This document shows positions 1 to 64,000 of a stretch of 64,000 bases of DNA, piece after piece. The stretch lies in contig JBBTVB010000006.1 in NCBI GenBank assembly GCA_038063455.1, positions 39,234-103,233 on the forward strand, written 5' to 3'. Positions within the stretch are counted from its first letter, which is position 1. Each line of letters begins with the position of its first letter. Made by a program: the position numbers and the translations under genes. The notes under the pieces were generated by a model that worked only from the letters and a program-made list of their open reading frames with translations, did no database searches and was not told the DNA's origin. This DNA comes from Patescibacteria group bacterium (GTDB taxonomy: Bacteria; Patescibacteriota; Patescibacteriia; PEXW01).

Positions 1-1466
1 CATTCTTCTGCCGGGCACGCTCCGTAGCAATCTCCACCTCTTTTTGCAGTTTAACGTTGAAGAGTCGAATCTCTTCGTACAGTCGCGCCTTTTCTAATGC
101 GCTGGCAAGCTGCGGGCCCAGAAGCTGGAGCAAATTCAGGTCGTCGTTGCTGTAGGGGTCGCCAGAGAGTTTGCCGCCCAGCAGCAGGATTGCAGCGATG
201 CGACCTTCGGTGATAACCGGCGACAAGACTGCGGCATTCAATGTATCGAGCTCAGCTTTTGAACGTTCGAGCTCTGACCTATCGTTTGCATTGGTAGTAT
301 CTTCTATACGTCGCTCAAGCGCTTCCAGAACCACAATACGTTTTTCCCGGCTCAGGTAGCGCACCAGTGAACTTGTATGGTCAAGGACGGTTTCTTTAAC
401 ACTGTCAGGCTTTTCTTGAACAAATATAGTGCCACCTTCATCAGGCAAGAGTATGCGCGCGGACTGGATTTTAAGATCACTATCAAGCCGAGCACTCACT
501 TCGGCAAGGAGCTTCTTCAAATCGATTTCTTTGTTGATTATTTCACTTAGCTGCTGGAGGGCTTTGTCGTAGTCTATGGTGGCTTTGAAAAATATTTTAT
601 CTGATATTTTTGCAAAGCTTCTTTTTAAGGGATCTAAAATGAGAACAACAAGTATACTAATAAGTAATATAGAAATATACTGATACACTTTTTCTTGGAC
701 TAATTGAGGAATTACAAATGAACTTCCAACAATCAGCGCGGAAACAATTAGAACCACTAAAGAATATGTGATTGTACGCAATACGATTAATCGTATTTCC
801 ATGAACCTATGTTTTGTTATCGCATAGGCCGTAAAGCCAACAAAAAATAATGTGGAATAACTCCCAAGATTGCTCAAATCAGAATAACCAAGTAAAGGAA
901 GAAGTAGATTTGTTATTATACCAAAAATAATAGATAATACAGTGCCAAAGAAGAGATACTTTATTTGTATCCTCTGAAGACCACTAGTTTTTCTAAAACT
1001 TGAAGCCAGCAAAAAGATGGAAATAAGAATATAAAAAATAAAGTACGCTACAAAAATGTAATAACCCTGGCTAAATATTGGTGCGATTGGGTGAATATTG
1101 ATATCGCCAACACCTGATATAATCTGATTATTAATCGTCAATAACAGAAGTAGTACTGCGGGAATAAATATTAAAAAAAATGTAAACTTTCGAATTCTTC
1201 TTTGAATTGGGAATGTTGCAGTAAATAGCAATAAAAATGTGGGAATGAAAAATGACCATACAAATGTGAGCTTTGTCCACAATAATGCATTTACATTTGT
1301 GCGCGTTTGGTCGACAATGTAATTGCTTACCGTCCAAAGAACAACAGAGACAACAAAACCAAATAAAACGCGGTTAGCTATACTTTTTTTGTTTCTCAAA
1401 AAAACCAAAAGACCAACAAGAAAATTCAAACCAGCTGAAAGAATTAAAACAAACAAATCAAGCATC
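1..1466 (-). CDS. Sensor histidine kinase, N-terminal ~490 aa only (multi-pass membrane sensor domain + GAF; dimerisation/ATPase core lies beyond the left window edge)
   Basis: Minus-strand frame is open from the ATG at 1466-1464 (MLDLFVLILSAGLNFLVGLLVFLRNKK...) to position 1. About 300 aa of hydrophobic helices are followed by a GAF-like segment (...ELDTLNAAVLSPVITEGRIAAILLLGGKLSGDPYSNDDLNLLQLLGPQLASALEKARLYEEI). A coiled-coil HisKA-like start (RLFNVKLQKEVEIATERARQKN) runs to the edge. The architecture resembles PEP-CTERM-system kinase PrsK (TIGR02916), from memory only. Confidence 0.6.
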
Positions 1467-2249
1467 TTAAGCTATATATTTTTTTTCAAATAAGTCTATC
1501 GCAATTACTTCTGGAATCACAGATGACTTCCGTTTACCTAATAAGATGAAAAATGATTCCGCAATCATGATGCTCGAAGCTAGGGTCTGCGCGAGTGCAA
1601 TATTTGGAATCGCAATTTTTTTCATGACCACCTTCTCTATGGTTTCTTGTTGAATGTAACTAGTTCTGATAGGTGCATATTTTTCTGCTGGAACATTTAC
1701 TGCATTTACTTCTTCTCTGTTCATACCATCTTTTAAGCCAAGGAACTCATTAAATGAAAGACCCCTGGGATCAAATATTAATACGGATGCGCCATAGCCA
1801 ATCGCTTGTGGAGCGAGTACAAATTTGTTCTGTTTACGCGCTTCACTAGTAAGAATGTATGAGTAATACAATTCGTTATAATCAATACAATCGTAAATAA
1901 TGTCGGCCTTTGCAACTATTTCAGATACATTCTTTTCTGTAAGACCTTCCGAGTAAACCTTAATACTCGCGGCAGGATTAATATCATTCAAAGTCTCTCC
2001 GACAACTTCTGCTTTATTTCTTCCTATTGTACTTTTAAATGCACAAAACTGGTTATTGATGTTGACATCGTTATATTTATCAAAATCAGCAATAATTAAA
2101 GACTCGATACCAGACCGTGCGAGTATCTGAGAAGAGATGCTACCCATACCACCACAACCTAATACAGCGACCGCCTTTTTACGTAAAGTTTGTTGTTCAG
2201 TTTCAGAAAAAATTCCAATATTGCGGTCAAACATTTCTTCGTAATTCAT
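1467..2249 (-). CDS. ThiF/MoeB/HesA-family E1-like adenylyltransferase
   Basis: 260 aa. Rossmann motif VAVLGCGGMGS and the E1 signature DFDKYNDVNINNQF (D-x-D-x-V-x-x-N-x-N-R/Q) are present. The length is typical of standalone ThiF-like proteins. Confidence 0.8.
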   Translation of the reverse strand: MNYEEMFDRNIGIFSETEQQTLRKKAVAVLGCGGMGSISSQILARSGIESLIIADFDKYNDVNINNQFCAFKSTIGRNKAEVVGETLNDINPAASIKVYSEGLTEKNVSEIVAKADIIYDCIDYNELYYSYILTSEARKQNKFVLAPQAIGYGASVLIFDPRGLSFNEFLGLKDGMNREEVNAVNVPAEKYAPIRTSYIQQETIEKVVMKKIAIPNIALAQTLASSIMIAESFFILLGKRKSSVIPEVIAIDLFEKKYIA

Positions 2250-2255
2250 ATATTT

Positions 2256-2732
2256 CTAATTAAATAGTGTAAGTATAACTTTCAAACCGCCAGAATAAAT
2301 CATAATCCATACAAGAAAGAATAACACATTGTTAGTAAGAACTAAAATAATTCTTTCTTTGGGTGGAAAATCTACCAAAGATATATAAACCGTTGTTGGA
2401 AGCGGACCAATTGTAACAGCTAAAATTAGGGTCGAAATGACCTTCCCATATTTTACGAAACTTTCACGTTTTCTTAATAACTCTTCTTCTTTCCGTTTTA
2501 TCCAACCCTGAGTGAGTACTACGATCTTATTTCCTGAAATTATTTTATTTTGGTAAAGGTACAATATGAAAAAAGAAAGAAGAATAAAAACTATTGAAAA
2601 AATACAAAAGGTGTAGATACTTCCAATGAGTACAATTGAAGATATCAGAAGACCCTCACCAAAGATTACCAACAGTACAGAGCCAATTATTGCAACTAAC
2701 GTCCCTGAAATTTTTACTATGTATCGTATCAT
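2256..2732 (-). CDS. Small integral membrane protein (4 predicted TM), unknown function
   Basis: 158 aa and highly hydrophobic. There is a 4-nt overlap with the upstream acyltransferase gene and a 6-nt gap to the ThiF-like gene, so it is likely co-transcribed. Confidence 0.45.
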   Translation of the reverse strand: MIRYIVKISGTLVAIIGSVLLVIFGEGLLISSIVLIGSIYTFCIFSIVFILLSFFILYLYQNKIISGNKIVVLTQGWIKRKEEELLRKRESFVKYGKVISTLILAVTIGPLPTTVYISLVDFPPKERIILVLTNNVLFFLVWIMIYSGGLKVILTLFN

Positions 2733-3424
2733 GAAATTGAATACCCCTTCTTTTGCTCATCAAATTTAATTGTCGCGTCTTGTAAATACATAAATAGTCG
2801 AGGATTGTTCCTTTGCAAACTTACTTCGAAATCCTTGACACTCAATATACATGGAAAGGTAAGCCCTTGATACAGACTAGGTTGCCCAATTTTTTTAAAT
2901 GGTATACCTATTTTTAGGACTACTGGAAGTAATCGCTCATCCATCACAGAAAATATATTTTTAATATTGTGCTTCTTTACGTACAAAAAAATCCCCTTTA
3001 TTAAAACCAACATTAGATGATGGCGTCTAAATTCTTTAGCTACGATAAGCCTTGAAATTTCAGCTGACTCATTCCTTTGATAATTGTTAACGTTAATGTC
3101 AATATTGAAATGTTTTTCGATCGGAAACCCATTGGGTGAATCAAGTATAAGTCTTACAGTCGCAGCAATTTCCTTCTTTAAATCTCGAATCACAAAATGT
3201 ACCGAAAAAGAATCCCAATTATCTTTTTCACGACCATTTTCTGAAAGATTTTTGTCAATATACTTATACTCCTCAATATAAACTTGATATCTAAGGCGAT
3301 GAAGTTCATCTAACTCATCAGGGTTTTTGGTGGTATAGAATGTAAATTTTTGATAAAAACTTTTATAAAACCACCAGAATTCAATTTCTCTTCGAATTTT
3401 TTTTACCCAGGGGAAAATTATCAT
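2729..3424 (-). CDS. GNAT-fold N-acyltransferase of the N-acyl amino acid synthase / LuxI-like family (Acetyltransf_5, PF13444-like)
   Basis: 231 aa. The segment LHRLRYQVYIEEYKYID...GREKDNWDSFSVHFVIRDLKKEIAATVRLIL matches the conserved RLRyeVF..E.gw....g.E.D.fD...hHlv.....G..RL core of FeeM/exosortase-associated acyltransferases. This is from recall of the family, not a search. Confidence 0.6.
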   Translation of the reverse strand: MIIFPWVKKIRREIEFWWFYKSFYQKFTFYTTKNPDELDELHRLRYQVYIEEYKYIDKNLSENGREKDNWDSFSVHFVIRDLKKEIAATVRLILDSPNGFPIEKHFNIDINVNNYQRNESAEISRLIVAKEFRRHHLMLVLIKGIFLYVKKHNIKNIFSVMDERLLPVVLKIGIPFKKIGQPSLYQGLTFPCILSVKDFEVSLQRNNPRLFMYLQDATIKFDEQKKGYSIS

Positions 3425-3441
3425 TGTTTTCTATACTTTTA

Positions 3442-4854
3442 TTATATTGCTAATTGCTCATCAGCATTATTTCTTAGTTTCAGCATATTTTCTGACAAAA
3501 TCACCCCTAGTAGAACGGGAATAATTTTCACCTGCGCCTCACGTAAAGATAGAAACAAATCGCTGTCTAACCTAACTTTATTACCGCTTAACAGCGCGAA
3601 ACCCAAAATATCCTCGCCTTTCCCAAATGGGGTAACAATATCAATCTTTTTTGCCTTAAGGTACTTGTAGGCAACAGCACACTCTTTACGCTCGTTAGAT
3701 AGCCCCTCCTCGCTACGCAGGGCTAATTCTTCGGTTACCAATATTTGCCCTGTCCGTTTTAAAATCTTAATGAATACCTGGCTATTATTAATCTTCTCAG
3801 TAGATGAGAAAGCTGTAAAGTTTAAGTTTGTCTTATCGACAAAATATACGACAGAACTACTAAAATGATACTCTTCTCTAAAGATTTTCTCTAGGCCCAT
3901 GATAAATTCTTTTACTGAAGTTTTTTGTACTATCTTAGGCAATACTAACATGGATTCAATCCGCCTCTCCTCGTGTGTTCGTAAAAAGTTCTGTGCCTTG
4001 GAAATAACTGTAGGTATGGTAAGTAATGCAAAAATTGCCGAGAGCGCAGATGGCATCAAGACTCTTATAAATGCATCTTTTGTTGCAACAACAGCATGCA
4101 AAACCATAAAGAGGATAGCGTATGCAATGCCAACCAAAATATACAGCGCCAGCGTAGCAACTGATGTGCGAAAAATTAGACGTATGCCCAAAAAGCGATA
4201 CCGCGTAATTGCATAGGCAGCAAGTCCTACAAAAATACAAGAAAATGTTGAGTCTAGAACATTCACCTGCACACTGTTTGCGAGCATGGGAAGAACAAAG
4301 TCAACAAAAATTACAGGGGCTACCGGCAACAGTAATGCAAGGGTAACTAATCCGAATTGTTTTCTTCTCAATCCATTTTCTCGATGCCATGCTTTTGCAA
4401 TATGATAAATTGCCAGAAGAAGCAGACCGGCCACCCAGAAAGCGTAGATAGAAAATAGCGGCCCTAATTCACCATACGAGGCACTTTCTTGCGCTGTCTG
4501 TAAGAAAGACTGCACCATTAAACCTGGTACAAATGTAAACAGCGCAATCAAAAAGGTTACAACGAGTACGCAAAAAATTAAAAATTTGCTTAGCGGCCGT
4601 TGAATCAACGATCTTATCCAAATATAATTGAATCCGGCTACTAAAGAACCTAACGCAAATGTCAACGCGAGAAAGGTAAATGAATTTACTTGGTATAAAC
4701 TTAAAAAACTCGCAAAAGCCCAGGTGCTTATGGTAAACGCTACCAGTGCAAACCACCTCCTATAGGCCACGCCCTTTGCGCGTGTTGCTACAAAAATACC
4801 TAGACTAAGATTGGCTACACTGGAAAGAAGGGCAAAAAATTGGATGATGTTCAT
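3442..4854 (-). CDS. Multi-pass membrane sensor + C-terminal GAF protein (kinase-less paralog of the histidine kinase at 1-1466)
   Basis: 470 aa with about 8 hydrophobic helices. It ends in a GAF-like stretch (KIDIVTPFGKGEDILGFALLSGNKVRLDSDLFLSLREAQVKIIPVLLGVILSENML), and the stop comes right after the GAF with no HisKA/HATPase. Confidence 0.6.
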   Translation of the reverse strand: MNIIQFFALLSSVANLSLGIFVATRAKGVAYRRWFALVAFTISTWAFASFLSLYQVNSFTFLALTFALGSLVAGFNYIWIRSLIQRPLSKFLIFCVLVVTFLIALFTFVPGLMVQSFLQTAQESASYGELGPLFSIYAFWVAGLLLLAIYHIAKAWHRENGLRRKQFGLVTLALLLPVAPVIFVDFVLPMLANSVQVNVLDSTFSCIFVGLAAYAITRYRFLGIRLIFRTSVATLALYILVGIAYAILFMVLHAVVATKDAFIRVLMPSALSAIFALLTIPTVISKAQNFLRTHEERRIESMLVLPKIVQKTSVKEFIMGLEKIFREEYHFSSSVVYFVDKTNLNFTAFSSTEKINNSQVFIKILKRTGQILVTEELALRSEEGLSNERKECAVAYKYLKAKKIDIVTPFGKGEDILGFALLSGNKVRLDSDLFLSLREAQVKIIPVLLGVILSENMLKLRNNADEQLAI

Positions 4855-4855
4855 A

Positions 4856-6292
4856 CTAAGTTGATACCTGCTTCTGTGCTGCTACAATCGCGTTGTAATA
4901 CATAACCGAGGTTTGAATATGCGGAAACAAATCTTTACGGATTTTGCGCGCAAAGGCAACATCTTCTTCGCTATAAATATTACCACCCTTTCTTTTGCCT
5001 AATACAATTGCCCCAAAAAACTGATCGCCCACTCCAAATGGAATAAGCATGCTTATGTTATTTTTCTCTAAAATTCCATAAATCTTTTGCAAAAGAATTG
5101 CTTCTTCATCATTTAACCCTTCCGCTTCCAGAATTATTTCTTCTGCAATACGTACATCCTCAAATTGTCTTAGGCACTGGAAAAAAGGGTCCTGATACGA
5201 AAACACAGATTTATACGCATGACCCGCAAAAGGCTCTAAAAAACCAGTCTTGCGGTTATACCAAATAAAACCCATCTCTTTAACTTGGAACTGCTTTTGT
5301 ATTTGTGGCAATGCTTCGGCCATAAGCTTTTGTAAGGGTAGCTCGGGCTTCCCTTTAAGGATCGGTGCATCAACTTTAGGTGCTTTATACAGGGGCGGAA
5401 AAATAACAGTTGTAAACAAATACTGAATACCTTGGCGCAGAAGAAACGCCAAACCAATCCCAAATATAAAAAGAATGCTAAATGCAGCCTCACTATTCAA
5501 ACTTACAGTTTCAACAAGGTACCTAAATGTTTGAAGTAAAGATATAAGCAATATTCCACCTGCCCCACCGTAAAAAATTGTGTATACAAATGCTCGACCC
5601 ACTGCTTGTCGAAGGTTCAATAATCTATAGCGGAAAATTGCCCGTATACTAAGTAAGCTAAACAACAAGCCTGTGTTTGAAAAAAATATATACGCATCTG
5701 GGCTAATAGGACTCACTATTGATACGTATGCGCTAAGAATTACCAAAAAAACCATTGGTAACAAAAAACCAAGTGCAACATACTCTAGTTGCTTTTTTTT
5801 AATACCTGTCGAAGCTTTGTAATTTTTAAAAATTCCCATACAACCCAATACTACTATGATGCTTATTCCAGAAATGTAAATCGCGTAGTAACTTGGAGTA
5901 AAGCTCAAAAACTCATCTTTATTTGGAAAAAAATCGGTAACAAATGGTAGTACTATTACAACGCCCGTAACAAAAAACTGTAGGAACGAAAAAAAATTTG
6001 ATTTTATGATTTTAACAGGAAAACGCCAGCTAAATTGTGTGAATGAAAAGGCGACGAGTACAGCTGCGATAAGATCGATGGCAGATAAAATTGAATTCAC
6101 CCTTCCACCGGAGACAACTAGTGCGTCGACATTCACGGACAAAAGCCAAAGGAACGAAAATAATATTACAAAAAAATAATACCTGCCTCCAATATTTTTC
6201 CTCCAACCTTTTATGGCTAAATATCCAACAAACACAAAAAGTCCGACGTTAACGGCGGACAGCAGGTAAATTGCCAGGCGGATTGAGTTCAT
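4856..6292 (-). CDS. Multi-pass membrane sensor + C-terminal GAF protein (second kinase-less paralog)
   Basis: 478 aa with the same architecture. The GAF-like C-terminus reads ISMLIPFGVGDQFFGAIVLGKRKGGNIYSEEDVAFARKI. The gene stops 1 nt before the next gene's start at 4854. Confidence 0.6.
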   Translation of the reverse strand: MNSIRLAIYLLSAVNVGLFVFVGYLAIKGWRKNIGGRYYFFVILFSFLWLLSVNVDALVVSGGRVNSILSAIDLIAAVLVAFSFTQFSWRFPVKIIKSNFFSFLQFFVTGVVIVLPFVTDFFPNKDEFLSFTPSYYAIYISGISIIVVLGCMGIFKNYKASTGIKKKQLEYVALGFLLPMVFLVILSAYVSIVSPISPDAYIFFSNTGLLFSLLSIRAIFRYRLLNLRQAVGRAFVYTIFYGGAGGILLISLLQTFRYLVETVSLNSEAAFSILFIFGIGLAFLLRQGIQYLFTTVIFPPLYKAPKVDAPILKGKPELPLQKLMAEALPQIQKQFQVKEMGFIWYNRKTGFLEPFAGHAYKSVFSYQDPFFQCLRQFEDVRIAEEIILEAEGLNDEEAILLQKIYGILEKNNISMLIPFGVGDQFFGAIVLGKRKGGNIYSEEDVAFARKIRKDLFPHIQTSVMYYNAIVAAQKQVST

Positions 6293-6408
6293 AGGCAGCA
6301 GTTCATCAGAAGTGCCCAGATTTTGGGCAGTCCCCTAACTGGGGAATGGTTGACGTTTGCCGCCTACATTATGCAAGATTTTGGGGGAAAGGGCAAATTG
6401 TAAAACGG

Positions 6409-7134
6409 CTATTGTGAGCCTGTACCCCTACTAACCTGAATTCTTGGAATCGATCCAGAAAAAACGACATGAAGGTTGTGGTAGCTCCCTTTTTCACTCC
6501 TCCAAACATTAAAAAAATTAAACTTACTCCAGGTCCAAACCGCCACTGCATGGCCCTTACAGGCACCATTATCCTGATATGAACCTTCAAGTACAATCAA
6601 ATCATCTTGACCATCTGCATCTGCATCGGTAATAGCCAGCGAACAATTAGGGGTGTCCAAATTTGAAGATTGCCAAGCCGGAAAAAGACCAGTTTCAGTT
6701 ACGTTGTAAACAAACAGGTGATTCTTAACGGAGATATCGTTCTCTTCCTCTTTCACCCAAAATGGCCGCGACGCGCCATAGTCACCTGGCTTCCATATAA
6801 CCATAACAAGTTGCTGGCCCAAACCCATAACATTGCCAAAAGCCATTGCAGTTACTTGCCAATCCTTTGGTGAAGACCATTTTTGAATGCCAGACTCACC
6901 AACGGTAAGTAAACCATTACGCAATGTATACGTTTCTTCTTTGCCATTCCCATTCAGGTCAGCTTGCGTCTTACTAGGTGCAGCCGTTCGATTCCCGGGT
7001 CGTACCTCATGGAATTTTTGTTGAGTGTTGTTCCATTGCCAAGCGGTCTCTTTGGGCTGGGTGCTTGATAGAAAGCGAATCATCAACAGAACAACAGCAC
7101 TTACAACTAGTAAAGGCCATTTTTCGCACGGCAT
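6409..7134 (-). CDS. Secreted FG-GAP/VCBS-repeat protein with N-terminal signal anchor
   Basis: 241 aa with an N-terminal hydrophobic segment. Ca-binding FG-GAP-like motifs DLNGNGKEE and ITDADADGQDDLIVLEG are present. Confidence 0.5.
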   Translation of the reverse strand: MPCEKWPLLVVSAVVLLMIRFLSSTQPKETAWQWNNTQQKFHEVRPGNRTAAPSKTQADLNGNGKEETYTLRNGLLTVGESGIQKWSSPKDWQVTAMAFGNVMGLGQQLVMVIWKPGDYGASRPFWVKEEENDISVKNHLFVYNVTETGLFPAWQSSNLDTPNCSLAITDADADGQDDLIVLEGSYQDNGACKGHAVAVWTWSKFNFFNVWRSEKGSYHNLHVVFSGSIPRIQVSRGTGSQ

Positions 7135-7137
7135 CAG

Positions 7138-9390
7138 CTACTGTGCAGAAATACTCTGCAACCACTTATCAACTGCGGGAACGCTAGATTGATTTTCATA
7201 GCGCTTATTAAGAATTTCTCGCCAAGTCGTATCGGTGAGCCGATCTTTGGCCGGATGAATGAACTCATAGTGCGAGTACACTCCACCCTTTGCAAGCCGA
7301 AGCTTGCCTTCTACCGGGACGACGACATAGATTGATAGGATGTCGCCAGTTGCCTCTTGTAATACTGTGCCATTCGGGTCCGTTGCTACATCAGAAACGA
7401 GTGCCGCGGGATTTTGATCCAAGTAGTTTATTTGATCAATTCCAGCCTTTTTCATCTCCTCGCGGTTTGCTTCAAGCCAAAAGTGCTCCAGAGATCCACC
7501 GAACGTACGGATAAACTCATAATCCTCCTTAGATATTTGAGCGCCATTAAGCTCCTTTTCCGCAATACTCTTAAGACGACGGCTGAGCGTTTCTAATCGA
7601 GTTAGATTTTCCGCAAAGGCAGAGCTTATTAAGCCTCGGATTTGCAGCCCCTCCTTTGTGAAAAGCGCCAGTGAAGCAAGTCGCGCAAAAACTTCGGGCT
7701 CGGGTTCCACGTAACCGCGATCATCGAGTTCATCCGGTGGGCCGCCACCTAGCTCAGAGTACGCCTGCTTTGCGTATAAAACCGTATCATGCTTTAGCTC
7801 TGTCCAACTACTTAAGTAAGTATTCAGATTCTTCCATTGCCACGCAGTGGATCGCATGAAGCTTGGGTAGCCGTAATCACGCTCCAGCGTAAGGGGCTGA
7901 AGCGCATACAGCCAACTCCAGTACAAATTCTGCGTCCAATGCTCAACTCTAATTTTGCTGGTGTAGTCTCGCATAACTTGTATCTGCTCTGGGTACAATT
8001 TGTACTCCGTCTCACCCATGTTCGTCAGCAATTCTAGTGCGGCGTCTGAACCCATAGCTGCGGGGATGTCCAAGGCTTTGGGCAGCATGCGTGATTCTGG
8101 CACATTACCCCCGCACTTCATGGACCCACTTTTTGTGCCGACCTCACGACAGATAAGACGTTGAAAAATGGAGGCATCCAAAGTAAACCGCTGGCCCATG
8201 AAGCGAAAACCTTTAATACTTTCTTCCCGATTACTATTCGGATCTACAGAAGGAGCTAAGATCGGAATGGAGTTAATCTGGGGCGGTGCTAGTTTTTTAG
8301 CGTCGCTAACGAACGCTGAAAATACCGCATCATTTCCGGCTACCTTCAAAATATCAAAAGATTTGTAGTGTTTGTTTATTAGGTTAAAAAAATCAATATA
8401 TGTGATGTCGTCGCTCTCGCCAACAAAAAATTTCGTCGGTTCATAAATTGTGTTCCAGAGTTTTGCATTCTTTTCATCTTGCATTGCTAGAGTTATAAGG
8501 ACGGCCGAACGAACTTCTTCCGGATTTTTTACAAGAAAGGTCAACCGACCGTACCACATCATCGTTTTAAAGTAAGTTTTGAGCAGATCCGTTTTATCAT
8601 AGTGACCTCGGGGAACGTATTGCGTAAAATCCTCCATCGTCGAATTCTGATTGCCAAGCTGCATGACTGCTGAATACCCATCTGCTCTCTCATGCGCTGA
8701 TATACTCTCAAGGTCCGCAATAATGGCGGATGTAGGCGCAGTTGAAGGCAGCGCAGCATTTGAATCGAGCAGGCGGGCGGCTACTCCAAAGAAACCAGCA
8801 TTACGGGTGGCCGCATTTTCCCACCCAGTGCCTTTAAGTTGTGTTGCATATTTGTCGGAGGTGGAAAGAAGGTTCGCGGTAAGTTCTTTTAGCGCCGAAT
8901 GTAGATGATCTTCTTCAACTCTCTTTAGAAGGTAGTCGTAGAAAACGTGGTACGTATGGAGCACCGAATCTGTCGTGACAAAACTGGGGGCATACCCATA
9001 ACGATTTCTTTCATAGATTGGATAAAATTCATCTTGCCCAAAACCCTCTGCGATTACAAAGTCATTCTTTTCAACCAAAGCCTTCTGGGCATCAGAAAGC
9101 TCAAATTGTGTTCTATTAGTAACATTTGTTAAGTCTTTCTCGACTTTATATTCTTTTACAAGCGGTTTTACGTTAGTCGATGTTGGCTTGTAGGTAGCGA
9201 AATTTGATGCCTGTGCTTTTGGAATAGAAAGGGGGGCCGGCTTGGTTATGTTCTCATCTGTAGCCTCCGCTGTTACCGAAGAGCCCTCGCGGGCATCCTC
9301 GTGCTTTAAATAGGAACTCAATATAGAGCCGCCGCTTACTAAGATGAGCAGTACGACAGCTAATAGAAAAAATTTCTTACTTAAGTACAT
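7138..9390 (-). CDS. Large secreted / membrane-anchored protein of unknown function (possibly DUF3160-like)
   Basis: 750 aa. An N-terminal signal anchor (FFLLAVVLLILVSGG) is present. The stop is 4 nt before the downstream FG-GAP gene start. The family assignment is from memory only. Confidence 0.45.
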   Translation of the reverse strand: MYLSKKFFLLAVVLLILVSGGSILSSYLKHEDAREGSSVTAEATDENITKPAPLSIPKAQASNFATYKPTSTNVKPLVKEYKVEKDLTNVTNRTQFELSDAQKALVEKNDFVIAEGFGQDEFYPIYERNRYGYAPSFVTTDSVLHTYHVFYDYLLKRVEEDHLHSALKELTANLLSTSDKYATQLKGTGWENAATRNAGFFGVAARLLDSNAALPSTAPTSAIIADLESISAHERADGYSAVMQLGNQNSTMEDFTQYVPRGHYDKTDLLKTYFKTMMWYGRLTFLVKNPEEVRSAVLITLAMQDEKNAKLWNTIYEPTKFFVGESDDITYIDFFNLINKHYKSFDILKVAGNDAVFSAFVSDAKKLAPPQINSIPILAPSVDPNSNREESIKGFRFMGQRFTLDASIFQRLICREVGTKSGSMKCGGNVPESRMLPKALDIPAAMGSDAALELLTNMGETEYKLYPEQIQVMRDYTSKIRVEHWTQNLYWSWLYALQPLTLERDYGYPSFMRSTAWQWKNLNTYLSSWTELKHDTVLYAKQAYSELGGGPPDELDDRGYVEPEPEVFARLASLALFTKEGLQIRGLISSAFAENLTRLETLSRRLKSIAEKELNGAQISKEDYEFIRTFGGSLEHFWLEANREEMKKAGIDQINYLDQNPAALVSDVATDPNGTVLQEATGDILSIYVVVPVEGKLRLAKGGVYSHYEFIHPAKDRLTDTTWREILNKRYENQSSVPAVDKWLQSISAQ

Positions 9391-9456
9391 AAATAATATT
9401 CATACTACGAAATTTGACTTTGGGGATACTGAATATTCCTCCCATTCCAGAGTTCA

Positions 9457-10065
9457 CTAGTAAAAATTGAAAGAACTGAGAGTTTTATTGTACTCCTCTT
9501 CAAATGTTTCAAAGGCGCTCTTTGCGCCAACACTACCTGTTATTTGAATTGCAACATTTCCCTTCTTAACACTTGCAACAACAAAAGGAAATGTAAAAAA
9601 CTCCGATACTGTGCGTATCGCCTCTTGACCATCAACTACGACCGCTTTTTGAGATCGAATTGTATTGTCCTGCACCCCCTCCGCTGCAAGAGTTTGAAGA
9701 CTTACGCTGGGATCAATGTGTTTGGCGGCTATCGTGAACTTTAGTCCAGCCAGCAATTCAGTATCAACATTTTGTACTGCCGCGATCGGGTCAAGAAAGG
9801 AAATCACTTCGCTGTTTGCGAATGGTTCAAGCGTCCATGAGGCGGGAATGGAAATACTATACCTATAGTTGGTATTTGTTAAAACATTTTTCTCTTTGCC
9901 TATAGAGTACACTACCGATGATACCTGGCTCTCAACTTGAGTTCCCTGTTTATCTTTCTTCGTCAACCAAAAAGCCGTCCCAATAGCACCTATTGCAAAG
10001 AAGGCTGTGATAAGAACATAGTGCACGCTGCGGTATGAGAATGAAAGGTGAAATGTATTTTGCAT
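9457..10065 (-). CDS. Membrane-anchored hypothetical protein
   Basis: 202 aa with one N-terminal TM helix (VLITAFFAIGAIGTAFWL) and a soluble C-terminal domain. Confidence 0.4.
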   Translation of the reverse strand: MQNTFHLSFSYRSVHYVLITAFFAIGAIGTAFWLTKKDKQGTQVESQVSSVVYSIGKEKNVLTNTNYRYSISIPASWTLEPFANSEVISFLDPIAAVQNVDTELLAGLKFTIAAKHIDPSVSLQTLAAEGVQDNTIRSQKAVVVDGQEAIRTVSEFFTFPFVVASVKKGNVAIQITGSVGAKSAFETFEEEYNKTLSSFNFY

Positions 10066-10149
10066 ATGATAGGAGTTGAGTATAGTAATATTTTTAATAA
10101 GGGGGAGGCAATAATGTCTTACCTCCCCTAGTATAGCAAGTGAAGTGAC

Positions 10150-10836
10150 CTACTGCGTACTCATACATAATTGGTTGGATGAGTAGTAACTATTAATTAA
10201 CAGGGGGTCCTTTCCAGAAATACCATTCTGTATCACGGAAGACCCTTTCCTATACACCACAAAATGGATATGCGGTGTAGTGGTTCCAGTATTTCCGACT
10301 TGACCCAAATATTGCCCTTGAGAAACCCATTGCCCAACGCTTACAGCAATACTGAGCATATGGGCAATGCGGTATCTATATCCATTGCCCGCATCTACAA
10401 GGATGAAATGGCCATAACCTGTCCAACCGCGAACAACTTGGATAACAGTGCCATTCGCCGGAGCAGGAATAGCGTGACCATAATCTTGCCAACCAGGCAA
10501 GCTCCAATCAACAGCGTTATAGTCAGACCCCGTATGATAGGATGACCCACCATTAGGCCCATACCCTGCAGAAATGTAGTAACTTCCACAGAAGGGAAAC
10601 TTCCAACCACCAGGATACGCATTGTAACTCGCCGTCGCCATCCCCTGCCGCTGGTCGCGCGTGCCAGTGATGGAATCGGTTGAGGTCTGGGTATTGTCCA
10701 TTGCCGCAGCAACAGACTCGATCGGGTTGGAAGATTTCTCTTCCGAGCAGCCAACCAGCAGGTTAGTTGCGTAGATGCCAGCCACGAGGGCCAGCGTGAG
10801 CACGAGGGTGTTCCTCGATTTCATGATGTAGTCCAT
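10150..10836 (-). CDS. M23 (LytM-type) metallopeptidase lipoprotein
   Basis: Lipobox LLVGCS is present. The M23 motifs are HTGSDYNA (HxxxD) and GNTGTTTPHIHFVVY (HxH), with a conserved GYGHFILVDAGNGYRYRIAHM core. Confidence 0.85.
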   Translation of the reverse strand: MDYIMKSRNTLVLTLALVAGIYATNLLVGCSEEKSSNPIESVAAAMDNTQTSTDSITGTRDQRQGMATASYNAYPGGWKFPFCGSYYISAGYGPNGGSSYHTGSDYNAVDWSLPGWQDYGHAIPAPANGTVIQVVRGWTGYGHFILVDAGNGYRYRIAHMLSIAVSVGQWVSQGQYLGQVGNTGTTTPHIHFVVYRKGSSVIQNGISGKDPLLINSYYSSNQLCMSTQ

Positions 10837-11048
10837 TCTGCAAGCCCTCGAGGCTTGCGGGTGTTGTGTTTGTACTCAGACAGTTGTTTTTCCTCGTGTT
10901 CGCGGTACACGGGCACCGGTGGTAGGTCTGCCAGCCTTTCCAGTTCTAGCAGAATGCACCTCACTTTCTTGGGAATGTACGTTGTGGGTTTATGAGGGAC
11001 TATTCCCTCGGGTGTTTGTTTACAAATGTAGGCTAACACGAATATTTA

Positions 11049-11097
11049 GTGTTTTTTCCTGAGTTATCCACGACAGAACAGCGCCGTCGCGACGGCG
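11049..11097. repeat. Intergenic repeat, copy 1: T-run + DnaA-box-like TTATCCACG + perfect 16-bp palindrome CGCCGTCGCGACGGCG
   Basis: Sequence is gtgttttttcctgagttatccacgacagaacagcgccgtcgcgacggcg. The second copy at 14468-14517 is about 85% identical. It sits between two minus-strand genes. Confidence 0.7.
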
Positions 11098-11133
11098 ACT
11101 ATCCCTCGTCAGTAAAATGCCTAAAGCCCAATA

Positions 11134-11724
11134 TTATCGCTTTTTCCAGCCCTCATCCTGGTCTACCAAGCGGTCTTTAATGACCTTGCGCAGGTAGTCC
11201 GCCTTCTTCAGTTTCGCTTTCTTCGCCCGCCAATCCAGGTAGTCATTGAGCTCTTTGGTTAAGCGGAAGGTAAATTTAATGGTCGGCAATTCCTGCGTCT
11301 GCTCTGCCTCGAGTGCGTTTACAAAATCCGTCACCATTTTTTGTGCTTGATTGCCGCCGTAGCTGTGTACTTTAATTGTGCTGGAGATGTTTTTCCCTTC
11401 CAAAAATTTTAGGACTCCGCGGTTCGAAATGTCTTTATCATACAAGTACAACGTCGGACGGCGCTGGCTTATGGCGTAGGCCAGCAAGTAGCCCAGGTCG
11501 GCATCTGGCGTGGAGCCTTCAATAATGAACGCGTCCATCTTGTCCAGCAAGCTGCCGCCCTTTTCCGCAATTTCATCCATCTCGGCTTTGGGCATGTCCA
11601 AACTATTCTGCCCGTCGTTCGTAATAAAAAAGGTGTGTCGGTCTTTCAGCACACCAAGCAAATCCTGGCGCACATTGGCCAGTCGCTCTTTGCTGCTCGG
11701 AGCTTGGAAGTAGTACACGCGCAT
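11134..11724 (-). CDS. Nucleoside 2-deoxyribosyltransferase-like domain fused to C-terminal ribbon-helix-helix DNA-binding domain
   Basis: The N-terminus has VYYFQAP...DAFIIEGSTPDADLGYLLAYAISQRRPTLYLY, an NDT-like Rossmann core (D..GT.fElGyA...gKP). The C-terminus KFTFRLTKELNDYLDWRAKKAKLKKADYLRKVIKD is a CopG/Arc-type RHH. Confidence 0.55.
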   Translation of the reverse strand: MRVYYFQAPSSKERLANVRQDLLGVLKDRHTFFITNDGQNSLDMPKAEMDEIAEKGGSLLDKMDAFIIEGSTPDADLGYLLAYAISQRRPTLYLYDKDISNRGVLKFLEGKNISSTIKVHSYGGNQAQKMVTDFVNALEAEQTQELPTIKFTFRLTKELNDYLDWRAKKAKLKKADYLRKVIKDRLVDQDEGWKKR

Positions 11725-11726
11725 AC

Positions 11727-12737
11727 CTAGGTGGGGCTAACTACTTCCCCGGCCTGGTCGGCCAGCATGAAGGTCCTCAGCTTAGCCAGGGGTAGTTTTG
11801 CGCCTAACCCCCACATGAGTTTGACCAGCGTCACTTCCATGCTCATGCGGTTGATAAAAACCCGATTTGGGCCAGAGACAGGTGGCGACGACACACCCCG
11901 GCTGTAAATGACAACTGGCACAGACCCATCTATGCGACTATCGAGCATACTGAGAAACCGCAGGAGTGTGCCGAGGTCGGCATACCGCACCACAAAGCCG
12001 TGCGCGCGCTGCAAATCCATACGCTCAAAGGTATGCAAATCTACACCGGGTTGCAGGTCGATAAGCTGCACGCGGTCATCAGCGGCGACTTTAATGGCGG
12101 GTAACGTGGAATTGCGTTTTGGCGCAGTTGGCAGTAAACGAACCCCTAAGGTGAGCGAGCCAACGTACTCATCGCCAAGCGCGTCAAAGAAGTTCGTCGA
12201 CACATCGTCCGAGCGCACAGCCCGTACCGCCTTGAGCAAACGATTACCAAACATAATAAGCACGCCCGAAACATCGAGCGTGGCGGTTTGGATGGCGTTG
12301 AGTAAATGGACTTTATAGCCGAGCTGGCCAAATTGGTCTAAAAATGAATCCAGCTTTACGGCCACTTTCGAAACGAGATTTGCCCCAGAGGCTGTGAGTA
12401 CTACCGGTTTGCCCAACCCGCGGAACATCATGGCCAGCATGCTGCCGGTGTAGGCCATGGTTTCCAGGTCATGGATGACGACAAAACCATCATACCGACG
12501 CAAGCCACTGCGCAACACGCTTCCCAGGCGTACCCAGTTTTCCGCCGACGTTACCGGCCCTTCGGTTGGCACGAATTGTACATCGACATTGGCTAGCACC
12601 TGCAACTCCGCATGTCTTTTTGCCCAGGTGTCTAACACTTGTCGTTTTGGGTTTTTTGTACGTATGCCAAGGTCAGGCAGGATTGAGCTGCCGAATAACA
12701 GAATTGCGACTTTTTTCCGGGCTACGATCTTTGCCAT
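11727..12737 (-). CDS. L-asparaginase-like family protein (catalytic Thr of the TGGTIAG motif apparently absent)
   Basis: 336 aa. VAILLFGSS...YDGFVVIHDLETMAYTGSMLAMMFRGLGKPVVLTAS aligns to the asparaginase/GatD N-domain (HGTDTMaytA...KPVVlTGS). Its stop abuts the start codon of the 11134-11724 gene, with only a 2-nt gap. Confidence 0.55.
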   Translation of the reverse strand: MAKIVARKKVAILLFGSSILPDLGIRTKNPKRQVLDTWAKRHAELQVLANVDVQFVPTEGPVTSAENWVRLGSVLRSGLRRYDGFVVIHDLETMAYTGSMLAMMFRGLGKPVVLTASGANLVSKVAVKLDSFLDQFGQLGYKVHLLNAIQTATLDVSGVLIMFGNRLLKAVRAVRSDDVSTNFFDALGDEYVGSLTLGVRLLPTAPKRNSTLPAIKVAADDRVQLIDLQPGVDLHTFERMDLQRAHGFVVRYADLGTLLRFLSMLDSRIDGSVPVVIYSRGVSSPPVSGPNRVFINRMSMEVTLVKLMWGLGAKLPLAKLRTFMLADQAGEVVSPT

Positions 12738-12816
12738 TGGTATTAGGGTACTGCGACGGCTAGCTGTTGGTCAATAAAATGTATACCTCGGGTATCCCCT
12801 ACGATTTACTGGTTCC

Positions 12817-12871
12817 CTCCCCTCCTTATCTAAGGAGGGGCAAAAAATTACCATTACTTAATGCGTAAGAC
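12817..12871. repeat. Left flank of DUF559 cassette: hairpin CCCCTCCTTA-TC-TAAGGAGGGG plus inverted 9-mer ATGCGTAAG
   Basis: A perfect 10-bp-stem hairpin lies at 12817-12838. 'atgcgtaag' at about 12859-12867 is the reverse complement of 'cttacgcat' at about 13365-13373. Confidence 0.6.
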
Positions 12872-12917
12872 TTTTTCTGCGACTACTCTGCTCACCGTCA
12901 AGCTCCTGGGGTGGTAA

Positions 12918-13325
12918 CTACGGACAAGGGTGTTGCAACGCACAACGTATGTAGTCTAAAGCGCCGTACTGGTTAACGCTAATCGATCGGGCAGAGAGGC
13001 GTATTACACGAAGCCCGAGTTGCTCCAAATATCGGTCGCGCAATCTGTCTTTTTGTATTTTGCCTGGCTCTCCGTGCTGGTCACCATCAACTTCAATGAC
13101 GAGGCGTTTTGCTGGACAATAGAAGTCAACAATATACCTGCCAATACTATGTTGACGTCTAAATTTTGCACCGAGTCCTTTGCCTTTGAGATGCGCCCAA
13201 AGTACAACTTCTGGCGGCGTCATATTTTTGCGCAGTTGCCTGCGGTACATTGCTAACCGGGTATGATTATGTATAGCTTGGGTCATAATAATTACCACCC
13301 CGGCTCCCGCTGTGGCGGGATCCAC
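12918..13325 (-). CDS. DUF559 / Vsr-like (PD-(D/E)xK) endonuclease-domain protein
   Basis: RRQHSIGRYIVDFYCPAKRLVIEVDGDQH fits the DUF559 core. The true start is probably one of the internal Met codons at 13286 or 13250. Confidence 0.6.
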   Translation of the reverse strand: MDPATAGAGVVIIMTQAIHNHTRLAMYRRQLRKNMTPPEVVLWAHLKGKGLGAKFRRQHSIGRYIVDFYCPAKRLVIEVDGDQHGEPGKIQKDRLRDRYLEQLGLRVIRLSARSISVNQYGALDYIRCALQHPCP

Positions 13326-13329
13326 CCCT

Positions 13330-13375
13330 CCTTATGCAAGGAGGGGAAGGGTAAGTTACATCCAAATAGCTTACG
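13330..13375. repeat. Right flank of DUF559 cassette: hairpin CCCCTCCTTA-TG-CAAGGAGGGG plus 9-mer CTTACGCAT
   Basis: Same hairpin stem as at 12817-12838, with a 2-nt loop difference, followed by the inverted 9-mer. Confidence 0.6.
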
Positions 13376-13379
13376 CATA

Positions 13380-13799
13380 CTACTTAGTACGCAAATGCAT
13401 CGTTCGACGAAAAATATCTTGTACTAGGACGAGGATAAAACCGGTTAGCCATGCGGCGATTACGATTATGAGTCCAAACCAAGGGTAAAGAGCATCCATG
13501 TCATAGCGGCTATAGGCTGATCCGGCGGGTGTCGTTTGTGTCACCCAATACTTGAAAGCGAATGGGGAAAGAGCACTCAAGATGACGAAAAAACTTCCCA
13601 GCATTATTCCGAGCCGAAAGAATTTTTGCTTCATCGTGCCAGATATGAACGCAAAGACCACGGCAAGGAGAACTGGCAGGATGACCTGGGCGAATGTTTT
13701 TACTGTTCCGGTATCGCCAATGTCCTTACGGAAATAGATGAGCGCTGCAGACAGTATTGCACCGAACACGCCTATGACGATGGGGAAATATTTTTTCAT
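13380..13799 (-). CDS. Small integral membrane protein (4 TM), unknown function
   Basis: 139 aa and hydrophobic, on the same strand as its neighbours. Confidence 0.45.
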   Translation of the reverse strand: MKKYFPIVIGVFGAILSAALIYFRKDIGDTGTVKTFAQVILPVLLAVVFAFISGTMKQKFFRLGIMLGSFFVILSALSPFAFKYWVTQTTPAGSAYSRYDMDALYPWFGLIIVIAAWLTGFILVLVQDIFRRTMHLRTK

Positions 13800-13887
13800 A
13801 CTCGAGGGATAAATTGAGATGCCGCCGCGTCCTTTAGGGAGTTGACTGGCATAGAAGGTCGTCCAAAAGTATGGACGACCCGAAGAA

Positions 13888-14361
13888 CTAGTACTGCAAA
13901 CGGTAGCTGCTCGGACTACTTGTACAGGCGGCGGGTATTTTGGTACCCATAAATATCATGATGCGAAAACCTGATGAGGTCCAGCGGGCATCATGCAACT
14001 TAACTAAAGGGTAACCAAATGGCTGCCACTGCCCGGTACGTAATCGACCATAGAAATACACGGTCCCAGGATTGTACGGAAGGTAGAATACGGCCATCCA
14101 GTCGTCATCCCCTTCGATGTTGTCATGCCACGGGATAACCCCATATGCGTGCGTCGCACCCAAGACTGTGGCTTCGGGTCGAGGGCGTTCCTGATGACCG
14201 ACGGTATCAACCACGCCAAGGACGATAGGCTCGGTAACCATACCTGCCAGTGAATCAGACTGGTTTGTGGTCCCAGCTGAAGTGGGCTGTACCGGTGAGG
14301 TATTACACCCCACCAACCCCATGACGAGCAATACTGCTGCAGTTGCGAGAATCCGTTTCAT
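13888..14361 (-). CDS. Lipoprotein, unknown function
   Basis: The likely start is MKRILATAAVLLVMGLVGCN, a signal peptide with lipobox LVGC. The ORF-track start at 14388 is 9 codons further upstream. Confidence 0.5.
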   Translation of the reverse strand: MKRILATAAVLLVMGLVGCNTSPVQPTSAGTTNQSDSLAGMVTEPIVLGVVDTVGHQERPRPEATVLGATHAYGVIPWHDNIEGDDDWMAVFYLPYNPGTVYFYGRLRTGQWQPFGYPLVKLHDARWTSSGFRIMIFMGTKIPAACTSSPSSYRLQY

Positions 14362-14467
14362 GGGATTCTCCTTTCTTTGAAAGAACATTATGGATTGTGC
14401 TACTCACCTCCTTTCCAGGTTAGATGAATAGCGTTTGTTGTTAGTTACAGGCTACCAGGTATTTTTG

Positions 14468-14517
14468 GTGTTTTTTGCTCACTTATCCACGACAAAAGCG
14501 CGCCGTCGCGACGGCGC
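14468..14517. repeat. Intergenic repeat, copy 2: T-run + TTATCCACG + palindrome (GCG)CGCCGTCGCGACGGCG(C)
   Basis: Sequence is gtgttttttgctcacttatccacgacaaaagcgcgccgtcgcgacggcgc. It lies 24 bp downstream of the DUF2207 gene stop. Confidence 0.7.
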
Positions 14518-14543
14518 TGGTTTCATAAAAAACCTCTCAATTG

Positions 14544-16238
14544 CTACCACCCTCCTCCCCCGCCTCCGCCAAACCCACCCCCAGAGAAGCCACCCCCGCC
14601 CGCCCCAGAACTGCTCGGAGCGGTTGCGAGTGCACTGTGTACGTCGCTAGAAAAACCGCCAATGCTGTTGGCAAAGAGTAACGCGTTAAAGGTCCCTAGG
14701 TTGTCGCTATACCAGCCCGGTTGCGGAATAGCCAGGTCTGCAAACTGCCCTGCCCACTCTTTTTCCACGCCTAGGGCCACGGCGTAGGGCAAAAATTCCA
14801 TAAACTGCTCGGGCTTGCGCGCTGGGGCATTGTGAAACTTTAAGCGTTCGGCTTCCGTCACGGAGAGAAACCATGTAAACCCTTGGACCTCTTCCAATAT
14901 CTCTGCGCCTAGTTTGGTACGCGCTGGCATCAGCAGGCCATAGATGACGACAATAAGCGCCGAGCCTAATGCCGCCAAGAATGGCACGACAAGCAGCGTC
15001 CCTTGTTGCAGGATGGCAAAGAGCAGGCATGTGCCTACCCCAAGCAAGCCCAGACCTATGCTGGCCGCTTGCACCATGCGCGGGTCGCGTGCGTAGACAC
15101 CTTGCGTTACCAATTGGTTGCGGGCATCAGCGATGACGGCTTGATACGTTGTGGCAAATTTGTATTTTAGCGATTGCGTTGTTACTACGGTGCCGTCTTT
15201 GAAGAGCCCTTCGAGTAAAGTTTTTTCGTATGCCTGCAACTGCTGGTCTGGCGCCTTACGCCGCGTGAATTCATAGTTGTGTTTGTTCCCTAGCATGCCG
15301 GCTTGGCCCAGGTCTTGTATGCTTAGGTAGCCGCGGATGGCAAGGTGCAGGATAGTCGCAGCAAACTCTTTAGCGCCAACTTGGTTGTCGGCAACCGCAC
15401 CAACCACCGCCGGGAACATGCCGCGCGGACTTTCGTACTGCGGAATTACGGTGCCCCGGCCTTTGGGGTCCCGCCCGCGTTTGTGCCACTGCCAGTGCAT
15501 AATGATGAGTGCCAGCAATGGCAAGAGCACAATCCAGTTGTCTTGCACAAAATAGCCAACGCGGGTTTGCGTGGTTTCCGTGGCAACGGTTCCTGCCGGG
15601 AGCCGCGCCGCTATGGTTAGGCCTTCACCGGTCGCTAGCGCTTCCGCGGAAAATGTGACGACGCTATGCTCGCCAGCCTTTACCGTACAATCCTGCGCGG
15701 TGGAACTCAGCACGCCCGTGTAGCAGGAAGGCTGAAGCGCCTCGGCATCATTGTGTAGCGTGAGGGTTGCTGAGGCAACAGCAATCGGCACATCCCACCC
15801 ATTACCAGTTACATTCCAGTACACTTCATCCTGCCCATCAAACTGGGGCAACGCACGTTTAACTGTGTACTGAATAATGTACGTGTGCGCTCCAGTTACA
15901 GTTACGTCAGGATCGCCAATGCGGATGCGTAACTGGCCGCTCGGGTGTTGAAGTTTATAGGGCTGCGGTGTTGACACACCATCGGTCACCCTCTGTATGT
16001 CGTAACGGACAGTAAATCGCTGGCCGCTTTTTTTGTACGTCACTGGCAAGTCGCGGTAGATACCATGGTGGGACACGTTCGCAAAATCGTACGCAATATG
16101 CTCGACCACCTGGATGGTGCGGTCAGGCCGCACGGTAAGCTCTGCCCGGAAGTTGGTAATATGCTCACCACCATTCCCTTGAGCCAGCGCTGGCCAAGGG
16201 AACAGGATAAACGCAGCAATAAGGAGCCAACGTCGCAT
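14544..16238 (-). CDS. DUF2207-family membrane protein with C-terminal Gly-rich tail
   Basis: The likely start is MRRWLLIAAFILFPWPALAQG (signal). It has an extracellular domain, TM helices and a terminal GGGGFSGGGFGGGGGGGW tail typical of DUF2207. The ORF-track start at 16505 adds 89 poorly conserved codons. Confidence 0.65.
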   Translation of the reverse strand: MRRWLLIAAFILFPWPALAQGNGGEHITNFRAELTVRPDRTIQVVEHIAYDFANVSHHGIYRDLPVTYKKSGQRFTVRYDIQRVTDGVSTPQPYKLQHPSGQLRIRIGDPDVTVTGAHTYIIQYTVKRALPQFDGQDEVYWNVTGNGWDVPIAVASATLTLHNDAEALQPSCYTGVLSSTAQDCTVKAGEHSVVTFSAEALATGEGLTIAARLPAGTVATETTQTRVGYFVQDNWIVLLPLLALIIMHWQWHKRGRDPKGRGTVIPQYESPRGMFPAVVGAVADNQVGAKEFAATILHLAIRGYLSIQDLGQAGMLGNKHNYEFTRRKAPDQQLQAYEKTLLEGLFKDGTVVTTQSLKYKFATTYQAVIADARNQLVTQGVYARDPRMVQAASIGLGLLGVGTCLLFAILQQGTLLVVPFLAALGSALIVVIYGLLMPARTKLGAEILEEVQGFTWFLSVTEAERLKFHNAPARKPEQFMEFLPYAVALGVEKEWAGQFADLAIPQPGWYSDNLGTFNALLFANSIGGFSSDVHSALATAPSSSGAGGGGFSGGGFGGGGGGGW

Positions 16239-16323
16239 GCGAACAGTATAGCTTGCAAACAGCGAAAACAAAAAAGGCCGTACTGTATGTACGACCCTTG
16301 TGGAAAATCTACTCCCAGCTGGG

Positions 16324-16491
16324 CTAGGGCCGCAGCATAATATGCTTGCAGCCTGGGCAGGTAAAGGTGGTTTTTTGGTCTGCCTGTATTCCGCAGCGGG
16401 TATCAAATGTTGCATTACATTCGATACATTTAAAGTACTTAAGCTCATCGGTAACTGCCCGGCAGTGTACACAGGGGCCATGCTGCGGCAT
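16324..16491 (-). CDS. Small zinc-ribbon protein (Cys pairs CVHC...CIEC...CPGC)
   Basis: MPQHGPCVHCRAVTDELKYFKCIECNATFDTRCGIQADQKTTFTCPGCKHIMLRP. An alternative upstream start at 16599 would include the tandem repeat as coding. Confidence 0.4.
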   Translation of the reverse strand: MPQHGPCVHCRAVTDELKYFKCIECNATFDTRCGIQADQKTTFTCPGCKHIMLRP

Positions 16492-16545
16492 AGGGATAGC
16501 TGCACCGACTGGCCCTTCAGCAGCTGCTACGAGAAAGTTAGGCAT

Positions 16546-16591
16546 GCGCTCGGGTGCAAAGTCAGGCATGCGCGCGGGTACAAAGTAACCT
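16546..16591. repeat. Tandem direct repeat, 2 x ~23 bp (aggcatgcgctcgggtgcaaagtc / aggcatgcgcgcgggtacaaagta)
   Basis: It lies in the divergent region between the zinc-ribbon gene (-) and the DedA gene (+). Confidence 0.5.
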
Positions 16592-16688
16592 TTACTCACA
16601 AAAAGTCCTTTCGCTTTGGTGTATATGTTTTGTAATACCAGAGTCTATACGTCTGCTCGGTGAATGTCAAGCAGTGTATACTGCCCCT

Positions 16689-17348
16689 ATGGCAAAAACT
16701 ATCCGGGCACAGGATATTGGCATCATCATTTTTACCTTGGCCGCCGCTATCCTGTTTGTGGTGTGGGAACCCACACTGCCATCGCAGGCTACGGTAACGC
16801 AGTGGGTGCAGCGCTTTGGCGCAGCGGGCCCTTTAGCAGTTATTGGCCTGGTGGTGGTTGAAGTAGTTATTGCGCCTATCCCCGGCAGTTTTATTCCTAT
16901 TACCGTCGGCGCGCTCTTCGGCGTCTGGCCGGGCGTGCTCTATACCTGGGTCGGCAATGTCATTGGCGCGGTGATTGCTTTTTGGCTGGCGCGCCGCATT
17001 GGCCGGCCGCTCGTGATCCACTTCGTCAAACCTGCCACCCTCGATCGCTTGGATACCTTTATCCACCGAAACCCGCGCTTGCTCTGGTTGGTCTACATCC
17101 TGCCGGTCTACCCCATTGACCTCATAACTTTTGCCGTTGGGCTTTCCAGAATGAGTTTCAAGCGCTTTATGGTTATGATGACCATAAGCTTCTCTTTGCA
17201 CCAGCTCATTCTTACGGCAGTGGGCGAAAGACTCTTGGCAGCCACTGGCGGCACTCGCATCCTGATAGCGAGCTTGGCCGTGCTGCTGGTGCTTGGCACT
17301 CTAGGGGTGGAACGGCACTTTACGACAAAAGAAAAAACCACCGGCTAA
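16689..17348 (+). CDS. DedA/TVP38-family membrane protein
   Basis: PIPGSFIPITVGALFGVWPGVLYTWVGNVIGAVIAFWLARRIGRP matches the DedA core. The start is chosen at MAKTIRAQDIG; the ORF track begins at 16554. Confidence 0.65.
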   Translation: MAKTIRAQDIGIIIFTLAAAILFVVWEPTLPSQATVTQWVQRFGAAGPLAVIGLVVVEVVIAPIPGSFIPITVGALFGVWPGVLYTWVGNVIGAVIAFWLARRIGRPLVIHFVKPATLDRLDTFIHRNPRLLWLVYILPVYPIDLITFAVGLSRMSFKRFMVMMTISFSLHQLILTAVGERLLAATGGTRILIASLAVLLVLGTLGVERHFTTKEKTTG

Positions 17349-17363
17349 ACACCTCCGAGGTTT

Positions 17364-18650
17364 TTATATCCAGGGCCGGTACTGTCGCGTCAGCAACTCC
17401 CCCGCCCGTTCAGGCTCCGCCATTATTTCTTTTATCACTTTTTCGCAGCGCGTACCTTGCGAGGCTTTTACCAGGATCAGGTCGCCGGGGTGCAGTCGGT
17501 CTTGCAAGAAGTTACCGACGCCTTCGGGTTTGTCAAAACTGAATACCGTATCCTGATTCATACCCGCGGCTGTGGCAGTGTTAGCTATGTGCTTGGCTTG
17601 CTCCCCCACGGTTATCAGGATGTCAACTTTGCCCACAACATACCGCCCAATTTTTTGGTGCTCAGCATCGCTCACACTACCCAGCTCGCGCATGTCGCCG
17701 AGGATTGCATACTTTCGGCCGGCGGTGTGGAGCTCGTGGAGTGTATCCAGCGCCGCCACTGCTGCGGCGGGTGAGGAGTTGTAGGTGTCGTCAATAATCA
17801 CGGTCTGCTTGATGCCTTTGATAATCCGCATGCGCCCGGCTGGTGGTTGGTAACTTGCCAGCTGGCCAGCCACTGCCGCTAGGTTGAGCTTGAGCGCGTG
17901 TGCCACACCAAAGGCTGCACCAACGGCAGTTAATGAATGGCGGCCGAGCGTATCTCGTATCACTATAGGTAAGGTGCTGCCAGCGACTTCCACTTTCGCA
18001 GTAATGCCCTGCACATCTTGCGCTGTTGAGCCAAGAATTGCCGCGTGGGTAAGTTGCACGTCGGCCGATTGTACCTGGCTAAAGGTCACTACCTTGCCAG
18101 GGGCGGAAGCTTTTGCCGAAAGCACTTCGGGGTCGTCCGCGTTGATAACCGCAGTTGCCGTTGCGGGCAACAAAGTGACCATCTTTCGCTCTTCCTCGGC
18201 CGCGGCTTGCACGCTCCCAAAAAATTCCACGTGCTCCACGGTGGCGGCCGTCAGCACGCCCACCGTTGGGTGGATCCACGCGAGGAGTCGGTCAATATCC
18301 CCTACCTTGTCTGCGCCCAACTCCAGCACGAGCAGGTTCGGGTACGTAGCGTTGCGGCGACCAAAAGCTAGTAGCCAGCCGCGCTGCAAAATGCCGAACC
18401 ATTTCCAGAGTGATCGATAGCCGGTCTCTTCCCGCAGGATAGAGAGCGGTACGCCAAGCTCTTGGTTATAGCTCCGCAAGGTTTGACCCACGCGGTAATC
18501 CTTACCCAGAGCTAAGGCGATTGCTTGGACTGCCGAGGTCTTGCCTACCGAGCCAGCCACGCCAACAATGACCGGCGCGTAGCGCGCCAGGACGCGCTTG
18601 GCCAAAAAGGTGAGTTTCCACTGGAGGATGCGAAGGGCAAGAGTTTTCAT
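17364..18650 (-). CDS. murF: UDP-N-acetylmuramoyl-tripeptide--D-alanyl-D-alanine ligase (Mur ligase family, MurF-like, short N-terminus)
   Basis: It carries the Mur ligase P-loop VIVGVAGSVGKTS plus central and C-terminal Mur ligase domains. It sits next to ftsI in the dcw cluster. Confidence 0.75.
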   Translation of the reverse strand: MKTLALRILQWKLTFLAKRVLARYAPVIVGVAGSVGKTSAVQAIALALGKDYRVGQTLRSYNQELGVPLSILREETGYRSLWKWFGILQRGWLLAFGRRNATYPNLLVLELGADKVGDIDRLLAWIHPTVGVLTAATVEHVEFFGSVQAAAEEERKMVTLLPATATAVINADDPEVLSAKASAPGKVVTFSQVQSADVQLTHAAILGSTAQDVQGITAKVEVAGSTLPIVIRDTLGRHSLTAVGAAFGVAHALKLNLAAVAGQLASYQPPAGRMRIIKGIKQTVIIDDTYNSSPAAAVAALDTLHELHTAGRKYAILGDMRELGSVSDAEHQKIGRYVVGKVDILITVGEQAKHIANTATAAGMNQDTVFSFDKPEGVGNFLQDRLHPGDLILVKASQGTRCEKVIKEIMAEPERAGELLTRQYRPWI

Positions 18651-18687
18651 ACACAGAAGCTAGCAGGGATTGTGCGGATTGTCAGGT

Positions 18688-20433
18688 TTAGTTCAAGCTG
18701 CGAGTCGGTGCCACGTCGTAGTATTTCAACAGGAAGTCCATCACGTCGCCAAACAGCGGCGCCGCCGAACTCTCGGCAAACTGGACATCTTTAGGCACGT
18801 CGATGCGCGTCAGCATGACAAACCGCGGGTGTTCGACCGGTGCAAAGCCGGCAAACGAACCAATAGTTTTGTGGGCGTCATACCCGCTGCCGGTGGTGGC
18901 GCGTATCTGTGCGGTTCCGGTTTTGCCCGCCACGTAGTAGCCCGCTACGCCGGCGCGCTTGCCATGGCCTTTTTCTACGACATTCACCAGCATGGCAGCC
19001 AACGTGGCGGCCGTATCTTGCTGCAGCACTTGCCGCACCACTTGCGGCTCGTGGACTTCTTCCCGCCCGTCAGGGTAGTCCACGCGTTCCACCATGTACG
19101 GGTGCATCAGCTTGCCGCCGTTTGCAATGGCGCCAAACGCCGCCACCAGCTGGATGGGCGTCGCCGTAATCCCCTGCCCGAACGATGCGGTGGCCAGAAA
19201 AATATCGCCACTCTTTTGCAGCGCCGCCAAGTTCCCGCCGACTTCGCCAGACATCTCTACGGCCGTTTTTTCGCCAAACCCAAAGTTGTGCACGTAGCGA
19301 CTGAACGTTCCCAACCCCACCTGCTGGGCCGCATGCATTGCCCCGGTGTTGAGGGATTTTTCCAACACGTCATTCATGGTTTGCCGGCCGTGGGCTTCTA
19401 GGTCGGAGTTACGGATAGTAAAAGCGCCAATTTTTTCCGCGCCGGTGTCCACGTACGTGCTCTGCGGTGTTACCTTGCCTTGGTCCAGGGCGGCGGCCAT
19501 GGTTATAGGTTTAAAAATCGAACCGGGTTCGTATGCCCCAAAAACTACCGGATTGTTAAACGCACTGGGGTTTTCGGTTTTGGCGTAGGTGTTGGGGTCA
19601 AAGTCTGGCTGGCCGCACACGGCCAAGAGTTTTCCGGTCTGGACTTCCATAATGACCAGCGCGCCACCATCCGCGCCGTGCTTGGCAACCGCGTCTTTGA
19701 GTTTGCTGCAGGCTTGGTACTGCACCGTGTGGTCAAGGGTGAGCGTAACGCTGGCGCCATTGGTGGCTTCGGTTAAAAAATTCCCACCCACCGAGACTTT
19801 ACCCTGGTTGCCCGAACCTAAGTTAAGCTGACCCTTTTTCCCGGCAAGCGCGTCGTTGAGCGCAGCTTCCACGCCGTACAGGCCGCGCTTCTCATCACCG
19901 CTGTAGCCCACAAAACCCACGGCGTGGCTGGCAAACGCACTCTCGGGGTAGTAGCGCCACTGTTCGTCTTCAAAACGAATGCCCGTCAGTTTGAGCGCTT
20001 CAATCGCGGCCCGCTCCTCAGGCGTCAGTCGCCGCTTCAGCACTTCGTACACATCTTTATCCTTGGTGAGTTTTGGCAGCAACTCCTCGGGGGTTAAACC
20101 CAGAATCGGGCTCAGCGCGCGGGCCGTGCCTGTGGCATCGGTAATGGCTTTTGGCACAGCATACACCAGCGGCTCGTTGCGGTTGGTGGCCAGCGGGAAT
20201 TTCACACTGGTGCTGGCATGGTCACGCACGAAAATGTCACCCCGCTTCGGGGTGAGCTTGGCGGCCAGGTTGTACTGATTTTCGGCCACTGCTGCGTAGG
20301 CCTTGTGCTGCACCACTTGCAGGATGAACAAGCGGATAACCAACCCGCTGGCAAACGCAACCACGACCGCCTGGATTACCCAGAGTCGGTCGCGGGTGCG
20401 AGTGGTGGGCCGGGGTCGCGTCCGGTGCACCAT
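18688..20433 (-). CDS. ftsI: Peptidoglycan D,D-transpeptidase FtsI / class B penicillin-binding protein
   Basis: N-terminal TM, SxxK (GSIFKPIT), and KTG (AGKTGTAQ) are present. It lies downstream of ftsL. Confidence 0.85.
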   Translation of the reverse strand: MVHRTRPRPTTRTRDRLWVIQAVVVAFASGLVIRLFILQVVQHKAYAAVAENQYNLAAKLTPKRGDIFVRDHASTSVKFPLATNRNEPLVYAVPKAITDATGTARALSPILGLTPEELLPKLTKDKDVYEVLKRRLTPEERAAIEALKLTGIRFEDEQWRYYPESAFASHAVGFVGYSGDEKRGLYGVEAALNDALAGKKGQLNLGSGNQGKVSVGGNFLTEATNGASVTLTLDHTVQYQACSKLKDAVAKHGADGGALVIMEVQTGKLLAVCGQPDFDPNTYAKTENPSAFNNPVVFGAYEPGSIFKPITMAAALDQGKVTPQSTYVDTGAEKIGAFTIRNSDLEAHGRQTMNDVLEKSLNTGAMHAAQQVGLGTFSRYVHNFGFGEKTAVEMSGEVGGNLAALQKSGDIFLATASFGQGITATPIQLVAAFGAIANGGKLMHPYMVERVDYPDGREEVHEPQVVRQVLQQDTAATLAAMLVNVVEKGHGKRAGVAGYYVAGKTGTAQIRATTGSGYDAHKTIGSFAGFAPVEHPRFVMLTRIDVPKDVQFAESSAAPLFGDVMDFLLKYYDVAPTRSLN

Positions 20434-20451
20434 GGCAAAAGAAGGTTACGG

Positions 20452-20796
20452 TTAGCGCCGCGCCACGTCGGCGGTCGGCGAAGTTAGGTACTCCACATTG
20501 GTGCTAGCCACCAATTGCGAGACCACGGGCGAGGCTTCCAAGTTCGTCAGTGCGGTAAGTTCGGCTTGCTGCAACTCCAAATCCCGCCGCTGATCCATGA
20601 GCGCGTCATGCTTTTCGACCAACGCCCGCACGGTAAAGTGCTTGGTGGCACTGCGGTTTACCTGCACCAGGTAGGTTGCGCCGAGCAGCACAATCAGCGC
20701 GCCAAGCACCACCGGCAAATTTGACGGTGATACGACCCGCTGTCGATGCTGAGTTTTTTCGGCCGAGCGTTTGAAGAATTGAGAGAACTTTGACAT
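20452..20796 (-). CDS. ftsL: Cell division protein FtsL-like (single TM + coiled coil)
   Basis: 114 aa with a TM helix PVVLGALIVLLGATYLV followed by a coiled coil. It is located between rsmH and ftsI. Confidence 0.6.
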   Translation of the reverse strand: MSKFSQFFKRSAEKTQHRQRVVSPSNLPVVLGALIVLLGATYLVQVNRSATKHFTVRALVEKHDALMDQRRDLELQQAELTALTNLEASPVVSQLVASTNVEYLTSPTADVARR

Positions 20797-20802
20797 ATGT
20801 TT

Positions 20803-21792
20803 TTAGAGTTTTTTTAGGGCGCGGAGTTTACCGCTGCGCGCTCTGGGGTTGTGTTGAATTTCTTGGGGTGAAGGTGAGAGGGGTTTGCGGGTAAGCAGTT
20901 CAGCCGCCGGGATGCGGTCGCACGTACACTGCAGTTGTTCGGGCGGGCAGGAGCAGCGCTTGGCCAGCTGCTGGAAGTACTGCTTTACTAAGCGGTCTTC
21001 CAACGAGTGGAACGAGACAATGGCGAGCCGGCCGCCAGGGGCCAAGAGTTCGAACGCTTGCGGCAGCAATGCTGCTACTTGCCCAAGCTCGTCGTTGACG
21101 GCAATGCGTAAGGCTTGGAAAGTGCGCGTGGCCGGGTGCAAACCCCGCTGCAGCCAGAGCTTGCGCCCAGCAGGTGCCCGTAAGATGCTACGGTACGTAT
21201 CATCAATCAGCTGGACCAATTCGCTGGTGCGAGTCAGCGGCTGCTGGTCGCGCTTTACGACAACTGCTTGTGCAATAGCTCGGCTGTGTGGCTCTTCGCC
21301 AAATTTTTTCAAAAGGGTTTCCAGCTCGCGTTCCGACATGTGGTTCACTAGGTCGGCAGCGGTCTGCCCTTGCGACTGGTCCATCCGCATGTCCAGCGGA
21401 CCATCCTGTAAAAAACTGAAGCCGCGCGCTGGTGCGTCGAGGGCAACGCTCGAGAGTCCAAGGTCCGCGACGATGCTATTGGGTCGGGGAAAATCCTTGG
21501 CCACACTCGCGAGCGTTGCGAACGAGGCATGCACACCCTGGAAGCGCTGGCCGTACTGAGCAAGTTCGGCTTTGGCAAGTTCCAGCGTTTCGGCGTCGCG
21601 GTCAATGCCCAGCAATCGGCCGTCGGGAGCAGTGGCGTCCAGGAACTGGCGGGCGTAGCCGCCCATGCCCAGCGTGCAGTCGATAACCGCGTCCCCTGGT
21701 CGCGGGGCCGTGGCGTGCAAAACAGCTTCTAAAAGAACCGGAGTATGGCCAGGTGCAGCAGGTCCTTGGCGACGGAGAGTATGAGTGTCCAC
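20803..21792 (-). CDS. rsmH: 16S rRNA (cytosine1402-N4)-methyltransferase RsmH (MraW)
   Basis: SAM-MTase motifs are present (IDCTLGMGGYA, DLGLSSVALD). The probable GTG start (VDTHTL...) is 8 nt after the mraZ stop, and the ORF-track extension would overlap mraZ. Confidence 0.8.
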   Translation of the reverse strand: MDTHTLRRQGPAAPGHTPVLLEAVLHATAPRPGDAVIDCTLGMGGYARQFLDATAPDGRLLGIDRDAETLELAKAELAQYGQRFQGVHASFATLASVAKDFPRPNSIVADLGLSSVALDAPARGFSFLQDGPLDMRMDQSQGQTAADLVNHMSERELETLLKKFGEEPHSRAIAQAVVVKRDQQPLTRTSELVQLIDDTYRSILRAPAGRKLWLQRGLHPATRTFQALRIAVNDELGQVAALLPQAFELLAPGGRLAIVSFHSLEDRLVKQYFQQLAKRCSCPPEQLQCTCDRIPAAELLTRKPLSPSPQEIQHNPRARSGKLRALKKL

Positions 21793-21799
21793 ATGGGTG

Positions 21800-22231
21800 C
21801 TAGACGCCAAGCGAACCGAGTGCTTCAGCAATCGTGGCAGAAGACTTTTCCGTGCCGGTGCGGTACTTGGCCCAGGCCGCGGCATCCCAAATTTCCAAGC
21901 GGTTGTAGAGTCCGGCAATAACCACTTTTTTCTTGACCCCGGCGTAGCCGCGCAAGTAGTCCGGCAAAATGACGCGGCCTTGTTTGTCTACTTCCAACTC
22001 CATGGCGCCGGCGAGCATGAGGCGGGCAAACGCCCGGGTATTCGCTTGGGCTATTGGCAGTTTCGCCAGCTTGTCTGCCAGCTGGGCCCAATCGCGTGCC
22101 GGGTACACGCTCAAGCAGCGGTCGAGTCCCCTGGTGACCACCGCACCGTGGCTTAAACGTTCACGAAACTTTACCGGGATGGCTACCCGGCCTTTGTCGT
22201 CTATTCCGTGGTGGTATTCACCGATGAACAT
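21800..22231 (-). CDS. mraZ: Transcriptional regulator MraZ
   Basis: 143 aa starting MFIGEYHHGIDDKGRVAIPVKFRERL, with duplicated MraZ/SpoVT-AbrB-like halves. It is the first gene of the dcw cluster. Confidence 0.85.
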   Translation of the reverse strand: MFIGEYHHGIDDKGRVAIPVKFRERLSHGAVVTRGLDRCLSVYPARDWAQLADKLAKLPIAQANTRAFARLMLAGAMELEVDKQGRVILPDYLRGYAGVKKKVVIAGLYNRLEIWDAAAWAKYRTGTEKSSATIAEALGSLGV

Positions 22232-22295
22232 ATTCTTCTTTACTTTGAGGGCTGGCCGTGGATCCGAGTCCCGCCTAGCGGGACGAGAGGTTCAC

Positions 22296-22466
22296 GGTTA
22301 TCCACAGGACTAAAGGCTTATCCCCACTTTTATCCACTTTTCACCGTGTAAAGCCATTTTACACCACTTTCCTACTCTGGTCAACCACTTGGCACAAAGC
22401 GGGCTTACGAAAGGCACAACAAAAGCAGGCCTTTTTGGCAAGGCTTGTACTGGGTTGTGGATAAAT
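22296..22466. promoter_or_regulatory. Cluster of DnaA-box 9-mers upstream of mraZ: TTATCCACA (22298-22306), TTATCCCCA (22318-22326), TTATCCACT (22330-22338), and TTATCCACA on the minus strand (22456-22464)
   Basis: These are direct matches to the consensus DnaA box TTATCCACA. Two are perfect and two have one mismatch, all within about 170 bp of the mraZ/HD-gene intergenic region. Confidence 0.6.
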
Positions 22467-22467
22467 C

Positions 22468-22500
22468 AAAAACCCCACACTCGTCGCATGGGGTTTAAAA
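22468..22500 (-). terminator. Rho-independent terminator of the HD-domain gene
   Basis: On the minus strand the hairpin AAACCCCA-N11-TGGGGTTT is followed by TTTTGATTT. Confidence 0.6.
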
Positions 22501-22504
22501 ATAG

Positions 22505-23794
22505 CTAGGAAACTCTCACCTGGGCTTTGGGCAGCAACTCGCTCTCGAAGTATCCAAGAAAATCAAATTGCGCACACTGCTCAGCGTAGCCTGGGTCCAC
22601 CGCCACCCGGATAAAGAACCCGCGTTGGCGTGCCTCTTGCAAAGTACGCAAATGACTAGGCACTCGGTCAAACAGCGATGTAAACCGCTTTTCGTGAACG
22701 GAAAACAAAGCTACGTCTTTTGGCAGAATTGAATCGTAGCCGTTTGGCTGGACAATTGCCAAATGATGGCGCGGAATGTGCAAATAATTCTCCAGAGCTT
22801 CTTCAGCCGCCAGGACGCGTTGAGGGTCATCAAGGTATGCACTCAGTACCCGTACTGCTTCTTCTGGCAAACCCATGACCGAGTAATAACGGTGAGCTAT
22901 CCGTTCTTCGCGCTCGCATCCTTCTACTTTCAACACCCAAGTCGTTTTGAAGAGCCTACGATCATGTAGCCGAAGCATGAGGGGATGGTGAGCAAGGAGG
23001 GCCATTACCTGGGTATCGGTCATGCCCCAAATGCTTCCACTATCCTCGGGATGCTCCAGCAAATGTTCGGTTAACGCTCGCTGGTACAAGCGAGCCAGTT
23101 GTTTGGAGGTCTTATCCAAGTACACCCTGAGGTACATAGTCAAAAAGCTGTGCTGGAATCGAATGACCTCCTCTTTAACTTTTTCTTCCACGCCCAGCGT
23201 TGTACCGTCAAATTGTAGGTAGGTTAAGATTGTGCTGGTGTTCAAACCTAGCTCATACCCGGTGTGGTGTGCGTCACGCGCCAGGTAATCAATCTTGTCC
23301 GCGCCCAAGTTCTTATCATGCACTAGCGCGCTCAGCGGGTCGCGCTGGGTAAAGAGCGCTTCCACCAGGTCGAAGTCAGCAACCTGGCTAATGACCGAAC
23401 GCATGTCGTGCAAATGTCGGCGGCCAATGTCCTTGTGATTCTCTTGTAAGACTTGTTCAGTCTCATGAGAGAATGGGCCATGACCGTGGTCGTGGATAAA
23501 GGCGTGTACCTCAAGTGCTCGAAACAACGCCGGGTCCTGAATGCCTAGGCGCTGTGCAGCCAAACGAACGTTATGCAATACGCCTAAGGCATGTTCAAAA
23601 CGCTTATGAGCGCCGCCCGGTTTAACCCGCCAGGCCAACCCAAGTTGCGCGGTGTCGAGTAACCGTTGCGAGTACGGATGGTTGATGAGCGGAATGAGTT
23701 CACTCACATCCACTCTGCCCGCAAGCGGTATGAGAATCGCCTTTGCAGGCACGTACAAACCCTTTGTGGCGCGAGGTCCGGCTTGTGTAGCCAT
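22505..23794 (-). CDS. HD-domain phosphohydrolase (dGTPase-like family)
   Basis: The HD motif is KRFEHALGV...HAFIHDHGHGPFSH...DKIDYLARD. Confidence 0.7.
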   Translation of the reverse strand: MATQAGPRATKGLYVPAKAILIPLAGRVDVSELIPLINHPYSQRLLDTAQLGLAWRVKPGGAHKRFEHALGVLHNVRLAAQRLGIQDPALFRALEVHAFIHDHGHGPFSHETEQVLQENHKDIGRRHLHDMRSVISQVADFDLVEALFTQRDPLSALVHDKNLGADKIDYLARDAHHTGYELGLNTSTILTYLQFDGTTLGVEEKVKEEVIRFQHSFLTMYLRVYLDKTSKQLARLYQRALTEHLLEHPEDSGSIWGMTDTQVMALLAHHPLMLRLHDRRLFKTTWVLKVEGCEREERIAHRYYSVMGLPEEAVRVLSAYLDDPQRVLAAEEALENYLHIPRHHLAIVQPNGYDSILPKDVALFSVHEKRFTSLFDRVPSHLRTLQEARQRGFFIRVAVDPGYAEQCAQFDFLGYFESELLPKAQVRVS

Positions 23795-23884
23795 TGCTTC
23801 TCCTTATGGTAAAAAATTTTTCATGTACAATATTTCCCTCACCTTAGGTAAGGCGACGGTTACTGTCAAACGATCGGGGTTAGG

Positions 23885-24304
23885 CTACCGCTTCCCTTGA
23901 ATCACCTGCACAATCTGCGAATCCGGGCGCAGGTCTTGCACGTACAGAATATGCTCGCGATTTATGAAGAGCTTATCCTGCGGGCCAGTCGCCTGCTCGC
24001 TCAATTTCACTAGCAGGAATTTCGGCTGGGTCGTATCTTTGGTTGCGGTATCGCTCGCCGCTTGGGCGTAGTACACGTCCGTGAGGAGCACTTCGTTGTG
24101 GCCCCACGAGCGCAGGTGGCCATAGTACACTTGGTCGTTCGTTAGAAACACTGCCTGGTAGTATTGCCGACGCTGGTGCTTTTGCCAGGCATGCTGGAGG
24201 CACAGCGAGCCGAGACTCAGGACAATGACTACGAGCAGCAAAAACACGAGCCAAGGTAAGCCGAGTGGCTTTTTCGATGATGCAGGATTTGCAGAAGGTT
24301 CCAT
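23885..24304 (-). CDS. Membrane-anchored hypothetical protein
   Basis: 139 aa with one TM helix (LPWLVFLLLVVIVLSLGSLCL) and a soluble C-terminal domain. Confidence 0.4.
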   Translation of the reverse strand: MEPSANPASSKKPLGLPWLVFLLLVVIVLSLGSLCLQHAWQKHQRRQYYQAVFLTNDQVYYGHLRSWGHNEVLLTDVYYAQAASDTATKDTTQPKFLLVKLSEQATGPQDKLFINREHILYVQDLRPDSQIVQVIQGKR

Positions 24305-24673
24305 AACGGAATCGTACCAACTCTGTTTCCCTTTGTCACCTTGCTACTACTTGCGCAGGCTGGAGAGCCTGCACTCGGCCTGCGAGCAGGAGCCCTGCGC
24401 AGTCCCGCCTATGCGGGACGGAGCAGTCGTGGCCAGGGTAGGGGGTGCCGGAGCTGGAAACCGGACGAGGTTTCCAGCGGGGGTGGCCTTCGAAACTCTG
24501 AACCCCCTGGCCCCTGGTGGAAAAACGTGACTGACCGACGGGATCAGAATAAATGTGACTTCGTTGTCACGAAAAAATGCGAGATTCCTCGCGGAGTTCA
24601 TCCCGCCCGGTGGCGGACTCGGAATGACAAGGTGGACAAAGCAAGCTCTGCCCCTACGCTCGGTAGTAAACCT

Positions 24674-25825
24674 CTACAACTTCCCTTTCGGCTTCCAGGC
24701 GTAGGACACGCCGTACGCAATAATGCCGACCAGCAGAATGATGACCGACGTAAACAGTAGGTGCTGGAGCAACTGGTTGCCCAAGTTGCGGCCAACTGGT
24801 TCAAAAATACTCAACATAGCCTGCCCGAGTTGGTCGGCAGGTTGCGGTAGGTCACTCTTCATCAGCGAGCGTGCTTCCAAGGCAAGCACGACGTTCAGCA
24901 GGCCGGCAATAGCAACACCCACGCCGAACCAACGGAAGCTCGAACGTAATCTCGGCAGGAAGATAAGGAACGCGCCCAAGAAAAATGCCGCTGAAAGCAA
25001 AGTGAGCAAGAGGTGGAGTTGGAAACCAGTAGCCAGGCCATCCTGCGCTTGGTTCAATTTTGCCGCAATGTCTGGCGGAGCCTCGCACGACGTCGTATTG
25101 GTGACGCTATTGGTAAATGCCGTTGCCTGGAACTGGCCACTTGGGCAGGGCTGCTGCTTGTCCGCGGACTTTTTGATTTCCGCCACCAGGTCGATGGTAT
25201 CGGGTACAGCCTTGGTAATTTCCCGGACAGGCACGGAGGCCGTAACCAACGCTCGCACGTCCAGGCCTTTGGGCTTGCACGGCGGCAGCGCACCATCTAA
25301 AGCTTTGCGCTGCTCGTAGGCTTTGCTCTGTGCATCGGTGCAGGTGGGCAACGCTTGAACCTTTTTCATCAGCAAGTCTTGAGCTTCAATTGGCGCGCGC
25401 CGTTTTATATCCTGCAGCGGCACCACCAGCGTAGCATTGGCCCACTGGGTTTCGTTACGGACCAACATGAACGCCAAATCCAAACTGCGCTCAACCGTGT
25501 CTTGTAGCAAGCTGGCCGGCACAATGGCCTGCACCGCCCCAGCCATATCTGCGGCAGAAAGCGGGGTGGAGGCAATGGCCTGGCCCAAGTCTTTTTGATT
25601 GCTCAAAATAACCACGGGCAACTCGTCCAGTGCTCGCTCGTAGACGCGCGCCTCAACCAACGCGGCCTTCCAGGGCTGGCTGGTAAGCAACGTACCGCGA
25701 ACCGACCATAGCACCAGTACAGGCATGCTGGTTAACACGCCAAGCATAATCAAGATAACCCCCAAGAATTTACGCATGGCTATAGTGTATCGCTGGTTGA
25801 ACCGCTTGACTAGCACCCTGTACAA
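24674..25825 (-). CDS. Integral membrane protein, unknown function
   Basis: 383 aa with an N-terminal TM, a large extracytoplasmic Cys-containing domain and C-terminal TM helices. Confidence 0.45.
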   Translation of the reverse strand: MYRVLVKRFNQRYTIAMRKFLGVILIMLGVLTSMPVLVLWSVRGTLLTSQPWKAALVEARVYERALDELPVVILSNQKDLGQAIASTPLSAADMAGAVQAIVPASLLQDTVERSLDLAFMLVRNETQWANATLVVPLQDIKRRAPIEAQDLLMKKVQALPTCTDAQSKAYEQRKALDGALPPCKPKGLDVRALVTASVPVREITKAVPDTIDLVAEIKKSADKQQPCPSGQFQATAFTNSVTNTTSCEAPPDIAAKLNQAQDGLATGFQLHLLLTLLSAAFFLGAFLIFLPRLRSSFRWFGVGVAIAGLLNVVLALEARSLMKSDLPQPADQLGQAMLSIFEPVGRNLGNQLLQHLLFTSVIILLVGIIAYGVSYAWKPKGKL

Positions 25826-25869
25826 GCCTACAGTCTAAAAAAATACACTACACTAACAGAAAGGACACC

Positions 25870-26586
25870 ATGTTCCTGCACCTGCTCTTTCCCATTCTTA
25901 TTTGCATGACGCCAGAACTCAACGGCGAAAGGATTAATTCTACCCTTGGACCTCACGCAAACAGCCTTATTGCATCTTTACCACGAACGGACAGTACGTA
26001 CTTCACGTTAGGGTCACTCTTTGCCAACCGGGTCTTTGTGAAAGAATCCACAAACAACAAACAGGATGCCGACTCTGCGATCTACTACTTAGGCAAAGCA
26101 AAGGTGCTTTGCCCGAACAATGCCGTCATTGCTGCGTACATTGCCATTGCAACAGCCATGCGAGCCAAGGAGACTGGCCTGTTCCAATTTATTTCTGGAA
26201 AAATGGTAGAAAATGGACATGTTGCATTTGTATGCATGGACTCGGTGCGAAAAGCCAACCCGGAAAATCTGGCGGTACAATTCTTAAGCGCGAGTTTATT
26301 TGCTGAAGCTTCTGCATTCTTCAGCGATAAAAAAATGTTCCGCTTGCAAAGCATGTCAACTTTCCAGTCGCTTCACCTGCAGGCAATTGAGGGTAGCAAC
26401 CCGACATTTTTTCAAGATGAAGTGCAAGCACACATTCTGCTGAGTCTGGCTTTACTCGAAAAAAAACTTGATAACAGGAGGGAGAGTAGGGCTCTTCAGT
26501 GCCAGTACTTTGAACAAATCCAAATAGCATACAAAGAGACGGCAGCTGCTCGCTTCGTAGAGAGAAAAAAGTTAGCCTGCAATTAA
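25870..26586 (+). CDS. Hypothetical protein (lower-GC gene on opposite strand to neighbours)
   Basis: 238 aa. It is followed by a hairpin + T-run terminator at about 26590-26625. Confidence 0.4.
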   Translation: MFLHLLFPILICMTPELNGERINSTLGPHANSLIASLPRTDSTYFTLGSLFANRVFVKESTNNKQDADSAIYYLGKAKVLCPNNAVIAAYIAIATAMRAKETGLFQFISGKMVENGHVAFVCMDSVRKANPENLAVQFLSASLFAEASAFFSDKKMFRLQSMSTFQSLHLQAIEGSNPTFFQDEVQAHILLSLALLEKKLDNRRESRALQCQYFEQIQIAYKETAAARFVERKKLACN

Positions 26587-26619
26587 GTTTCCTCAGTGTC
26601 TACCAATCTACGGTAGGCG

Positions 26620-28116
26620 CTATTTTTTTACCCGATATTTTTCCGTGACGTTAAAGCCCAGGTACTTGCCCAGCATCAGCCGGGTAAGCGCTTCGGTAGC
26701 CGGGATGGAACCAAACGCCACCATGGTAATGGGAAACACTAGCCACTGCACGAACATGGTTACCCAGTGCCAGCGCGGCACGCTCGCTGGGCGCTTCGGC
26801 ACCAAGGTTAAGCTCAACACGGCGGAGGCAACCAAACCAATCAGTGACACGGTCATCATGACGGACAAGATGTAGGGCGTGTCCTGCACCAGTGCTGACG
26901 TGATCCCCTGATGGTTAGCGACCGCAATGGGCAGCCGACCCAGGATGAAAATGAGAATAGGCGTGGTGCACCACGAGAACGAACCTTCCAGCTGGTTAAA
27001 CAGGTAGCGTAATTTTTTTAACCTTGGAATTTTCGGGTTGCCCCAAAAATTCCAAACCATAAACGGAAAATTCTCAATGCCGTAGGCCCACCGACGTTGC
27101 TGCTTGTACTGGTTCTTCAGGCTCTGCTTCAGAGTTTGGCTCATGACCGTGTCCATAGACAAAGGAATAAAGAGCGGCACCACCCGGTAATCCCCGTCGT
27201 ACTCTATAAGACCCTGCACGAAAATCCGGGAATCCTCGGTGACAATATCGCTCTGCCAGAAGCCCACGTCGACCAGGGCTTTAAACGGCATAGAGTGGGA
27301 AGAAAACGTGAACAAGCGCTCGGGCCGCATCTGCTCGGTCATCAGCCAAAAGGTGGTGGACATGGCCACCACGCGCATCAAAAATGGTGACTCCCAGACG
27401 TTATTGTTGTACACCGCCAGTGGCTGGTAGCTGGCGCGGGTGGGGTTGGGCACGGTTAGGTAGTGGTACGCGAGGCAGGCAAAATACTGGGGGTGCACCA
27501 CGGTGTCCACGTCAAAACTCGATACGACAATGTGTTCGTACGGAATGCCGAGCGCGTCGATCTCCTGCTTGGCTAACCGTCCTGCGTAAGCCGTATTTGA
27601 ACCTTTACCGGTTACTTCCCCTGGCACGTTGGCCGGGTGCACGGTAACCAAAAACTTGAAAAACTTGTTCCCATACTGCGCTTCCATCTTGGTTGCAATT
27701 GTCCGAAAATTCGCTTCGTCTTTTGCTTCGCCGCACAGCACCACAAAAAGCTTTTCGGCCGGGTACTGCACCTGAGTTAAGCCTTCCAAGGTTTGAGCAA
27801 TTACCGCTTCAGGCTCTTTATAGGTCGGCAGGAAAATGAGATGCACCAGGTCCTGAAAACCTGGCTGCGCCTTGGCCAGAGCGTACCAATCTTTGCGGCT
27901 ATCCCGGTGGTGCCGCCGGGCCGACACCAACAGGTACACTAAAAGGTACGAAATCCGAATAAGCCACAGCGTATCGAACACGATAATGAAGCCAATAACC
28001 CACAGTGGCTGAAAAAAAGACAAAATAATAGCCAGCGCAAAAGCCGTCCACACCAGCGCACCCGGAATTATTTCCAGGAAACGATAGAGGCGGTAATCGG
28101 CGCGGGAAGCAGACAT
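26620..28116 (-). CDS. Family-2 glycosyltransferase, processive type (cellulose/chitin-synthase-like) with QxxRW motif
   Basis: The D,D,D / QQRRW motif is present (NQYKQQRRWAYG) and TM helices flank the GT2 domain. Confidence 0.7.
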   Translation of the reverse strand: MSASRADYRLYRFLEIIPGALVWTAFALAIILSFFQPLWVIGFIIVFDTLWLIRISYLLVYLLVSARRHHRDSRKDWYALAKAQPGFQDLVHLIFLPTYKEPEAVIAQTLEGLTQVQYPAEKLFVVLCGEAKDEANFRTIATKMEAQYGNKFFKFLVTVHPANVPGEVTGKGSNTAYAGRLAKQEIDALGIPYEHIVVSSFDVDTVVHPQYFACLAYHYLTVPNPTRASYQPLAVYNNNVWESPFLMRVVAMSTTFWLMTEQMRPERLFTFSSHSMPFKALVDVGFWQSDIVTEDSRIFVQGLIEYDGDYRVVPLFIPLSMDTVMSQTLKQSLKNQYKQQRRWAYGIENFPFMVWNFWGNPKIPRLKKLRYLFNQLEGSFSWCTTPILIFILGRLPIAVANHQGITSALVQDTPYILSVMMTVSLIGLVASAVLSLTLVPKRPASVPRWHWVTMFVQWLVFPITMVAFGSIPATEALTRLMLGKYLGFNVTEKYRVKK

Positions 28117-28160
28117 GTAAAGAAAGCTGACCTTAGGGCATCCGGGTCAGGCGGTCAATG

Positions 28161-28565
28161 CTACTCGTAGGTAAACCCATCCTGCAATGAGGAGGTTGGG
28201 CCGGTTTCGTTCTTCAGGGTAATATCAACCTTCCCCTTCGTGCCGGCTGGAGCAGTGACGGTTATTTCCTTCGCACTCTTTACCTGCACGTCCTTACCTT
28301 CGGTTTGGCCAAAAAGCACTTTGGGAGAGCCGGTAAAACCTTCACCGGTTATAGTAAGTTTGGTGCCGCCGGCAACAGGCCCTTTGGCCGGCGTAACATT
28401 AAAAATAAGCCCGGGGTTTGCTAGGGCGTTCACCAGCGTACCCTGTACGTTGGTAGTTGTAGTATTCGTATTCGCCGCATCCTTCTTGAATACAAAATAC
28501 CCACCCGTCCCAAGCGCGAGGATAACGAGTGCAATAATGATGAAAATGTTGCGTCGCATACGCAA
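28161..28565 (-). CDS. Membrane-anchored IPT/TIG-domain protein
   Basis: N-terminal TM followed by GPVAGGTKLTITGEGFTGSPKVLFG (IPT/TIG). Confidence 0.55.
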   Translation of the reverse strand: MRMRRNIFIIIALVILALGTGGYFVFKKDAANTNTTTTNVQGTLVNALANPGLIFNVTPAKGPVAGGTKLTITGEGFTGSPKVLFGQTEGKDVQVKSAKEITVTAPAGTKGKVDITLKNETGPTSSLQDGFTYE

Positions 28566-28576
28566 GTACTATACCA

Positions 28577-28903
28577 CTACAAGTAGTAGTCCACCAGAAA
28601 CTGCCCTAACTTCTCGTCAAAGGTGGCTTTGGTGGCTTCGGCCTTTTCCTGCTGCTGTTTAGAAAGCTCGGTCGGGAAGGCAAAAGTAAATATCAGGTTT
28701 CTGTTCACGTCTTCGGCATACCACAACTCCGCTTTTAACTCGTCGCCAGTTGCGGCAGGAACAATATAGCGTTTTACCTCGCCGGCTAGTGCGGTACGAA
28801 TGTCGGCCTCGGTCGGTGGCCGGCGTTCAACAAGCCCAACAACATCGGCAAAAATGCCGTACACGTCGTCTACTATTTTCTGGTTGAGATCGAACAAAAT
28901 CAT
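28577..28903 (-). CDS. Hypothetical protein
   Basis: 108 aa. It overlaps xseB by 4 nt, suggesting translational coupling. Confidence 0.35.
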   Translation of the reverse strand: MILFDLNQKIVDDVYGIFADVVGLVERRPPTEADIRTALAGEVKRYIVPAATGDELKAELWYAEDVNRNLIFTFAFPTELSKQQQEKAEATKATFDEKLGQFLVDYYL

Positions 28904-29109
28904 TCGCCGGTTTTGTACTTGGCTTTAATGGTCTCGACTTTCTGTTCGACGTTCTTTAGCCGGTCCTTGAGCTGCTTAGCCAAAGCCATCCCCCGTTCAA
29001 AATCGGCTAAGCCTTCTTCCACGTCAAACGCGCCGGCCTCAAATTTCTGGGCGAGCTTTTCCAGTTCGGCAAAGTCTTTGGCAAAGGTGGATGAGGTTTT
29101 CTTGGGCAT
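28900..29109 (-). CDS. xseB: Exodeoxyribonuclease VII small subunit
   Basis: 69 aa. FEAGAFDVEEGLADFERGMALAKQLKDRL matches the XseB helix pattern. It lies directly downstream of xseA. Confidence 0.75.
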   Translation of the reverse strand: MPKKTSSTFAKDFAELEKLAQKFEAGAFDVEEGLADFERGMALAKQLKDRLKNVEQKVETIKAKYKTGE

Positions 29110-29118
29110 AGACTTTAC

Positions 29119-30276
29119 TTAGGTAACAGTGGAGTCAATAGTGCCACGCTTTAAGCGGGTGTGCAAGCGGCTGCCCTTTTTTACGCTGGCTGCATCTTTT
29201 ACCACCGTATTTCCAACCATGGTTAGCGAATAGCCGCGTTCCAGAGTTGCCGTGGGCGACAGGGTTTGGACGAGCTTTGCGGCATTGAACAAATCCGTCC
29301 GCGTGCGCTCCAGAGCAAAAATAAATGCCTGCAAAAGCTGTTGGCGCAGGGATATTACGCGCTGGACTGTCCCCTGCACCACGTCCGCCAGGTCGCGGGT
29401 CAGGTGATGCAAGCGGTCATGCAGTTCGCCTAAGAGTTGTCGCCAGCCATCGTCAAAAAATCCTGCCAGCATGTCGATGTTCATTTGCACCTGGCCAATA
29501 TCCGGGCTCACGAGCTCGGCGGCATTGCTGGGCGTAGCGGCGCGTACATCAGCGACAAGGTCGGCAATGGTCCAGTCCCGTTCATGACCCACACCGCACA
29601 CGATTGGTACGGTGCACGAGAACATTGCTCTCGCCACCAGCTCACTGTTAAACGCTTGCAAATCTTCTAAGCTCCCGCCGCCGCGCGTCAAAATGACAGC
29701 GTCTAGGTCATAGTGGATGCACCTTTCTAGTGCGCCAACAATACTGGCGATTGCCCCACTCCCCTGCACGCCCACGGGGAAAAAGACGATGGTGGCAAAC
29801 GGCCAACGGTTTTTCAGCACGCGCAACACATCGGTCCGCGCCGCCGCATCCGCAGAGGTGATAAGTCCAATCCGCTCTGGATACGCCGGTAACGTACGCT
29901 TTCGTTCCGTTGCAAATAGACCTTCGGCTTCCAATTTTTTCTTGGTTTTTTCTAAGGCCTGCTGCAGCGCGCCTTGGCCAACCAATTCGATCTTGTTCAC
30001 GCGCAAGTGCAGCCCGCCGTTCTTCACGAAAACTGACGGCGTGCCGGTCACGCGCACGGCCAAGCCATCGGCCAAGTCGCAATCCAATTCGTGCGCCAGC
30101 ATGAAACAGCGCAACCGGCTGCCTTCATCTTTGATCTCAAAAAAGACCAGGGTTTCTCGGCTAAACCCCCGAAAATCCGCAACCTCCCCTTCCACCACAA
30201 CTTCACCCAGCCGGCCTAAATGGACTTTGAGGGTCTGGACGAATTCCGAAACGGAAAAGATGGGTTGGTCGCTCAT
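29119..30276 (-). CDS. xseA: Exodeoxyribonuclease VII large subunit
   Basis: OB-fold N-terminus, the catalytic region GLITSADAAARTDVLRVL...IVCGVGHERDWTIADLVADVRAATPSNAAE, and a coiled-coil C-terminus are present. Confidence 0.8.
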   Translation of the reverse strand: MSDQPIFSVSEFVQTLKVHLGRLGEVVVEGEVADFRGFSRETLVFFEIKDEGSRLRCFMLAHELDCDLADGLAVRVTGTPSVFVKNGGLHLRVNKIELVGQGALQQALEKTKKKLEAEGLFATERKRTLPAYPERIGLITSADAAARTDVLRVLKNRWPFATIVFFPVGVQGSGAIASIVGALERCIHYDLDAVILTRGGGSLEDLQAFNSELVARAMFSCTVPIVCGVGHERDWTIADLVADVRAATPSNAAELVSPDIGQVQMNIDMLAGFFDDGWRQLLGELHDRLHHLTRDLADVVQGTVQRVISLRQQLLQAFIFALERTRTDLFNAAKLVQTLSPTATLERGYSLTMVGNTVVKDAASVKKGSRLHTRLKRGTIDSTVT

Positions 30277-31190
30277 CTGCCTCCCGCCATCAGCCACGCA
30301 CCCAATGCCGGACGCAGCTTTGGCCGCACAAACTGGACCTTTGGCGCAGCCTTCCGCACGACCTTATAAAAGTGGGCAGGCAAAACAATGGGGCACTTAA
30401 AAATCCCGCCAACGGTAACCAGCGGAAAAACCTTATGTTGCAAACCGCTCTTTTGTATAATCGTAGTGGCAAGTAAGGCGAGTTCTTTGGCTGCATCAAG
30501 AAGAATATTTTTCGCCACTGCATCCCCTCTTTCCGCCGCAAACTGGACGTAGGGTGCGAGCGCCGCAATCTGCGGTTTTCCGAACGCCGGTTCGTACACA
30601 ATCGGAATAAGCCCATCTATGTTACGAATCTTAAAGTGTTCCAGAACGTATTTCGTTAACAACGTTTTTGGCCCGCGACCATCTGCAGCTTTGGTCACGG
30701 CATGCAGCGCAACACTGCCCTGCGCAAAACCCGAACCTTCATCGGCTAAGCGATGCCCACGGCCCCCTGCCCGCGCAATGCCCTTTGGTCCACGAGCATA
30801 AGCATTCGATCCTGTTCCAGAAATAATGACTGCCGCGTGTTTGGCGTCGGTGCCAGAACGTAGCGCAATGATAATATCGTTTACCAGCTTCCAGCCCGGC
30901 GCCACAATCCCGCGCAATTCTTTGGTGAGGGCACGACGCATGGTGGACACATCCTTGGGCGTATCCATGCCTGCCAAACCAATGACTGCAGGATACGGCC
31001 GCTTACGACCGAGTTGTCGTTCTGCAGCGAGAATTGCCGCTTTGACATTTTTTGCGGCAGCAGCAACTCCGACGGCATGCGGGTTTGAGGGGCCAGCTTT
31101 GCCCCAGACGAGATTTTTTCCAGCGCCAAGCAGGGCTTCGGTTTTCGTGCCGCCACCATCAATGCCAAGAAACCACTGTGTATGTTGCAT
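30273..31190 (-). CDS. BadF/BadG/BcrA/BcrD-type ATPase (N-acetylglucosamine kinase-like)
   Basis: The N-terminal motif is LGIDGGGTKTEALL (ASKHA phosphate-1). It is 305 aa. Confidence 0.6.
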   Translation of the reverse strand: MQHTQWFLGIDGGGTKTEALLGAGKNLVWGKAGPSNPHAVGVAAAAKNVKAAILAAERQLGRKRPYPAVIGLAGMDTPKDVSTMRRALTKELRGIVAPGWKLVNDIIIALRSGTDAKHAAVIISGTGSNAYARGPKGIARAGGRGHRLADEGSGFAQGSVALHAVTKAADGRGPKTLLTKYVLEHFKIRNIDGLIPIVYEPAFGKPQIAALAPYVQFAAERGDAVAKNILLDAAKELALLATTIIQKSGLQHKVFPLVTVGGIFKCPIVLPAHFYKVVRKAAPKVQFVRPKLRPALGAWLMAGGR

Positions 31191-31797
31191 ACCAATAGTG
31201 TAGCACTAAGCGATTTTGGATAAAAAAAATAGGGGCACATGCAAGCATGCACCCCTAGAGAAAATCGGTAGTCTGGACATCAGCCGTGAAGCTGGAAAAG
31301 AGTGGGCAGGCAATCCTACCTGCTAGGCATCGATACTTGATCAATGAGCGATTACGCAGGTTCCTTTCGGAGCCGGCAAGCAACTGATCGGTGCACGGTA
31401 TCTAATCGTGCGTATGAGTGCTCTAGGAGCCAGGGTCCTTGCGGTGAGGCAAGAGCTTTGCGGGATTGGTGCAGCTTTCTGCGGGAACGTGTCGACACGT
31501 AGATGACCATGTTATGGTCGACTTGCTGCGCCCTTACTCACAGAACTACCGAGTTTTCAATTTTGCCTCTACTAGAGAGGCTTTGTACGAAAGTACTTTC
31601 TTTTTGTTGGATTGCAATCTTAGCACGTATATCACGGCTGTCAAGGGTACTTGTCCACATTTCCTTGATTTTTAAGCCAAAGAACTTCTAAAAAATACTG
31701 CTTATTCGCTATGTTGAGCCAAAAAGTTATCCACACCCATAAAATATTCAATGCATAAATCTTCTATAAACCCCAGGAAAAAGTGGGTGGGCATGTT

Positions 31798-31826
31798 GCA
31801 TTTCGGCTTTCCTTCGGGTATAATCC
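31798..31826 (+). promoter_or_regulatory. Sigma70-like promoter of lexA: TTGCAT-N17-TATAAT
   Basis: Sequence is ttgcatttcggctttccttcgggtataat, about 10 bp upstream of the lexA ATG. Confidence 0.5.
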
Positions 31827-31834
31827 CCTGACCT

Positions 31835-32455
31835 ATGCCCCCTATCCTCCACAAGCAAAAACGCGCCATCCTCAAATTCCTGCAAGAATACATCCGGGAA
31901 AATGGGGCTGCGCCAACGCTTACCGAAATCGCCAAAGTTTTTAAGCTTTCTTCGTTAGCCACAGTTCACGAGCACTTGGCGTTTTTAGAACAGGCCGGTT
32001 TTATTAAACGGGACCGGAACAATACGCGCGGAATAGAACTAGTTGAACCTGAGCAGGACACAGCCTTCACCGCTGCCTCCATGCTGTTGCCTTTGGTTGG
32101 CACCATTGCGGCTGGCTCCCCTATCGAAGCCGTAGAAGACAAGCAAGAAATGATTTCTGTGCCGCAAGAATTAGTTGGCAAGAAAAACGCTTACATTCTT
32201 AAAGTCCGCGGCGACTCGATGATTGAAAGCTTGGTTGCAGACGGCGACTACGTGGTGGTGGAAAAGAGCGAGTTAGCACACGATGGCGACATGGTGGTGG
32301 CGATGCTCGATGATGGCACGGCAACGCTAAAAAAGTTTTTCCGAAAGAAAAATTTTATTCGCTTGCAACCGGCCAATACCAACTACAAACCCATTGATGT
32401 AAAGAACGTTACGATTCAGGGTAAAGTTATTGGCGTGATTCGGAAATACGCCTAA
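31835..32455 (+). CDS. lexA: LexA repressor
   Basis: It has a wHTH N-terminus, the AAG autocleavage site (GTIAAGSP) and the S24 peptidase Ser/Lys dyad (GDSM ... K). Confidence 0.85.
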   Translation: MPPILHKQKRAILKFLQEYIRENGAAPTLTEIAKVFKLSSLATVHEHLAFLEQAGFIKRDRNNTRGIELVEPEQDTAFTAASMLLPLVGTIAAGSPIEAVEDKQEMISVPQELVGKKNAYILKVRGDSMIESLVADGDYVVVEKSELAHDGDMVVAMLDDGTATLKKFFRKKNFIRLQPANTNYKPIDVKNVTIQGKVIGVIRKYA

Positions 32456-32466
32456 GTACACCCAGC

Positions 32467-32549
32467 ACCACCTATGAAGCGAAACCTGCACAGTAATACT
32501 CAACCCTCAACCACGGATCTATTGGTAGGTGGTGCTGGGTAAATTTTTT
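32467..32549 (+). terminator. Long-stem hairpin (16-bp stem ACCCAGCACCACCTAT / ATAGGTGGTGCTGGGT) followed by AAATTTTTTT
   Basis: It lies directly after the lexA stop. It may terminate or attenuate read-through into the next gene. Confidence 0.5.
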
Positions 32550-32579
32550 TACTTTCCTCTTTCGGTTTTATTTCGGCTC

Positions 32580-33386
32580 ATGCACTTCTTCACTAAACTT
32601 TTTAAAGACCACCAGCACAGCGGCACAAATGTAGCGTACGTACGGCTGTGGCACATGGTGGCTAGCGTAGAGCAGGCAGTGCAACCTACGTTGCGCAGCG
32701 CGCCATTTATAGTTACTGATGCCCGACACACTCCCCTGCGCATAGTGGATGCCAATGAACTTGCACGCACACTTGGCATAAAACCCGGCATGGACGTGCA
32801 GCACGTTCGTCGTCGCTTCCCGCACGTCCAAGTGCGTGGACTCAATGTAGAGCGGCTGCAAGGCTTCATCAGCGCCTTCCACTGCATTGCCAAAAAGTGG
32901 GGCCGTGTTACCAGCACGACGCAAGATGGCCAAGGGCTAACTGTCTTGATACCGGCCGTGGATGCGCTGCAACGCGCGGCTGTCTTCCTACATATCCAAG
33001 AAGCTTGCTGGAAAGAACTGGAATGTAACGTGGCAGTGGGCGTTGGGCCTAGCGTAGATTTTGCGCACCTGGCAGCCATGGCTTGCCCCGAGCCGGGTTT
33101 CCGCTACCTAGACCGGCAGGAGCAGCAGAGCTTGAACACCTTACCTGTAAGTATTATCCCAGGTATTGGCAAACGCACTGCAAGAGCGCTCGTGGAGCTG
33201 GATGTCGCCACGGTCTGGCATTTTATGCAGCTTGATCTAACCACCATTGGTGAACTGGGCGGCCGGTCACTGGTGCGCATTGCCAACCGCTACATACCGG
33301 CGGCAAGTCTGCCACTCACCCCACAATATCAAGTCCCTGGCCAGCTCGTGGGCTTAAACGTATTTGCGGCAAATCACAACCTTTGA
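32580..33386 (+). CDS. Y-family DNA polymerase-like protein lacking catalytic Asp residues (ImuB-like)
   Basis: YVRLWHMVASVEQAVQPTLRSAPFIV aligns to the DinB N-terminus (hvDMDcFFAsVE), but Val/Trp replace the catalytic Asp residues. The HhH motif IPGIGKRTARAL is present. It is only about 270 aa. Confidence 0.5.
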   Translation: MHFFTKLFKDHQHSGTNVAYVRLWHMVASVEQAVQPTLRSAPFIVTDARHTPLRIVDANELARTLGIKPGMDVQHVRRRFPHVQVRGLNVERLQGFISAFHCIAKKWGRVTSTTQDGQGLTVLIPAVDALQRAAVFLHIQEACWKELECNVAVGVGPSVDFAHLAAMACPEPGFRYLDRQEQQSLNTLPVSIIPGIGKRTARALVELDVATVWHFMQLDLTTIGELGGRSLVRIANRYIPAASLPLTPQYQVPGQLVGLNVFAANHNL

Positions 33387-33518
33387 TACCCTTTTCGTAG
33401 TAATAAGCTCTTTTCGAATCCGCAGGTAGAGGTGCATTGCGACTCTTATCTGTACCAAGGGACCTCCTGGCTGTTATCTGGGAGGTCTTTTTAATTTATG
33501 TATTCCTAATGTTACGCA

Positions 33519-34373
33519 CTAGGCTTTTCGCAGGCCACGGCGGTGGAGAATATCTGCCGCTCGCCGAATAATGGGCAAGAGGTCTGGGTAAATATGACCA
33601 TTTTTCTGCGCGCGCTCTGGGTTAAGCCAGAGATTTTTTAGGTTACGCACTTCGCTAGTAGCAGATCGTTTTACCGTAGCCTTGCTGCCGCGCAGGAATA
33701 AAAAATTGTGCTGCTTTTTCTCGTGCAATTTTGCCTGCTCGGCAAAGCGGAAGGTGATGCTGTCGAGCGTGGCAAGAAACGTAAGGTTGGTGATGCCGGT
33801 TTCCTCGGCAATTTCTCGCTTGGCCGTTTCGATGAGTGTTTCGCCTTTTTCTTGGTGGCCTTTGGGCAGGCCAATACGCTTGGAATCGAGACGCTGGATG
33901 AAAAGAAAAGCATCTTGGCTGCGGTCGTACACAATGCCGCCAGCAGTGGTGTGGTACTCGGCTACCTGCTTGCCGGGTTTGGTAATGTTCGGCTTAGCCA
34001 AGTAGTGCGGCGCAGCCCAACGTGGGTGGGGTTTACGCGCGGCAGCCAGGCCAGCGGTAATAAGCGCATGCGCATCGAGCACACCACCCGTGACTGGAAC
34101 TTGCACCACCGGGCAGCCGACGACGGCACTTAAAGCGTTGGCGGTGGTAAGCAGCGCGCGCGTTTGTGAGAACGATGGCACATGCACGGCCACGACAATA
34201 AGCCGCAGTTCGTGCAAGCGCGGCGGCGGGGCTACCCGCGCAACAGCCGCAAGCAGCCTCGAATCGCGTTGCACGTGCAACGTCAATTTTGCCAGTGCAA
34301 TGCGGCGGTCATACTGGCAGGCCACCAGTGCGTCGCTCCCGCTGGCGGCGATGAGTAACGTAGGGCTAGTCAT
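33519..34373 (-). CDS. Fusion protein: TsaB/YeaZ-like (inactive Kae1 paralog) N-domain + NUDIX hydrolase C-domain
   Basis: The N-terminus MTSPTLLIAASGSDALVA... is TsaB-like. The C-terminus carries the NUDIX box LPKGHQEKGETLIETAKREIAEETGI. Confidence 0.6.
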   Translation of the reverse strand: MTSPTLLIAASGSDALVACQYDRRIALAKLTLHVQRDSRLLAAVARVAPPPRLHELRLIVVAVHVPSFSQTRALLTTANALSAVVGCPVVQVPVTGGVLDAHALITAGLAAARKPHPRWAAPHYLAKPNITKPGKQVAEYHTTAGGIVYDRSQDAFLFIQRLDSKRIGLPKGHQEKGETLIETAKREIAEETGITNLTFLATLDSITFRFAEQAKLHEKKQHNFLFLRGSKATVKRSATSEVRNLKNLWLNPERAQKNGHIYPDLLPIIRRAADILHRRGLRKA

Positions 34374-34930
34374 TTTTTGTACTTGTCGACCAGTACGATT
34401 TTTCGATTTTCCAAAATATCGTACAGAAAACGATCGGTAATGTCTTTACGGTACTGGTATTCTTTTTGCGTCAGCACGGTGTAGCGCAGGTCATGGTCCA
34501 TTTCCCGCTGGAACCGGCGCACCATGCGGCGCAGCTTCAATCGGTTAACGGTGCCGACTATAAAAATGTCTGTGCGGGCTTCGGGCACGTTGGTAAAGAA
34601 GCCGGTGAGAATGGCCAGGCGCACTCGGCCAATAGTTTGAATCTTCTTGCCAAAGTCGTACTCGGTAAGAATTTGGGCTTTTAAAAAGAGCGCGCGGAGT
34701 TCGGGGAAGAGTTGGGCGTTCGGGTTCATTCGAAAAGTCCGCACGCCGTTTTCTTCCTGCTGCACGAGCAGCCCAAGGGGCGCCAAGCGTCGTAATTCTG
34801 CTCGCAAGGTTTGCGGCCGGATGCGGGTTTTCTTGCCTACCTCCGCCAGCGTGTAGACCCGGTCGGGATTGAACACGAAAAGCCGCAGGAAAGCGTAGCG
34901 AATTTCTGAGCCAAGGAGTGCGTCCAGCAT
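34370..34930 (-). CDS. Winged-helix transcriptional regulator-like protein
   Basis: The likely start is MLDALLGSEIRYAFLRLF..., with a wHTH (YTLAEVGKKTRIRPQTLRAELRRLAPLGLL). The ORF-track start at 35077 would overlap the divergent gene. Confidence 0.4.
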   Translation of the reverse strand: MLDALLGSEIRYAFLRLFVFNPDRVYTLAEVGKKTRIRPQTLRAELRRLAPLGLLVQQEENGVRTFRMNPNAQLFPELRALFLKAQILTEYDFGKKIQTIGRVRLAILTGFFTNVPEARTDIFIVGTVNRLKLRRMVRRFQREMDHDLRYTVLTQKEYQYRKDITDRFLYDILENRKIVLVDKYKK

Positions 34931-35002
34931 AGGTTTTCCGCCTCGTGTCTGAGGGGTGGCTGTAGTATACTGTGAGCATTTGCTGGACTCAAGGAAACCT
35001 GC

Positions 35003-37255
35003 ATGTCGAGTATAGAAAAACTTCTCATTTTCGATGCCACGCGGAGCCGGACGACCACCCACGTCTTCATTGGTCACCCTAGTCCTGCCGAAGAACGGAG
35101 CCTGGGAAAGCTCGGTTTTGTTGCGGAAATTGCCGGTAGCGACCGCATCTTCCAGGAATTACTGAGCCGGTTGCAGGAATTTGTGAAGACCGCCTACTAC
35201 ACCTCGCCCGAGGCCCATGCCGACGTGGCGTTTGAACACACCATCCAAGCCACCAACCGCTACCTCAGCGAACTGGTGGGTGATTTTGGGGCAGGCTGGG
35301 TAGACCGGTTCTCCATGGTCCTCTTCACGTTTCGCGACGGCGAGGTGCACTTTGCCGATGTCGGGCAGCTTGTCGGCTTCCTGTTTCACGAGAAACAGGT
35401 GGTGGAGTTGCTCGCCGGACGCCAGCGCACCAGCCGGGTAAACCCGCTAAAAATGTTTACCTCGATTGCGACGGGCACTATCAAAGGCCAAGACGCTATT
35501 GTTTTTGGCACGGCCAACTTGCTCGACTACTTCTCCGTCGACAAGCTCCGTCGAACCGTGGTGGAAATGCCATTGGGCGGCGCGGCCCGCCAGTTGGAAC
35601 TAGCGTTACGCAACGACCCTACCCACGCTGCCTTTGCCACGGTCATCTTGCAGACCCAGGCAGTGCCGGTGCAACCCGTGCACTACGAACCCGTACGGCA
35701 ACCAGCAACCCCCGGCGCGCCACAGCGCTCACTCGACAACATGCTGGCGCAGACTGCTCAAACCCAAGCCTTTCTCACCCCCTCGCTGTGGCCGGCAATC
35801 CGCCGAACCCTCAAGCGTGGCGGCCGTCGCGGCTTCGTGCTTTTCCGTGCCTTCGTATTACGAAAGCCCACCCGCGTTTCGCCCGTGCTAGAAAAAAAGA
35901 ACGATGATTTGGACGGGCCGGTGCAACCGCGCGGCTCGAATGTCGTCACTCCGCGCTCACGCGCTGTACAGCTGCTCCCAAAAGGCACGCTCCAAAAAAT
36001 CCCCTCGTTCTTGTGGCAGCGCGGCCAAGCTGTGCTCAAGGCGACCCCTGCTATTGTCGAACGGCTTCGGACTGCTACCCAACGGCTACGCCAAGCCCCC
36101 CGAGCGCTGCCGGCGATTGTGGAAGAGCGCGTCCAAAATGTGCGAGGACTGCCCCAGCGTAACCGCTTGTACTTCTACGGCGCGGCGGGCCTGGCCGTAC
36201 TCTTTGCCATAACCCTCATCGGCGTTGGCATCCAGCGCAACCATAGCGCCACCACCAAAACCCGAGCCGCAGCCATTACAACCATCGAGGAAAAAGTTGA
36301 CCAAGCAGCATCGAGTGTTATCTATGGCGATGAAGACCGCGCCCGCACTTTGCTGCAAGAAGCCCAAACGGCAATTAGCGCCTTGCCAGACAAATCGAAA
36401 AACGACAAAGCCACCCGCAGCCGCCTGATCGGATCGGTAGAAGCCGCCCAAGCGCAAATCCGCCACATCGTTACTACTGCGCCGAGCCCACTCGTATCTC
36501 TGGCCGCAGAGGCTCAACCGGTCGGCCTGGTTTTGCTCGGGTCAGCGCTCTACACTGTTGATACCAAAACCAATGCTTTGCTCAACATCAGCACGAACGA
36601 TAAAAAAGTAACCATTGCAACCACGCTCCCAGGCGACCCGGGCGTGCAAGCCTTAGCCACGTACGGCAGCGGCACGCTCATGGCCTTGGCCGCCAACTTG
36701 GACATCATCGAGCAGCGGCCAGCAGCCAAAACTGGCACGCGATCCGCGCTCGCCACCCCAAGCAGCAACCCCAACCTGGTCGGGTTAACCACCTACAATA
36801 GTGCTGTCTACGTTGCCGATGTGGCTAACAGCGCCCTATTGCGTGCCACCAAACGTGGCGCGGTTTTCCAGGCTGCGGCTTGGCTCAAGCAATCCGCCAC
36901 GCTCAGCAACGCCGTTGACCTGGTGGTCGATGGCTCTATTTACGTGGTTGCCAGCGACGGCACAGTCCAAAAGTTTACCCAGGGCCGGCGCGACCAGTTC
37001 GTCCTCTCGCCCGTTGACCCCGCCCTTAGCAGTGCCACCAAAATTGCCGGGGACGTGAACCTGCAGAACCTGTACATCCTCGACACGGCCAGCAAACGCA
37101 TTGCGGTCTTTACCAAAACCGGCAAGTTCGTTAACCAGTACGTCCACGACAGCCTGCAAAATGTAAGCGCATTTACCGTGGACGAGCGGACGCAAAAAAT
37201 ATACCTGCTTATCGGGAACGAGGCACACGTCTTGGCTATCCAAAAAACCAAATAG
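35003..37255 (+). CDS. Large membrane protein with extracytoplasmic beta-propeller (NHL-like repeats)
   Basis: 750 aa with a central TM (LYFYGAAGLAVLFAITLIGVGI). The C-terminal repeats read ...SAVYVADVANSALL..., ...SIYVVASDGTV... and LYILDTASKRIAVFTKTGKF. Confidence 0.45.
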   Translation: MSSIEKLLIFDATRSRTTTHVFIGHPSPAEERSLGKLGFVAEIAGSDRIFQELLSRLQEFVKTAYYTSPEAHADVAFEHTIQATNRYLSELVGDFGAGWVDRFSMVLFTFRDGEVHFADVGQLVGFLFHEKQVVELLAGRQRTSRVNPLKMFTSIATGTIKGQDAIVFGTANLLDYFSVDKLRRTVVEMPLGGAARQLELALRNDPTHAAFATVILQTQAVPVQPVHYEPVRQPATPGAPQRSLDNMLAQTAQTQAFLTPSLWPAIRRTLKRGGRRGFVLFRAFVLRKPTRVSPVLEKKNDDLDGPVQPRGSNVVTPRSRAVQLLPKGTLQKIPSFLWQRGQAVLKATPAIVERLRTATQRLRQAPRALPAIVEERVQNVRGLPQRNRLYFYGAAGLAVLFAITLIGVGIQRNHSATTKTRAAAITTIEEKVDQAASSVIYGDEDRARTLLQEAQTAISALPDKSKNDKATRSRLIGSVEAAQAQIRHIVTTAPSPLVSLAAEAQPVGLVLLGSALYTVDTKTNALLNISTNDKKVTIATTLPGDPGVQALATYGSGTLMALAANLDIIEQRPAAKTGTRSALATPSSNPNLVGLTTYNSAVYVADVANSALLRATKRGAVFQAAAWLKQSATLSNAVDLVVDGSIYVVASDGTVQKFTQGRRDQFVLSPVDPALSSATKIAGDVNLQNLYILDTASKRIAVFTKTGKFVNQYVHDSLQNVSAFTVDERTQKIYLLIGNEAHVLAIQKTK

Positions 37256-37285
37256 CTCTACTGCTCGGTCGGTACCCAGCACCAG

Positions 37286-38521
37286 TCACTCCATTCCGGT
37301 GCTGGGCGGGAGAATATCCACGCCGACGGTTTTGCGGAACCCAATGCGGTCTGGCGCATGGTGGTCATCCAGGCGCAGCAACTCGCCCTCCACAATCGTC
37401 TCCTCGCCATACTTGTTGTTAATGGCATCCATAGCGCGCGCCAGGGTGCTGGACTTTGGCTGGTGAAAAAGTGAGAGTTGGTTGGTTACCGTTCGCAAGC
37501 GAAAAAGCCCCACAGCATAAAATGTCGGGCAATCGTGTTCCACCCCCGGCTGGAGCATCTGCCACACTGCCCGAAACATCGCCCGTGTACTTGTTAAACC
37601 ATCACCAAGTTTTTTGCTGCCGCCAATGTTACCACGCTGTTCCAAACGAGCATGCCCGTACACGCCGTGGGCTTCTAGGCCGAGCTCCCGCAAGCGCCGA
37701 CCGGCCCGCTCGCACAGCCGCGCCACCAGACCTTTGTGGTAGTGCATATCCCGCGTCCGCAGCCGCAGCACGTGACTGTGGCCAATAGACTTTGGTTGTC
37801 GCGGCGTTTCCAGCTCACCCATTTCCACACCGTTTACATTGGCCCACAGCTCATAGCCCCGAATACCCAGGCTCTCCAGCATATTTACCGGCGACGCAGC
37901 CATGAGCTGGTCCAGAGTAAAAATGCCGAGCGCATGTAACCGGGCAGCTGTGGCCCCGGCAATCCCCCAAGCTTCCTGCACGTCACGGCCTTTCAGGTAC
38001 GCGGCAATATTCCCGCGGTGCAAAATAACCAGGTCGCCTTTCGGCGCAGTGTCACCACCAAATTTCGCCAACCAGCGCGTAGTGGCCACACCCATAGAAC
38101 ACGTCAGCCACTCACCTACTTCATCTATAATCCGCTGCTTGATTTCATAGCCGAGTTGGGCCGCGGCTTCCAGCGATGGGACCGATCCGGTGAGGTCAAG
38201 AAAGGCCTCATCAATGGAATAGGCTTCCATGGCTTCGCTATACTCGGCCAGAATCTGAAAAATCCGCTTGGTGGTGCTGCGGTACTTAGCTGGGTCGACT
38301 TCGACAAATTTTATGTGCGGGCAGCGCTGCCTTGCTTCATCGGCCCGCACCCCCGTACGGATACCAAAGGGTTTTGCCTCTTTTGAGGAAGCAAGCACGC
38401 AACCTTGCACGGTCATAGTGGCGAGCACCGCCACCGGCTTGCCACGCAAAAATGGATTCGCCTGCTGTTCCACCGAGGCGAAATATGAATTCATGTCTAA
38501 ATGGAGGATGACACGTTGCAT
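37286..38521 (-). CDS. dinB: DNA polymerase IV (Y-family, catalytically intact)
   Basis: The N-terminal motifs HLDMNSYFASVE, SIDEAFLD and the HhH motif identify it. It is 411 aa. Confidence 0.8.
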   Translation of the reverse strand: MQRVILHLDMNSYFASVEQQANPFLRGKPVAVLATMTVQGCVLASSKEAKPFGIRTGVRADEARQRCPHIKFVEVDPAKYRSTTKRIFQILAEYSEAMEAYSIDEAFLDLTGSVPSLEAAAQLGYEIKQRIIDEVGEWLTCSMGVATTRWLAKFGGDTAPKGDLVILHRGNIAAYLKGRDVQEAWGIAGATAARLHALGIFTLDQLMAASPVNMLESLGIRGYELWANVNGVEMGELETPRQPKSIGHSHVLRLRTRDMHYHKGLVARLCERAGRRLRELGLEAHGVYGHARLEQRGNIGGSKKLGDGLTSTRAMFRAVWQMLQPGVEHDCPTFYAVGLFRLRTVTNQLSLFHQPKSSTLARAMDAINNKYGEETIVEGELLRLDDHHAPDRIGFRKTVGVDILPPSTGME

Positions 38522-38605
38522 AGGCTATGCTAGCTTATAAGTAACCCTGTCTTTCACGGGATACCCTTGAACGGGTTGGGGGTCTGCATTCTACGGAATG
38601 CAGAC

Positions 38606-38640
38606 CTATTTTATTGGTCACAACCCCCCATCAAGAGCTA
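38606..38640 (+). terminator. Plus-strand hairpin GGTCTGCATTC-TACG-GAATGCAGACC + TATTTTATT (orphan terminator-like)
   Basis: It is a perfect 11-bp stem. No plus-strand CDS lies upstream. Confidence 0.4.
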
Positions 38641-38764
38641 CCCCAGTGCTCGCATTTGTACTATACTTTCTTTATAAAGCTCTTCCGTACTACCGGGAAA
38701 ACTTGAGTATCTTAACGAGGGGAAGGATCCTCAACAAACAACTTTAGTCAGGGAAGACGTGGCG

Positions 38765-38800
38765 TGGATGCAATTGTGTCCACGCCTTTTTTATTGGCCC
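38765..38800 (+). terminator. Plus-strand hairpin GGCGTGGA-N10-TCCACGCC + TTTTTTATT (orphan terminator-like)
   Basis: It has a strong U-tract, and no plus-strand CDS lies upstream. Confidence 0.45.
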
Positions 38801-39099
38801 TGCACCTCCTCCAGTATCCACTCCAGGCTTTCGGGGTTGTAGGCCAGCACGTAGCTATTCGCTGCATCTGACACGGCAAAGCACCAGTCATAGCCCTTTC
38901 CCCGCCGCCGCTGGTACACCAGGTTCACGCTAGCCACGTCGTAGCGCCGGCCACCCCAAAAGAAAGCTTTGGGCTGGATCTGCTTGCCGTTGAAGTCAAC
39001 GAAGACCCGAACCGGCGCATGGGGTTGTTCGTGGAAAACCAGCATATATGTGCCTTCTAGCATAACCGAATAAAAGCCGAAAGTCAAGAATAACAACAT
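38791..39099 (-). CDS. Hypothetical protein
   Basis: 102 aa ORF with an N-terminal hydrophobic segment. Confidence 0.3.
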   Translation of the reverse strand: MLLFLTFGFYSVMLEGTYMLVFHEQPHAPVRVFVDFNGKQIQPKAFFWGGRRYDVASVNLVYQRRRGKGYDWCFAVSDAANSYVLAYNPESLEWILEEVQGQ

Positions 39100-39207
39100 T
39101 ACTCCTAAACCCCAGAAAAAAATAAAGTAACTCGCTAAAAATCTAGACTATTGCTACTATTGAAGCAAATAGACAAGGCCAAAAATCTTTGAAAAGGAGT
39201 GTTATGA

Positions 39208-39678
39208 ATGAAACCTGAACGAGGCTTATTAGTTATTCCCTACTGGCTATATGCCCTGGTAGAGGCTGGCGGTTACTGGCTATTTGGATTCACGATCCTC
39301 GCCTCAATTTCGTTAGTGCCAGATTTTAACGCATGGCCCGCGGGGCCCTCAATAGGAGAAGGAGCTACTCTCTTATCGGTTTCGGGGCTGATGGCTCTAG
39401 GGTTTATTGGGCCCCCAATGATCGCGGGACTGCTTGTGGAGAAAGTTCTTCAAACCAAAAATGTGTGGTACTACAGACTAAGAAAAATAGTATTGCTAAT
39501 ACTATTTTGTATCTGTGCGTGTGTTTGGCTACTACTCATAGGTCATGATCCCATCGACATTAATTTTTTGATGCTGAGGGGGCTGATCACATTGCTTATT
39601 GGCATTTTCATGACAGGCAGACTACTACGCCTTATGGTGCCAGACCAAGGTTGGAGAGCTTCTATTGCTATTTTTTAG
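39208..39678 (+). CDS. Integral membrane protein, unknown function
   Basis: 156 aa with 4-5 TM helices. The RBS is aaaaggagtg. Confidence 0.45.
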   Translation: MKPERGLLVIPYWLYALVEAGGYWLFGFTILASISLVPDFNAWPAGPSIGEGATLLSVSGLMALGFIGPPMIAGLLVEKVLQTKNVWYYRLRKIVLLILFCICACVWLLLIGHDPIDINFLMLRGLITLLIGIFMTGRLLRLMVPDQGWRASIAIF

Positions 39679-39682
39679 AATC

Positions 39683-39715
39683 AAAAAGCCATCTCTGTAT
39701 GAGATGGCTTTTTCT
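39683..39715. terminator. Bidirectional rho-independent terminator (AAAGCCATCTC-N5-GAGATGGCTTT + TTCTATTTG)
   Basis: It lies between convergent genes 39208-39678 (+) and rplL (-). Confidence 0.6.
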
Positions 39716-39729
39716 ATTTGACGGAATAC

Positions 39730-40140
39730 TTACTTCAGCGTTACTGTGGCGCCGGCTTCTTCGAGCTTCTTCTTCAGCTCGTCAGCTTCTTCCTTGGTAG
39801 CATTCGCTTTCACGACCTTCGGCGCGGCGTCGGCCATGTCCTTGGCTTCTTTCAAGCCCTGGCCCGTAGCTTCACGGAGCACCTTGATGACGGCAATCTT
39901 GCTGCCACCGGCGCTGGTGAGCTCCACATTGAACGTGGACTTCTCTTCGCCAGCTTCAGCAGCTGCACCACCGGCGGCCGGCATAGCACCCATCATCATG
40001 GGGGCGGCAGCGGACACACCAAACTTCTCTTCCAGCACTTTCACGAGTTCAGAGAGGTCTAGCACGGAGAGCTTTTCAATTTGCTCTACCAGGGCTTTGA
40101 ACTTCTCCGGCACTTCGACGACTTTCTGTTCATCGGACAT
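39730..40140 (-). CDS. rplL: 50S ribosomal protein L7/L12
   Basis: It has an Ala/Gly-rich hinge and a C-terminal domain (...[27 protein letters not shown]...). Confidence 0.9.
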
Positions 40141-40176
40141 ACGAGTATGGGTTAATGAGTGAATGAATGAGTAAAA

Positions 40177-40701
40177 TTATGCAACCTTCTCCGCTTTGCC
40201 CTTGAGCACCTGAACAAACCCGCGCATGGGGCCAGCCAGCACATTGGCAAAGCTGGTGAGCGGCGCCTTGATGGTCCAGACAACTTTGGCAATGAGTTCT
40301 TGCTTGCTGGGTAGCTTGGCCAGACTCGTCACTTGCGCGGCGGTCATCCAGCTGCCGTTGAGAATACCGGCAACAAACTTGAGACTCTTGTTGGTCTTGG
40401 CAAAGGCGTGCAGGATGCTGGCGGGCTGGACTTCGTCTTCCACCCCGAAAGCGACACCGACGTTGCCACGGAAAGCCGCGAGCGGCGCGACATCCAGCTT
40501 CTGCGCTTCCAGTGCTTTCTTAAGAATGGTTTTCTTTATCCCGATAAAGGTAATATTTGCGGCGCGCAGATTCTTGCGCAGCACGGTAATATCTTTGACC
40601 GTAATACCATCAACCGCGGTGAACACGGCAACTTTCATGCTACCAAGATTGTCTTGGAAGACCTTGAGGCTGACTTCTTTTTGCTGGCGGGATTTTGCCA
40701 T
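40177..40701 (-). CDS. rplJ: 50S ribosomal protein L10
   Basis: It is the L10 family, upstream of rplL, with the start chosen at MAKSRQQKEV. Confidence 0.85.
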   Translation of the reverse strand: MAKSRQQKEVSLKVFQDNLGSMKVAVFTAVDGITVKDITVLRKNLRAANITFIGIKKTILKKALEAQKLDVAPLAAFRGNVGVAFGVEDEVQPASILHAFAKTNKSLKFVAGILNGSWMTAAQVTSLAKLPSKQELIAKVVWTIKAPLTSFANVLAGPMRGFVQVLKGKAEKVA

Positions 40702-40997
40702 AGTGTGGGATAAAAAAATCTGGGGTTGGACCACAGACGTTGTAACAAGCCGCCCTGAGGGTGGCTCGTGGCATGTCCTGCGTAGGATTTCCGCCCCTTT
40801 TCTCTGGGGCTACCGTACGGTCTGTGGCTGCCAAAAAGACTGTACCAGGTGTTCCAGCGACTGTCAAATAATGAGCCCCCGCTTACATGCCGAACCTTAA
40901 TTGCATGCAGCCAGGGGCTTACCTGTTATTGCAATAAACAGGTACGTTCGTAGTGAACGCACCTCGAGCCTAACATACACTACAACAGGGTCAAGCA
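40702..40997 (-). promoter_or_regulatory. rplJ 5' leader (candidate L10 autoregulatory leader)
   Basis: About 290-bp noncoding leader upstream of rplJ. By analogy to L10(L12)4 leaders in other bacteria; the structure was not verified. Confidence 0.3.
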
Positions 40998-41690
40998 TTA
41001 CTCAATAGTTGTCCCTTTGGCGGGCTGCCCAACAAAATGTTTCTTCAAGTTTGCCAGGTCTGAACCCCGGGTAATAATCACCTTCATCCCCCATTGGGCG
41101 GCCCACTTGCTGGCCACGGGGTCAAACGGCACATGTGCGCCTGGGTCCCAGTGCGTGCCCACGAGTTTGACCAAGGTCTTCCAGCTCATGCGCTTGATAG
41201 GCTTGGCATTTTTTTTCTTGCGCGGGTCGGCATCGTAGACCCAGTCGATATTCGATAGGTTTAAAATAGTCTGCGCGCCATAGGCTTTGGCCAGCAGGAC
41301 GGCATCGTAGTCGGTTGATGAACCTGGCTTAAAACCGGCGGCAACAATTATTTCCGAGCGAATTTTTGGATTAATTTTTTTACGGTCCGTAATAATCTGC
41401 GGGTAGGCATGTTTGCGAAAAATAGTACGCAACAAGTGGGCGTTAAGCCGCGTGGCGTGGATGCCGAGCCAGTCTAAATCGATAGGCGTAAGCGTGCTAA
41501 TTTTTCGCGCTGCATGCTGGTAGCGCCGGGCCGTGCGGCCGCCGCCGATGATGAGGATAAAGCGCTGACCGCGCCGCAGCTGCTGTTCAATCAACTTTTT
41601 AAAAGCCTTCAGAAAACCTACTTCGATCTCTTCCGGCACGACAAGTGAGCCGCCCAGGGAAATGACAATCGGTGGTTTTGGTGTTGGCAT
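40998..41690 (-). CDS. Amino-acid-kinase-family protein, UMP kinase (PyrH)-like
   Basis: IVISLGGSLVVP...ILIIGGGRTARRY...IVAAGFKPGSSTDYDAVLLA has the AAK fold characteristic of uridylate kinase. Confidence 0.55.
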   Translation of the reverse strand: MPTPKPPIVISLGGSLVVPEEIEVGFLKAFKKLIEQQLRRGQRFILIIGGGRTARRYQHAARKISTLTPIDLDWLGIHATRLNAHLLRTIFRKHAYPQIITDRKKINPKIRSEIIVAAGFKPGSSTDYDAVLLAKAYGAQTILNLSNIDWVYDADPRKKKNAKPIKRMSWKTLVKLVGTHWDPGAHVPFDPVASKWAAQWGMKVIITRGSDLANLKKHFVGQPAKGTTIE

Positions 41691-41692
41691 AG

Positions 41693-42718
41693 TTATTGCA
41701 AGTACTTACGCTTATTGACTAGGTGCTCCTCGTAGGTTTTGCTAAAAATTGTTTCGCCTTCCGGAGTCGTAAGAAAAAACAGGTAGGCCGACGCCTGGGG
41801 GTTTGCCGTGGCACGAATGGCGGACAGGCTGGGGTTGCCAATTGGCCCCGGAGGCAGACCTCGATGTTTGTAGGTGTTGTACGCCGAATTTGCCGAAAGG
41901 TCTGCAAGGGTTGGCTGCAGCGCCTGTTTGCCGGTAACGTAGTTGACCGTGGCATCGGACTGCAAGGCAATGCCCAGGCGCATGCGCTCCAGGAAGATAC
42001 CGGCGGCGATGCGTCGGTCAACATCTGTGCGGACCTCCTGGTCCACGATACTGGCCAGGGTAAGGACGTCAAAAATCGTCCGGCGTTGGGTGCGAATATC
42101 TGCCAGGATGGTGCTGGAAACTTTGGCTTCAAAATTATCCAGAAATTTGGTCACGACGTGCGCCGCCGTAGCATCGGTGAAAAAACGGTAGGTATCGGGG
42201 AAGAGATAGCCCTCCAGGGTTGCACTGGCGGGTTTATCGCGTAGGAAATCGTAGGTGCGGTCGGGCGCCACGGTGCGCGAGTCGGTAGTTTGCACCGCAG
42301 CTAAAAAATCGGCAGCTGGAAGCACGTCGGCTTTTTCCAGCAGGACGGCAACTTCCTTGGCGGTAGCAGATTCCGGCACACGCACGCTCACTTCTTCGGC
42401 AGCGGGCGTTGTAGTCAGCAGGTTGATGATAGCGCGCGTGCTGGCAGCCGGCGGGATGGTAAAGTCCCCGGTGAGAAAATTGCTGCGCGCCCCATCGAAA
42501 TACACGTGGGCTTTAAAAATAGTTATGGAACGAATAAGCTTCTGGCTTTCTAGACGTTTGGCAATGTCGGTCACACTTTCGCCGCTGGCAATAGTAAACG
42601 TGGTTGGTGCGGCGCTAGCGCCCGGCGCGTCAACCAAGCGGAGAAAACCAATAACAATCAGCGCAAAGAGTATGAGGAGAGTGTACGAGAGGTGAAAAAA
42701 AACGCGCTTGGCGGTCAT
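41693..42718 (-). CDS. mltG: Endolytic murein transglycosylase MltG (YceG-like)
   Basis: It has an N-terminal TM and the C-terminal motif YNTYKHRGLPPGPIGNPSLSAIRATANP. Confidence 0.75.
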   Translation of the reverse strand: MTAKRVFFHLSYTLLILFALIVIGFLRLVDAPGASAAPTTFTIASGESVTDIAKRLESQKLIRSITIFKAHVYFDGARSNFLTGDFTIPPAASTRAIINLLTTTPAAEEVSVRVPESATAKEVAVLLEKADVLPAADFLAAVQTTDSRTVAPDRTYDFLRDKPASATLEGYLFPDTYRFFTDATAAHVVTKFLDNFEAKVSSTILADIRTQRRTIFDVLTLASIVDQEVRTDVDRRIAAGIFLERMRLGIALQSDATVNYVTGKQALQPTLADLSANSAYNTYKHRGLPPGPIGNPSLSAIRATANPQASAYLFFLTTPEGETIFSKTYEEHLVNKRKYLQ

Positions 42719-43788
42719 AGTAGTTTTTTCAGTTTCCGTGCCTTCAGCTCATCAACCAGCTTCTTCACATCCTGCGCGCGGTCAGCCGGGACCACCAGCA
42801 AGGCGTCGTCCATATCCACGATAATCAAATCTTGCACGCCGGCGGTGGCGATAATCCGTTTGGTGTAGCTGTAAATAAGCGAGTTTCTCGCCGTGCCAAT
42901 GTGGTTGCCACGAATGACGTTGACCTTCTTGCCACCTTGCAGCACGTCGCGCACGGTGCGCCAGTGGCCCACGTCGGCCCAGCCCAAATCTACCGGCAGC
43001 ACGTACATGTGCTTGAGTTTTTCCATAATGCCGTAGTCAATGGAAATGGGTGCCATCTTCGGGAACTCACGCTTGATGACAGCCGCCTGGCTGGGTGTGC
43101 CAAGGGCCCTCTGGATGCGCATGAGCACGGCGTAGTGCTTGGGCAAGTGCTGCTGGAAAAGGTCGAGCAAGGTTTGCGCGCGCCAGACGAACATAGCCGG
43201 ATTCCACAAGTACTCCCACTGCTTCAAATATTTTTGCGCGGTTGCCAGGTCAGGTTTTTCAATAAATGCACCAACGTGAAACACTTCCTGCTTGCCCACG
43301 CGCATGGCCGAGCGACCCATTTTAATGTAGCCGTAGCCCGTCTCGGGGTAGGTTGGGTTCACACCCAGCAGCGTCACCGTGTGCGGGTGGGCCCGGACGA
43401 CCTTTTCTGCCGCCTTGAGTGCAGCATGGAAGGCGGCGTCTTTTTCGATGTAGTGGTCGACGTTGGCGGTAACAAAAATGGCTTCGGGGTTCCGCTTGGC
43501 CAGCCAGGCCGCAGCTAAGCCAAGTGCTGGCGCAGTATCACGCTTGGCTGGTTCAATAATGTAGTGGCTGGCTGGGACCTTGGGCAGCTGCCGGGCAATG
43601 AGCTTTTGCTGGGTGCTATTGGTCGAAACAAAAATATGGCTTGGCCCAAAACCTTTGCGCATGCGCTGGTAGGTTTTTTCGAGCAAGGTGTGCTTGCCCA
43701 AGAACGGCTGGAACTGCTTGGGGTTTGCCGTGCGTGAGACGGGCCACAACCGCGTGCCGCCGCCGCCGGCGAGTATAACAACGTCCAT
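42715..43788 (-). CDS. Mannose-1-phosphate guanylyltransferase (NTP-transferase family)
   Basis: MDVVILAGGGGTRLWPVSRTANPKQF gives the sugar-nucleotidyltransferase G-rich loop. The ORF-track N-terminal extension is not conserved-looking. Confidence 0.7.
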   Translation of the reverse strand: MDVVILAGGGGTRLWPVSRTANPKQFQPFLGKHTLLEKTYQRMRKGFGPSHIFVSTNSTQQKLIARQLPKVPASHYIIEPAKRDTAPALGLAAAWLAKRNPEAIFVTANVDHYIEKDAAFHAALKAAEKVVRAHPHTVTLLGVNPTYPETGYGYIKMGRSAMRVGKQEVFHVGAFIEKPDLATAQKYLKQWEYLWNPAMFVWRAQTLLDLFQQHLPKHYAVLMRIQRALGTPSQAAVIKREFPKMAPISIDYGIMEKLKHMYVLPVDLGWADVGHWRTVRDVLQGGKKVNVIRGNHIGTARNSLIYSYTKRIIATAGVQDLIIVDMDDALLVVPADRAQDVKKLVDELKARKLKKLL

Positions 43789-43792
43789 AAAT

Positions 43793-44425
43793 TTAGAGGT
43801 GATGGTCGTGGGAGACGAGCGGGACGAATTGAAAACCCGGGTGATGCTCTTCGTGCAAGGGGCCGTTGTCTGGCTTGGTAACCACCACCAAATCTTGCAG
43901 GTCGCCCCCGATAGGAATGACGAGCCGGCCACCGCGCACCAACTGCGCGGTGAGCGCCGAGGGCACACTCGGCGCGGCGGCCGACACAATGATTCGGTTG
44001 TAGGGGGCATGCCGCGGCAAACCCTGCCAGCCGTTCCCCCATCGCACATCGACGTTCTTCAGGTGGTAGGGCTGCAAGTGCTCTTTGGTAAGATCGACGA
44101 GTTCTGGCAGCACGTCAATGGCATACACTTGCCCGGTGGTGCCGGCCAGCGCGGCGAGGAGCCCGGTGAGCCACCCTGACCCGCAGCCAACTTCGAGAAT
44201 CCGATCGCCAGGTTGCACCTGCAGCAGCTCCAGCATTATGGCCACCGTCGATGGCTGGGAAATTGTTTGGTTGTAGCCAATTGGCAGCGGTGCATCTTCG
44301 TAGGCATTAGCTTGCAATTCTTCATGGACAAAGTCATTGCGCCGAATGCTGTTGAACGCGGCAATAACCGGGTCGGTGTGGAGCACGCCCTGGCCAATGA
44401 GTTCGCGAACAAGCTTCTCTTGCAT
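43793..44425 (-). CDS. pcm: Protein-L-isoaspartate O-methyltransferase
   Basis: NQTISQPSTVAIMLELLQVQPGDRILEVGCGSGWLTGLLA are the PCMT motifs. The start is chosen at MQEKLVRELI. Confidence 0.8.
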   Translation of the reverse strand: MQEKLVRELIGQGVLHTDPVIAAFNSIRRNDFVHEELQANAYEDAPLPIGYNQTISQPSTVAIMLELLQVQPGDRILEVGCGSGWLTGLLAALAGTTGQVYAIDVLPELVDLTKEHLQPYHLKNVDVRWGNGWQGLPRHAPYNRIIVSAAAPSVPSALTAQLVRGGRLVIPIGGDLQDLVVVTKPDNGPLHEEHHPGFQFVPLVSHDHHL

Positions 44426-44513
44426 GAGGGCAGTATACCATGCGGATATTGACGCCAAGATACACTTGTAATACTGCTGATTGTTCGTTACACTCCTATC
44501 GCACAATTCCTAC

Positions 44514-44587
44514 TCCGGGATCGTCTAATGGTAGGACATGGGCCTTTGAAGCCCAGTATCTTGGTTCGAGTCCAAGTCCCGGAACCA
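44514..44587 (+). tRNA. tRNA-Gln (anticodon UUG)
   Basis: Cloverleaf: acceptor TCCGGGA/TCCCGGA, anticodon stem-loop TGGGC-CTTTGAA-GCCCA, T-arm CTTGG-TTCGAGT-CCAAG. CCA is encoded. Confidence 0.8.
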
Positions 44588-44675
44588 AGACAATTGACCT
44601 CTACACATTTAGAGTGCAATCGCCTTGATACAACAGAAACCAAAAAAACTCAAAAAATGGAGGGGAGAAAATTGA

Positions 44676-44924
44676 GTGAGCACAGATCAAGAAAAGATCA
44701 ACCTAGAATTATCACACCTGGACGAAAATCAAAAACGCTTATATGCAGAGGCTCTTGCTGAGGGCTATAAAGACAAAGTGTGTTCAGAGTGCGGGATAGT
44801 GCTACTGGCTTTCCATCATTTCATAAGATGCGGGTCAGAAACTTGTCCGGAAAAAATTCGTGGTGCTGATGGAAAGGCGCAAAGCTTACTAGATATGGCT
44901 TTGAAACCTGATGCAAAAAGCTGA
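44676..44924 (+). CDS. Small Cys-containing hypothetical protein (low-GC gene adjacent to tRNA-Gln)
   Basis: 82 aa with a GTG start after the RBS GGAGGGG. It has CxxC...C..C. Confidence 0.3.
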   Translation: MSTDQEKINLELSHLDENQKRLYAEALAEGYKDKVCSECGIVLLAFHHFIRCGSETCPEKIRGADGKAQSLLDMALKPDAKS

Positions 44925-44944
44925 TAAACCAAAAACATAGAAGC

Positions 44945-44975
44945 GAGACCCGCGATAGCATCAAGGGTCTTTTTT
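44945..44975. terminator. Hairpin GAGACCC-N13-GGGTCTT + TTTTTAC
   Basis: It lies between convergent genes. Confidence 0.45.
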
Positions 44976-44992
44976 ACGAGATGAAAATGGAC

Positions 44993-45919
44993 CTACACTT
45001 TCAAGTACCGCCGCGTGGCAATGGTCGAACTTAGCGTGCTCAACAGCAAAGCACCCAAGAATTGCCAGCCGACAATAGACCACAGGTTCTGCTGCAGCAC
45101 CGTGCCCAAGTTGACGGTGGTATCTTTGAAAAAGAATGCATGCAGCGCGGGGGCTGCGCTTTGCCAAATAAGCACGATAACGGTAATGGCAATGCCTGCG
45201 CCGATAATGCTGTAGAGAATACTTTCGATGATGAATGGTGAGCGAATGAAGGCGTTCGACGCGCCTACCAGACGCATGATGCCAATTTCTTCGCGATGGG
45301 TGTAGATGGCAATGCGAATGGTGTTGAAGACGACGATAAGCGAGAGGAAGGCAAACACACTACTGACCAGCAGGCCAATATCACGCACGCGATTGGTTAA
45401 GGTGGTCAGCTTTTCAATGACCAGTTGGCTATCTTTAAAATCTCGTTTGCTGTCGGCAACCAACTTGGCATTCTCGTCCAAATCCACGAATGCGAGAATA
45501 CTGTCGTAATTGGCAATATTCTTCGCCTTCAGGGTCACACTGGCAGGCAGCGGGTTGTCCGTGAGCTCAGCGAGCAAGTTTTGAATATTCGGGTCGCCGG
45601 CATGATTTTGCTTGAACGTCTCAAGCGCGTCGACCTTGCTCTGGTACACCACGCTCGCTACGAGGGGCTGCTCTTGCAGGCGTTCGATAAATGCCGTCGT
45701 ATCTGCGTCCGAAATATCCGGGACCAGCTCCAGGGTGACGTCAACCCGCTGCTCAACCGTTGCGAGCGCTCGGTGGCCAAGCACGTTGATGGCCGCCACC
45801 AGGCTAACGGAAAACACCGCCACCGCCACAATGATAATAGTCATGATGGACAGCCAGAGATTCCGTCGGAAATTCTGGAGGGCAAACCGGAAGGCGCGCG
45901 TAGTTTGGAGCAGGATCAT
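44993..45919 (-). CDS. ftsX: Cell division permease FtsX
   Basis: It has 4 TM helices with a large periplasmic loop. It overlaps ftsE by 4 nt. Confidence 0.85.
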   Translation of the reverse strand: MILLQTTRAFRFALQNFRRNLWLSIMTIIIVAVAVFSVSLVAAINVLGHRALATVEQRVDVTLELVPDISDADTTAFIERLQEQPLVASVVYQSKVDALETFKQNHAGDPNIQNLLAELTDNPLPASVTLKAKNIANYDSILAFVDLDENAKLVADSKRDFKDSQLVIEKLTTLTNRVRDIGLLVSSVFAFLSLIVVFNTIRIAIYTHREEIGIMRLVGASNAFIRSPFIIESILYSIIGAGIAITVIVLIWQSAAPALHAFFFKDTTVNLGTVLQQNLWSIVGWQFLGALLLSTLSSTIATRRYLKV

Positions 45920-46596
45920 AGGCGGTACTTCCCAGTAGCTTGGTCGGACACGAGGTGGCCGCGATCCAGGGTGATAACACGCTTGCGCAAGCTATTCACG
46001 ATTTCCCGGTTATGCGTCACCAGCACCACCGTGGTGCCAAAGGAATTTATTTTAAGCAGGAGTTCAATAATCTCGTTGGCGTTAATAGCGTCTAAGTTGC
46101 CCGTCGGCTCGTCGGCGAGGAGAATTTTTGGTCGGTGCACTAGGGCGCGGGCAATAACCGTACGCTGCTGCTCGCCGCCGCTTACCTCCCGCGGGAAACG
46201 ATGCATCTTCTGCTCCAGCCCGACAATCTTGAACACCTGCGGCACAATCTGCTGGATTTTTGAGGGCAGCGCGCCAGACACTTCAAGGGCAAACGCGACA
46301 TTCTCGAACAAGGTTTTCTGGGGCAAGAGTTTGAAATCTTGAAAAACCACGCCAATCTGCCGGCGCAGCAACGGCACGTCGGCCATGGGAATATTCGTAA
46401 TGTCCCAGTCACCAATAATCACGCGTCCTTCGCTGACGTGTTCTTCGGCAATAATCAGTTTGGCAAAGGTAGTCTTGCCTGTCCCCGACTGGCCAACAAT
46501 GGACACAAACTCACCCGCCTCAATACTCACGCTCACATCTTTAAGCGCGTTGACCCCGTGCGGGTAGAATTTTGAAACGCGCTCAAAAGTAATCAT
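45916..46596 (-). CDS. ftsE: Cell division ATP-binding protein FtsE
   Basis: ABC ATPase motifs: Walker A GQSGTGKTT, signature LSGGEQQR, Walker B ILLADEPT. Confidence 0.9.
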   Translation of the reverse strand: MITFERVSKFYPHGVNALKDVSVSIEAGEFVSIVGQSGTGKTTFAKLIIAEEHVSEGRVIIGDWDITNIPMADVPLLRRQIGVVFQDFKLLPQKTLFENVAFALEVSGALPSKIQQIVPQVFKIVGLEQKMHRFPREVSGGEQQRTVIARALVHRPKILLADEPTGNLDAINANEIIELLLKINSFGTTVVLVTHNREIVNSLRKRVITLDRGHLVSDQATGKYRL

Positions 46597-48560
46597 TTGA
46601 GGTTTGCAAAACCAATGCTAAGGGCTTTTTCTGTGTCTGCATACTGTTTCGCTGCCGATGCGGCACCCAGCACGACAGTGACGATTGTTCGGCCCGTGGT
46701 TTTACCTTTTACTTGTGTAATTAAGCAATTACCAGACTCTTCGATGTAGCCGGTCTTAATGCCCGTAACCTGCCAGTCAGTCTCCAGCATTTTATTTCGG
46801 TTCTTAATGGTGTGGGCTTTTTTCGTATTGAGCGTACTAAAACTGTAACTGGTTTTTACTGCGACTTTGGCAATCTGTGGCTTACTCAAAGCTATTGCAG
46901 CCAGTTTTGCCATATCGGCCGCCGACCCTTGGTTGGCAGGGTCGAGACCGGTTGGGTCGGCAAAGGTGAGTGAATCGAGTCCTAAGGCTTTGGCCTTATC
47001 GTTCATGAGCTTCACAAACTGCGCTTCGGTAAGCTTCGTCGAGCGAGCCAGTGCCCGGGTAGCATTGTTTGCCGAACCAATAAGCATGGCATGCCACAAG
47101 TCGTTGGTAGTCATGGTTTCGCCCACGCTCACGTACAGGCACGAACAAATGGCGCCGTCGGTCTTTTGGTAGGTAACAATATTTTTAAACGATGGGTTGC
47201 GATCAAGGTAAACCAATGCCGTCATGAGTTTCGTTAGGCTGGCTACTGGGTGTCGCTCGTCAATATTTTTGCCTGCCACCACCATACCTTTGTCGACATC
47301 GTAGGCAATGGCCGCTGTGCTACTTACGGGCAATGCTACTAGAGCAGTGCTACCGGGATCCGTCGGTGGTAGGGTCGGCTGCGAGGCATCAATCGATTCT
47401 CCTAAAACTTTAGGATCTACGACAGCCACCTTCACCTGGGCTAAGCCGCCATTCTTGCCCTTAATCTTTTTAAAGGCTGTGGAGACAAGGTCAATCACCC
47501 GCCCGCGGACGTACGGCCCGCGCGAAACCACCTTGACCACGGTGGATTTATTATTCTCTAGGTTAGTAACCTTGAGCTTCGTCCCCATGGGGTAACGGTT
47601 GTGCGCCACGCCGTCCGGGTACTTGCGGCTAGCGTACCAGCTGGCAATCCCAATTTCCTCGCCCAGGTCATCCACCACCACCACGTAACCCGCAACGTAC
47701 ACCGTGTTGCCTTGCGTGAGTTCCCACACCTTCTTGGCTGGATTGTAGAAGAGTACGCGCTGGCGCAAAAAACCTTTTTGCGAAACTTTGGGTTGTATAA
47801 CCGCGCCCTTGGCCATCCGCATTAGCACGCCTGCATCTGTGCGAAATGCCAAGAATGCTGCAGGGCTTCTTTGGCTGTAGCGTATTGGGAGTGGTGCCGG
47901 TAGCGCTAGGTCGGGAGTCAAAATAAAAGCCGCTGGTTCAACCAAGGCTTGTGCCCGTAGCGTGTAGGTTGCGGTTGCAGTCGCGGTGCTCATGGCTAGC
48001 GAACCCACGGGTACGGGCAGTATTTGCGTTTGAGGCGTAACCGCAACATCCGGCCCAAGCGCACTGGGCGCCGTTGCGGTGTCAGTAACCGGGACCAGCG
48101 TGGTGTGGAGCCAGCGTGTCGTGCCAATCATCATGTTGGCCGCATCAAGTTTTGTGCCTACAATATTCCACATGTTTGCCACTGGGTCGTACCCCAGCAA
48201 AACCGTAGCGGTGCTTGGCACCGGCGTAGCTTTTACCTTTAGCCAAAGTGTGTTACTCGCTTGGGTTTCGGAGGCGACAGTATCAATCTGCAAACGAAAG
48301 ACCGTCCCGGCTGCAAGGTAGCGCGCGGGCAACGGTATAGGAAGGGGCGCATCTGGCGTAATGGTAACGTTTGCCGGCGCGCTAAAAAGGTTGGGGCGCA
48401 AGCCAAGAATAAACTGGTCGCCCACCCGAACTTCCGTACCCTTGGAGGCGTAGTCGGTGGTCAGCTCCCGCACTGTCGGCTCGGCAGCACTGGCTGGCAG
48501 CGCAACTGCAAGCAACGCGAGGAGACTAAGTGTTATGATAATTTGCGGTCTACTTGTCAT
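46593..48560 (-). CDS. Secreted fusion protein: RlpA-like double-psi beta-barrel domain + D-alanyl-D-alanine carboxypeptidase (S11) domain
   Basis: It has a signal peptide. The RlpA-like core is IGIASWYASRKYPDGVAHNRYPMGTKLKVTNLENNKSTVVKVVSRGPYVRGRVIDLS. The S11 motifs are SLTK (SxxK), SAN (SxN) and KTGY (KTG). Confidence 0.65.
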   Translation of the reverse strand: MTSRPQIIITLSLLALLAVALPASAAEPTVRELTTDYASKGTEVRVGDQFILGLRPNLFSAPANVTITPDAPLPIPLPARYLAAGTVFRLQIDTVASETQASNTLWLKVKATPVPSTATVLLGYDPVANMWNIVGTKLDAANMMIGTTRWLHTTLVPVTDTATAPSALGPDVAVTPQTQILPVPVGSLAMSTATATATYTLRAQALVEPAAFILTPDLALPAPLPIRYSQRSPAAFLAFRTDAGVLMRMAKGAVIQPKVSQKGFLRQRVLFYNPAKKVWELTQGNTVYVAGYVVVVDDLGEEIGIASWYASRKYPDGVAHNRYPMGTKLKVTNLENNKSTVVKVVSRGPYVRGRVIDLVSTAFKKIKGKNGGLAQVKVAVVDPKVLGESIDASQPTLPPTDPGSTALVALPVSSTAAIAYDVDKGMVVAGKNIDERHPVASLTKLMTALVYLDRNPSFKNIVTYQKTDGAICSCLYVSVGETMTTNDLWHAMLIGSANNATRALARSTKLTEAQFVKLMNDKAKALGLDSLTFADPTGLDPANQGSAADMAKLAAIALSKPQIAKVAVKTSYSFSTLNTKKAHTIKNRNKMLETDWQVTGIKTGYIEESGNCLITQVKGKTTGRTIVTVVLGAASAAKQYADTEKALSIGFANLK

Positions 48561-48599
48561 ACGTGCAATGATTGGTTACACTCGATTTCGCGGTACCTG

Positions 48600-48673
48600 C
48601 GGGTATAGTACAGTGGTAGTATGCGTCCTTCCCATGGATGAGATACGGGTTCGATTCCCGTTACCCGCTCCAG
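48600..48673 (+). tRNA. tRNA-Gly (anticodon CCC)
   Basis: Acceptor GCGGGTA/TACCCGC, anticodon loop TTCCCAT, T-arm ACGGG-TTCGATT-CCCGT. CCA is encoded. Confidence 0.8.
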
Positions 48674-48743
48674 AGGTAAGCTTGCCAATTTGGAGTCTTA
48701 GACTGAACAGAGGTTTATACTTTGAATAGACAGAGGGAATCGA

Positions 48744-48857
48744 ACGGGTGCGACCCATTGGGAGCACCCCGGCCCACAGGGCGATTCCCGTTACCCGCTC
48801 CAGCTCGTTTCGCGCTTCGTGCTCGCGTACGCTGCGCACCTGTCGCGCGGGGACCCC
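48744..48857. repeat. Degenerate tRNA fragments: inverted copy of motif GGGGTGCTCCCRATGGGTCGCACCCGT (48744-48770), then a duplicated tRNA-Gly 3' end (T-arm + acceptor + CCA) fused to a truncated trailer element ending GGGGACCCC
   Basis: gattcccgttacccgctcca at 48783-48802 repeats the tRNA-Gly 3' 20 nt. The following ccagctcgtttcgcgc...cgcggggacccc parallels the trailers after the other tRNAs. Confidence 0.6.
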
Positions 48858-48878
48858 AGGGGAAAGTTTGAAAGATGT

Positions 48879-48954
48879 GCCGATGTAGCTCAGCTGGTAG
48901 AGCAATGCTTTCGTAAAGCATGGGTCGGAGGTTCGAATCCTCTCATCGGCTCCA
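48879..48954 (+). tRNA. tRNA-Thr (anticodon CGU)
   Basis: Acceptor GCCGATG/CATCGGC, anticodon loop TTCGTAA, T-arm GGAGG-TTCGAAT-CCTCT. CCA is encoded. Confidence 0.8.
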
Positions 48955-49097
48955 GCTCGTTACGGGCGTCGGGTTCCGCGTCCCCGCATCCGCGAGGCCG
49001 CTGCACCCTCAACCCGCAACTTCGCTTGACCCCACGACCGCGTGCTCGTCGTCCCGCGCAAGCGCGTGACTCCTGCGCGCCACGCTCGTGGGGACCC
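48955..49097 (+). repeat. Conserved tRNA 3'-trailer element, copy A (core 49023-49097: CGCTTGACCCCACGACCGCGTGCTC...GCGCGCCACGCTCGTGGGGACCCC)
   Basis: It starts immediately after the CCA with GCTCGTTACG. Copies also follow tRNA-Trp and tRNA-Thr(GGU), and there is internal dyad symmetry (CCCCACGA...TCGTGGGG). Confidence 0.65.
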
Positions 49098-49104
49098 CGG
49101 GAAG

Positions 49105-50214
49105 CTATTCCTGCGTGTTTGTATTTGCGTCAGCTTCAGGGTCACAGGCAGGCTCGGTTTTTGCTTGCACGCCGCACTCGGCTTCCCACCGGAATCGGGG
49201 TTCGAACAGCATTACCCGGCTTTCCTTCACTTTCGTATTTACCGTATCTTGTAGCCAGGTGTTAAAGTTGGGGGCTTTCAAAATTCGGCGCAGCGTGTAC
49301 ATCGTGCCATCGGCCTTCTTGGCGGCAGCTTCGGTTTTTTCCACCTGTACAATTTCGTAGCCGCGTGTGGTTTCCAGCACCTCGCTCACCTGCCCGGCCT
49401 TTAAGGCTTTCAGGGCTGTTGCTGCATCCCCGTACGCTTCTTCAAGCTGCTTGGTATTCAAAGCATCGAGCAAGCCACTCTTGGCTGCCGAGGCATCGTC
49501 GCTCTTCGCTTTAGCCACATCACCAAAAGTCTTGGCGTCTTTGGCAACGCCGTCCCGAATCCCCTGCGTTTCTTTCTTGGCGTCTGCATAAAACCCCGCC
49601 GCAATCTTATCCTGCACCACTTGCGGTTTTATGAGTTTGGCTTTGAACTGTGCCACGTCCCAGCCGTAAAGCTGCTGGATGTACTTTTCAACCTCCGTGG
49701 CATTGCCCGACTGCTCGACATAACTGTCGTAGGTTGCATCAATATCGGCTTGCGTAACGGTAATATTTTTTTCCTCAGCAATTGTGTTAAGTACGCTTTC
49801 CCCGACCATCTTATTTAAAATAATCCGGCGCGTGTATACATCCTGGCTCAGACCCAGTTTATCGGCAGCGTCAGGGGCAGCATTGCGTTCCAAAAAGCTA
49901 GAAATGTTTGGCACGTCGGTCTGGTATTCGTGGTACGACAGCCAATCCCCGCCCACCACGGCCACCGGGAATGGGATGTACTTGGCTAGCCACAGCAATG
50001 CATCATTTTGCCAGCTAAAACGCATGTAGCCTACGGCAAAAACCAAAACAATTGCCACAATACCTGCCCCAACCCACAGGCCAATACGCTTGAGCCAATG
50101 AATGTGTGGCGGGGGCAGTTGCTTGAGTTCTGGGTGGGCAGGATTTGGCAGCTCATGCTCTGGCTTGCTGAGTTCGCTGCGGACGGCTTCGTGATCGGGG
50201 TGGATGTCTGGCAT
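49105..50214 (-). CDS. Membrane-anchored SurA/PrsA-like chaperone-domain protein
   Basis: It has an N-terminal TM (IGLWVGAGIVAIVLVFAVGY) and a SurA-N-like helical domain. The assignment is weak. Confidence 0.4.
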   Translation of the reverse strand: MPDIHPDHEAVRSELSKPEHELPNPAHPELKQLPPPHIHWLKRIGLWVGAGIVAIVLVFAVGYMRFSWQNDALLWLAKYIPFPVAVVGGDWLSYHEYQTDVPNISSFLERNAAPDAADKLGLSQDVYTRRIILNKMVGESVLNTIAEEKNITVTQADIDATYDSYVEQSGNATEVEKYIQQLYGWDVAQFKAKLIKPQVVQDKIAAGFYADAKKETQGIRDGVAKDAKTFGDVAKAKSDDASAAKSGLLDALNTKQLEEAYGDAATALKALKAGQVSEVLETTRGYEIVQVEKTEAAAKKADGTMYTLRRILKAPNFNTWLQDTVNTKVKESRVMLFEPRFRWEAECGVQAKTEPACDPEADANTNTQE

Positions 50215-50219
50215 GGGAA

Positions 50220-50630
50220 TTAGTTACGGGCGGGCCTAAAGAAGAATTTCCACCAACGCTGAGAGTTCGACGTACCGCCAGCATCGGTGTGAGTTGCAAC
50301 TTCGGAATCGGTTGTAGAAAGTTGTCGGGTTTCGGGCAAGATGAGCAGGGATTCCCCGGGGCGCTGCACGTTCAGCCGCTTGCGGGCTTCCCGCTCGCGA
50401 AAGCTATCGGTGTTAATCGAGGCGACGTACTCGCCTAACGTTCGGTTTTGCGCTTCCAACTCGGCGATCTGCTGTTCCAGGGTAGCAACTTCTTCTCGAA
50501 GGGAAAGCCTGCGCACCACTTCTTTGGTAATGCCGACCACCAAAAAAGCGATAAGCAGTATTTCAAAAACGATCACGCCTCGAGACGTCAGCGCGCGCCG
50601 TAATGCTCGTTTGCGTTCTTGATTTCTCAT
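50220..50630 (-). CDS. Septum formation initiator FtsB/DivIC-like
   Basis: 136 aa with one TM (VIVFEILLIAFLVVGI) then a coiled coil (LREEVATLEQQIAELEAQNRTL). Confidence 0.55.
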   Translation of the reverse strand: MRNQERKRALRRALTSRGVIVFEILLIAFLVVGITKEVVRRLSLREEVATLEQQIAELEAQNRTLGEYVASINTDSFREREARKRLNVQRPGESLLILPETRQLSTTDSEVATHTDAGGTSNSQRWWKFFFRPARN

Positions 50631-50713
50631 GGCAGGACATTGGTTTTACGCTTGTACATTGTCACACAATCGTCTGTGTTCGTCAACCCAGGACCACTTT
50701 GCACCTGTTACAA

Positions 50714-51397
50714 CTAGACTATTTCCTCACGCGTAACCTCGCGTGCATCACCGGGGGCGAGCGCACCAAGCACAAGCCTGTTAATACGCACTCGAGTAAG
50801 ACGCAGAACATCCACCTGGACCCGCCCAAACATGCGACGGATTTGCCGCTTCCAGCCCTGGTGTAAAACCACGCGATAGGTCTTTGGTCCGACCTCTTCT
50901 AGCTTGTCAAAATAGGCCCGACCCTCTTGGAGCTTTACCCCTTGCCGCAGCTCGGCCAGTGCATCAGCATCCAAATGGTGCGACGTGCCAATTTCGTACT
51001 CTTTTTCGTGCTGGAAGCGCGGGTGGGTTAGCTCATTTGCAAGCGCGCCGTCATTGGTCAGCAGCATGAGCCCCTCGGAGTCCTTGTCGAGGCGGCCGGC
51101 AATAACTAGGTCGCGCACGCCTGGGATGATGTCATAAATGGTTCGCTCACTTTTGTACTGCGCCCGCGTCGAAACCACGCCAACAGGTTTGTTGACGGCA
51201 AGATACCGAAACGTCGTAGGTGGTTTTAAGTCGATCCCATCCACCCGCACCGTATCTTTTTCCGGGTCAATACTGGTGCCGAGCTTGGCGACTTGCAAGC
51301 CATTTACAAAAACTTTCCCAGCCGAAATCAGCGTCTCGGCTTTCCGCCGTGACACTATGCCGGTACTGGCAATGAATTTATGGAGACGGGTCAACAT
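50714..51397 (-). CDS. Pseudouridine synthase, RsuA/RluB family
   Basis: It has an S4 domain (KFIASTGIVSRRKAETLISAGKVFVNG) and the catalytic motif GRLDKDSEGLMLLTNDG. Confidence 0.8.
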   Translation of the reverse strand: MLTRLHKFIASTGIVSRRKAETLISAGKVFVNGLQVAKLGTSIDPEKDTVRVDGIDLKPPTTFRYLAVNKPVGVVSTRAQYKSERTIYDIIPGVRDLVIAGRLDKDSEGLMLLTNDGALANELTHPRFQHEKEYEIGTSHHLDADALAELRQGVKLQEGRAYFDKLEEVGPKTYRVVLHQGWKRQIRRMFGRVQVDVLRLTRVRINRLVLGALAPGDAREVTREEIV

Positions 51398-51407
51398 AGC
51401 TATGCTT

Positions 51408-51541
51408 GGGGTCCCCGTGAGCGTGGCGCGCACGAACGCAGTGAGGAGCACGCGGTCATGGGGTCAAGCGAGGCTTCGTCCCCGACTGCGGAGCGGGTTC
51501 GGCGCTGGCGGATACGCGGAGCGAAGAGGGGCGAAACGAGC
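51408..51541 (-). repeat. Conserved tRNA 3'-trailer element, copy B (downstream of tRNA-Trp)
   Basis: On the minus strand the sequence after the CCA reads GCTCGTTTCGCCCC...CGCTTGACCCCATGACCGCGTGCTC...GCGCGCCACGCTCACGGGGACCCC. Confidence 0.65.
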
Positions 51542-51616
51542 TGGCGGGGGCACTAGGATTCGAACCTAGAATAACGGTTTTGGAGACCGTTGTGATAACC
51601 GTTTCACCATGCCCCC
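51542..51616 (-). tRNA. tRNA-Trp (anticodon CCA)
   Basis: Minus-strand cloverleaf: acceptor GGGGGCA/TGCCCCC, anticodon loop CTCCAAA, T-arm CTAGG-TTCGAAT-CCTAG. CCA is encoded. Confidence 0.8.
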
Positions 51617-51622
51617 AAGTTG

Positions 51623-51868
51623 TTAAGCAATAGCGAGACGTTTCTTCAATGCTTGCAATGCGGAGCCATATGCTTTCAATTTCTGTTCTCGCACCCTTGC
51701 CAAAGCTTCGTTATTATAAGCTTCATAATACACCAGCTCTGGCTTATCCATGTGGCGCGTTGTTTGCGTCTGACCTTGCGCGTGTTCAGCGAGGCGACGC
51801 TGAAGATTGTTGGTCGAGCCAATATAATTTCGACCCTGTGCATCCTTTAGTAAATAGACGTAATACAT
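51623..51868 (-). CDS. GIY-YIG nuclease-domain protein (UPF0213-like, ~81 aa)
   Basis: MYYVYLLKDAQGRNYIGSTNNLQRRLAEHAQG is a textbook GIY-YIG motif (YxVYxL...G..YIGsT.NL.rRL.eH). The ORF-track start at 51937 lies inside an upstream hairpin. Confidence 0.7.
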   Translation of the reverse strand: MYYVYLLKDAQGRNYIGSTNNLQRRLAEHAQGQTQTTRHMDKPELVYYEAYNNEALARVREQKLKAYGSALQALKKRLAIA

Positions 51869-51939
51869 AGTGGTTTTGGACCCAGCCCTTCGCGAAGGGC
51901 TGGGTAGAGACCGCTGCCTGCCCAGCCATGCGCGCATGG

Positions 51940-51965
51940 CTGGGTGATAGCCGTTTCACCATGCC
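51940..51965 (-). repeat. Duplicated 5' fragment of tRNA-Trp (acceptor 5' strand + D-arm; 24/26 identical) upstream of the GIY-YIG ORF
   Basis: The minus strand has GGGGGCATGGTGAAACGGCTATCACC, against GGGGGCATGGTGAAACGGTTATCACA in the intact gene. Two GC-rich hairpins follow. Confidence 0.65.
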
Positions 51966-51995
51966 CCCATAGGGTGTAAACGCGTTGTAAAGACG

Positions 51996-52151
51996 TTATT
52001 TCGTTTCCTTATGCAACGTATGCTTGCCGCACCAGGTGCAGTGTTTCTTCAACTCTAAGCGACCCTTGAGGGTCTTCTTATTTTTTTTCGAATGGTAGTT
52101 TACGTGCTTGCAAACTGTGCACTCGAGATTTATCAGGTTGTCTTGGGACAT
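51996..52151 (-). CDS. rpmG: 50S ribosomal protein L33
   Basis: [51 protein letters not shown] shows the Zn-ribbon L33 pattern. Confidence 0.8.
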
Positions 52152-52190
52152 ACTATTATGAGTAATGAAGAAATGTATTAAATATTTCGC

Positions 52191-52266
52191 TGGAGCCACC
52201 CGTCGGATTCGAACCGACGACCTTCGCTTTACAAAAGCGTTGCTCTACCAGCTGAGCTAGGGTGGC
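52191..52266 (-). tRNA. tRNA-Thr (anticodon UGU)
   Basis: Acceptor GCCACCC/GGGTGGC, anticodon loop TTTGTAA, T-arm GTCGG-TTCGAAT-CCGAC. CCA is encoded. It lies 39 nt upstream of rpmG. Confidence 0.8.
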
Positions 52267-52287
52267 CTAGGTTCTGGTAACCGAGGT

Positions 52288-52360
52288 GCCGGAGACCCCG
52301 CCGTGGCGGGGCGACCTTCGCTTTACAAAAGCGTTGCTCTACCAGCTGAGCTACTCCGGC
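52288..52360 (-). pseudogene. tRNA-Thr(UGU)-derived pseudo-tRNA: own acceptor stem (GCCGGAG/CTCCGGC), intact D- and anticodon arms identical over ~42 nt to tRNA-Thr(UGU), T-arm replaced by GC hairpin CCCCGCC-GTG-GCGGGG
   Basis: Minus-strand read: GCCGGAGTAGCTCAGCTGGTAGAGCAACGCTTTTGTAAAGCGAAGGTCGCCCCGCCACGGCGGGGTCTCCGGC. There is no TΨC loop. Confidence 0.55.
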
Positions 52361-52440
52361 AAGATTTTGAAGAACTACGAGGATCCCGCGTCCGCCTCCA
52401 TAGTAGCAGCAAACGGGCGGGACAAAAGCGTTGCTCTTCC

Positions 52441-52557
52441 GGGGTGCTCCCGATGGGTCGCACCCGTCCCGCCTACGGCGGGACCCAGCTGAGTCCCGAC
52501 ACCGCGTTGCGGTGTCGCGGATCCTCGCCCCGACGATGCTACGTCGTGGGCGGGACT
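52441..52557. repeat. Composite repeat block: GGGGTGCTCCCGATGGGTCGCACCCGT motif, hairpin GTCCCGCC-TAC-GGCGGGAC, and ~65-nt element GAGTCCCGAC-hairpin-GGATCCTCGCCCCGACG...CGTCGTGGGCGGGACTA (second copy at 52887-52950)
   Basis: All motifs recur elsewhere in the window: 48744-48770 (inverted), 22268-22284, 24402-24419 and 52887-52950. Confidence 0.6.
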
Positions 52558-52622
52558 ATCCCGGCAAATTTTGAAAGTCAGTTGAGTGACATAGTCGTAC
52601 TTTTCAAGAATCTTCTCGGGGA

Positions 52623-52763
52623 TTCCCCACGAGCGTGGCGCGCAGGAGTCACGCGCTTGCGCGAGACGACGAGCACGCGGTCGTGGGGTCAAGCGAGGCT
52701 TCGTGCGATGGGCGCAGTGGGCTGCCGAATGGCGGCACACGGAGCTCGGAGCGCGAAACGAGC
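52623..52763 (-). repeat. Conserved tRNA 3'-trailer element, copy C (downstream of tRNA-Thr GGU)
   Basis: Minus strand after the CCA: GCTCGTTTCGCGC...CGCTTGACCCCACGACCGCGTGCTCGTCGTCTCGCGCAAGCGCGTGACTCCTGCGCGCCACGCTCGTGGGGAATC. It is about 97% identical to copy A over the 75-nt core. Confidence 0.65.
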
Positions 52764-52839
52764 TGGAGCCGATGGCCGGAATTGAACCGGCGACCTACTC
52801 CTTACCATGGAGTTGCTCTACCAGCTGAGCTACATCGGC
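52764..52839 (-). tRNA. tRNA-Thr (anticodon GGU)
   Basis: Acceptor GCCGATG/CATCGGC, anticodon loop ATGGTAA, T-arm GCCGG-TTCAATT-CCGGC. CCA is encoded. Confidence 0.75.
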
Positions 52840-52886
52840 ATAATGTTTGGAAAACGTTTGTCAGGTTCAAGGTGCAAGGCCTCGCT

Positions 52887-52950
52887 GAGTCCCGACCCCG
52901 TAGGGGTCGTGGATCCTCGCCCCGACGCTGCTGCGTCGTGGGCGGGACTA
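52887..52950. repeat. Second copy of the GAGTCCCGAC-hairpin-GGATCCTCGCCCCGACG...GGGCGGGACTA element, followed by a duplicated 13 nt of the tRNA-Thr(GGU) 5' end (CTACATCGGCATA)
   Basis: Compare 52491-52557. ctacatcggcata also occurs at the 5' end of the tRNA-Thr(GGU) gene (52829-52845). Confidence 0.6.
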
Positions 52951-52980
52951 CATCGGCATATAGATTGGGAACCTACGACT

Positions 52981-53871
52981 CTACAATTCTTTCACGGCTT
53001 GTGCAAGTTCCTCAAGTTTTTGATTCTCTGGGTTAGCGGCTTGTAGTTTTTCGAGTGCTGCTTTTGCGAGATTTTTTCGTTTGCTAGTTAGTGCAAACTG
53101 GAGCAACGCATCGAGATACTTTGGGTTTGCCGGTTCCAGTTTAACGGCTTCTTGGTACGCAGTCTCGGCTTTGTCGATGTTGCCCAGGTTTTCTTCGGTG
53201 ACACCCAGTTCATAGTGCGTACCTGCAGTGAGGGCGTTGAGGCTCACAGACTTTAAATAGTCGGCTTCCGCTTCGGCAAACTTCCCTTCCTGGGTGTCAA
53301 TATTACCCAACCGCGCGTAGGCAACATCGCTATCTTGCTGCAACTTGAGTACGAACTTCAGAGCTTCGCGAGCATTGACGTAATCTTTGCGGGCAGTTGC
53401 AGCATCGGCCAATCCCAGGTACGCGTCAATATTCTTAGGGTCTAAGCTGACGACATCCACAAAGTGCTGCTCGGCCCGGGGCCAATCCCCTGCCGCAACC
53501 GCAGTTTGCGCTTCGGTGAGGGCGGCGGCAACTTTTGCGCGCAGCGCATCCGGGTCGTCAATGGCTTGCTGCACCACAATCTTCCGACGATACTCGCGTT
53601 CTAACTGCGTCAATTTTGTAAAAATGTTTTGTCCGGTGGTGCGCACGCCGCGGAAAAAACTAGCAAACCCCTTGGCAATAACCGCTTCCACATTCCCGAG
53701 CTTCTGCTGCAGGCGCTTATCTAAAATTTGCTGTTTGCGAAGTTGATGCTGGTGCTTCGGTATAGCTTCAATGCGGATGCTAGCCAACTGCGGCAGCTTA
53801 CGCCACACAACCACCGCGCAGGCAGCCACGCTAGCGGCAAACACTCCTAGTAAAATCCAATCAACAAGCAT
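52981..53871 (-). CDS. Membrane-anchored TPR-repeat protein
   Basis: It has an N-terminal TM and multiple TPR units (AYLGLADAATARKDYVNAREALKFVLKL..., AYARLGNIDTQEGKFAEAEADYLKSV..., THYELGVTEENLGNIDKAETAYQEAVKLEP). Confidence 0.6.
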   Translation of the reverse strand: MLVDWILLGVFAASVAACAVVVWRKLPQLASIRIEAIPKHQHQLRKQQILDKRLQQKLGNVEAVIAKGFASFFRGVRTTGQNIFTKLTQLEREYRRKIVVQQAIDDPDALRAKVAAALTEAQTAVAAGDWPRAEQHFVDVVSLDPKNIDAYLGLADAATARKDYVNAREALKFVLKLQQDSDVAYARLGNIDTQEGKFAEAEADYLKSVSLNALTAGTHYELGVTEENLGNIDKAETAYQEAVKLEPANPKYLDALLQFALTSKRKNLAKAALEKLQAANPENQKLEELAQAVKEL

Positions 53872-53872
53872 A

Positions 53873-54457
53873 CTAGACCGTCACCCGCACAAATTCTTTC
53901 ACCTGAATATTTTCACCCATACGCTGGACTGCTTCATGCACCACCGAGGCTACGGTCTTGGAATCATCCTTGAAAAACTTTTGCTCCAGCAGGCAGTTGT
54001 CCTCCGCAAATTTCTTAACCTTGCCTTGCACAATACTCTCTACAATATTTGCAGGCTTGCCGGCAGCCTGGGTGCGGGCAATCTCCTCTTCTTGGGCCCG
54101 AACCTCGGCAGGAATGTCTTCGGCCGCTAAATACGTTGGGTTGGCCGCAGCCACGTGCATGGCCAGGTCGTGGGCCAAGGTTTGGAAATCCTCGGTCCGA
54201 GCGACAAAGTCGGTTTCACACGCCACCGATACCAGTGTTACCAATTTCTTGTTGGAATGTTCGTACACCCCCACCACCCCTTCGTGCGTGGCGCGGCTAG
54301 CCTTTTTGTCGGCAACTTTCTTACCGCCCTTGCGCAGTGCCGTGATGGCCGCTTCAATATCGCCGCCACTTTCTTCGAGCGCGCGTTTGGCATCCATCAT
54401 GCCAACGCCGGTACGCTCACGCAGCGTTTGAATATCGCTCACGGGAATATTCGCCAT
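53873..54457 (-). CDS. tsf: Elongation factor Ts (short form)
   Basis: UBA-like N-terminus (IQTLRERTGVGMMDAKRALEESGGDIEAAITALRK). It lies directly downstream of rpsB. Confidence 0.85.
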   Translation of the reverse strand: MANIPVSDIQTLRERTGVGMMDAKRALEESGGDIEAAITALRKGGKKVADKKASRATHEGVVGVYEHSNKKLVTLVSVACETDFVARTEDFQTLAHDLAMHVAAANPTYLAAEDIPAEVRAQEEEIARTQAAGKPANIVESIVQGKVKKFAEDNCLLEQKFFKDDSKTVASVVHEAVQRMGENIQVKEFVRVTV

Positions 54458-54461
54458 ATGT

Positions 54462-55223
54462 TTATGCTGCGGGGGTTACGGGGGCTGCGGGTGGGGTTTG
54501 GGTAGCTGCCGGGGCAGTCGCGGCTTTATGCTTGATACCTGCACTGATTGCTTCGGCCAGGAAACCAGCAATAAAGTCGACAGACTTCGTGGCATCGTCA
54601 TTGGCAGGAATTGGGTACTGCACTAAATCCGGATTGGTGTTGGAGTCGCAGAGCGCGATAATCGGCACTTTCATAGTCCGTGCTTCACGAATAGCCGTAC
54701 GCTCCTTAGCGGCGTCAATAACGAACAAGGCCTGCGGAATCTTGTCGACCATTTCTATACCGCCAATTTCGGTTTGCAGTTTTACAATCTCTTTCTGAAT
54801 GCCCACCTGCTCTTTCTTGGTGTAGCGGTCCAGCAAACCAGCGGCTTGCTCGCTCTTCAGGCGGCGCAATTTTTTAATGAGTTCATGAATGGTGGTGAAG
54901 TTCGTCAACGTGCCACCCACCCAGCGTTCGGTCACAAACGGCATGCTGCAGGCTTCGGCGTGCTTGCGCACAATCGCTTTCACCTGGCGCTTGGTGCCCA
55001 CAAACAAAATCGTGCCGCCGGCTTGGGCCGTGGCTTCTGCAAACTGCACTGCAATGGCGAGCTTGTCCCGCGTCGCCTCCAGGTTCAAAATGTGCACCCC
55101 GTTGCGGGACGTAAAAATGTAGGGCTTCATCTTTGGATTCCACCGAGATTCCTGGTGGCCAAAGTGCACGCCCTTTTGGAGCATTTCGAGCAAAGAAACT
55201 TCACGCATATATGGTCCTTTCAT
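54462..55223 (-). CDS. rpsB: 30S ribosomal protein S2
   Basis: LLEMLQKGVHFGHQESRWNPKMKPYIF...ILFVGTKRQ is the S2 signature. Confidence 0.9.
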   Translation of the reverse strand: MKGPYMREVSLLEMLQKGVHFGHQESRWNPKMKPYIFTSRNGVHILNLEATRDKLAIAVQFAEATAQAGGTILFVGTKRQVKAIVRKHAEACSMPFVTERWVGGTLTNFTTIHELIKKLRRLKSEQAAGLLDRYTKKEQVGIQKEIVKLQTEIGGIEMVDKIPQALFVIDAAKERTAIREARTMKVPIIALCDSNTNPDLVQYPIPANDDATKSVDFIAGFLAEAISAGIKHKAATAPAATQTPPAAPVTPAA

Positions 55224-55533
55224 TAATTGCCGCTACGTCGGTTACGGCGCGCAGGGTGCTGCAGGGCAGGACCAGGATGCGCGTCGTTTTCCTGCAGTGC
55301 AGGAATGGGACGTATGTGAGATAGAGAACCCGATGACTGTACCATAGGGAGAGTAATTGGGCAAGGGTATGGAAGCAGGTGAGGTTATAGGGTTTATGGT
55401 ATGGAGGCTAGTTTGGTCAAAGGGTTTGGAAACCAGTAAGCAGACTTCCTCAGACCCTCCTTCCACACCCAAACCAGCCTCCATACCCACATCCTATTGA
55501 CTTATTTTCATTCCATGGTATAGTTTCCGAACT

Positions 55534-55791
55534 ATGAAAGTCTCAATCCACCCCGCCTACCACCACGACGCTACCGTTACCTGCGGTTGCGGCAACCACT
55601 TCGTTACCGGCTCGACCATGCAGGACATCCGCACGGAAGTCTGTTCCAATTGCCATCCGCTCTACACTGGCAAGCAGAAAGTCATGGATAGCCAGGGCCG
55701 CGTCGACCGCTTCAAACGCCTTAAAGAAAAGTCTTCGGCCAAAGTAACAGCGAAGCTGACTACCAAGAAAGCGAATAAAGTTAAGAAGTAA
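55534..55791 (+). CDS. rpmE: 50S ribosomal protein L31
   Basis: [49 protein letters not shown] is the L31 Zn-ribbon type. The promoter TTGACT-N16-TATAGT lies at about 55496-55525. Confidence 0.85.
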
Positions 55792-55832
55792 ACGCTTTTC
55801 GAACTCCCCTGGCCACCCAGGGGATTTTTCGT

Positions 55833-56891
55833 ATGGACATCCACACCCTGAAGGCCAAACTCGAACAGCTCGAACACCAACTGCAAACTGCGGCCGGTGC
55901 GGGTGATGCTGCGGAATTGCAAAAACTCTCACGCGAGCACAAACACCTTACCGAGCACGTCACGCTGCTGCAGCAAAAAATGGACCTAGAGAAGCAGCTT
56001 GTCGAAGCCAAAGCCGCCCAGCAGGATGAAGACCCCGACATGCTGCGCCTGGGGCAGGAAGAAGAAACGCGCGTGCGAGCAGAATTAACCGACGTCGAAG
56101 CCCGACTTATGGATATTGAGAAACCGCGCGACCCCATGGACTTTCGGAACGCGCTGGTTGAAATTCGGGCAGGCGCAGGGGGCGACGAATCTGGCCTCTT
56201 CGCCGCCGAACTGGCCCGTATGTACACCCGCTACGCCGAACGCCGCGGGTGGACCGCCGTGATTGTGGAGGCCAGCCGCACGGGCATTGGCGGCTACAAA
56301 GAAGTGATATTTGAAATCCATGGTGACGGTGCGTACGGCAGCTTACGTAGCGAGTCCGGTGTCCACCGTGTGCAGCGCGTGCCAGAGACGGAAAAAAGCG
56401 GGCGCGTGCACACCTCCACGGCCACGGTCGCGGTCATTCCCATTGTGGAAGAAACCGACATTGTTATTAAACCGGAAGACATTAAAATCGAAGCTACTAC
56501 CTCATCTGGCCATGGCGGCCAGTCGGTGAACACCACGTACTCTGCTATCCGCATGACCCACTTGCCAACCGGCGTGATGGTGAAAATGCAAGACGAGCGT
56601 TCGCAAAAGCAGAACAAAGCAAAAGCTATGGATATTCTCCGCGCCCGGGTATATGCCCTGGAGCAGGAAAAAAAGATGCAAAGCGCCTCCGTGCTACGGA
56701 AGAGCCAAATTGGCACCGGCGACCGCAGTGAAAAAATTCGGACGTATAACTTCCCCCAAGACCGCATGACCGAACACCGGCTCAAAGAGAACTACCACAA
56801 TCTATCCGCGATTATGGATGGCGACATTGAGCCGCTTATCCAAGCGCTGGCCAAAGCCCGCCGTGATGCCGCTGCGCAAGCAACAGTCTAA
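55833..56891 (+). CDS. prfA: Peptide chain release factor 1
   Basis: It has the GGQ motif (SSGHGGQSVNTTYSAIRMTHLPTGV), a PCRF domain and an RF1-type tripeptide region. Confidence 0.9.
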   Translation: MDIHTLKAKLEQLEHQLQTAAGAGDAAELQKLSREHKHLTEHVTLLQQKMDLEKQLVEAKAAQQDEDPDMLRLGQEEETRVRAELTDVEARLMDIEKPRDPMDFRNALVEIRAGAGGDESGLFAAELARMYTRYAERRGWTAVIVEASRTGIGGYKEVIFEIHGDGAYGSLRSESGVHRVQRVPETEKSGRVHTSTATVAVIPIVEETDIVIKPEDIKIEATTSSGHGGQSVNTTYSAIRMTHLPTGVMVKMQDERSQKQNKAKAMDILRARVYALEQEKKMQSASVLRKSQIGTGDRSEKIRTYNFPQDRMTEHRLKENYHNLSAIMDGDIEPLIQALAKARRDAAAQATV

Positions 56892-57702
56892 TCTTGCTGA
56901 ACTACTCCTAAAGGCAAGACTCGACCCGCGCGAGAGCCGAGACCTTTTGGCTTTTGTGCTCCAAAAATCAACGGCCTACTTGGTGGCCCACCCCGAAACG
57001 CAACTCTCCCCTACTCAACAAAAAACTTTTCGGGCACTCGCCGCCAAACGTCGCCGCGGCGTGCCCTTTGCGTACCTGACTGGCCGCCAAGGTTTTTACG
57101 GTTTAGATTTTTTCGTTTCCAACGCCGTCCTTATCCCCCGCCCCGAGACTGAACAATTGATTGATTGGACACTGGCAAACATTGACCGAAAAAATCCTAC
57201 AACGATTGTTGACGTTGGTACCGGCTCCGGGTGCATTGCCGTAACGCTCGCAAAATACCTGCCGGCTGCAAATATCATTGCCTCAGACGTAAGCGACAAA
57301 GCGCTAACCGTGACCAAGAAAAATGCCAGGCTACACAAAGTATCAAACCGCATTACCTTCCGCCGCGGCTCCCTGCTATCAGTTCTCAAACCCAGCGAAC
57401 AGCCGGACATTGTGGTTGCTAATCTCCCCTACCTTACCAAACCCCAACTTAAAAATGTCCCGCACGAACCCAAGCTGGCCCTGCATGGCGGCACGCGGGG
57501 GCTGGAACTTATTGAAAAACTTATTCAACAACTTGCTGAACGAGGAATTTCTCGGGCTATTCTCGAAATCGATCCGCAGCAAGAACGGTGGCTTACGGCA
57601 ACCGCTTACCGCCTGAAAAATTACCAGTACGAAATCCTTAAGGATCTAAGCGGGCGGGCACGATTTCTTACGCTCAACCAGCGCGTAGCCAGGATTCCCT
57701 AA
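56866..57702 (+). CDS. prmC: Release factor glutamine methyltransferase PrmC (HemK)
   Basis: VDVGTGSGCIAVTLA is the SAM motif I and VVANLPY a variant of the NPPY substrate motif. The start is chosen at MPLRKQQ, a 26-nt overlap with prfA. Confidence 0.75.
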   Translation: MPLRKQQSNLAELLLKARLDPRESRDLLAFVLQKSTAYLVAHPETQLSPTQQKTFRALAAKRRRGVPFAYLTGRQGFYGLDFFVSNAVLIPRPETEQLIDWTLANIDRKNPTTIVDVGTGSGCIAVTLAKYLPAANIIASDVSDKALTVTKKNARLHKVSNRITFRRGSLLSVLKPSEQPDIVVANLPYLTKPQLKNVPHEPKLALHGGTRGLELIEKLIQQLAERGISRAILEIDPQQERWLTATAYRLKNYQYEILKDLSGRARFLTLNQRVARIP

Positions 57703-57835
57703 TCCTGGCCTGGCGGGAATAGGGATTCCCGCCTACGCAGAAGGATTGTAGTGACTAACCATTGACAGTCCTACGACGATCCATTCACAAAAATTCCTAG
57801 CGACTTAAGTCGCGTAGAACAAACAGGGCAAACTT

Positions 57836-57870
57836 TGACAAAGAAAGAAGTCCCCTGTTAAAATTTGCAC
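57836..57870 (+). promoter_or_regulatory. Near-consensus sigma70 promoter TTGACA-N17-TAAAAT upstream of small membrane-protein gene
   Basis: Sequence is ttgacaaagaaagaagtcccctgttaaaat. It is followed by the RBS GGAGG and a GTG start at 57913. Confidence 0.5.
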
Positions 57871-57912
57871 AAAGAAAATGGGACCTAACAAAAATAGAGA
57901 AGGAGGCCTAAA

Positions 57913-58173
57913 GTGGACATTGAAATCATTGGACTCATAGTTCTATCATTAGTAATTGCTGCTCGGGTGTTGTGGGTTCGGCGCCCATTCAAAAGGAATG
58001 AACGAGTAACGTTCCGTAGTGATAAGGATTTTGATACCTACGGTATAAAACCTACGGACTTCATGTTCATTACGCGCATCATCATGGGGAATGGACCCAT
58101 GGCAAAAATTGAAGGTATTAAAGAGTACGTACCTGTAAAAAAATTGAAACGATGGCCGAGTTGGAAAGTATAA
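57913..58173 (+). CDS. Small membrane protein, unknown function
   Basis: 86 aa with an N-terminal TM (IIGLIVLSLVIAARVLWV) and a strong RBS. Confidence 0.4.
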   Translation: MDIEIIGLIVLSLVIAARVLWVRRPFKRNERVTFRSDKDFDTYGIKPTDFMFITRIIMGNGPMAKIEGIKEYVPVKKLKRWPSWKV

Positions 58174-58180
58174 AGTAAAG

Positions 58181-58210
58181 ACGTGCCCATCGGCACGTCT
58201 TTTTATTATC
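58181..58210 (+). terminator. Rho-independent terminator AGACGTGCC-CATC-GGCACGTCT + TTTTATT
   Basis: A perfect 9-bp stem, directly after the 57913-58173 gene. Confidence 0.65.
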
Positions 58211-58240
58211 TACGCCTTCCGCTCTGTAAGTATCAAAATT

Positions 58241-58501
58241 TCAAAATATGGGTGGCATTAGAAGTGCTACGAGCACAAAGCCTAGTGCGTACAAAAATAG
58301 AGTGAGCCAGGTAGCTCCAAACGACTTCCATAACCCGACATGTTTTCTCATTATCCAAACTGTAAGTATTACCGGTGATAAAATTGCTACAGTTAAAGTA
58401 ACTATTGCACTACTTTCTTGGAAACTGTACACAAGTAGCGCACTAACTACCCCGGAGATAAATCCTACATATGTGAAGATTCTAATAAGTCTCATAATCA
58501 T
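58241..58501 (-). CDS. Small integral membrane protein
   Basis: 86 aa with 3 TM helices, in an AT-rich context. Confidence 0.35.
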   Translation of the reverse strand: MIMRLIRIFTYVGFISGVVSALLVYSFQESSAIVTLTVAILSPVILTVWIMRKHVGLWKSFGATWLTLFLYALGFVLVALLMPPIF

Positions 58502-59015
58502 AGTAATGATGCTCGCAAATTGTATCTGGTTCTATAATAAATGCTGCTTGATCTAAATCTGATCTAAAAACAGGTCGTTTTAGGGATCTTCGGCATTTTT
58601 GATAATCATATTTGTATGATATCCACCTATGACACGAGCCTAAAATATAGCCGTCTGTAGAAACAAGAGGTTCTTTTAGAACAACAACTGGTCTAAGTCT
58701 ACTAAAAATTAATTTTCCTGTTGGATCACATATTTTAGTAGTACATTCACTGTTTTGCTTGCACGCTACACCTGCATCAGGAGCCAATTTGCTACATGCC
58801 GCAATCGAGGGTGAGAAAGACTTACCTTGAAGAGGGCAGAAAACTTTCTTGAGTATCCCTACCCGAATTGAACTAGTCGGGTTAGCTATACTAAAGGTCA
58901 GATAAAATACTGCAATCACCGGTATAGCAGACAAAAAAACTACTAGTGCTATTCTAAAAAACTTACTTTGCACTTTTGGCTGCGGATTACTTGGTTGTGA
59001 TTTGGGTGTCTCCAT
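58482..59015 (-). CDS. Membrane-anchored Cys-rich secreted protein
   Basis: 177 aa with an N-terminal TM (FFRIALVVFLSAIPVIAVFYLTF) and about 10 Cys in the ectodomain. Confidence 0.35.
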   Translation of the reverse strand: METPKSQPSNPQPKVQSKFFRIALVVFLSAIPVIAVFYLTFSIANPTSSIRVGILKKVFCPLQGKSFSPSIAACSKLAPDAGVACKQNSECTTKICDPTGKLIFSRLRPVVVLKEPLVSTDGYILGSCHRWISYKYDYQKCRRSLKRPVFRSDLDQAAFIIEPDTICEHHYYDYETY

Positions 59016-59027
59016 AGATCAATTTTA

Positions 59028-61490
59028 TCACGCCTTCCGCTCCGCCACCATGGGTGGTGGCGCGGCCACGCCGAGCTGGGAGCGGTCTAAGATTTCTTGT
59101 TCAACTTCGGCCCGAACTTTACCGTATTGCTGGCGCGATTGCTGCACCAGCTGCTCGGCTAGGCCGGGCGTGGGCGAGGCTAACGGCAGGGTCTGCATGG
59201 TAAATGGCTTGGATGCCGTATTGTCGATGAGAAGTTTAACAATGGCCTCGTACTTCTCGATATTCGTCACATCGTACTGGCTAAAGGTTGGTGCAAAGGC
59301 CTGGGCAAAAATTTCGGCATCTTCCACGCCCACGCGGAAGGCGGCAATAGTACCCACGTTGCCAAACACGGCATCACGAATCTTTGTGTCTTGCTTCTCG
59401 ACCAGCTGGCCCACGTACTGGTGCGCAATGGTCAGGTTGAGTCGGTACTTTCGCGCTTCGGATAAAATCGTTGCCACGGAATCGGTGACGAAATTCTGGA
59501 ATTCGTCCACGTACAGGAAAAAGTCTTTGCGCTGCTCTTGAGGCAGACTCGCCCGGCGCAAGGCCGCCATTTGGAGTTTGGCAACGATAATCAAACCAAG
59601 CAGATTGGCATTCACCTCGCCCGTGCTTCCCTTGGCCAAGTTCACAAGGAGGATTTTGCCGTCATTCATTATCTGCTGGAAATTGAAGCCGCTCTTGGAC
59701 TGGCCAATGACGTTGCGCATCATGCTGTTTTCCACGAAGCGGCCAACTTTGCTAATGAGGTAGCCGAGCATTTCGGACTTGTGGAAGTCACTGGTCTTGG
59801 CCATTTCTTTTTCCCAGAACGCACGGACAATGGGGTCGGTGACTTTGGCGACCTTGGCCTTTTGGAACGCCGGGTCGGTAAACATGCGCGGGATCTCCAC
59901 AATCGTGCCCGGGTTTTCCCGGTCCGCCATGAGCGTGAGCATGACGTTGCGCATGTTGTGCTCGAACATCGGGCCGATGACTTCGGGCGGGAAAAGCTTC
60001 ATGAAAATGGCAATCATTTCCTGCACCGCAAAATCCTGCGCGTCTGGTGTTTCGGCATCCAGCATGTTGAGGCCTACGGGAAACTCAACGTCGGATGGAT
60101 TGAAGTGGATAACATCTTTCCAACGATGTTCAGGGATGCGCGCCAAAATATCTTGGATGAGATCACCGTGCGGGTCCACCACGCAGACGCCGTCGCCATT
60201 GGCAATATCCTGCAACGCCATATTGGCAATGAGCACAGACTTGCCGACGCCAGATTTCCCAATGACGTACACGTGACGACGACGGTCTTCCCGGCCGATG
60301 CGAATTTGGGTTTCCGCTCCGCGGAAATTACTGACACCCATGAGCACGCCTTCCTTGGGTGCGTTGACCGGTGGGGGCGCACTGCGAGACATGACCCAGG
60401 CGATGTTCGGTGTTTCGGTGCTTGGTAAAGGCAAGTGCCACAAGCTGGCTACCTCTTCCACGCTCAACACAGAACTGCGACCACCATCAAACGCGCGATA
60501 GATGAAGTCGTGAATGAGTCGGTCTTTTTTAAACGGGTCTTTCCGTTCAAAACCGTTACCCGTGTCAAACGCATTGTACTGGCCAAAGGCATCCTGAATA
60601 TTTTTGAGACGGATAAGCGCCGCTTGTTGCGTGGCGCTAGAAACCACAATACGGACATTCACGTCCAACCCCGCCTTGCTATTTTTCTCTTGCACGCGTT
60701 GCACCAGCACCTCCTGGGCGGGGTTCAACTGCTTGGGCATATCTGACATGGCGTCTTTCTTCTTACCGCTGCTAAAGAACATGCCAAAAATTTCTTTGGC
60801 AATATTTTTGGCCATGGAGTTGGAAACTGTGCCGCCGCTGCGCAAGCTGTGAATAGTACTGGTGGCACGGCTATGCCAGCGCGGGTTGGAAGACCGGCAG
60901 ACGTACTGGATGACCGCACCTTCTTCCGGGCTCAATTTGGACAGTGCATTGGTTAGGCCGGAAAGCGGATCCACGTCCATGCGCCGGTACGACAAGATTG
61001 GTAGCACCGTATTTTTCTTAAGTCGCAAATTCGCCGCCACCACGTGCGAGGTTGGCCGAAAGGGGTTGTACTCGGTGGTCTGGGTAATGTCGGAGGATGG
61101 GTACTGGGCGTGCAGCTGCTGCTCCATGAACTCGCGCATGGGTTCGGGCACGATAATGTAAAAACGAATTTCCCCGCGGTCCGCAACGATTTCTAACGTA
61201 AAGTGGTCGTCCCGCCCGCGGCCGAGCGTTTGGTACCAGCGTTGCGCCCGCATATTGCCCAAAAATGACAGGAATGATTCGCCAACGCTAATCTGCTCTT
61301 GCAGCTGCTGGATGCGCGACGCGCCTTGGCCGCTCTCTTCTTCCTGCTGCTCTTTGGGCAGCATCACCTGGAGGCAGACGTGCTGCACCGGGGCTGCGCT
61401 TCGACTTCGCTTCCGGAACACAAGCATAACCGCCGCGCCGATAACCAGCAGGCCGAGGGTTGCGAAAAGGATAATAGAGATGAGCGGCAT
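59028..61490 (-). CDS. Membrane-anchored FtsK/HerA-superfamily ATPase, TraG/TraD/VirD4 coupling-protein-like
   Basis: It has an N-terminal TM (MPLISIILFATLGLLVIGAAVMLV) and an N-terminal domain of about 400 aa of unknown function. Walker A is VIGKSGVGKSVLIANM and Walker B is FFLYVDEFQNF, the TraG/TraD-type DEF motif. The start is chosen so its ATG sits 1 nt after the upstream gene's stop. Confidence 0.55.
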   Translation of the reverse strand: MPLISIILFATLGLLVIGAAVMLVFRKRSRSAAPVQHVCLQVMLPKEQQEEESGQGASRIQQLQEQISVGESFLSFLGNMRAQRWYQTLGRGRDDHFTLEIVADRGEIRFYIIVPEPMREFMEQQLHAQYPSSDITQTTEYNPFRPTSHVVAANLRLKKNTVLPILSYRRMDVDPLSGLTNALSKLSPEEGAVIQYVCRSSNPRWHSRATSTIHSLRSGGTVSNSMAKNIAKEIFGMFFSSGKKKDAMSDMPKQLNPAQEVLVQRVQEKNSKAGLDVNVRIVVSSATQQAALIRLKNIQDAFGQYNAFDTGNGFERKDPFKKDRLIHDFIYRAFDGGRSSVLSVEEVASLWHLPLPSTETPNIAWVMSRSAPPPVNAPKEGVLMGVSNFRGAETQIRIGREDRRRHVYVIGKSGVGKSVLIANMALQDIANGDGVCVVDPHGDLIQDILARIPEHRWKDVIHFNPSDVEFPVGLNMLDAETPDAQDFAVQEMIAIFMKLFPPEVIGPMFEHNMRNVMLTLMADRENPGTIVEIPRMFTDPAFQKAKVAKVTDPIVRAFWEKEMAKTSDFHKSEMLGYLISKVGRFVENSMMRNVIGQSKSGFNFQQIMNDGKILLVNLAKGSTGEVNANLLGLIIVAKLQMAALRRASLPQEQRKDFFLYVDEFQNFVTDSVATILSEARKYRLNLTIAHQYVGQLVEKQDTKIRDAVFGNVGTIAAFRVGVEDAEIFAQAFAPTFSQYDVTNIEKYEAIVKLLIDNTASKPFTMQTLPLASPTPGLAEQLVQQSRQQYGKVRAEVEQEILDRSQLGVAAPPPMVAERKA

Positions 61491-61491
61491 G

Positions 61492-62001
61492 CTAGCGCGG
61501 CGGCAAAAGGCTGACGAGTTTTTGGGCTTTGATCTTTGCTTCTTGTTCCACAAAAAATTTGTTCACGCCGGGAATCGATGAGAGCCAGCGCCGGATGACA
61601 TCGACGATGGCCGAAACCTTCACTTTGACCTGGCCAAGTAGGTTGTTGACTTCTTGCGCAGCCTGCTCCCCTGCCACTTTGAATTTCTGCTGCTCGGCCG
61701 GCGGCAACGCTTTAAAAATATCTTCCAAGCCTTCGGCCAGCACCTGCTCAACCTGCTGCAACTGCTGCTCCGTGGCGTTTATCGGCAAGGGCATGGCGGG
61801 CACTGGCGGTGCCACAGCCGGTGTTTCTTTTACCTGGCTTGGCACTTCGGGATGTTGCTCAAAACGCTCACCGTGTTTTTCTAAGGCTTCGCGGACTTTT
61901 TCGGGCCGTACTTCGGGCGGTCGTTCGGGTGCCCGATCGACAAGCTCAAAAATATCGATGGGTTCTTGCTCGGGTTTGGGGGCGGCGGGTTGCGCGGTCA
62001 T
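61492..62001 (-). CDS. Hypothetical protein, Pro-rich N-terminus (possibly partner of the TraG-like ATPase)
   Basis: The start is chosen at MTAQPAAPKPEQE. Its stop codon abuts the ATG of the ATPase gene (TAGCATG on the minus strand). Confidence 0.4.
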   Translation of the reverse strand: MTAQPAAPKPEQEPIDIFELVDRAPERPPEVRPEKVREALEKHGERFEQHPEVPSQVKETPAVAPPVPAMPLPINATEQQLQQVEQVLAEGLEDIFKALPPAEQQKFKVAGEQAAQEVNNLLGQVKVKVSAIVDVIRRWLSSIPGVNKFFVEQEAKIKAQKLVSLLPPR

Positions 62002-62049
62002 GCTCGTAGTATACCACTGTATTACGATTATTTGTGCTACTATACGCCA

Positions 62050-63186
62050 ATGGAAAAAATCACACCGACACCAGCGAAGGCCCCCATGAACGCAAAAATA
62101 TTTGCGGTGTTCTTGCTGGTCTTTACCGGCATCCTGGTTGCCTTGCACATTGCCTTGGCAATCGGCTGGGTATGGACGTTTGAAGTTGAAAACGCCAGGC
62201 GGACCTGGCTGATTTTTATCCTGCTGGGCATGAGCTTCCCAGTTATGTCGGCGGTGGTATTCTGGCGGGAAACCCGCTTTACCAATAGCCTGTACACCCT
62301 CACTTCGGTGTGGCTGGGCTTCTCGCTCTACGTGGCCATAGCAGTTATCCTGGGCGTGCTCGCCGGCATTGCCGAACTACTCTTTGGCTGGCAACTAACG
62401 CTTGGGAACATTATGATCGGCCTGCTGGCACTGGCCACTGCCTACGCCAGCTACGGCTTGTGGAATGCCTGGCACCCGGTGGCAAAAAGAATTACGGTTC
62501 AGATTCCCAATTTGCCTACAGCTTGGCAAGGGAAAAGAGTAGTCCAACTTTCGGATATCCACCTTGGGCCAATCCATCGGGAGCGCTTTGCCAGCATGGT
62601 GGTAAAAATGACGAACGCGGAAAACCCGGCCGCGGTCTTTGTAACCGGCGATTTGTTTGACGGGGGCGGCTTGGAACTGCATAAACTCGCTGACCCATTG
62701 AATGGCTTGCAAAGTGAACACGGCACCTTCTACATTACCGGCAACCACGAAACCTATGTAGGGGTTGACCGCTCGCTGGAAGCCCTTAAAAATATTCCCA
62801 TGAAAATCCTGCGGGATGAAAAAGTCGACGTGGCAGGACTGCAGATCTTGGGTATTGAATACCCCCTGCCCAACCAGAAAAAAGACGTCGCCCCCGCGCT
62901 TGCCCTCCTGGACCGGAACCGGCCGAATATTGTACTGTACCACGAACCCAAGTTTATCAATGAATTCCGCGCGGCCGGCGCACACCTGGTGCTCTGCGGC
63001 CACACGCACGTGGGACAAATGTGGCCGTTTAACTACATCACCCGCAAAGTGTACCGCGGCTATGACTACGGCCTGCACACCGAAGGGACCTTCAACCAGT
63101 ACACCTCTTCTGGCGTGGGCACCTGGGGCCCGCCCATGCGTACGGGCAACCGACCAGAGATTGTGGTGATTACGCTGGAAGCATAG
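62050..63186 (+). CDS. Membrane-anchored metallophosphoesterase (calcineurin-like)
   Basis: It has 5-6 N-terminal TM helices and MPP motifs D-x-H (LSDIHLGP), GDLFDGG, GNHE and GHTH. Confidence 0.75.
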   Translation: MEKITPTPAKAPMNAKIFAVFLLVFTGILVALHIALAIGWVWTFEVENARRTWLIFILLGMSFPVMSAVVFWRETRFTNSLYTLTSVWLGFSLYVAIAVILGVLAGIAELLFGWQLTLGNIMIGLLALATAYASYGLWNAWHPVAKRITVQIPNLPTAWQGKRVVQLSDIHLGPIHRERFASMVVKMTNAENPAAVFVTGDLFDGGGLELHKLADPLNGLQSEHGTFYITGNHETYVGVDRSLEALKNIPMKILRDEKVDVAGLQILGIEYPLPNQKKDVAPALALLDRNRPNIVLYHEPKFINEFRAAGAHLVLCGHTHVGQMWPFNYITRKVYRGYDYGLHTEGTFNQYTSSGVGTWGPPMRTGNRPEIVVITLEA

Positions 63187-63203
63187 TTGAACGGGTGGGG
63201 ATG

Positions 63204-63230
63204 AGAAAAAACCCCACGAAATTTCGTGGG
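63204..63230 (-). terminator. Rho-independent terminator for the 63249-63644 gene (CCCCACGAAA-TTTCGTGGGG + TTTTTTCT on minus strand)
   Basis: A perfect hairpin with the U-run on the minus strand. Confidence 0.55.
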
Positions 63231-63248
63231 GTCGTAGTCATGCAGCTG

Positions 63249-63644
63249 CTACACAATGTGTTTCAAGATACAATTTCTGACCTTTTCGGAAATATCATCT
63301 CCATTAAAGGCAAGGGAGTACCTAATATCCACAAGATAACTTCTTAAGGTAATCGAGACTATGCCCTTAATCCGAAAAAGTTCCTGTACGATTTTCGGTT
63401 GTTTTTCAACTTGATGATTTGGACCACCGAAAGTCAGAACATCATAGGTGGTTATGAGCTCGCTTAGATGGAATTCCACTGAACCATCAAAACACTTTTT
63501 GATAACGACGGTTGGCGCATGGACTTTTGATCCTTCTTCGATAGCAAAATCCATTCTTGCTTTTTTGAGCAACCACATGGCAAATCTTTGCATCAGTGTT
63601 GCCTGCTGTGGAACCGTGAATCTCATCGTTTGTGAAAGAGACAT
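63249..63644 (-). CDS. Hypothetical protein (AT-rich gene)
   Basis: 131 aa with no recognisable motif. Confidence 0.35.
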   Translation of the reverse strand: MSLSQTMRFTVPQQATLMQRFAMWLLKKARMDFAIEEGSKVHAPTVVIKKCFDGSVEFHLSELITTYDVLTFGGPNHQVEKQPKIVQELFRIKGIVSITLRSYLVDIRYSLAFNGDDISEKVRNCILKHIV

Positions 63645-63952
63645 GTACCTCCGTGCCTTGCGTTGTTGGTTGGTTGGCTATCTTTTCGCAAGGCGGCGCA
63701 TTGGGCAAGATAGATAAATCCCAATGGCCATATTTCTACAACCCCAGCCTATGGGCATTACCGTGGAATGTCAATAGCAAGTACTGCCCACTAAACGCGA
63801 GACAGAAGCACTAAAATAATACCAGCACCGGCTGAAGATTGTGCCAATTACAATTACCAGCTAGGGCGGTTTACAAGGCTTGACAAGACTCCTATTTGAG
63901 GTAAGCTTGGGCGAAATTGAACTTTACAAACCTAGGAAAGGGTTGAAGAAAT

Positions 63953-64000
63953 GTATGTGGGAAAACGTGAAAAACTGCGGATGCAGTTTCAACGAGAACA
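63953..64000 (+). CDS. Possible start of a plus-strand gene running off the right edge
   Basis: An ATG preceded by AAGGG (MYVGKREKLRMQFQRE...). Only 16 codons are visible. Confidence 0.15.

Follow-up and report, generated by a model that had tools for sequence, protein, structure and literature searches.

The division/cell-wall (dcw) operon has its regulatory region in the 273-bp spacer upstream of mraZ, which is not an origin of replication. The layout of this spacer is conserved among relatives and matches the published MraZ repeat pattern. To judge from these sequences, the spacer would hold a composite operator at the dcw promoter, used by both MraZ and DnaA, and a further DnaA site would lie at lexA; with the binding of DnaA as its predicted part, this reading is given a probability of roughly 0.6. 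The original prediction that DnaA controls the dcw operon and the SOS regulator gains support, as dozens of related genomes have retained the perfect boxes at orthologous positions and the substitutions found in them fit the consensus of a putative DnaA site.

The window, i.e., the whole stretch of DNA that was analyzed (64 kb, positions being counted from its first letter), stems from a Kerfeldbacteria-like Patescibacterium; the best relatives of its MraZ (up to 96% identity) are encoded by Patescibacteria MAGs (Kerfeldbacteria, Uhrbacteria, Magasanikbacteria, "Parcubacteria group"), and GCA_964364675.1 encodes an identical MraZ. Of four proteins encoded near the right end of the window, three had no recorded match and one maps to a separate 3.5-kb contig of GCA_964364675.1, so that the window belongs to another assembly of this organism or of a nearly identical one. 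The identities of mraZ and lexA, as first called, were borne out by Pfam domains. MraZ matches its Pfam model in two stretches and has both DXXXR motifs intact (DDKGR and DKQGR); the genes after mraZ are rsmH, an ftsL-like gene, and genes for a PBP and Mur ligases. The left end of the window (1–6300) has a GC content of 34–39%, compared with 51% for the window, and encodes an autoinducer-synthase/FeeM-like acyltransferase (2729–3424), two HisKA_7TM proteins, and a ThiF-like protein, a gene content unusual for a CPR genome; this stretch may be a horizontally acquired island. Read in the direction of mraZ transcription, the spacer and the genes bordering it contain the following features:

22505–23794, minus strand: upstream gene encoding a protein with a Pfam HD domain
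22470–22496, minus strand: intrinsic terminator of the upstream HD-domain gene (11-bp stem, then a T-run)
22456–22464, minus strand: upstream perfect DnaA box, reading TTATCCACA on the mraZ coding strand
22429–22444, minus strand: small hairpin, GCCTT-GCCAAA-AAGGC, followed by CTGCTTTTGT and flagged as terminator-like
22356–22384, minus strand: promoter Pmra (−35 TTGACC at 22384–22379, 17-nt spacer, −10 TAAAAT at 22361–22356)
22318–22347, minus strand: MraZ operator, three repeats with a 10-bp period, reading ACGGTGAAAAGTGGATAAAAGTGGGGATAA
22298–22306, plus strand: downstream perfect DnaA box, reading TGTGGATAA on the mraZ strand
22267–22284, minus strand: 5′-UTR hairpin, GTCCCGC-TAGG-GCGGGAC, as read from the sequence
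21800–22231, minus strand: mraZ (Pfam MraZ, E = 3.8e-38), first gene of the dcw cluster

The upstream box begins 5 nt past the terminator stem. The small hairpin between this box and the promoter could be a second weak terminator or a UP-like A/T tract; its stem is retained with a different sequence in three related loci (L001, L004, and L005). A conserved CTTGYCAAAA loop, followed by TTTTGTYGTGG, was also observed at this hairpin. TTGACC-17-TAAAAT is the sole sigma-70-like match in the spacer region, and the 17 nt between its two elements include a GTGG (22367–22364). The MraZ repeats begin ∼9 nt past the −10 element; the operator spans about +3 to +32 and consists of ACGG (22347), GTGG (22337), and GTGG (22327), with more GTGG in phase at 22367 and 22388. 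The downstream box follows 11 nt past the repeat pair, at about +44 to +52 of the predicted transcript; a comparable GC hairpin, different in sequence, is found in the mraZ 5′-UTR of the closest relatives.

This spacer had originally been described as a cluster of four DnaA boxes, and all four sequence matches are present: the perfect boxes were found exactly at 22298–22306 (+) and 22456–22464 (−), and the one-mismatch boxes, TTATCCCCA and TTATCCACT, at 22318–22326 and 22330–22338, respectively. The perfect box reported near lexA exists as well, at 31727–31735 (+), with the coordinate first given for it (31726–31734) being one base low. These are the only three perfect copies of TTATCCACA in the 64-kb window, a fourth being absent from it, compared with 0.31 expected; three or more copies were obtained in 0 of 100 shuffles. 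Matches to the 9-mer with at most one mismatch number 24 in the whole window (11.65 expected), and the occurrence of four of them within one 273-bp spacer corresponds to a Poisson P of ∼4e-6, or ∼1e-3 when corrected for all 273-bp windows. The 8-mer core TTATCCAC occurs nine times, in six cases in intergenic DNA, which makes up 13% of the window (P = 3e-4). The perfect boxes at 22298, 22456, and 31727 all fit the DnaA-box consensus TTWTNCACA (as used in PMC7561715), and TTATCCACA is the putative box of this lineage's DnaA.

The two one-mismatch boxes, however, are repeats 2 and 3 of the predicted MraZ operator, an assignment based on conservation among relatives, the published repeat pattern, the layout of the E. 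coli promoter, and the intact DXXXR motifs. The comparison set consisted of 80 related mraZ loci, 67 of which were anchored for promoter and repeat counts; since the relatives are phylogenetically clustered, counts across them do not represent independent events. The order across these loci is −35, −10, GTGG repeats with a 10-bp period, and nGTGGATAA at a fixed offset. Whereas AAGTGGTGTAAAATGG is nearly invariant in all 67 anchored loci, the block TTGAC-N11-AAGTGGTGTAAAATGG-N8-GGTGAAAAGTGGATAAAAGTGGGGATAA-N11-nGTGGATAAC is so in the Kerfeldbacteria-like half of the set. An exact GTGG-N6-GTGG is present just 3′ of the −10 in 65 of the 67, and in all lineages GTGG is phased at −21, 0, +20, +30, +40, and +62 relative to the GTGG beside the −10. 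The operator of B. subtilis MraZ contains three GTGG[A/T]G with 4-nt spacers, the published pattern for Firmicutes is GTGGNNNNNAGTGGNG, and the Mollicutes repeats read AAAGTG[T/G]. The layout of E. coli Pmra is the same as that observed here, its −10 being followed by AGTGGGAAATTGTGGGGCAAAGTGGGAATAAGG, and its third repeat (AAGTGGGAATAAG) is nearly equal to AAGTGGGGATAAG of the window. The spacer combines at least three direct GTGG/TGGG-type repeats with a position at an mraZ-led promoter and a cognate MraZ carrying two DXXXR motifs, the sequence features expected of such an operator. Because the one-mismatch pair consists of canonical MraZ repeats, what had been taken for a four-box DnaA cluster comes down to two good boxes flanking an MraZ operator. 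An altered specificity of MraZ was considered as the origin of the ATAA tails of the repeats and rejected, as loci having these tails and loci lacking them encode essentially the same DNA-binding segments.

The flanking boxes differ from the repeats they enclose in the substitutions they tolerate. The last G of GTGG was replaced in 0 of 132 cases in the repeat pair, versus 11 of 47 (by C, T, or A) in the downstream boxes (P = 1.6e-7), and the position concerned is the N of TTWTNCACA. The downstream box, whose 11-nt offset is kept in 35 of 47 loci, varies solely at the positions corresponding to 5 and 9 of TTATCCACA; in the variants GTGCATAA and GTGTATAA, the MraZ core is broken, yet both fit TTATNCACA. 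In about 30 related loci, the upstream box precedes the promoter, and it is inverted, unlike the direct repeats of MraZ; among its variants is TTTTCCACA, which corresponds to the W of the consensus. Upstream, downstream, and lexA boxes have a flank preference in common (A at −2, G at −1). Conservation at orthologous promoters, with substitutions at degenerate positions, is what would be expected of DnaA sites, and it was observed at lexA (10 of 10 close loci; see below) and at mraZ, where a consensus box is present in 44 of 76 upstream regions (58%) compared with 22 of 1,283 control windows (1.7%) drawn from the same loci. For the perfect box, the respective counts are 33 of 76 and 3 of 1,283. 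Of those loci in which the MraZ repeats lack ATAA, 17 of 32 keep a consensus box, mostly a perfect one. Two observations count against the composite reading: 32 of the 76 related mraZ loci have no consensus box within 300 bp, and the nucleotide corresponding to position 9 (T29/A10/G7) varies more than the textbook consensus predicts. Elsewhere in the 80 loci, the consensus was hit 23 times in 402 kb of coding sequence and 4 times in 34 kb of other intergenic DNA, and on these counts a generic intergenic repeat or promoter element was rejected. In E. coli K-12 (NC_000913.3; positions 391–399 of locus L114), a consensus-fitting TTTTCCACA was noticed ∼160 bp 5′ of the −35 of Pmra, but such a match also arose in 53 of 200 shuffles and by itself lacks significance.

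The main rival of the composite reading is that MraZ binds all of these sites. In that case, every box, including the one at lexA, would be an MraZ site, the MraZ of this clade would prefer GTGG followed by ATAA, lexA would belong to the MraZ regulon, and the match to the DnaA box would be coincidental. GTGG or a near copy of it is indeed present in every box, the downstream box is about two helical turns (22 bp) away from the last repeat and in phase with it, and the downstream box tends to be found where the repeats are of the ATAA type (36/6/5/34; P = 1.7e-11). Moreover, E. coli MraZ is reported as binding a site that overlaps the mioC DnaA box (Eraso et al, 2014, cited in PMC4446571); given this overlap and the GTGG contained in GTGGATAA, MraZ could occupy some or all of the boxes. 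However, the downstream box tolerates the loss of GTGG (GTGC or GTGT; 11/47), which the true repeats never do, and the upstream box and the lexA box each stand alone, the former being inverted, whereas known operators consist of at least two direct repeats with a 10-bp period. In addition, the perfect TTATCCACA persists in lineages whose repeats are without ATAA, and the DNA-binding motifs of MraZ are alike in both groups. That MraZ alone accounts for all of the boxes is unlikely.

The surroundings of the upstream box raise another question. In 11–13 of the about 30 loci, it directly follows the T-run of a terminator, and this frequent proximity of upstream copies to terminators might mean that they do something other than control the promoter. 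Instead of DnaA, a different CPR-specific regulator could read aGTTATCCACAg, or the motif could be a terminator- or −35-proximal element. Further modules composed of a terminator and CGTGGATAA at 11.1 and 14.5 kb would agree with this, as would the box located 6 nt upstream of the −35 in the divergent RNA promoter at lexA (see below). On the other hand, the motif agrees at all nine positions with the DnaA box, which is near-universal, and tolerates substitutions where that box is known to be degenerate; this is unlikely to be a coincidence. In addition, few copies occur in the remaining intergenic DNA of these genomes. A CPR-specific regulator or such an element is decidedly improbable. The modules themselves (11000–11097 and 14420–14517, minus strand) are paralogous, intergenic, and ∼95 nt long each; in both, the terminator GCGCCGTCGCGACGGCGC is followed by TTTTGT or TTCTGT, by CGTGGATAA (a DnaA box with a mismatch at position 9), and by AAAAAACAC...TAGCCT...AACAAAC. 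One precedes a gene for an M23 peptidase, the other a gene for a 166-aa protein; together with mraZ, the modules make three terminator-plus-box junctions in the window.

If DnaA does bind, the boxes might still serve as a reservoir that titrates it, without any transcriptional role and intergenic by chance, as is the case for datA of E. coli or the clusters of B. subtilis. Two perfect and one or two imperfect boxes within 167 bp would be compatible with this, and DnaA sinks near promoters have been discussed for B. subtilis and M. pneumoniae. However, only two to three of the boxes are credible, far fewer than in the known clusters. datA contains at least five boxes plus IHF, and the clusters of B. 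subtilis contain about nine boxes each. Compared with a dense array of about 5–9 or more boxes (a threshold from general knowledge), the spacer has two perfect boxes, the plausible hybrid TTATCCACT, and the poor hybrid TTATCCCCA. The fixed place of the downstream box in the 5′-UTR/operator region and the distance of 75–77 nt between the box and the candidate operator at lexA in 6 of 10 loci also argue for a promoter-coupled function. Pure titration is very unlikely.

An origin displaced from dnaA, the second suggestion of the original prediction, has the cluster of DnaA-box-like 9-mers in its favor but could not be upheld. Cumulative GC skew drifts through the 64-kb window with no turn at 22.3 kb, at either 2-kb or 500-bp resolution, and no strand switch is associated with the spacer, the genes to its left and right (1–31 kb) being nearly all encoded by the minus strand. 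The GC content of the spacer is 48%, with no AT-rich unwinding element (DUE) beside the boxes; the 40-mer lowest in GC (35%) is inside mraZ. No DnaA-trio array was found in the spacer, only two isolated 9-nt trio-like strings. As had been noted from the start, neither dnaA nor dnaN is present in the window; the 10 kb to its left contain no replication genes, and a tblastn search of 664 kb of sequence for dnaA, with a fragment of E. coli DnaA as the query, gave no match. Instead, the spacer is fully occupied by the conserved promoter, operator, and 5′-UTR, with the boxes at fixed positions inside. A chromosomal oriC at this place is extremely improbable.

The third perfect box belongs to a second conserved promoter region, that of lexA, for which the following features were recorded:

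31225–31644, minus strand: divergent transcription unit with promoter TTGACA-16-TAAGAT and a terminator at 31257–31230
31651–31659, plus strand: box TTGTCCACA, with one mismatch, separated by 6 nt from the −35 element of the divergent promoter (minus strand)
31727–31735, plus strand: perfect DnaA box, 60 nt 5′ of the lexA −35
31796–31824, plus strand: lexA promoter, TTGCAT-17-TATAAT, as read from the sequence
31802–31817, plus strand: candidate LexA operator TTCGGCTTTCCTTCGG, in the −35/−10 spacer of the lexA promoter
31835–32455, plus strand: lexA (Pfam Peptidase_S24, E = 1.8e-32; LexA_DNA_bind, E = 1.1e-13)

A metagenome scan yielded 30 lexA loci, among them a close set composed of nine relatives (LexA 65–91% identical) and the window. 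All ten members of this set have an exact TTATCCACA in the same orientation, despite differing flanks and upstream neighbours, and nine of them have the 5′ flank AAG on the box; no box is present upstream of lexA in the 17 distant loci. The distance between the box and the promoter motif is 54–139 nt, with 75–77 nt in 6 of the 10. Also common to all ten is the direct repeat TTCGG-N6-TTCGG (TTCGGyTTTnnTTCGG), which was detected in the promoter region of 0 of the 17 distant loci (one unrelated match is located 219 nt upstream in L103) and is a candidate for the LexA operator (SOS box) of this lineage. The same repeat was observed at 39066–39081 (−), in the −35/−10 spacer of a small-ORF promoter at 39.07 kb (CTTGAC-TTTCGGCTTTTATTCGG-TTATGCT), and a third copy at 32561–32576 (+), just 3′ of lexA.

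The box had been placed ∼100 bp upstream of lexA, inside a 644-bp noncoding region; the region is there, but it holds a unit extending from a promoter to a terminator, so that "noncoding" had to be corrected. This unit (31225–31644), which contains no ORF of at least 60 aa on its strand, is probably an unannotated structured RNA of the CPR clade, 300–385 nt in length. Homologs were identified in three loci (L084 2356–2649, L086 2303–2610, and L087 2409–2717) and have a conserved core of ∼300 nt, the 5′ end of which (TTGAAAACTCGGTAG) pairs with the 3′ end (CTACCGATTTTC). RNAalifold applied to the four RNA sequences predicted 74 pairs, only 3 with compensatory changes; in Rfam, only tRNAs reach the gathering threshold in the window, with nothing credible in the lexA upstream region. 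The arrangement of box and promoter, TGTGGAyAw-N6-CTTGAC, is conserved in seven of seven aligned loci. In locus L088, two perfect TTATCCACA boxes (398–406 and 474–482) were observed 76 nt apart and 2.5 kb from lexA, with CTTGTCA on the other strand at a distance of 6 nt from the first; this double-box geometry is the same as that seen in the window in the interval separating lexA from the RNA gene.

In the composite arrangement proposed here, MraZ would repress its own operon by occupying the repeats, which is its known mechanism, and DnaA would bind the two flanking high-affinity boxes and possibly also the hybrid repeat AGTGGATAA. Bound DnaA could modulate initiation, elongation, or read-through into dcw, with a roadblock, looping between the inverted boxes, and competition with MraZ as possible modes. 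The downstream box, at about +44 to +52, could form such a roadblock; for the upstream box, which often comes right after a terminator, curbing read-through or pairing with the downstream box would be conceivable; and the hybrid repeat AGTGGATAA would permit competition between DnaA and MraZ. The extended box aGTTATCCACA, upstream of lexA and beside the −35 of the divergent RNA, would make the SOS repressor a member of this small DnaA regulon, and sharing the regulon would link replication status to both division and the DNA-damage response. A more far-reaching version is put forward tentatively, with the odds somewhat against it: in Kerfeldbacteria, Uhrbacteria, Magasanikbacteria, and their relatives, DnaA may be hard-wired into a minimal cell-cycle circuit, with its boxes bracketing and partly overlapping the MraZ operator, DnaA and MraZ competing or cooperating, and lexA and the structured RNA under the same control.

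CPR/Patescibacteria are uncultivated organisms with tiny genomes and few regulators and, to our knowledge, almost nothing is known of their gene regulation. If DnaA binds, the replication initiator would be linked directly, and in a conserved manner, with both lexA and the mraZ/dcw promoter, and nature would provide an example of one operator shared by two cell-cycle regulators; if the hard-wired circuit were true as well, replication initiation would be coupled to division and SOS in regulator-poor organisms. The ∼90-bp promoter-operator, nearly invariant over many genera, provides targets that can be synthesized for in vitro work (MraZ repeats, DnaA boxes, and the candidate LexA operator). 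For annotation, the consequence is that "DnaA-box clusters" 5′ of mraZ can in part be MraZ repeats and should not be called origins.

Regarding known systems, the spacer shares with oriC and with titration clusters (datA and the DnaA-box clusters of B. subtilis) the presence of several DnaA-box-like 9-mers within 200 bp, but it differs from them by lacking an unwinding element, DnaA-trios, a skew or strand switch, and an adjacent dnaA or dnaN, and by having too few credible boxes. Precedents for DnaA as a transcription factor are the autoregulation of dnaA, sda and ywlC in B. subtilis, and ftsZ and gcrA in Caulobacter. As in such promoters, isolated high-affinity TTWTNCACA 9-mers are located at promoters, conserved, and tied to cell-cycle genes, with the difference that binding is predicted here. 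In work dating from 1988–89, Schaefer and Messer reportedly found the complex of DnaA and its box to be a transcriptional roadblock at asnC and dnaA of E. coli. The box in the transcribed 5′ region (+44 to +52) and the one behind a terminator would resemble these cases, by analogy only. DnaA also acts as a transcription factor in the genome-reduced M. pneumoniae, on dnaN and on nucleotide-metabolism genes.

The likeness to the MraZ operators of E. coli, B. subtilis, and Mollicutes consists in direct GTGG/TGGG-type repeats with a 10-bp period, immediately 3′ of the −10 or overlapping it. As with the known Pmra, the promoter drives mraZ-rsmH-ftsL-pbp, and the gene directly after the operator encodes an MraZ that has two DXXXR motifs. 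In contrast to the known operators, the repeats of this clade have an invariant ATAA tail, which makes them one-mismatch DnaA boxes, and they are bracketed by two perfect DnaA boxes, an arrangement not described in the literature found. Overlap of MraZ-type and DnaA-type sequences is shared with E. coli mioC, GTGG being contained in TGTGGATAA here; however, mioC is a secondary MraZ target next to oriC, whereas the overlap described here is conserved in a clade and located in the primary, autoregulated Pmra operator. The literature searched did not link DnaA boxes to mraZ/dcw promoters or to Patescibacteria, and neither mraZ/dcw and lexA as targets nor the phylum Patescibacteria was found there in connection with regulation by DnaA. 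Both components are known kinds of element; the novelty seems to lie in their conserved combination, in the targets, and in the phylum.

Follow-up and report, generated by a model that had tools for sequence, protein, structure and literature searches.

Directly behind the encoded CCA of tRNA genes, a GC-rich trailer folding into two long hairpins was found in the window, by which we mean the whole 64,000-nucleotide stretch of Patescibacteria DNA analyzed here, and in its relatives. The leading explanation, to which we give a probability of approximately 40%, is that the element is a vertically inherited, co-transcribed tRNA 3′-trailer RNA cassette by which transcripts that contain tRNAs are punctuated or processed in one lineage of the Patescibacteria (CPR). 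The present evidence cannot decide between an RNA module and a mobile element. Because Patescibacteria genomes are very small, 135–150 nt of conserved non-coding structure behind many tRNAs calls for an explanation.

Trailer copies in the window and among relatives

ARAGORN and Rfam located an intact tRNA-Gly(CCC) at 48599–48672 and a tRNA-Thr(CGU) at 48879–48954 on the plus strand, and a tRNA-Trp(CCA) at 51542–51616 and a tRNA-Thr(GGU) at 52764–52839 on the minus strand; the Thr and Trp genes have an encoded CCA. Three full trailers and one internally deleted trailer were found in the window, each beginning at the base right after an encoded CCA. Copy A (48955–49098, plus strand) lies 3′ of tRNA-Thr(CGU), ends in GGGGACCCC and was supported by alignments and by a covariance model score of 151.8 bits. 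Copy B (51408–51541, minus strand, 118.3 bits) lies 3′ of tRNA-Trp, and copy C (52618–52763, minus strand, 161.8 bits), with the terminus GGGGAATCCCC, lies 3′ of tRNA-Thr(GGU). The deleted copy D (48803–48857, plus strand) follows a 21-nt duplicate of the tRNA-Gly 3′ end that runs from the T-loop to CCA (48782–48802, plus strand, repeat family D2). It gave a weak covariance model match of 12 bits and was placed by alignment, retaining the 5′ GCTCGTTTCGCGC and the 3′ GGGGACCCC; at the orthologous position, a full copy is present in L027/L002 and L037. No further copies were detected in the 64-kb window by the covariance model.

The tRNA-abutting repeats described in an earlier, sequence-only reading of this DNA are real. 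Their counts are far above chance: CCAGCTCGTTWCG occurred four times in the window compared to 0.2 expected, each occurrence adjoining the 3′ end of a tRNA or the 3′ fragment of tRNA-Gly, and the 25-mer core CGCTTGACCCCAYGACCGCGTGCTC occurred three times compared to 0.00 expected. Alignment agreed with that reading in that the second halves of copies A and C are almost identical and the Trp copy B is more diverged, and the copy behind the tRNA-Gly fragment is indeed shortened, with the terminus CGCGGGGACCCC. The core of approximately 75 nt described there is only a part of the unit, which begins directly behind CCA, runs through GGGGACCCC and measures 135–150 nt. What had been called a variable stretch of approximately 50 nt is the first hairpin domain, whose structure is kept through compensatory changes. 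GC skew is monotonic across the window, yet both strands carry two copies, so that copy orientation follows the tRNA and not the replication strand in this small sample.

Together, the window and nine metagenome loci of related Patescibacteria gave a family set of 20 distinct copies with covariance-model E-values ≤1e-6. Every one of the 20 was in tRNA orientation with the first base directly after the tRNA 3′ end, the upstream partner being an intact tRNA in 12 cases and a displaced tRNA 3′ fragment in 8. The element was found with ten tRNA types, and approximately half of the tRNA genes carry it in this group of small groundwater Patescibacteria. Public scans with the internal core only, which does not include the junction, returned five true loci, all tRNA-linked, and two chance matches in coding sequence; in the viral contigs scanned, all matches were due to chance and had neither a tRNA nor covariance-model support. 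The view that these are members of a tRNA-linked trailer family was thus upheld by the position of every copy, by covariation and by the lack of an Rfam match, and neither copies away from tRNAs nor an rRNA-spacer origin was found.

No element follows tRNA-Thr(UGU) and tRNA-Gln in the window or the Ile, Val and Phe tRNAs in L007, and orthologous tRNAs differ, with Thr(CGU) carrying it in the window only and Trp being without it in L032 and L037. Shortened copies (copy D, two in L032 and one in L027) indicate that individual copies are dispensable. Full copies are kept on a bare 20-nt tRNA fragment at Gly (L027, L037) and at Gln (L030, L032). Element types were also found to be shuffled between tRNAs: the Gly-fragment copy in L027 is of the Thr(GGU) type, and copy A is chimeric, with a domain 1 of the type following tRNA-Gly in L030 (89% identity between copy A and that Gly copy) and a domain 2 of the copy C type. 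An origin of copy A by crossover of the Thr(GGU) copy with the Gly copy, inverting a large segment, was rejected because the predicted gene order disagrees with the window. Short-read assemblies are broken at tRNA loci by these repeats, several related contigs terminating at or beside an element.

In the sister lineage L034, a different two-hairpin trailer, E2 (GCCTTCGCC...GGCGAAGGC TGTCCTCC...GGAGGACA), was found at the same start position after five of six tRNAs. The improved covariance model R2 does not detect E2, and the two trailers have only a UUCGC/GCGAA motif of the first helix in common. L036 carries a diverged form, and a Kerfeldbacteria genome gave a weak match right after tRNA-Ala(GGC). 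No description of the element was found in the literature searched, and trailers are not mentioned in a study of the group I introns that occur in tRNA genes of Patescibacteria (PMC13011429).

Fold, covariation and conservation in place

The dyad symmetry noticed earlier was confirmed by fold analysis, which resolved it into a pair of long, irregular hairpins. The first of these closes at the tRNA end through A76-U, G+1-C and C+2-G. Standard pairs occupied 92.9% of 730 pair cells, compared to 31–45% when the partners were slid. The suggested covariation check across copies was also positive: compensatory changes on both sides were found in 27 of 39 pairs, and the observed values were reached by none of 500 shuffles. 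An independent RNAalifold analysis of a MAFFT alignment of eight copies gave compensatory pairs at 13 of 39. When the tRNA and copy C were folded together, the cloverleaf and the two hairpins formed separate domains. Approximately 33 nt are nearly invariant, at the bases of both hairpins and in the linker, so that the scaffold is conserved and the self-paired tips vary; in some copies the tips were swapped wholesale for recurrent GTCCCGC...GCGGGAC modules. The cells that are not Watson–Crick comprised 23 G.U and 28 A.C, without strand bias. As an A.C cell is a G.U on the opposite strand, these cells do not specifically indicate the RNA sense strand.

Orthologous copies were 94–95% identical between the window and L030 (95% for copy B and 94% for copy C), and the Gln copies of L030 and L032 were 88% identical. 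In comparison, identity at four-fold degenerate sites in the neighboring rluB was only 42% between the window and L030, and 27% between the window and L032. This difference indicates that the element copies are under selection in place. Paralogs of the same genome were 81–82% identical, orthologs being closer to each other, and each paralog retained its own sequence and copy-specific tips between genomes.

The tRNA-Gly locus and known element classes

The duplicated tRNA-Gly 3′ end had been taken for an integration scar of the trailer. This view did not hold, since the duplicate flanks a different insertion of approximately 110 nt and the trailer was there first. Insert X (48673–48781, plus strand, inverted repeat I6) lies between the intact tRNA-Gly and the displaced 3′ end, and holds an inverted T-arm copy GGGAATCGAAC and a hairpin GGGTGCGACCCATTGGGAGCACCC. 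Comparison with L002, L027, L030, L032 and L037 shows that it is a separate insertion outside the trailer, and that 48782–48802 is the displaced original tRNA-Gly 3′ end with its trailer still attached. In L030, which is without insert X, tRNA-Gly is joined straight to the trailer. The displaced-3′-end architecture recurs at tRNA-Gly in L027 and L037 and at tRNA-Gln in L027, L030 and L032, indicating that the trailer predates the insertion at these loci and is not itself the inserted DNA. At tRNA-Gly and tRNA-Gln, the inserted DNA is flanked by a duplicated stretch of 20–22 nt from T-loop to CCA, and in L027 a duplicated tRNA 3′ stretch flanks a 3.6-kb two-gene island. An integrase att-site scar was therefore rejected for the trailer, because the repeat brackets insert X; where a trailer is joined directly to an intact tRNA, no further tRNA fragment follows it. 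The segment CTCGATTTCGCGG (48574–48598), 5′ of tRNA-Gly, was considered as a relic of the element and dropped, since it is a conserved leader that contains the −10-like box TACACT and also occurs in L030 and L032.

At the gathering threshold, Rfam found only tRNAs in the whole window, and Rfam 15 searched by E-value gave no credible match for 48500–53100 or for the element alone (best 14.9 bits compared to a threshold of 50). The families covered include HDV-like, hatchet, twister and hammerhead RNAs, group I/II introns, rRNA and tRNA-like elements. The open reading frames over the element blocks had been called artefacts, and in keeping with this they had no Pfam match. The suggestion of a termination module fails for a classical intrinsic terminator, which is excluded because no copy has a T-run after GGGGACCCC and because only 10 nt separate the end of copy B from the rluB ATG (51397), in the window and L030 alike, leaving no room for a promoter; a terminator scan was also empty at the element ends. 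A promoter inside the element was rejected, as the linker contains TTGACC but no copy has a −10 box at 16–18 nt, and the promoter scan was empty. An HDV-like or other 5′-cleaving ribozyme was rejected on inspection, since no conserved complement to GCUCGUU occurs at the required place. In the nested double pseudoknot of that fold, nt +1 to +7 would form P1 with a strand behind P3. The CGAG(U/C) segment, a candidate HDV-type partner, varies between copies and covaries with a different pairing partner, and the Rfam HDV models gave no match. A MITE was rejected because the ends GCTCGTTTCG... and ...GGGGACCCC are not mutual inverted repeats and because no duplication links the left flank, NCCA, with the right flank, which is unrelated in sequence. 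The subterminal hairpins of IS200/IS605-derived palindromic (PATE) and REP/RAYT elements are present, with one hairpin domain per end. On inspection, the left hairpin begins at the first base and so leaves no space for an IS608-type guide segment. No Y1 (HUH) transposase, RAYT, integrase or reverse transcriptase was found among 56 open reading frames scanned in the 64-kb window.

Interpretation and comparison with known systems

As a processing cassette, the trailer would most likely be transcribed within the tRNA precursor and fold into its two GC-rich hairpins. It would act in cis on RNA by fixing an endonucleolytic cut just after the encoded CCA, a putative enzyme cleaving at CCA|G. It would also part the tRNA from the RNA behind it, be this a further tRNA or an mRNA (rluB, for example), which would be left capped by a stable structure. 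The 10-nt distance to rluB in the window and L030 places copy B on a probable tRNA-Trp-rluB transcript, and co-transcription is likewise suggested by position and orientation behind the tRNA. The cassette reading draws on the single-base junction, the constant orientation, the covarying fold, the conservation in place, the spacing to rluB, the comparable trailer of L034 and the lack of mobility genes among the window reading frames scanned. The patchy presence, the shortened copies, the shuffled types, the unbiased G.U and A.C cells and the many other hairpin insertions at tRNA genes speak against it. A role limited to maturing the attached tRNA is awkward, because full copies are conserved on bare 20-nt tRNA fragments. 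If the element is an RNA processing cassette, it points to an undescribed route of tRNA 3′-end maturation or operon punctuation in a major uncultured bacterial branch, and would form a new family of structured RNAs overlooked by present annotation pipelines. It is quite doubtful that the trailer and E2 are the RNA part of a lineage-specific way of making tRNA 3′ ends, in which a self-processing RNA or a dedicated-nuclease module cuts after CCA; such a cut would replace exonucleolytic trimming and CCA repair in cells with minimal RNA-processing machinery.

The main rival is a selfish, GC-rich double-hairpin mobile element that inserts specifically at the tRNA gene 3′ boundary, which we regard as somewhat unlikely. 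Such a site would be harmless, since the tRNA stays intact, and the element would belong to a wider set of hairpins that target conserved tRNA positions. Other GC-rich hairpins were found at fixed sites in partial tRNA copies (nt 10/11, D-loop, anticodon loop and T-loop), and a family standing among many such insertions at tRNA genes is in the setting expected for selfish DNA. Turnover of the family between lineages (E, the L036 variant and E2 in L034), presence at some and absence at other orthologous tRNAs, exchange of types, truncated copies and the unbiased G.U and A.C cells point in the same direction, and the replacement of tip modules resembles the merger and shuffling of yeast mitochondrial GC clusters (PMC4478555). 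However, ortholog conservation of 94–95% beside saturated synonymous sites is unexpected of dead or passive transposon copies, and in the small sample of the window, orientation follows the tRNA and not the replication strand. Moreover, no terminal inverted repeats, target-site duplication, copy off a tRNA end or clean pair of empty and filled sites were found, nor was a transposase, integrase or reverse transcriptase among the window reading frames. If selfish, the element would be a bacterial counterpart to fungal mitochondrial GC clusters. To our knowledge, no other repeat in bacteria has the exact tRNA CCA boundary as its target, so that it would then be the first.

Stand-alone two-hairpin small RNAs of approximately 140 nt acting in trans, with the upstream tRNA as only a promoter and 5′-processing handle, appear less probable still. 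Comparable tRNA-linked RNAs are the snoRNAs, the MHV68 tRNA-like/pre-miRNA units and the E. coli 3′ETS-leuZ sponge. Retention of the element behind a mere tRNA fragment, the conserved scaffold with variable tips, paralog-specific sequence maintained between genomes and a 5′ end defined by the tRNA junction are consistent with such RNAs. The variable parts are, however, self-paired tips and not guide-like stretches of single strand, copies can be shortened, these RNAs would have no known partner protein or target, and tRNA-dependent 5′ processing would fail where only a tRNA fragment lies upstream.

Blocks of tRNAs with the element were observed to be inverted relative to flanking genes between relatives. 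Least probable is a DNA-level site, either for binding or recombination by a recombinase or nucleoid protein or as an att-like landing pad, with hairpins forming in single-stranded or cruciform DNA: the inverted blocks, the wobble-type cells without strand bias, the near-invariant hairpin bases and linker and the chimeric copy A, which suggests recombination inside the conserved core, would fit it, but the breakpoints of the inversions, insert X and the island lie at tRNA T-loops or block borders and not within the element, no recombinase gene was found nearby, and DNA binding would need neither the strict orientation nor the single-base tRNA junction.

Among known systems, integrase island scars share the duplicated tRNA 3′ end with insert X and the L027 island but not with the trailer, which lies outside the duplication on the chromosomal side. 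E. coli 3′ETS-leuZ, plant tRNA-snoRNA and MHV68 units place a structured RNA 3′ of a tRNA in one transcript and obtain its 5′ end via tRNA processing. Each of them is, however, a single locus or a viral gene whose function in trans is known, whereas the element is a paralogous family behind many tRNAs. REP/BIME, REPIN and MITE-type palindromes (Correia, RPE, RUP) are multi-copy, non-coding, hairpin-forming and often co-transcribed at gene 3′ ends, and REPINs can persist vertically over long periods. We know of no such family linked to the tRNA CCA end. REP sequences are marked by a conserved tetranucleotide of the GTAG type and by a partner RAYT gene, and MITEs by terminal inverted repeats together with target-site duplications; none of these features was found for the element.

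Organelle GC clusters are, like the element, GC-rich hairpin repeats in a less GC-rich genome that are concentrated at tRNA genes, encode no protein and have modules that merge, nest and exchange. A decades-long debate has asked whether they serve as processing signals or are selfish DNA (Yin et al. 1981, cited in PMC7218506 and PMC4478555). They differ in being 18–50 nt long, intergenic on either side of a gene and often flanked by short direct repeats, and they share no sequence similarity with the element. In contrast, the element resides in a free-living or episymbiotic bacterial host with strongly conserved orthologs, and is a two-domain unit of 135–150 nt that is always 3′, in one orientation, and joined to CCA at a single-base junction.

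A two-hairpin trailer directly 3' of tRNA genes

The region contained five tRNA genes, all with an encoded CCA: tRNA-Gly(CCC) (48599-48672, +), tRNA-Thr(CGU) (48879-48954, +), tRNA-Trp (51542-51616, -), tRNA-Thr(UGU) (52191-52266, -) and tRNA-Thr(GGU) (52764-52839, -). Three of the five carried a full trailer of 134-146 nt starting at the first base past the CCA, namely copy A after tRNA-Thr(CGU) (48955-49098, +), copy B after tRNA-Trp (51408-51541, -) and copy C after tRNA-Thr(GGU) (52618-52763, -). An internally deleted copy D (48803-48857, +) followed a second, 21-nt copy of the 3' end of tRNA-Gly. The G+C content of the full trailers was 70-73% compared to roughly 52% for the window as a whole. 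The junction motif CCAGCTCGTTWCG occurred 4 times in the window compared to 0.2 expected, and a core 25-mer 3 times compared to 0 expected. An unfiltered search of the entire window with a covariance model built from eight trailer copies recovered only the full trailers (118-162 bits) and the short copy D (12 bits). The motif counts and the model scan therefore show that the sequence-only reading was correct in describing a tRNA-linked element here. The core that it delimited is real, but the true unit is larger, extending from the base after the CCA through GGGGACCCC; the "variable 50 nt" that it placed before the core is present, but is the first structured domain of the trailer.

Two long irregular hairpins were predicted by RNAalifold from a MAFFT alignment of the eight copies, with compensatory changes in 13 of 39 pairs. 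In the predicted fold, domain 1 closes at the tRNA end (A76-U, G+1-C, C+2-G, then GUUUCG/CGAAGC) and is followed by a UUGA linker, domain 2 (CCCCACGA...UCGUGGGG) and an ACCCC tail. In an alignment of 20 copies, standard pairs filled 92.9% of 730 pair cells compared to 31-45% with slid partners, 27 of the 39 pairs had changed on both sides, and none of 500 shuffles matched the observed pairing values; this alignment was fitted to the model and is hence biased toward the structure, but the excess over the controls is large and the independent alignment concurs. The suspected structure of the element is thus upheld by covariation across copies. The remaining cells comprised 23 G.U, 28 A.C and 8 other combinations, and the similar G.U and A.C counts therefore do not indicate which strand folds. 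Approximately 33 nt, covering the linker together with the helix strands on either side of it (3' strand of helix 1, 5' strand of helix 2), were nearly invariant, as were the partners of these helix strands. The hairpin tips differed in length and sequence and were often swapped for recurrent modules such as GTCCCGC-N-GCGGGAC. When tRNA-Thr(GGU) and its trailer were folded jointly, the cloverleaf and the two hairpins formed distinct domains.

No description of the trailer was found in literature searches or in Rfam, where no family matched it. A protein-coding element was ruled out by an ORF check of the trailer blocks and an HDV-like ribozyme by inspection. A MITE was rejected because the trailer has neither terminal inverted repeats nor a target duplication. 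An intrinsic terminator was likewise ruled out, as the trailer lacks a T-run and only 10 nt separate the end of copy B from the rluB start codon, a distance identical in the window and in the closely related locus L030, so that transcription must pass through copy B.

Occurrence, conservation and turnover among relatives

Two public scans were queried with an internal core 21-mer of the trailer alone, so there was no bias toward tRNAs. Seven loci were returned, comprising five true trailer copies and two chance matches, both within coding sequence (L005 and L008). The true copies followed tRNA-Lys (L001 and L006), tRNA-His (L004), a tRNA-Gly fragment (L002, the same as L003) and a decayed tRNA 3' end (L007), and were thus linked to tRNAs in 5/5 cases. 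The window comes from the genome of an uncultured groundwater member of the Patescibacteria (CPR), whose closest named relatives were Kerfeldbacteria; MAG GCA_964364675.1 and assemblies from the Hainich aquifer encode proteins identical to those of the window. After syntenic loci had been fetched via homologues of the adjacent RluB (89, 83, 70, 70, 65, 64 and 51% identity), 20 distinct copies were found by the model at an E-value of <=1e-6. All 20, in the window and in related loci, abutted a tRNA 3' end in the orientation of the tRNA, 12 after an intact tRNA and 8 after a displaced 3' fragment. The tRNAs concerned were Thr(GGU), Thr(CGU), Trp, Gly(CCC), Gln, Lys, His, Tyr and a Phe-like pseudogene; a weak match (23.8 bits) lay directly 3' of tRNA-Ala(GGC) in a Kerfeldbacteria genome. 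Thr(UGU), Ile, Val, Phe and the tRNA-Gln of the window had no trailer.

Orthologous trailers were far more conserved than neutral sites. Identity between the window and L030 was 94% for the Thr(GGU) trailers and 95% for the Trp trailers, and the Gln trailers of L030 and L032 were 88% identical, compared to 42% (window and L030) and 27% (window and L032) at four-fold degenerate sites of rluB. Trailers resembled their orthologues more than they resembled paralogues of the same genome (81-82%), and they retained copy-specific tips. These comparisons show vertical descent under constraint rather than recent spread. Other intergenic regulatory stretches of the same genomes (the tRNA-Gly leader and the rpmG 5' region) were approximately 85% conserved by eye, and parts of neighbouring hairpin-bearing tRNA fragments were also strikingly conserved; therefore, constraint alone is no proof of a host function.

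The family is old, a diverged form being present in L036 (65% RluB identity). The sister lineage L034 (64% RluB identity) had no such trailer and instead carried another two-hairpin trailer, E2 (GCCTTCGCC...GGCGAAGGC TGTCCTCC...GGAGGACA), which was not detected by the improved model of the first family. E2 began at the first base past the CCA in 5 of 6 L034 tRNAs (4038-4200, 4318-4480, 5372-5440, 12430-12500 and 12659-12730), and two copies had insertions of ~120 nt in the tip of hairpin 1. Orthologous tRNAs also differed in trailer presence: Thr(CGU) had one only in the window, and Trp had none in L032 and L037. Trailer types are swapped among tRNAs: the Gly-fragment trailer of L027 was of the Thr(GGU) type, and copy A combined domain 1 of the L030-Gly type with domain 2 of the Thr(GGU) type. 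The shortened trailers of L032 arose by deletion between internal CCGCGTG repeats. Moreover, tRNA blocks were inverted relative to flanking genes. With ftsX, a ppiD-like gene and a 655-aa carboxypeptidase gene as conserved reference flanks, tRNA-Gln (44514-44587) and the tRNA-Gly/Thr(CGU) block (48599-48954) were inverted between the window, L027, L030, L032 and L037; the window tRNA-Gln had lost its trailer and two adjacent genes.

Insertions at tRNA genes

What had looked like an integration scar, the duplicated 3' end of tRNA-Gly, belongs to a separate event. An insert of ~110 nt (48673-48781), containing an inverted T-arm copy and small GC hairpins, separates the intact tRNA-Gly from a displaced T-loop-to-CCA segment to which the trailer is still attached. 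L027 and L037 showed the same architecture at tRNA-Gly, as did L027, L030 and L032 at tRNA-Gln; tRNA and trailer were joined directly at Gly in L030 and at Gln in L037. At the L027 tRNA-Gln, a 3.6-kb two-gene segment lay between the first fragment and a second, degenerate one bearing domain 1 of a trailer. In every such case the trailer occupied the chromosomal side; it is the older flank of the tRNA and can stay intact behind a mere tRNA fragment.

Several other insertions were observed. A small GIY-YIG nuclease ORF (51623-51871, -) lay between intact tRNA-Trp and a decayed copy of its 5' half (51880-51970, -) broken by two CCCAGC...GCTGGG-type hairpins; L030 had neither ORF nor half-copy at this site. 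Other CPR lineages had homologues of 60-63% identity (L011 ~9940-10320, L017 ~2740-3120) in the order tRNA-Trp 5' fragment with a like hairpin, ORF, tRNA-Trp. The unit resembles a homing-endonuclease cassette that targets tRNA-Trp and duplicates the 5' part of the tRNA. Two decayed Thr(UGU)-like copies (52283-52560, -) lay upstream of the functional gene; copy 1 was split by three GC-rich hairpin insertions, and copy 2 (52287-52360, tRNA score 44.9 bits) had CCCCGCCACGGCGGGG in place of the T-arm. Because the acceptor stem of copy 1 (GCCGGGA) matches the functional gene of L030 and that of the window's functional gene (GCCACCC) matches L032, replacement by a foreign allele set beside the old one is suggested. 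A second tRNA-associated repeat of ~57 nt (TCCCG...GGATCC...CGGGA, two hairpins) interrupted short, duplicated 5' fragments of tRNAs between nt 10 and 11 (GTAG|CTCA); these fragments lay upstream of intact tRNA-Thr(GGU), a Thr(UGU) pseudo-copy and, in another genome, tRNA-Lys (window 52884-52960 and 52490-52552, both -; L001 ~950-1020; L034 upstream of tRNA-Thr(GGU)). Complete Phe, Thr(GGU) and Tyr genes, flanked by leader/trailer inverted repeats, were nested inside older, hairpin-invaded copies of the same tRNA that retained the trailer (L007 190-470, -; L037 1700-1910; L036 362-625); in L036 the older tRNA-Tyr was interrupted exactly past its anticodon loop.

Elsewhere in the window, low-GC stretches (1-7000 and 57900-58600; 33-41% compared to ~52-55%) encoded ThiF-like, FeeM/GNAT-like and 7TM-sensor ORFs and several without Pfam matches; they adjoin a TraG/VirD4-type coupling-protein gene (59028-61553) and may have been horizontally acquired. 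A LexA gene was followed by a Y-family polymerase-like ORF, with a second Y-family polymerase gene 4 kb away (31835-33386, 37286-38521), and a DUF559 (Vsr-like endonuclease) ORF was present at 12918-13325.

Possible roles and known systems

We tentatively favor, at a probability of roughly 0.4, a co-transcribed RNA cassette acting in cis to process or punctuate tRNA-containing transcripts, because of the single-base CCA junction, the fixed orientation, the covarying fold, the conservation in place, the operon position and the analogue in the sister lineage. A putative enzyme would cleave the tRNA-trailer transcript. The main rival, a selfish GC-rich double-hairpin element aimed at the tRNA 3' boundary, is rather unlikely: many hairpin insertions at tRNA genes in the same setting, family turnover between lineages, shuffling of trailer types and the absence of strand bias in the non-Watson-Crick cells agree with it, but it leaves the conservation of individual orthologous copies unexplained, and neither a mobilising enzyme nor terminal repeats nor an empty site turned up among the window ORFs and compared loci (no transposase, integrase or reverse transcriptase among 56 window ORFs scanned). 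A trans-acting small RNA freed from tRNA precursors is improbable, and a DNA-level site is very improbable.

Among described phenomena, the trailer is closest to two from mitochondria: the GC-rich palindromes that flank tRNA genes in Neurospora and, in yeast, the GC clusters, which undergo merging and shuffling (PMC7218506, PMC4478555). It also has near counterparts in the REP and MITE repeats of bacteria and in functional tRNA 3' spacers. From all of these it is set apart by its size, by a two-domain architecture, by a strict 3' position fixed to the single base and by long conservation at orthologous sites.

Follow-up and report, generated by a model that had tools for sequence, protein, structure and literature searches.

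A putative GIY-YIG nuclease gene between rpmG and tRNA-Trp in a Patescibacteria genome: candidate footprint of a small selfish element

In a genome of the Patescibacteria, a gene encoding an 81-aa GIY-YIG protein of the UPF0213/SLX1-like type, a putative nuclease, is located between rpmG and an intact tRNA-Trp gene and is preceded by the interrupted 5' part of another tRNA-Trp gene. This locus lies in a stretch of 64,000 nucleotides of contig JBBTVB010000006.1; the whole stretch is referred to as the window. We regard the locus as the probable footprint of a small selfish element that has the GIY-YIG gene at its core and assign a probability of about 0.6 to this interpretation. In the best reading, the element is transposon-like or homing-like and has hairpin derivatives, with its movement being deduced from sequence comparisons. 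The same layout was found at the tRNA-Trp gene of 11 or more further lineages of Patescibacteria and once at tRNA-Glu, and these cases seem to represent a family of selfish elements directed at tRNA genes that has not been described before. No description of such an arrangement was found in the literature searched, with most subscription journals being outside its coverage.

All parts of the arrangement that had been described in the original prediction, which was made from the letters of the window, are present on the minus strand (Table 1), and the order of an 81-aa ORF, 6 nt, an intact tRNA-Trp and a trailer was borne out. The gap after rpmG, which had been given as 30 nt, measures 27 nt (51995-51969). 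The reported 26-nt copy of the tRNA-Trp 5' end is present as a direct repeat consisting of one T and tRNA positions 1-25 (51969-51944 vs 51617-51592), with an identity of 25/26 rather than 24/26. In addition, the true remnant is larger than this copy, because a spliced alignment recovers tRNA positions 1-41 in three pieces with two 28-nt inserts between them. This alignment scored higher than each of 300 shuffles, and the portion beyond the 26-mer, when scored alone, was equalled by 11 of 1000 shuffles. Both GC hairpins that had been noted were found; they are perfect palindromes and lie inside the remnant. Hairpin insert 1 is absent from the intact copy of the window and from the tRNA-Trp of the relative L174, and no clean target duplication is visible at this insert. 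The tetranucleotides flanking hairpin insert 2 agree at three of four positions. The intact tRNA-Trp downstream of the ORF is presumably the functional gene and is 85% identical to the tRNA-Trp of L174.

Table 1. Minus-strand features in the rpmG/tRNA-Trp region of the window, listed in minus-strand order
Feature	Position	Strand	Basis
Older tRNA-Thr(UGU) remnant, pieces 1-10, 11-15 and 16-35 with GC hairpins between them	52422..52565	-	Spliced alignment, 0/300 shuffles; direct repeats
Pseudo-tRNA-Thr(UGU), T arm replaced by hairpin CCCCGCCACGGCGGGG, without ORF	52287..52360	-	Rfam 44.9 bits, T arm skipped
rpmG (ribosomal protein L33), upstream anchor	51996..52151	-	Pfam PF00471, E 2.2e-18
tRNA-Trp remnant, positions 1-24 (acceptor 5' strand and D arm)	51945..51968	-	23/24 vs intact gene
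Hairpin insert 1, 24-nt perfect palindrome CCCAGCCATGCGCGCATGGCTGGG (51944-51921) plus CAGG	51917..51944	-	Repeat and spliced alignment
tRNA-Trp remnant, positions 25-32 (anticodon stem 5' strand)	51909..51916	-	Spliced alignment, 7/8
Hairpin insert 2 in anticodon loop, perfect palindrome ACCCAGCCCTTCGCGAAGGGCTGGGT (51905-51880), flanks TCTA / TCCA	51881..51908	-	
tRNA-Trp remnant, positions 33-41, TCCAAAACC (U33, anticodon, start of 3' stem strand)	51872..51880	-	9/9
GIY-YIG ORF, 81 aa, single domain, UPF0213/SLX1-like	51623..51868	-	Pfam PF01541
Intact tRNA-Trp(CCA), 6 nt past ORF stop	51542..51616	-	ARAGORN; Rfam tRNA 67.7 bits
GC-rich trailer, beginning right after CCA	51398..51541	-	

The status of this material as an insertion follows from relatives with an empty site. 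L174 and L175 are syntenic with the window (rpsB-tsf-TPR, tRNA-Thr, rpmG, tRNA-Trp, rluB, ftsB, ppiC), and in both the rpmG stop is followed by 39 nt, tRNA-Trp, 26 nt and rluB. Since these syntenic relatives contain neither the ORF nor the fragment nor a hairpin, the cassette is an insertion. In a blastn comparison, rpmG, the spacer and tRNA nt 1-25 of L174 are colinear with window positions 52155-51944, which places the remnant at the position of the ancestral tRNA. The coding DNA of the empty-site relatives is only about 65% identical to that of the window. At the protein level, L33 of the window is 48/51 (94%) identical to that of L174/L175 and 45/51 (88%) identical to that of L178, and the site is empty in all three. 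Lineages that carry the ORF at the rpmG-tRNA-Trp site have L33 identities to the window of 51-73%. The ORF occupies this site in the window, in L084, L095, L138 and in others, resulting in a patchy distribution; rpmG is located 5' of tRNA-Trp not only in these three loci but also in L174 and L178. In the window lineage, the interval from rpmG to rluB has grown by about 450 bp compared with the syntenic relatives, not counting the trailer. The trailer itself is missing from L174 and has no Rfam match, and related copies sit after tRNA-Thr(GGT) and tRNA-Thr(CGT); the trailer may belong to the insertion. The search for an empty site that had been suggested with the original prediction was thus positive, with rpmG directly before tRNA-Trp in L174/L175 and L178. 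Neither do all relatives carry the ORF nor does the similarity of the fragment vanish on alignment, which are the two findings that had been named as arguing against an insertion.

Direct evidence that a cassette of this kind enters a tRNA gene and brings a working copy with it is provided by the parallel locus L084. In this locus, positions 2421-2454 and 2878-2917 correspond to positions 1-34 and 35-74 of the intact tRNA-Trp of L182 (70/74 identical; score 120 vs a shuffle maximum of 45), and the ORF and a complete tRNA-Trp of a different type are located between the two halves. The predicted insertion at tRNA-Trp with the old 5' fragment left behind agrees with the empty sites, but the accompanying idea of a regenerated gene has to be revised: the gene in use is probably not the repaired old one but an additional, complete tRNA-Trp beside the ORF, which is shown for L084 and inferred for the window. 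The upstream remnant of the window would then represent the old gene and the downstream tRNA its replacement, with the 3' part of the old gene having been lost. An orphan 3' piece of the old tRNA-Trp was sought in the trailer and none was found (199/300 shuffles reached the score). As a point against the selfish-element interpretation, the cassette does not always sit at the same place relative to the old tRNA: in L095 it precedes the tRNA on the 5' side, in L084 and the window it lies near position 43, and in L102 it comes past position 76.

Several properties of the window could also be explained by a local tandem duplication. In this case, slippage or unequal recombination would have doubled tRNA-Trp in place, the copy lying upstream would have decayed by gaining hairpins and losing its 3' part, and the ORF would be an unrelated passenger without any transfer of an ORF-plus-tRNA cassette. 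In line with such an event, which we regard as unlikely, the remnant and the resident gene of the window are 23/24 identical (96%) and share four derived states compared with L174, and the window lacks an orphan 3' piece. Furthermore, the fragments in L099, L110 and L138 are 100% identical to the 5' part of the resident tRNA, and the upstream pseudo-tRNA in L102 is complete. In contrast, the fragments in L084, L094, L096, L119 and L153 are well formed and belong to a different tRNA-Trp type (56-76% identity to the resident), and the splitting of the old gene around the ORF and a foreign-type tRNA in L084 is at odds with a mere doubling. A chance passenger would also not be found 6-17 nt 5' of tRNA-Trp in 13 independent loci. 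Distances between the ORFs correlate with those between the fragments at rho 0.39 and with those between the resident tRNAs at rho 0.10, which are weak values from non-independent pairs and 33-nt sequences. This difference points in the opposite direction to the evidence from L084 and would not be expected of a cassette in which ORF and tRNA are strictly linked.

A parallel case within the window concerns tRNA-Thr(UGU). An intact tRNA-Thr(UGU) (52266-52191) lies directly downstream of the pseudo-tRNA-Thr(UGU) and differs from it in acceptor type. Positions 1-48 of the pseudo-tRNA are identical to the tRNA-Thr(UGU) of L174 at 48/48 positions, and the upstream dead copy is therefore the ancestral one. 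Together with the older tRNA-Thr(UGU) remnant, at least five remnant or pseudo-tRNA pieces are present in the window. As a series of copies without an ORF, the tRNA-Thr(UGU) genes would fit local duplication, but the acceptor stem of the replacement is unlike the ancestral type.

The association of the ORF family with tRNA genes is not restricted to the window. A tRNA-Trp on the same strand follows the ORF stop at a distance of 7-116 nt in 13 of the 83 homolog loci, and any same-strand tRNA is located directly 3' of the ORF in 21/83 loci compared with a background of 0.9% (binomial P 3e-24). In a neighbor-joining tree of about 80 residues, calculated without support values, 12 of the 13 tRNA-Trp-linked ORFs fall into one clade, whose members are 45-65% identical. 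The 5' part of a tRNA is present upstream of the ORF in 10 tRNA-Trp loci and in one tRNA-Glu locus (L170), with a palindrome in the anticodon loop in most of them. Elsewhere, most family members form a unit of about 0.3 kb consisting of inverted repeat, ORF and inverted repeat; inverted repeats of at least 12 bp (12-25 bp) tightly bracket the ORF in about 49 homolog loci. Identical 4-nt flanks were found for 8 of 41 non-redundant units, compared with 1.3% in a control with mismatched loci. At the site of hairpin 2, a duplication of the form TCCA|CCC...GGG|TCCA is present in L084, L094, L096 and L110, and hairpin 2 of the window shares its termini with the inverted repeats found in L106 (AACCCAGCCCTCTATGC) and L091. 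Both hairpins of the window have the inverted-repeat termini of the family, fused together, and are not incidental. L095 and L138 contain nested as well as tandem hairpins, and the sequences of repeats and hairpins follow the protein clades. The Trp-type loci, including the window, have no inverted repeats bracketing the ORF, which counts against a selfish element as the best explanation; the best inverted repeat around the window ORF comprises 6 bp and is at chance level.

The product of the ORF is assigned by its sequence and modeled fold to the UPF0213/SLX1 branch of the GIY-YIG superfamily and not to the I-TevI type. The Pfam family PF01541 is matched with an E-value of 2.5e-13 and 50.6 bits (cut-off 22.6). 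All residues that are invariant in the family are present in the window ORF (Y3, Y5, G17, R25, H29, Y47, E49, E61, K65), and 54 homologs with about 50% identity show little or no variation at Y3/Y5, Y15-I16-G17, R25, H29 and E61. The AF2 model (pLDDT 87) has the element order beta-beta-alpha-beta-alpha-alpha. Profile comparisons with the PDB yielded the UPF0213/YhbQ proteins BH0048 (1zg2, E 2.3e-12) and EF2693 (1ywl, 1.1e-8), followed by SLX1 (2e-4) and I-TevI (2.4e-3), and 1zg2, 1ywl and 6seh (SLX1) also have the top ranks in Foldseek. The score for TIGR01453 is 20.5 bits and thereby below the cut-off of 56, and a PHROG homing-endonuclease profile is matched with an E-value of 0.002. Of the two subfamilies that the original prediction had left to be distinguished, UPF0213 is thus retained in the wider form of UPF0213/SLX1-like, and a homing endonuclease of the I-TevI type is not. 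UPF0213 proteins likewise consist of a single domain of about 80-110 aa and, like the SLX1 domain, share the catalytic motifs with the window protein, in which neither a second domain nor a DNA-binding domain was found among its 81 aa. The UPF0213/YhbQ profile matches 27,016 clusters at 50% identity. To our knowledge, this family has no accepted function, and neither mobility nor flanking repeats nor a linkage to tRNA genes has been described for it or for SLX1, which acts together with SLX4 on branched DNA. We also know of no GIY-YIG transposase, GIY-YIG proteins not being established as transposases, and none turned up in the literature searched.

An alternative is a domesticated host factor that acts at tRNA loci, be it in repair or as a defense against hairpin invasion; in its favor, the UPF0213/SLX1 branch includes cellular repair nucleases. 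Such a factor would be co-expressed in the tRNA-Trp operon, and the remnants would be collateral. The conserved catalytic residues and the age of the tRNA-Trp-linked clade are compatible with this, and so is the minus strand between rpmG and tRNA-Trp, in which no promoter-like or terminator-like site was found, as would be expected for co-transcription. Nevertheless, a host factor appears improbable, because the distribution is patchy, with the gene missing in the nearest relatives, and because inverted repeats together with duplicated targets are characteristic of mobile DNA. The family also resides in unrelated contexts such as between pyrB and pyrC, beside many different tRNAs and in fusions to pilin genes; this variety lends no support to the co-opted tRNA-processing factor that had been offered as an alternative in the original prediction.

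It is even less probable that the locus is an element acting at the RNA level, in which the tRNA-like 5' half and the hairpins serve as a leader that regulates or stabilizes the GIY-YIG mRNA or a tRNA precursor, and the bracketing repeats are processing stems. In most Trp-type loci, the ATG follows the anticodon-stem remnant after 3-40 nt without a Shine-Dalgarno sequence (3 nt past remnant position 41 in the window). Some hairpins have non-palindromic centers (CGTG, CTCG, CACG), as loops would have, and inverted repeats resembling processing stems lie on both sides of the new tRNAs in L084, L143 and L181. Although these features suit a leader, the 4-bp direct duplications, the nested and tandem hairpins, the orphan 3' tRNA halves and the empty sites in relatives would be left unexplained, and no Rfam family is matched. 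Finally, a chimeric join or a collapsed repeat at the tRNA cluster is hardly conceivable. Contigs of relatives do tend to break here, as in L001, the closest relative according to RluB (89% aa identity), whose contig stops 60 nt upstream of rluB and thus gives no information on the site. However, the region is 99.9-100% identical in three further assemblies (NCBI, Logan, ENA), the identical contigs stemming from metagenomes of the Hainich aquifer, and the same layout occurs in a dozen unrelated metagenomes.

Returning to the selfish element, a more general proposal can be made, which we put forward tentatively and at somewhat less than even odds. UPF0213-type GIY-YIG proteins of Patescibacteria might be the mobilizing nucleases of unrecognized inverted-repeat elements of ~0.3 kb that generate 4-bp duplications and spawn GC-hairpin miniatures invading tRNA loops. 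One clade would have settled on tRNA-Trp with a replacement tRNA, and essential tRNA genes would be killed and replaced in series, which would explain the remnants in the window. Already in the selfish-element interpretation given at the outset, the GIY-YIG protein would be the nuclease by which both ORF-bearing units and ORF-less hairpins move, preferably into the loops and the 5' or 3' ends of tRNA genes, and it may cleave DNA that is structured or palindromic, leaving a short stagger. Survival of a hit in an essential single-copy tRNA gene would depend on a complete tRNA copy that accompanies the ORF or arises next to it by duplication. Subsequently, tRNA-derived flanks could serve as homology arms, by which the ORF-plus-tRNA block may spread or be lost through recombination at any tRNA-Trp. 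Since the anticodon loop of the resident tRNA is intact, immunity cannot simply result from a disrupted target, which counts against this interpretation. If the reading holds, part of the UPF0213/YhbQ family would be the engine of a tiny mobile element, and the GC-rich hairpins and partial tRNA genes that clutter tRNA loci in the candidate phyla radiation would be explained. It would also represent an unusual selfish tactic in an essential single-copy gene, in which a spare copy is brought or kept instead of the element being spliced out. Annotation of tRNA genes in candidate-phyla-radiation genomes needs care, gains and losses of the element could be followed through the rpmG-tRNA-Trp interval, and an 81-aa nuclease recognizing defined palindromes would be attractive for biochemistry.

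Among known systems, the Seg genes of T4-like phages are comparable, with SegB being a free-standing GIY-YIG homing endonuclease in the tRNA gene cluster of T4 (PMC2330249). In both cases, a GIY-YIG gene resides among tRNA genes and is present or absent between relatives, and the Seg genes are thought to favor their own inheritance together with neighboring tRNA sequence. In contrast to the Seg proteins, which have about 200 aa or more and a DNA-binding domain, the window protein comprises only a catalytic domain of 81 aa, is closer to UPF0213/SLX1 than to I-TevI and is encoded in a cellular genome. Neither the tRNA remnants and palindromic hairpins nor the inverted repeats and target duplications that accompany the present family are known for Seg genes. 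A phage origin was rejected, as tblastn gave zero matches to the protein in 50,697 phage records.

Partial tRNA copies are also left by integrase-borne islands and by prophages for which tRNA genes are the integration sites (PMC9897764). These islands have sizes of 9-120 kb, encode tyrosine or serine recombinases and usually duplicate the 3' part of the tRNA, whereas the units described here have about 0.3-0.45 kb, no recombinase and a 5' remnant, and L084 received a whole foreign tRNA. An integrase-type island was dismissed for the window because the rpmG-rluB interval has only 598 nt and contains the 81-aa GIY-YIG ORF and the tRNA but no recombinase.

Group I introns and homing-endonuclease insertions have been reported in tRNA and rRNA genes of Patescibacteria (PMC13011429, PMC11270868). 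They share with the present locus the host phylum and the interruption of tRNA genes at the anticodon loop. Unlike in these cases, splicing cannot restore the interrupted tRNA-Trp of the window, since its 3' half is missing, and function is presumably kept via a second gene copy. A group I intron was likewise rejected for the window, in which no 3' exon half is present downstream and Rfam gave no intron match; an Rfam E-value scan of positions 50500-53500 yielded only tRNAs and two weak plus-strand Plastid-ycf2 matches overlapping tRNAs, far below the gathering score.

With respect to architecture, REP/BIME sequences with their RAYTs and MITEs are similar, as in family members elsewhere a nuclease gene lies within inverted GC-rich repeats, ORF-less palindromic derivatives are found nearby and the repeats co-vary with the enzyme clade. 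RAYTs are HUH/Y1 enzymes and the partners of MITEs are mostly DDE transposases, in contrast to the GIY-YIG protein found here, and REP and MITE sequences target general intergenic DNA instead of loops and ends of tRNA genes. The mobile GC clusters of yeast mitochondria are short GC-rich palindromes that invade genes and each other with short target duplications. They differ by residing in organelle genomes, by having no established GIY-YIG partner and by not being focused on tRNA genes, but they also represent palindromes that have invaded an AT-richer genome.

On the minus strand between rpmG and rluB, this metagenome-assembled genome of the Patescibacteria (candidate phyla radiation) carries a tRNA-Trp remnant, a small GIY-YIG ORF, an intact tRNA-Trp, and a GC-rich trailer (see table). 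The original prediction had described this layout correctly, and coordinates and spliced alignment changed only small numbers. The tRNA-Trp fragment that it had noticed upstream of the ORF is real, but larger than assumed: it covers positions 1-41, the 5' two-thirds of the gene, and is interrupted by two palindromes. The spliced-alignment score of this remnant was reached by 0/300 shuffles. An assembly artefact is ruled out since the same sequence is found in three independent assemblies.

Features of the locus and related elements in the window
Feature	Positions	Strand	Details
rpmG	52151-51996	minus	
Spacer, rpmG to remnant	51995-51969	minus	27 nt
Remnant, tRNA-Trp positions 1-24	51968-51945	minus	23/24 identical
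Insert 1	51944-51917	minus	28 nt, with perfect palindrome CCCAGCCATGCGCGCATGGCTGGG
Remnant, positions 25-32	51916-51909	minus	7/8
Insert 2	51908-51881	minus	28 nt, with ACCCAGCCCTTCGCGAAGGGCTGGGT
Remnant, positions 33-41	51880-51872	minus	9/9
GIY-YIG ORF	51868-51623	minus	81 aa, ATG 3 nt past remnant
Gap, ORF to tRNA-Trp	51622-51617	minus	6 nt
Intact tRNA-Trp(CCA)	51616-51542	minus	
GC-rich trailer	51541-51398	minus	~144 nt, up to rluB start
GC-rich trailer copies	51398-51541, 52612-52763, 48955-49104		~145 nt
Trailer, shorter form	48803-48870		
Dead tRNA-Thr(UGU)	52360-52287	minus	hairpin in place of T arm; 48/48 identical to L174 functional gene
Older tRNA-Thr(UGU) copy	52565-52422	minus	further upstream; three pieces between hairpins
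5' piece of tRNA-Thr(GGT)	52957-52948 and 52889-52884	minus	10+6 nt, upstream of intact gene
DUF559 (Vsr-like) ORF	13286-12918	minus	122 aa, Pfam E 5.9e-28

Syntenic relatives were searched for with the rpmG product L33 as anchor. Two contig loci, L174 and L175 (L33 48/51 identical), share with the window the gene order rpsB-tsf-TPR, tRNA-Thr(GGT), tRNA-Thr(UGU), rpmG, tRNA-Trp, rluB, ftsB, ppiC. Their site consists of the rpmG stop, 39 nt, tRNA-Trp, 26 nt, and rluB, with neither ORF, fragment, hairpins, nor trailer between rpmG and rluB. A third relative, L178 (L33 45/51 identical), is likewise empty at the rpmG/tRNA-Trp site. Thus, the direct succession of rpmG and tRNA-Trp that an insertion had led to expect exists, and it is not the case that all relatives carry the ORF in place without a duplicated fragment. 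In blastn, rpmG, spacer, and the first 25 tRNA nucleotides of L174 are colinear with rpmG, spacer, and remnant of the window, which places the remnant at the ancestral tRNA position. The L33 proteins of lineages with a homologous ORF at this site are far more distant (51-73% identity), and the distribution of the ORF is patchy. The empty relatives themselves share only ~65% coding-DNA identity with the window. Direct repeats, formed by the remnant together with the 5' part of the resident gene, would permit clean loss by recombination, and distribution alone therefore cannot separate gain from loss. In other close relatives, the interval between rpmG and tRNA-Trp holds a 183-aa HD-domain gene (L177, 2001-2805) or a 139-aa unknown ORF (L176, 2001-2578), and this differing cargo suggests a general insertion hot spot.

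The protein encoded by the ORF consists of a GIY-YIG catalytic domain and nothing else (Pfam, E 2.5e-13), and its exact sequence is already on record. It retains every residue that is invariant among 54 homologs (~50% identity), and its AF2 model is confident (pLDDT 87). Among solved structures, BH0048 and EF2693, both UPF0213 proteins, come closest by profile and fold, followed by SLX1, while I-TevI is marginal; with the group-I-intron endonuclease model the protein scores far under the cut-off. This settles the choice between homing endonuclease and UPF0213/YhbQ left by the original prediction: the protein is UPF0213/YhbQ/SLX1-like and not a two-domain homing endonuclease. Its nearest functional analogue is SegB of phage T4, a GIY-YIG homing endonuclease of the free-standing type that is encoded within a tRNA cluster (PMC2330249), but the two-domain architecture of that family is lacking. 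The wider protein family comprises 27,016 clusters at 50% identity (profile matches, E<=1e-3). Many of its best-scoring members in a library of 1.8 billion proteins have 230-510 aa (e.g., P0242, P0247, P0248, P0252, P0255, and P0262), of which residues 1-80 form the GIY-YIG domain; a type IV pilin-like N-methylation motif or a T2SS-G domain comes next. In these proteins, the GIY-YIG ORF continues into pilin-like genes, by fusion or by read-through.

Small GIY-YIG genes are widely associated with GC palindromes and tRNA genes, and the window locus is one instance. Among 83 homolog loci (80 found by scanning metagenome contigs with an alignment of the family, three from protein look-ups), a same-strand tRNA-Trp lies 7-116 nt past the ORF stop in 13, and another tRNA (Pro, Ala, Ile, Tyr, or Glu) takes this place in eight further loci. 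Together, these 21/83 loci compare with a background of 0.9%, estimated from the same 83 loci (P ~3e-24); a tRNA-Trp at any other place in them was not found. Twelve of the 13 Trp-linked ORFs group in one clade of a neighbour-joining tree. Upstream of the ORF, ten Trp loci and the Glu locus L170 have a 5' tRNA part, which mostly ends in the anticodon arm and, as in the window, carries a GC palindrome of 24-28 nt in its anticodon loop. This palindrome has TCCA (U33 and anticodon) on each side in L084, L094, L096, and L110, and TCTA/TCCA in the window. The block does not always lie at the same point of the old tRNA gene: it is 5' of the gene in L095, close to position 43 in L084 and the window, and past the complete pseudo-gene in L102. 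The association is apparently undescribed; no published account of the arrangement was found in the literature searched, the coverage of which is incomplete and hence no proof of novelty. The locus would be a variant of selfish nuclease genes and miniature inverted-repeat elements. In L141 (2501-3430), two tandem GIY-YIG ORFs each lie directly 5' of a tRNA-Ala (CGC, then GGC), the second immediately preceded by GGGGCCT, which repeats the tRNA-Ala 5' end.

Replacement of a tRNA gene is documented in L084 from Doudnabacteria, the ORF of which is 55% identical to that of the window. Its upstream fragment belongs to another tRNA-Trp type than the resident gene, and the latter is followed, after 52 nt, by an orphan T-arm/acceptor piece. 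Its relative L182 (L33 86% identical) has one intact tRNA-Trp and no ORF. Positions 1-34 of this gene correspond to L084 2421-2454 (31/34) and positions 35-74 to L084 2878-2917 (39/40), with a score of 120 compared to a shuffle maximum of 45. The 423 nt separating the halves contain the hairpin, a short duplication from the anticodon arm, and the ORF, as well as a complete tRNA-Trp that differs in type from the split gene and is enclosed by an inverted repeat of 11 bp. Thus, the old tRNA-Trp was split in this lineage, and a working copy resides inside the insert. Empty relatives, recurrence, and this split uphold the main proposal of a GIY-YIG cassette inserted at tRNA-Trp. The same logic of splitting and replacement, without an ORF, applies to tRNA-Thr(UGU) in the window: the intact downstream tRNA-Thr(UGU) has a different acceptor stem from the dead upstream copy, which matches the functional gene of L174. 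Throughout the tRNA-Thr cluster (52190-52975, minus), every dead copy is found on the upstream side of the live gene. Downstream of rpmG in L179 (1187-1430; GCA_003597955.1), the anticodon loop of a tRNA-Trp, split into flanking 5' and 3' halves, encloses another tRNA-Trp-like gene with inverted repeats at its boundaries; ARAGORN recognized neither of this pair as a tRNA. Such nesting is also seen in L143, there for tRNA-Ile(UAU) and with an orphan 3' half on the downstream side. In L180 (1741-2195), the closest relative of L084, the GIY-YIG ORF lies 123 nt downstream of tRNA-Trp, not upstream, and the CCA end is directly followed by the palindrome ACGTCGTTCGCGAACGACGT, after which the tRNA 3' end is partly repeated.

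Judged by its sequence features, the wider GIY-YIG family looks transposon-like. In 49 loci, terminal inverted repeats of 12-25 bp with the form (A)CCCC[C/G/T]..../....GGGG(T) tightly bracket the ORF, the left one ~0-40 nt before the ATG and the right one usually overlapping the stop or directly after it (58-88 nt downstream in three loci). The repeat sequences are specific to protein clades, and in Trp-type loci the ORF has no enclosing repeats. With unit ends set at CCC...GGG, 8/41 non-redundant units have identical 4-nt flanks, compared to 1.3% in a mismatched-locus control, and one further unit has a 5-nt duplication. At the tRNA 5' ends in L134, L143, and L161, the terminal GGG of the element and the duplicated 4 nt restore tRNA positions 1-7, rendering the hit harmless. 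The nearest bracketed relatives of the window are L106 (repeat AACCCAGCCCTCTATGC) and L091. Since the first 10 nt of their repeats are shared with the hairpin arm ACCCAGCCCTTCG of the window, the hairpins are best read as two fused terminal repeats, i.e., as putative ORF-less miniatures. Tandem hairpins in L138 and nested hairpins in L095 are consistent with repeated insertion. In pairing palindromic miniatures with a nuclease gene, the elements resemble REP/RAYT systems, but the enzyme family differs.

Most likely, the old tRNA-Trp of the window would have been hit by hairpins and displaced by a block of GIY-YIG ORF and complete tRNA-Trp, its 3' part being lost afterwards. The resident tRNA-Trp keeps an intact anticodon loop. 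At the window itself, a local duplication may have occurred instead, as the resident gene differs little from the remnant. Distance correlations, used to ask which part accompanies the ORF, had a weak, contradictory outcome. We infer the GIY-YIG protein as the probable driver of these events because of the linkage, the clade-specific repeats, the kinship to a structure-specific nuclease, and the conserved active site. Integrase-borne islands are a well-known source of partial tRNA genes (PMC9897764), but the window insert has no recombinase and measures a few hundred bases. tRNA introns occur in Patescibacteria (PMC13011429); such an intron is excluded here, as neither the intron fold nor a 3' exon is present.

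The window contains further repeats. The trailer copies are 72-81% identical and start with GCTCGTTTCGC right after the CCA of tRNA-Trp, tRNA-Thr(GGT), tRNA-Thr(CGT), and a duplicated tRNA-Gly 3' end. They have no Rfam match; related copies occur in L001 and L178, and none follows tRNA-Trp or tRNA-Thr(GGT) in L174, though the latter gene is 100% identical to that of the window. At 48673-48802, tRNA-Gly(CCC) is followed by a ~108-nt insert, after which its last 22 nt are repeated (21/22), with a counterpart at L001 2432-2552. The small GC stems of the insert (GGGTGC...GCACCC; CCC-ACA-GGG vs CCCC-GAA-GGGG in the window/L001 comparison) differ yet remain paired, a possible sign of a structured RNA or element. 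The DUF559 ORF, another small nuclease gene, is bracketed within 12819-13346 by the near-identical hairpins CCCCTCCTTATCTAAGGAGGGG (12819-12840) and CCCCTCCTTATGCAAGGAGGGG (13325-13346). A 68-nt direct repeat (84% identical; 11030-11097 and 14449-14516, ~3.4 kb apart) ends in the palindrome GCGCCGTCGCGACGGCGC, and its copies lie on either side of several small ORFs, one of which has a weak match of the NikA-like kind.
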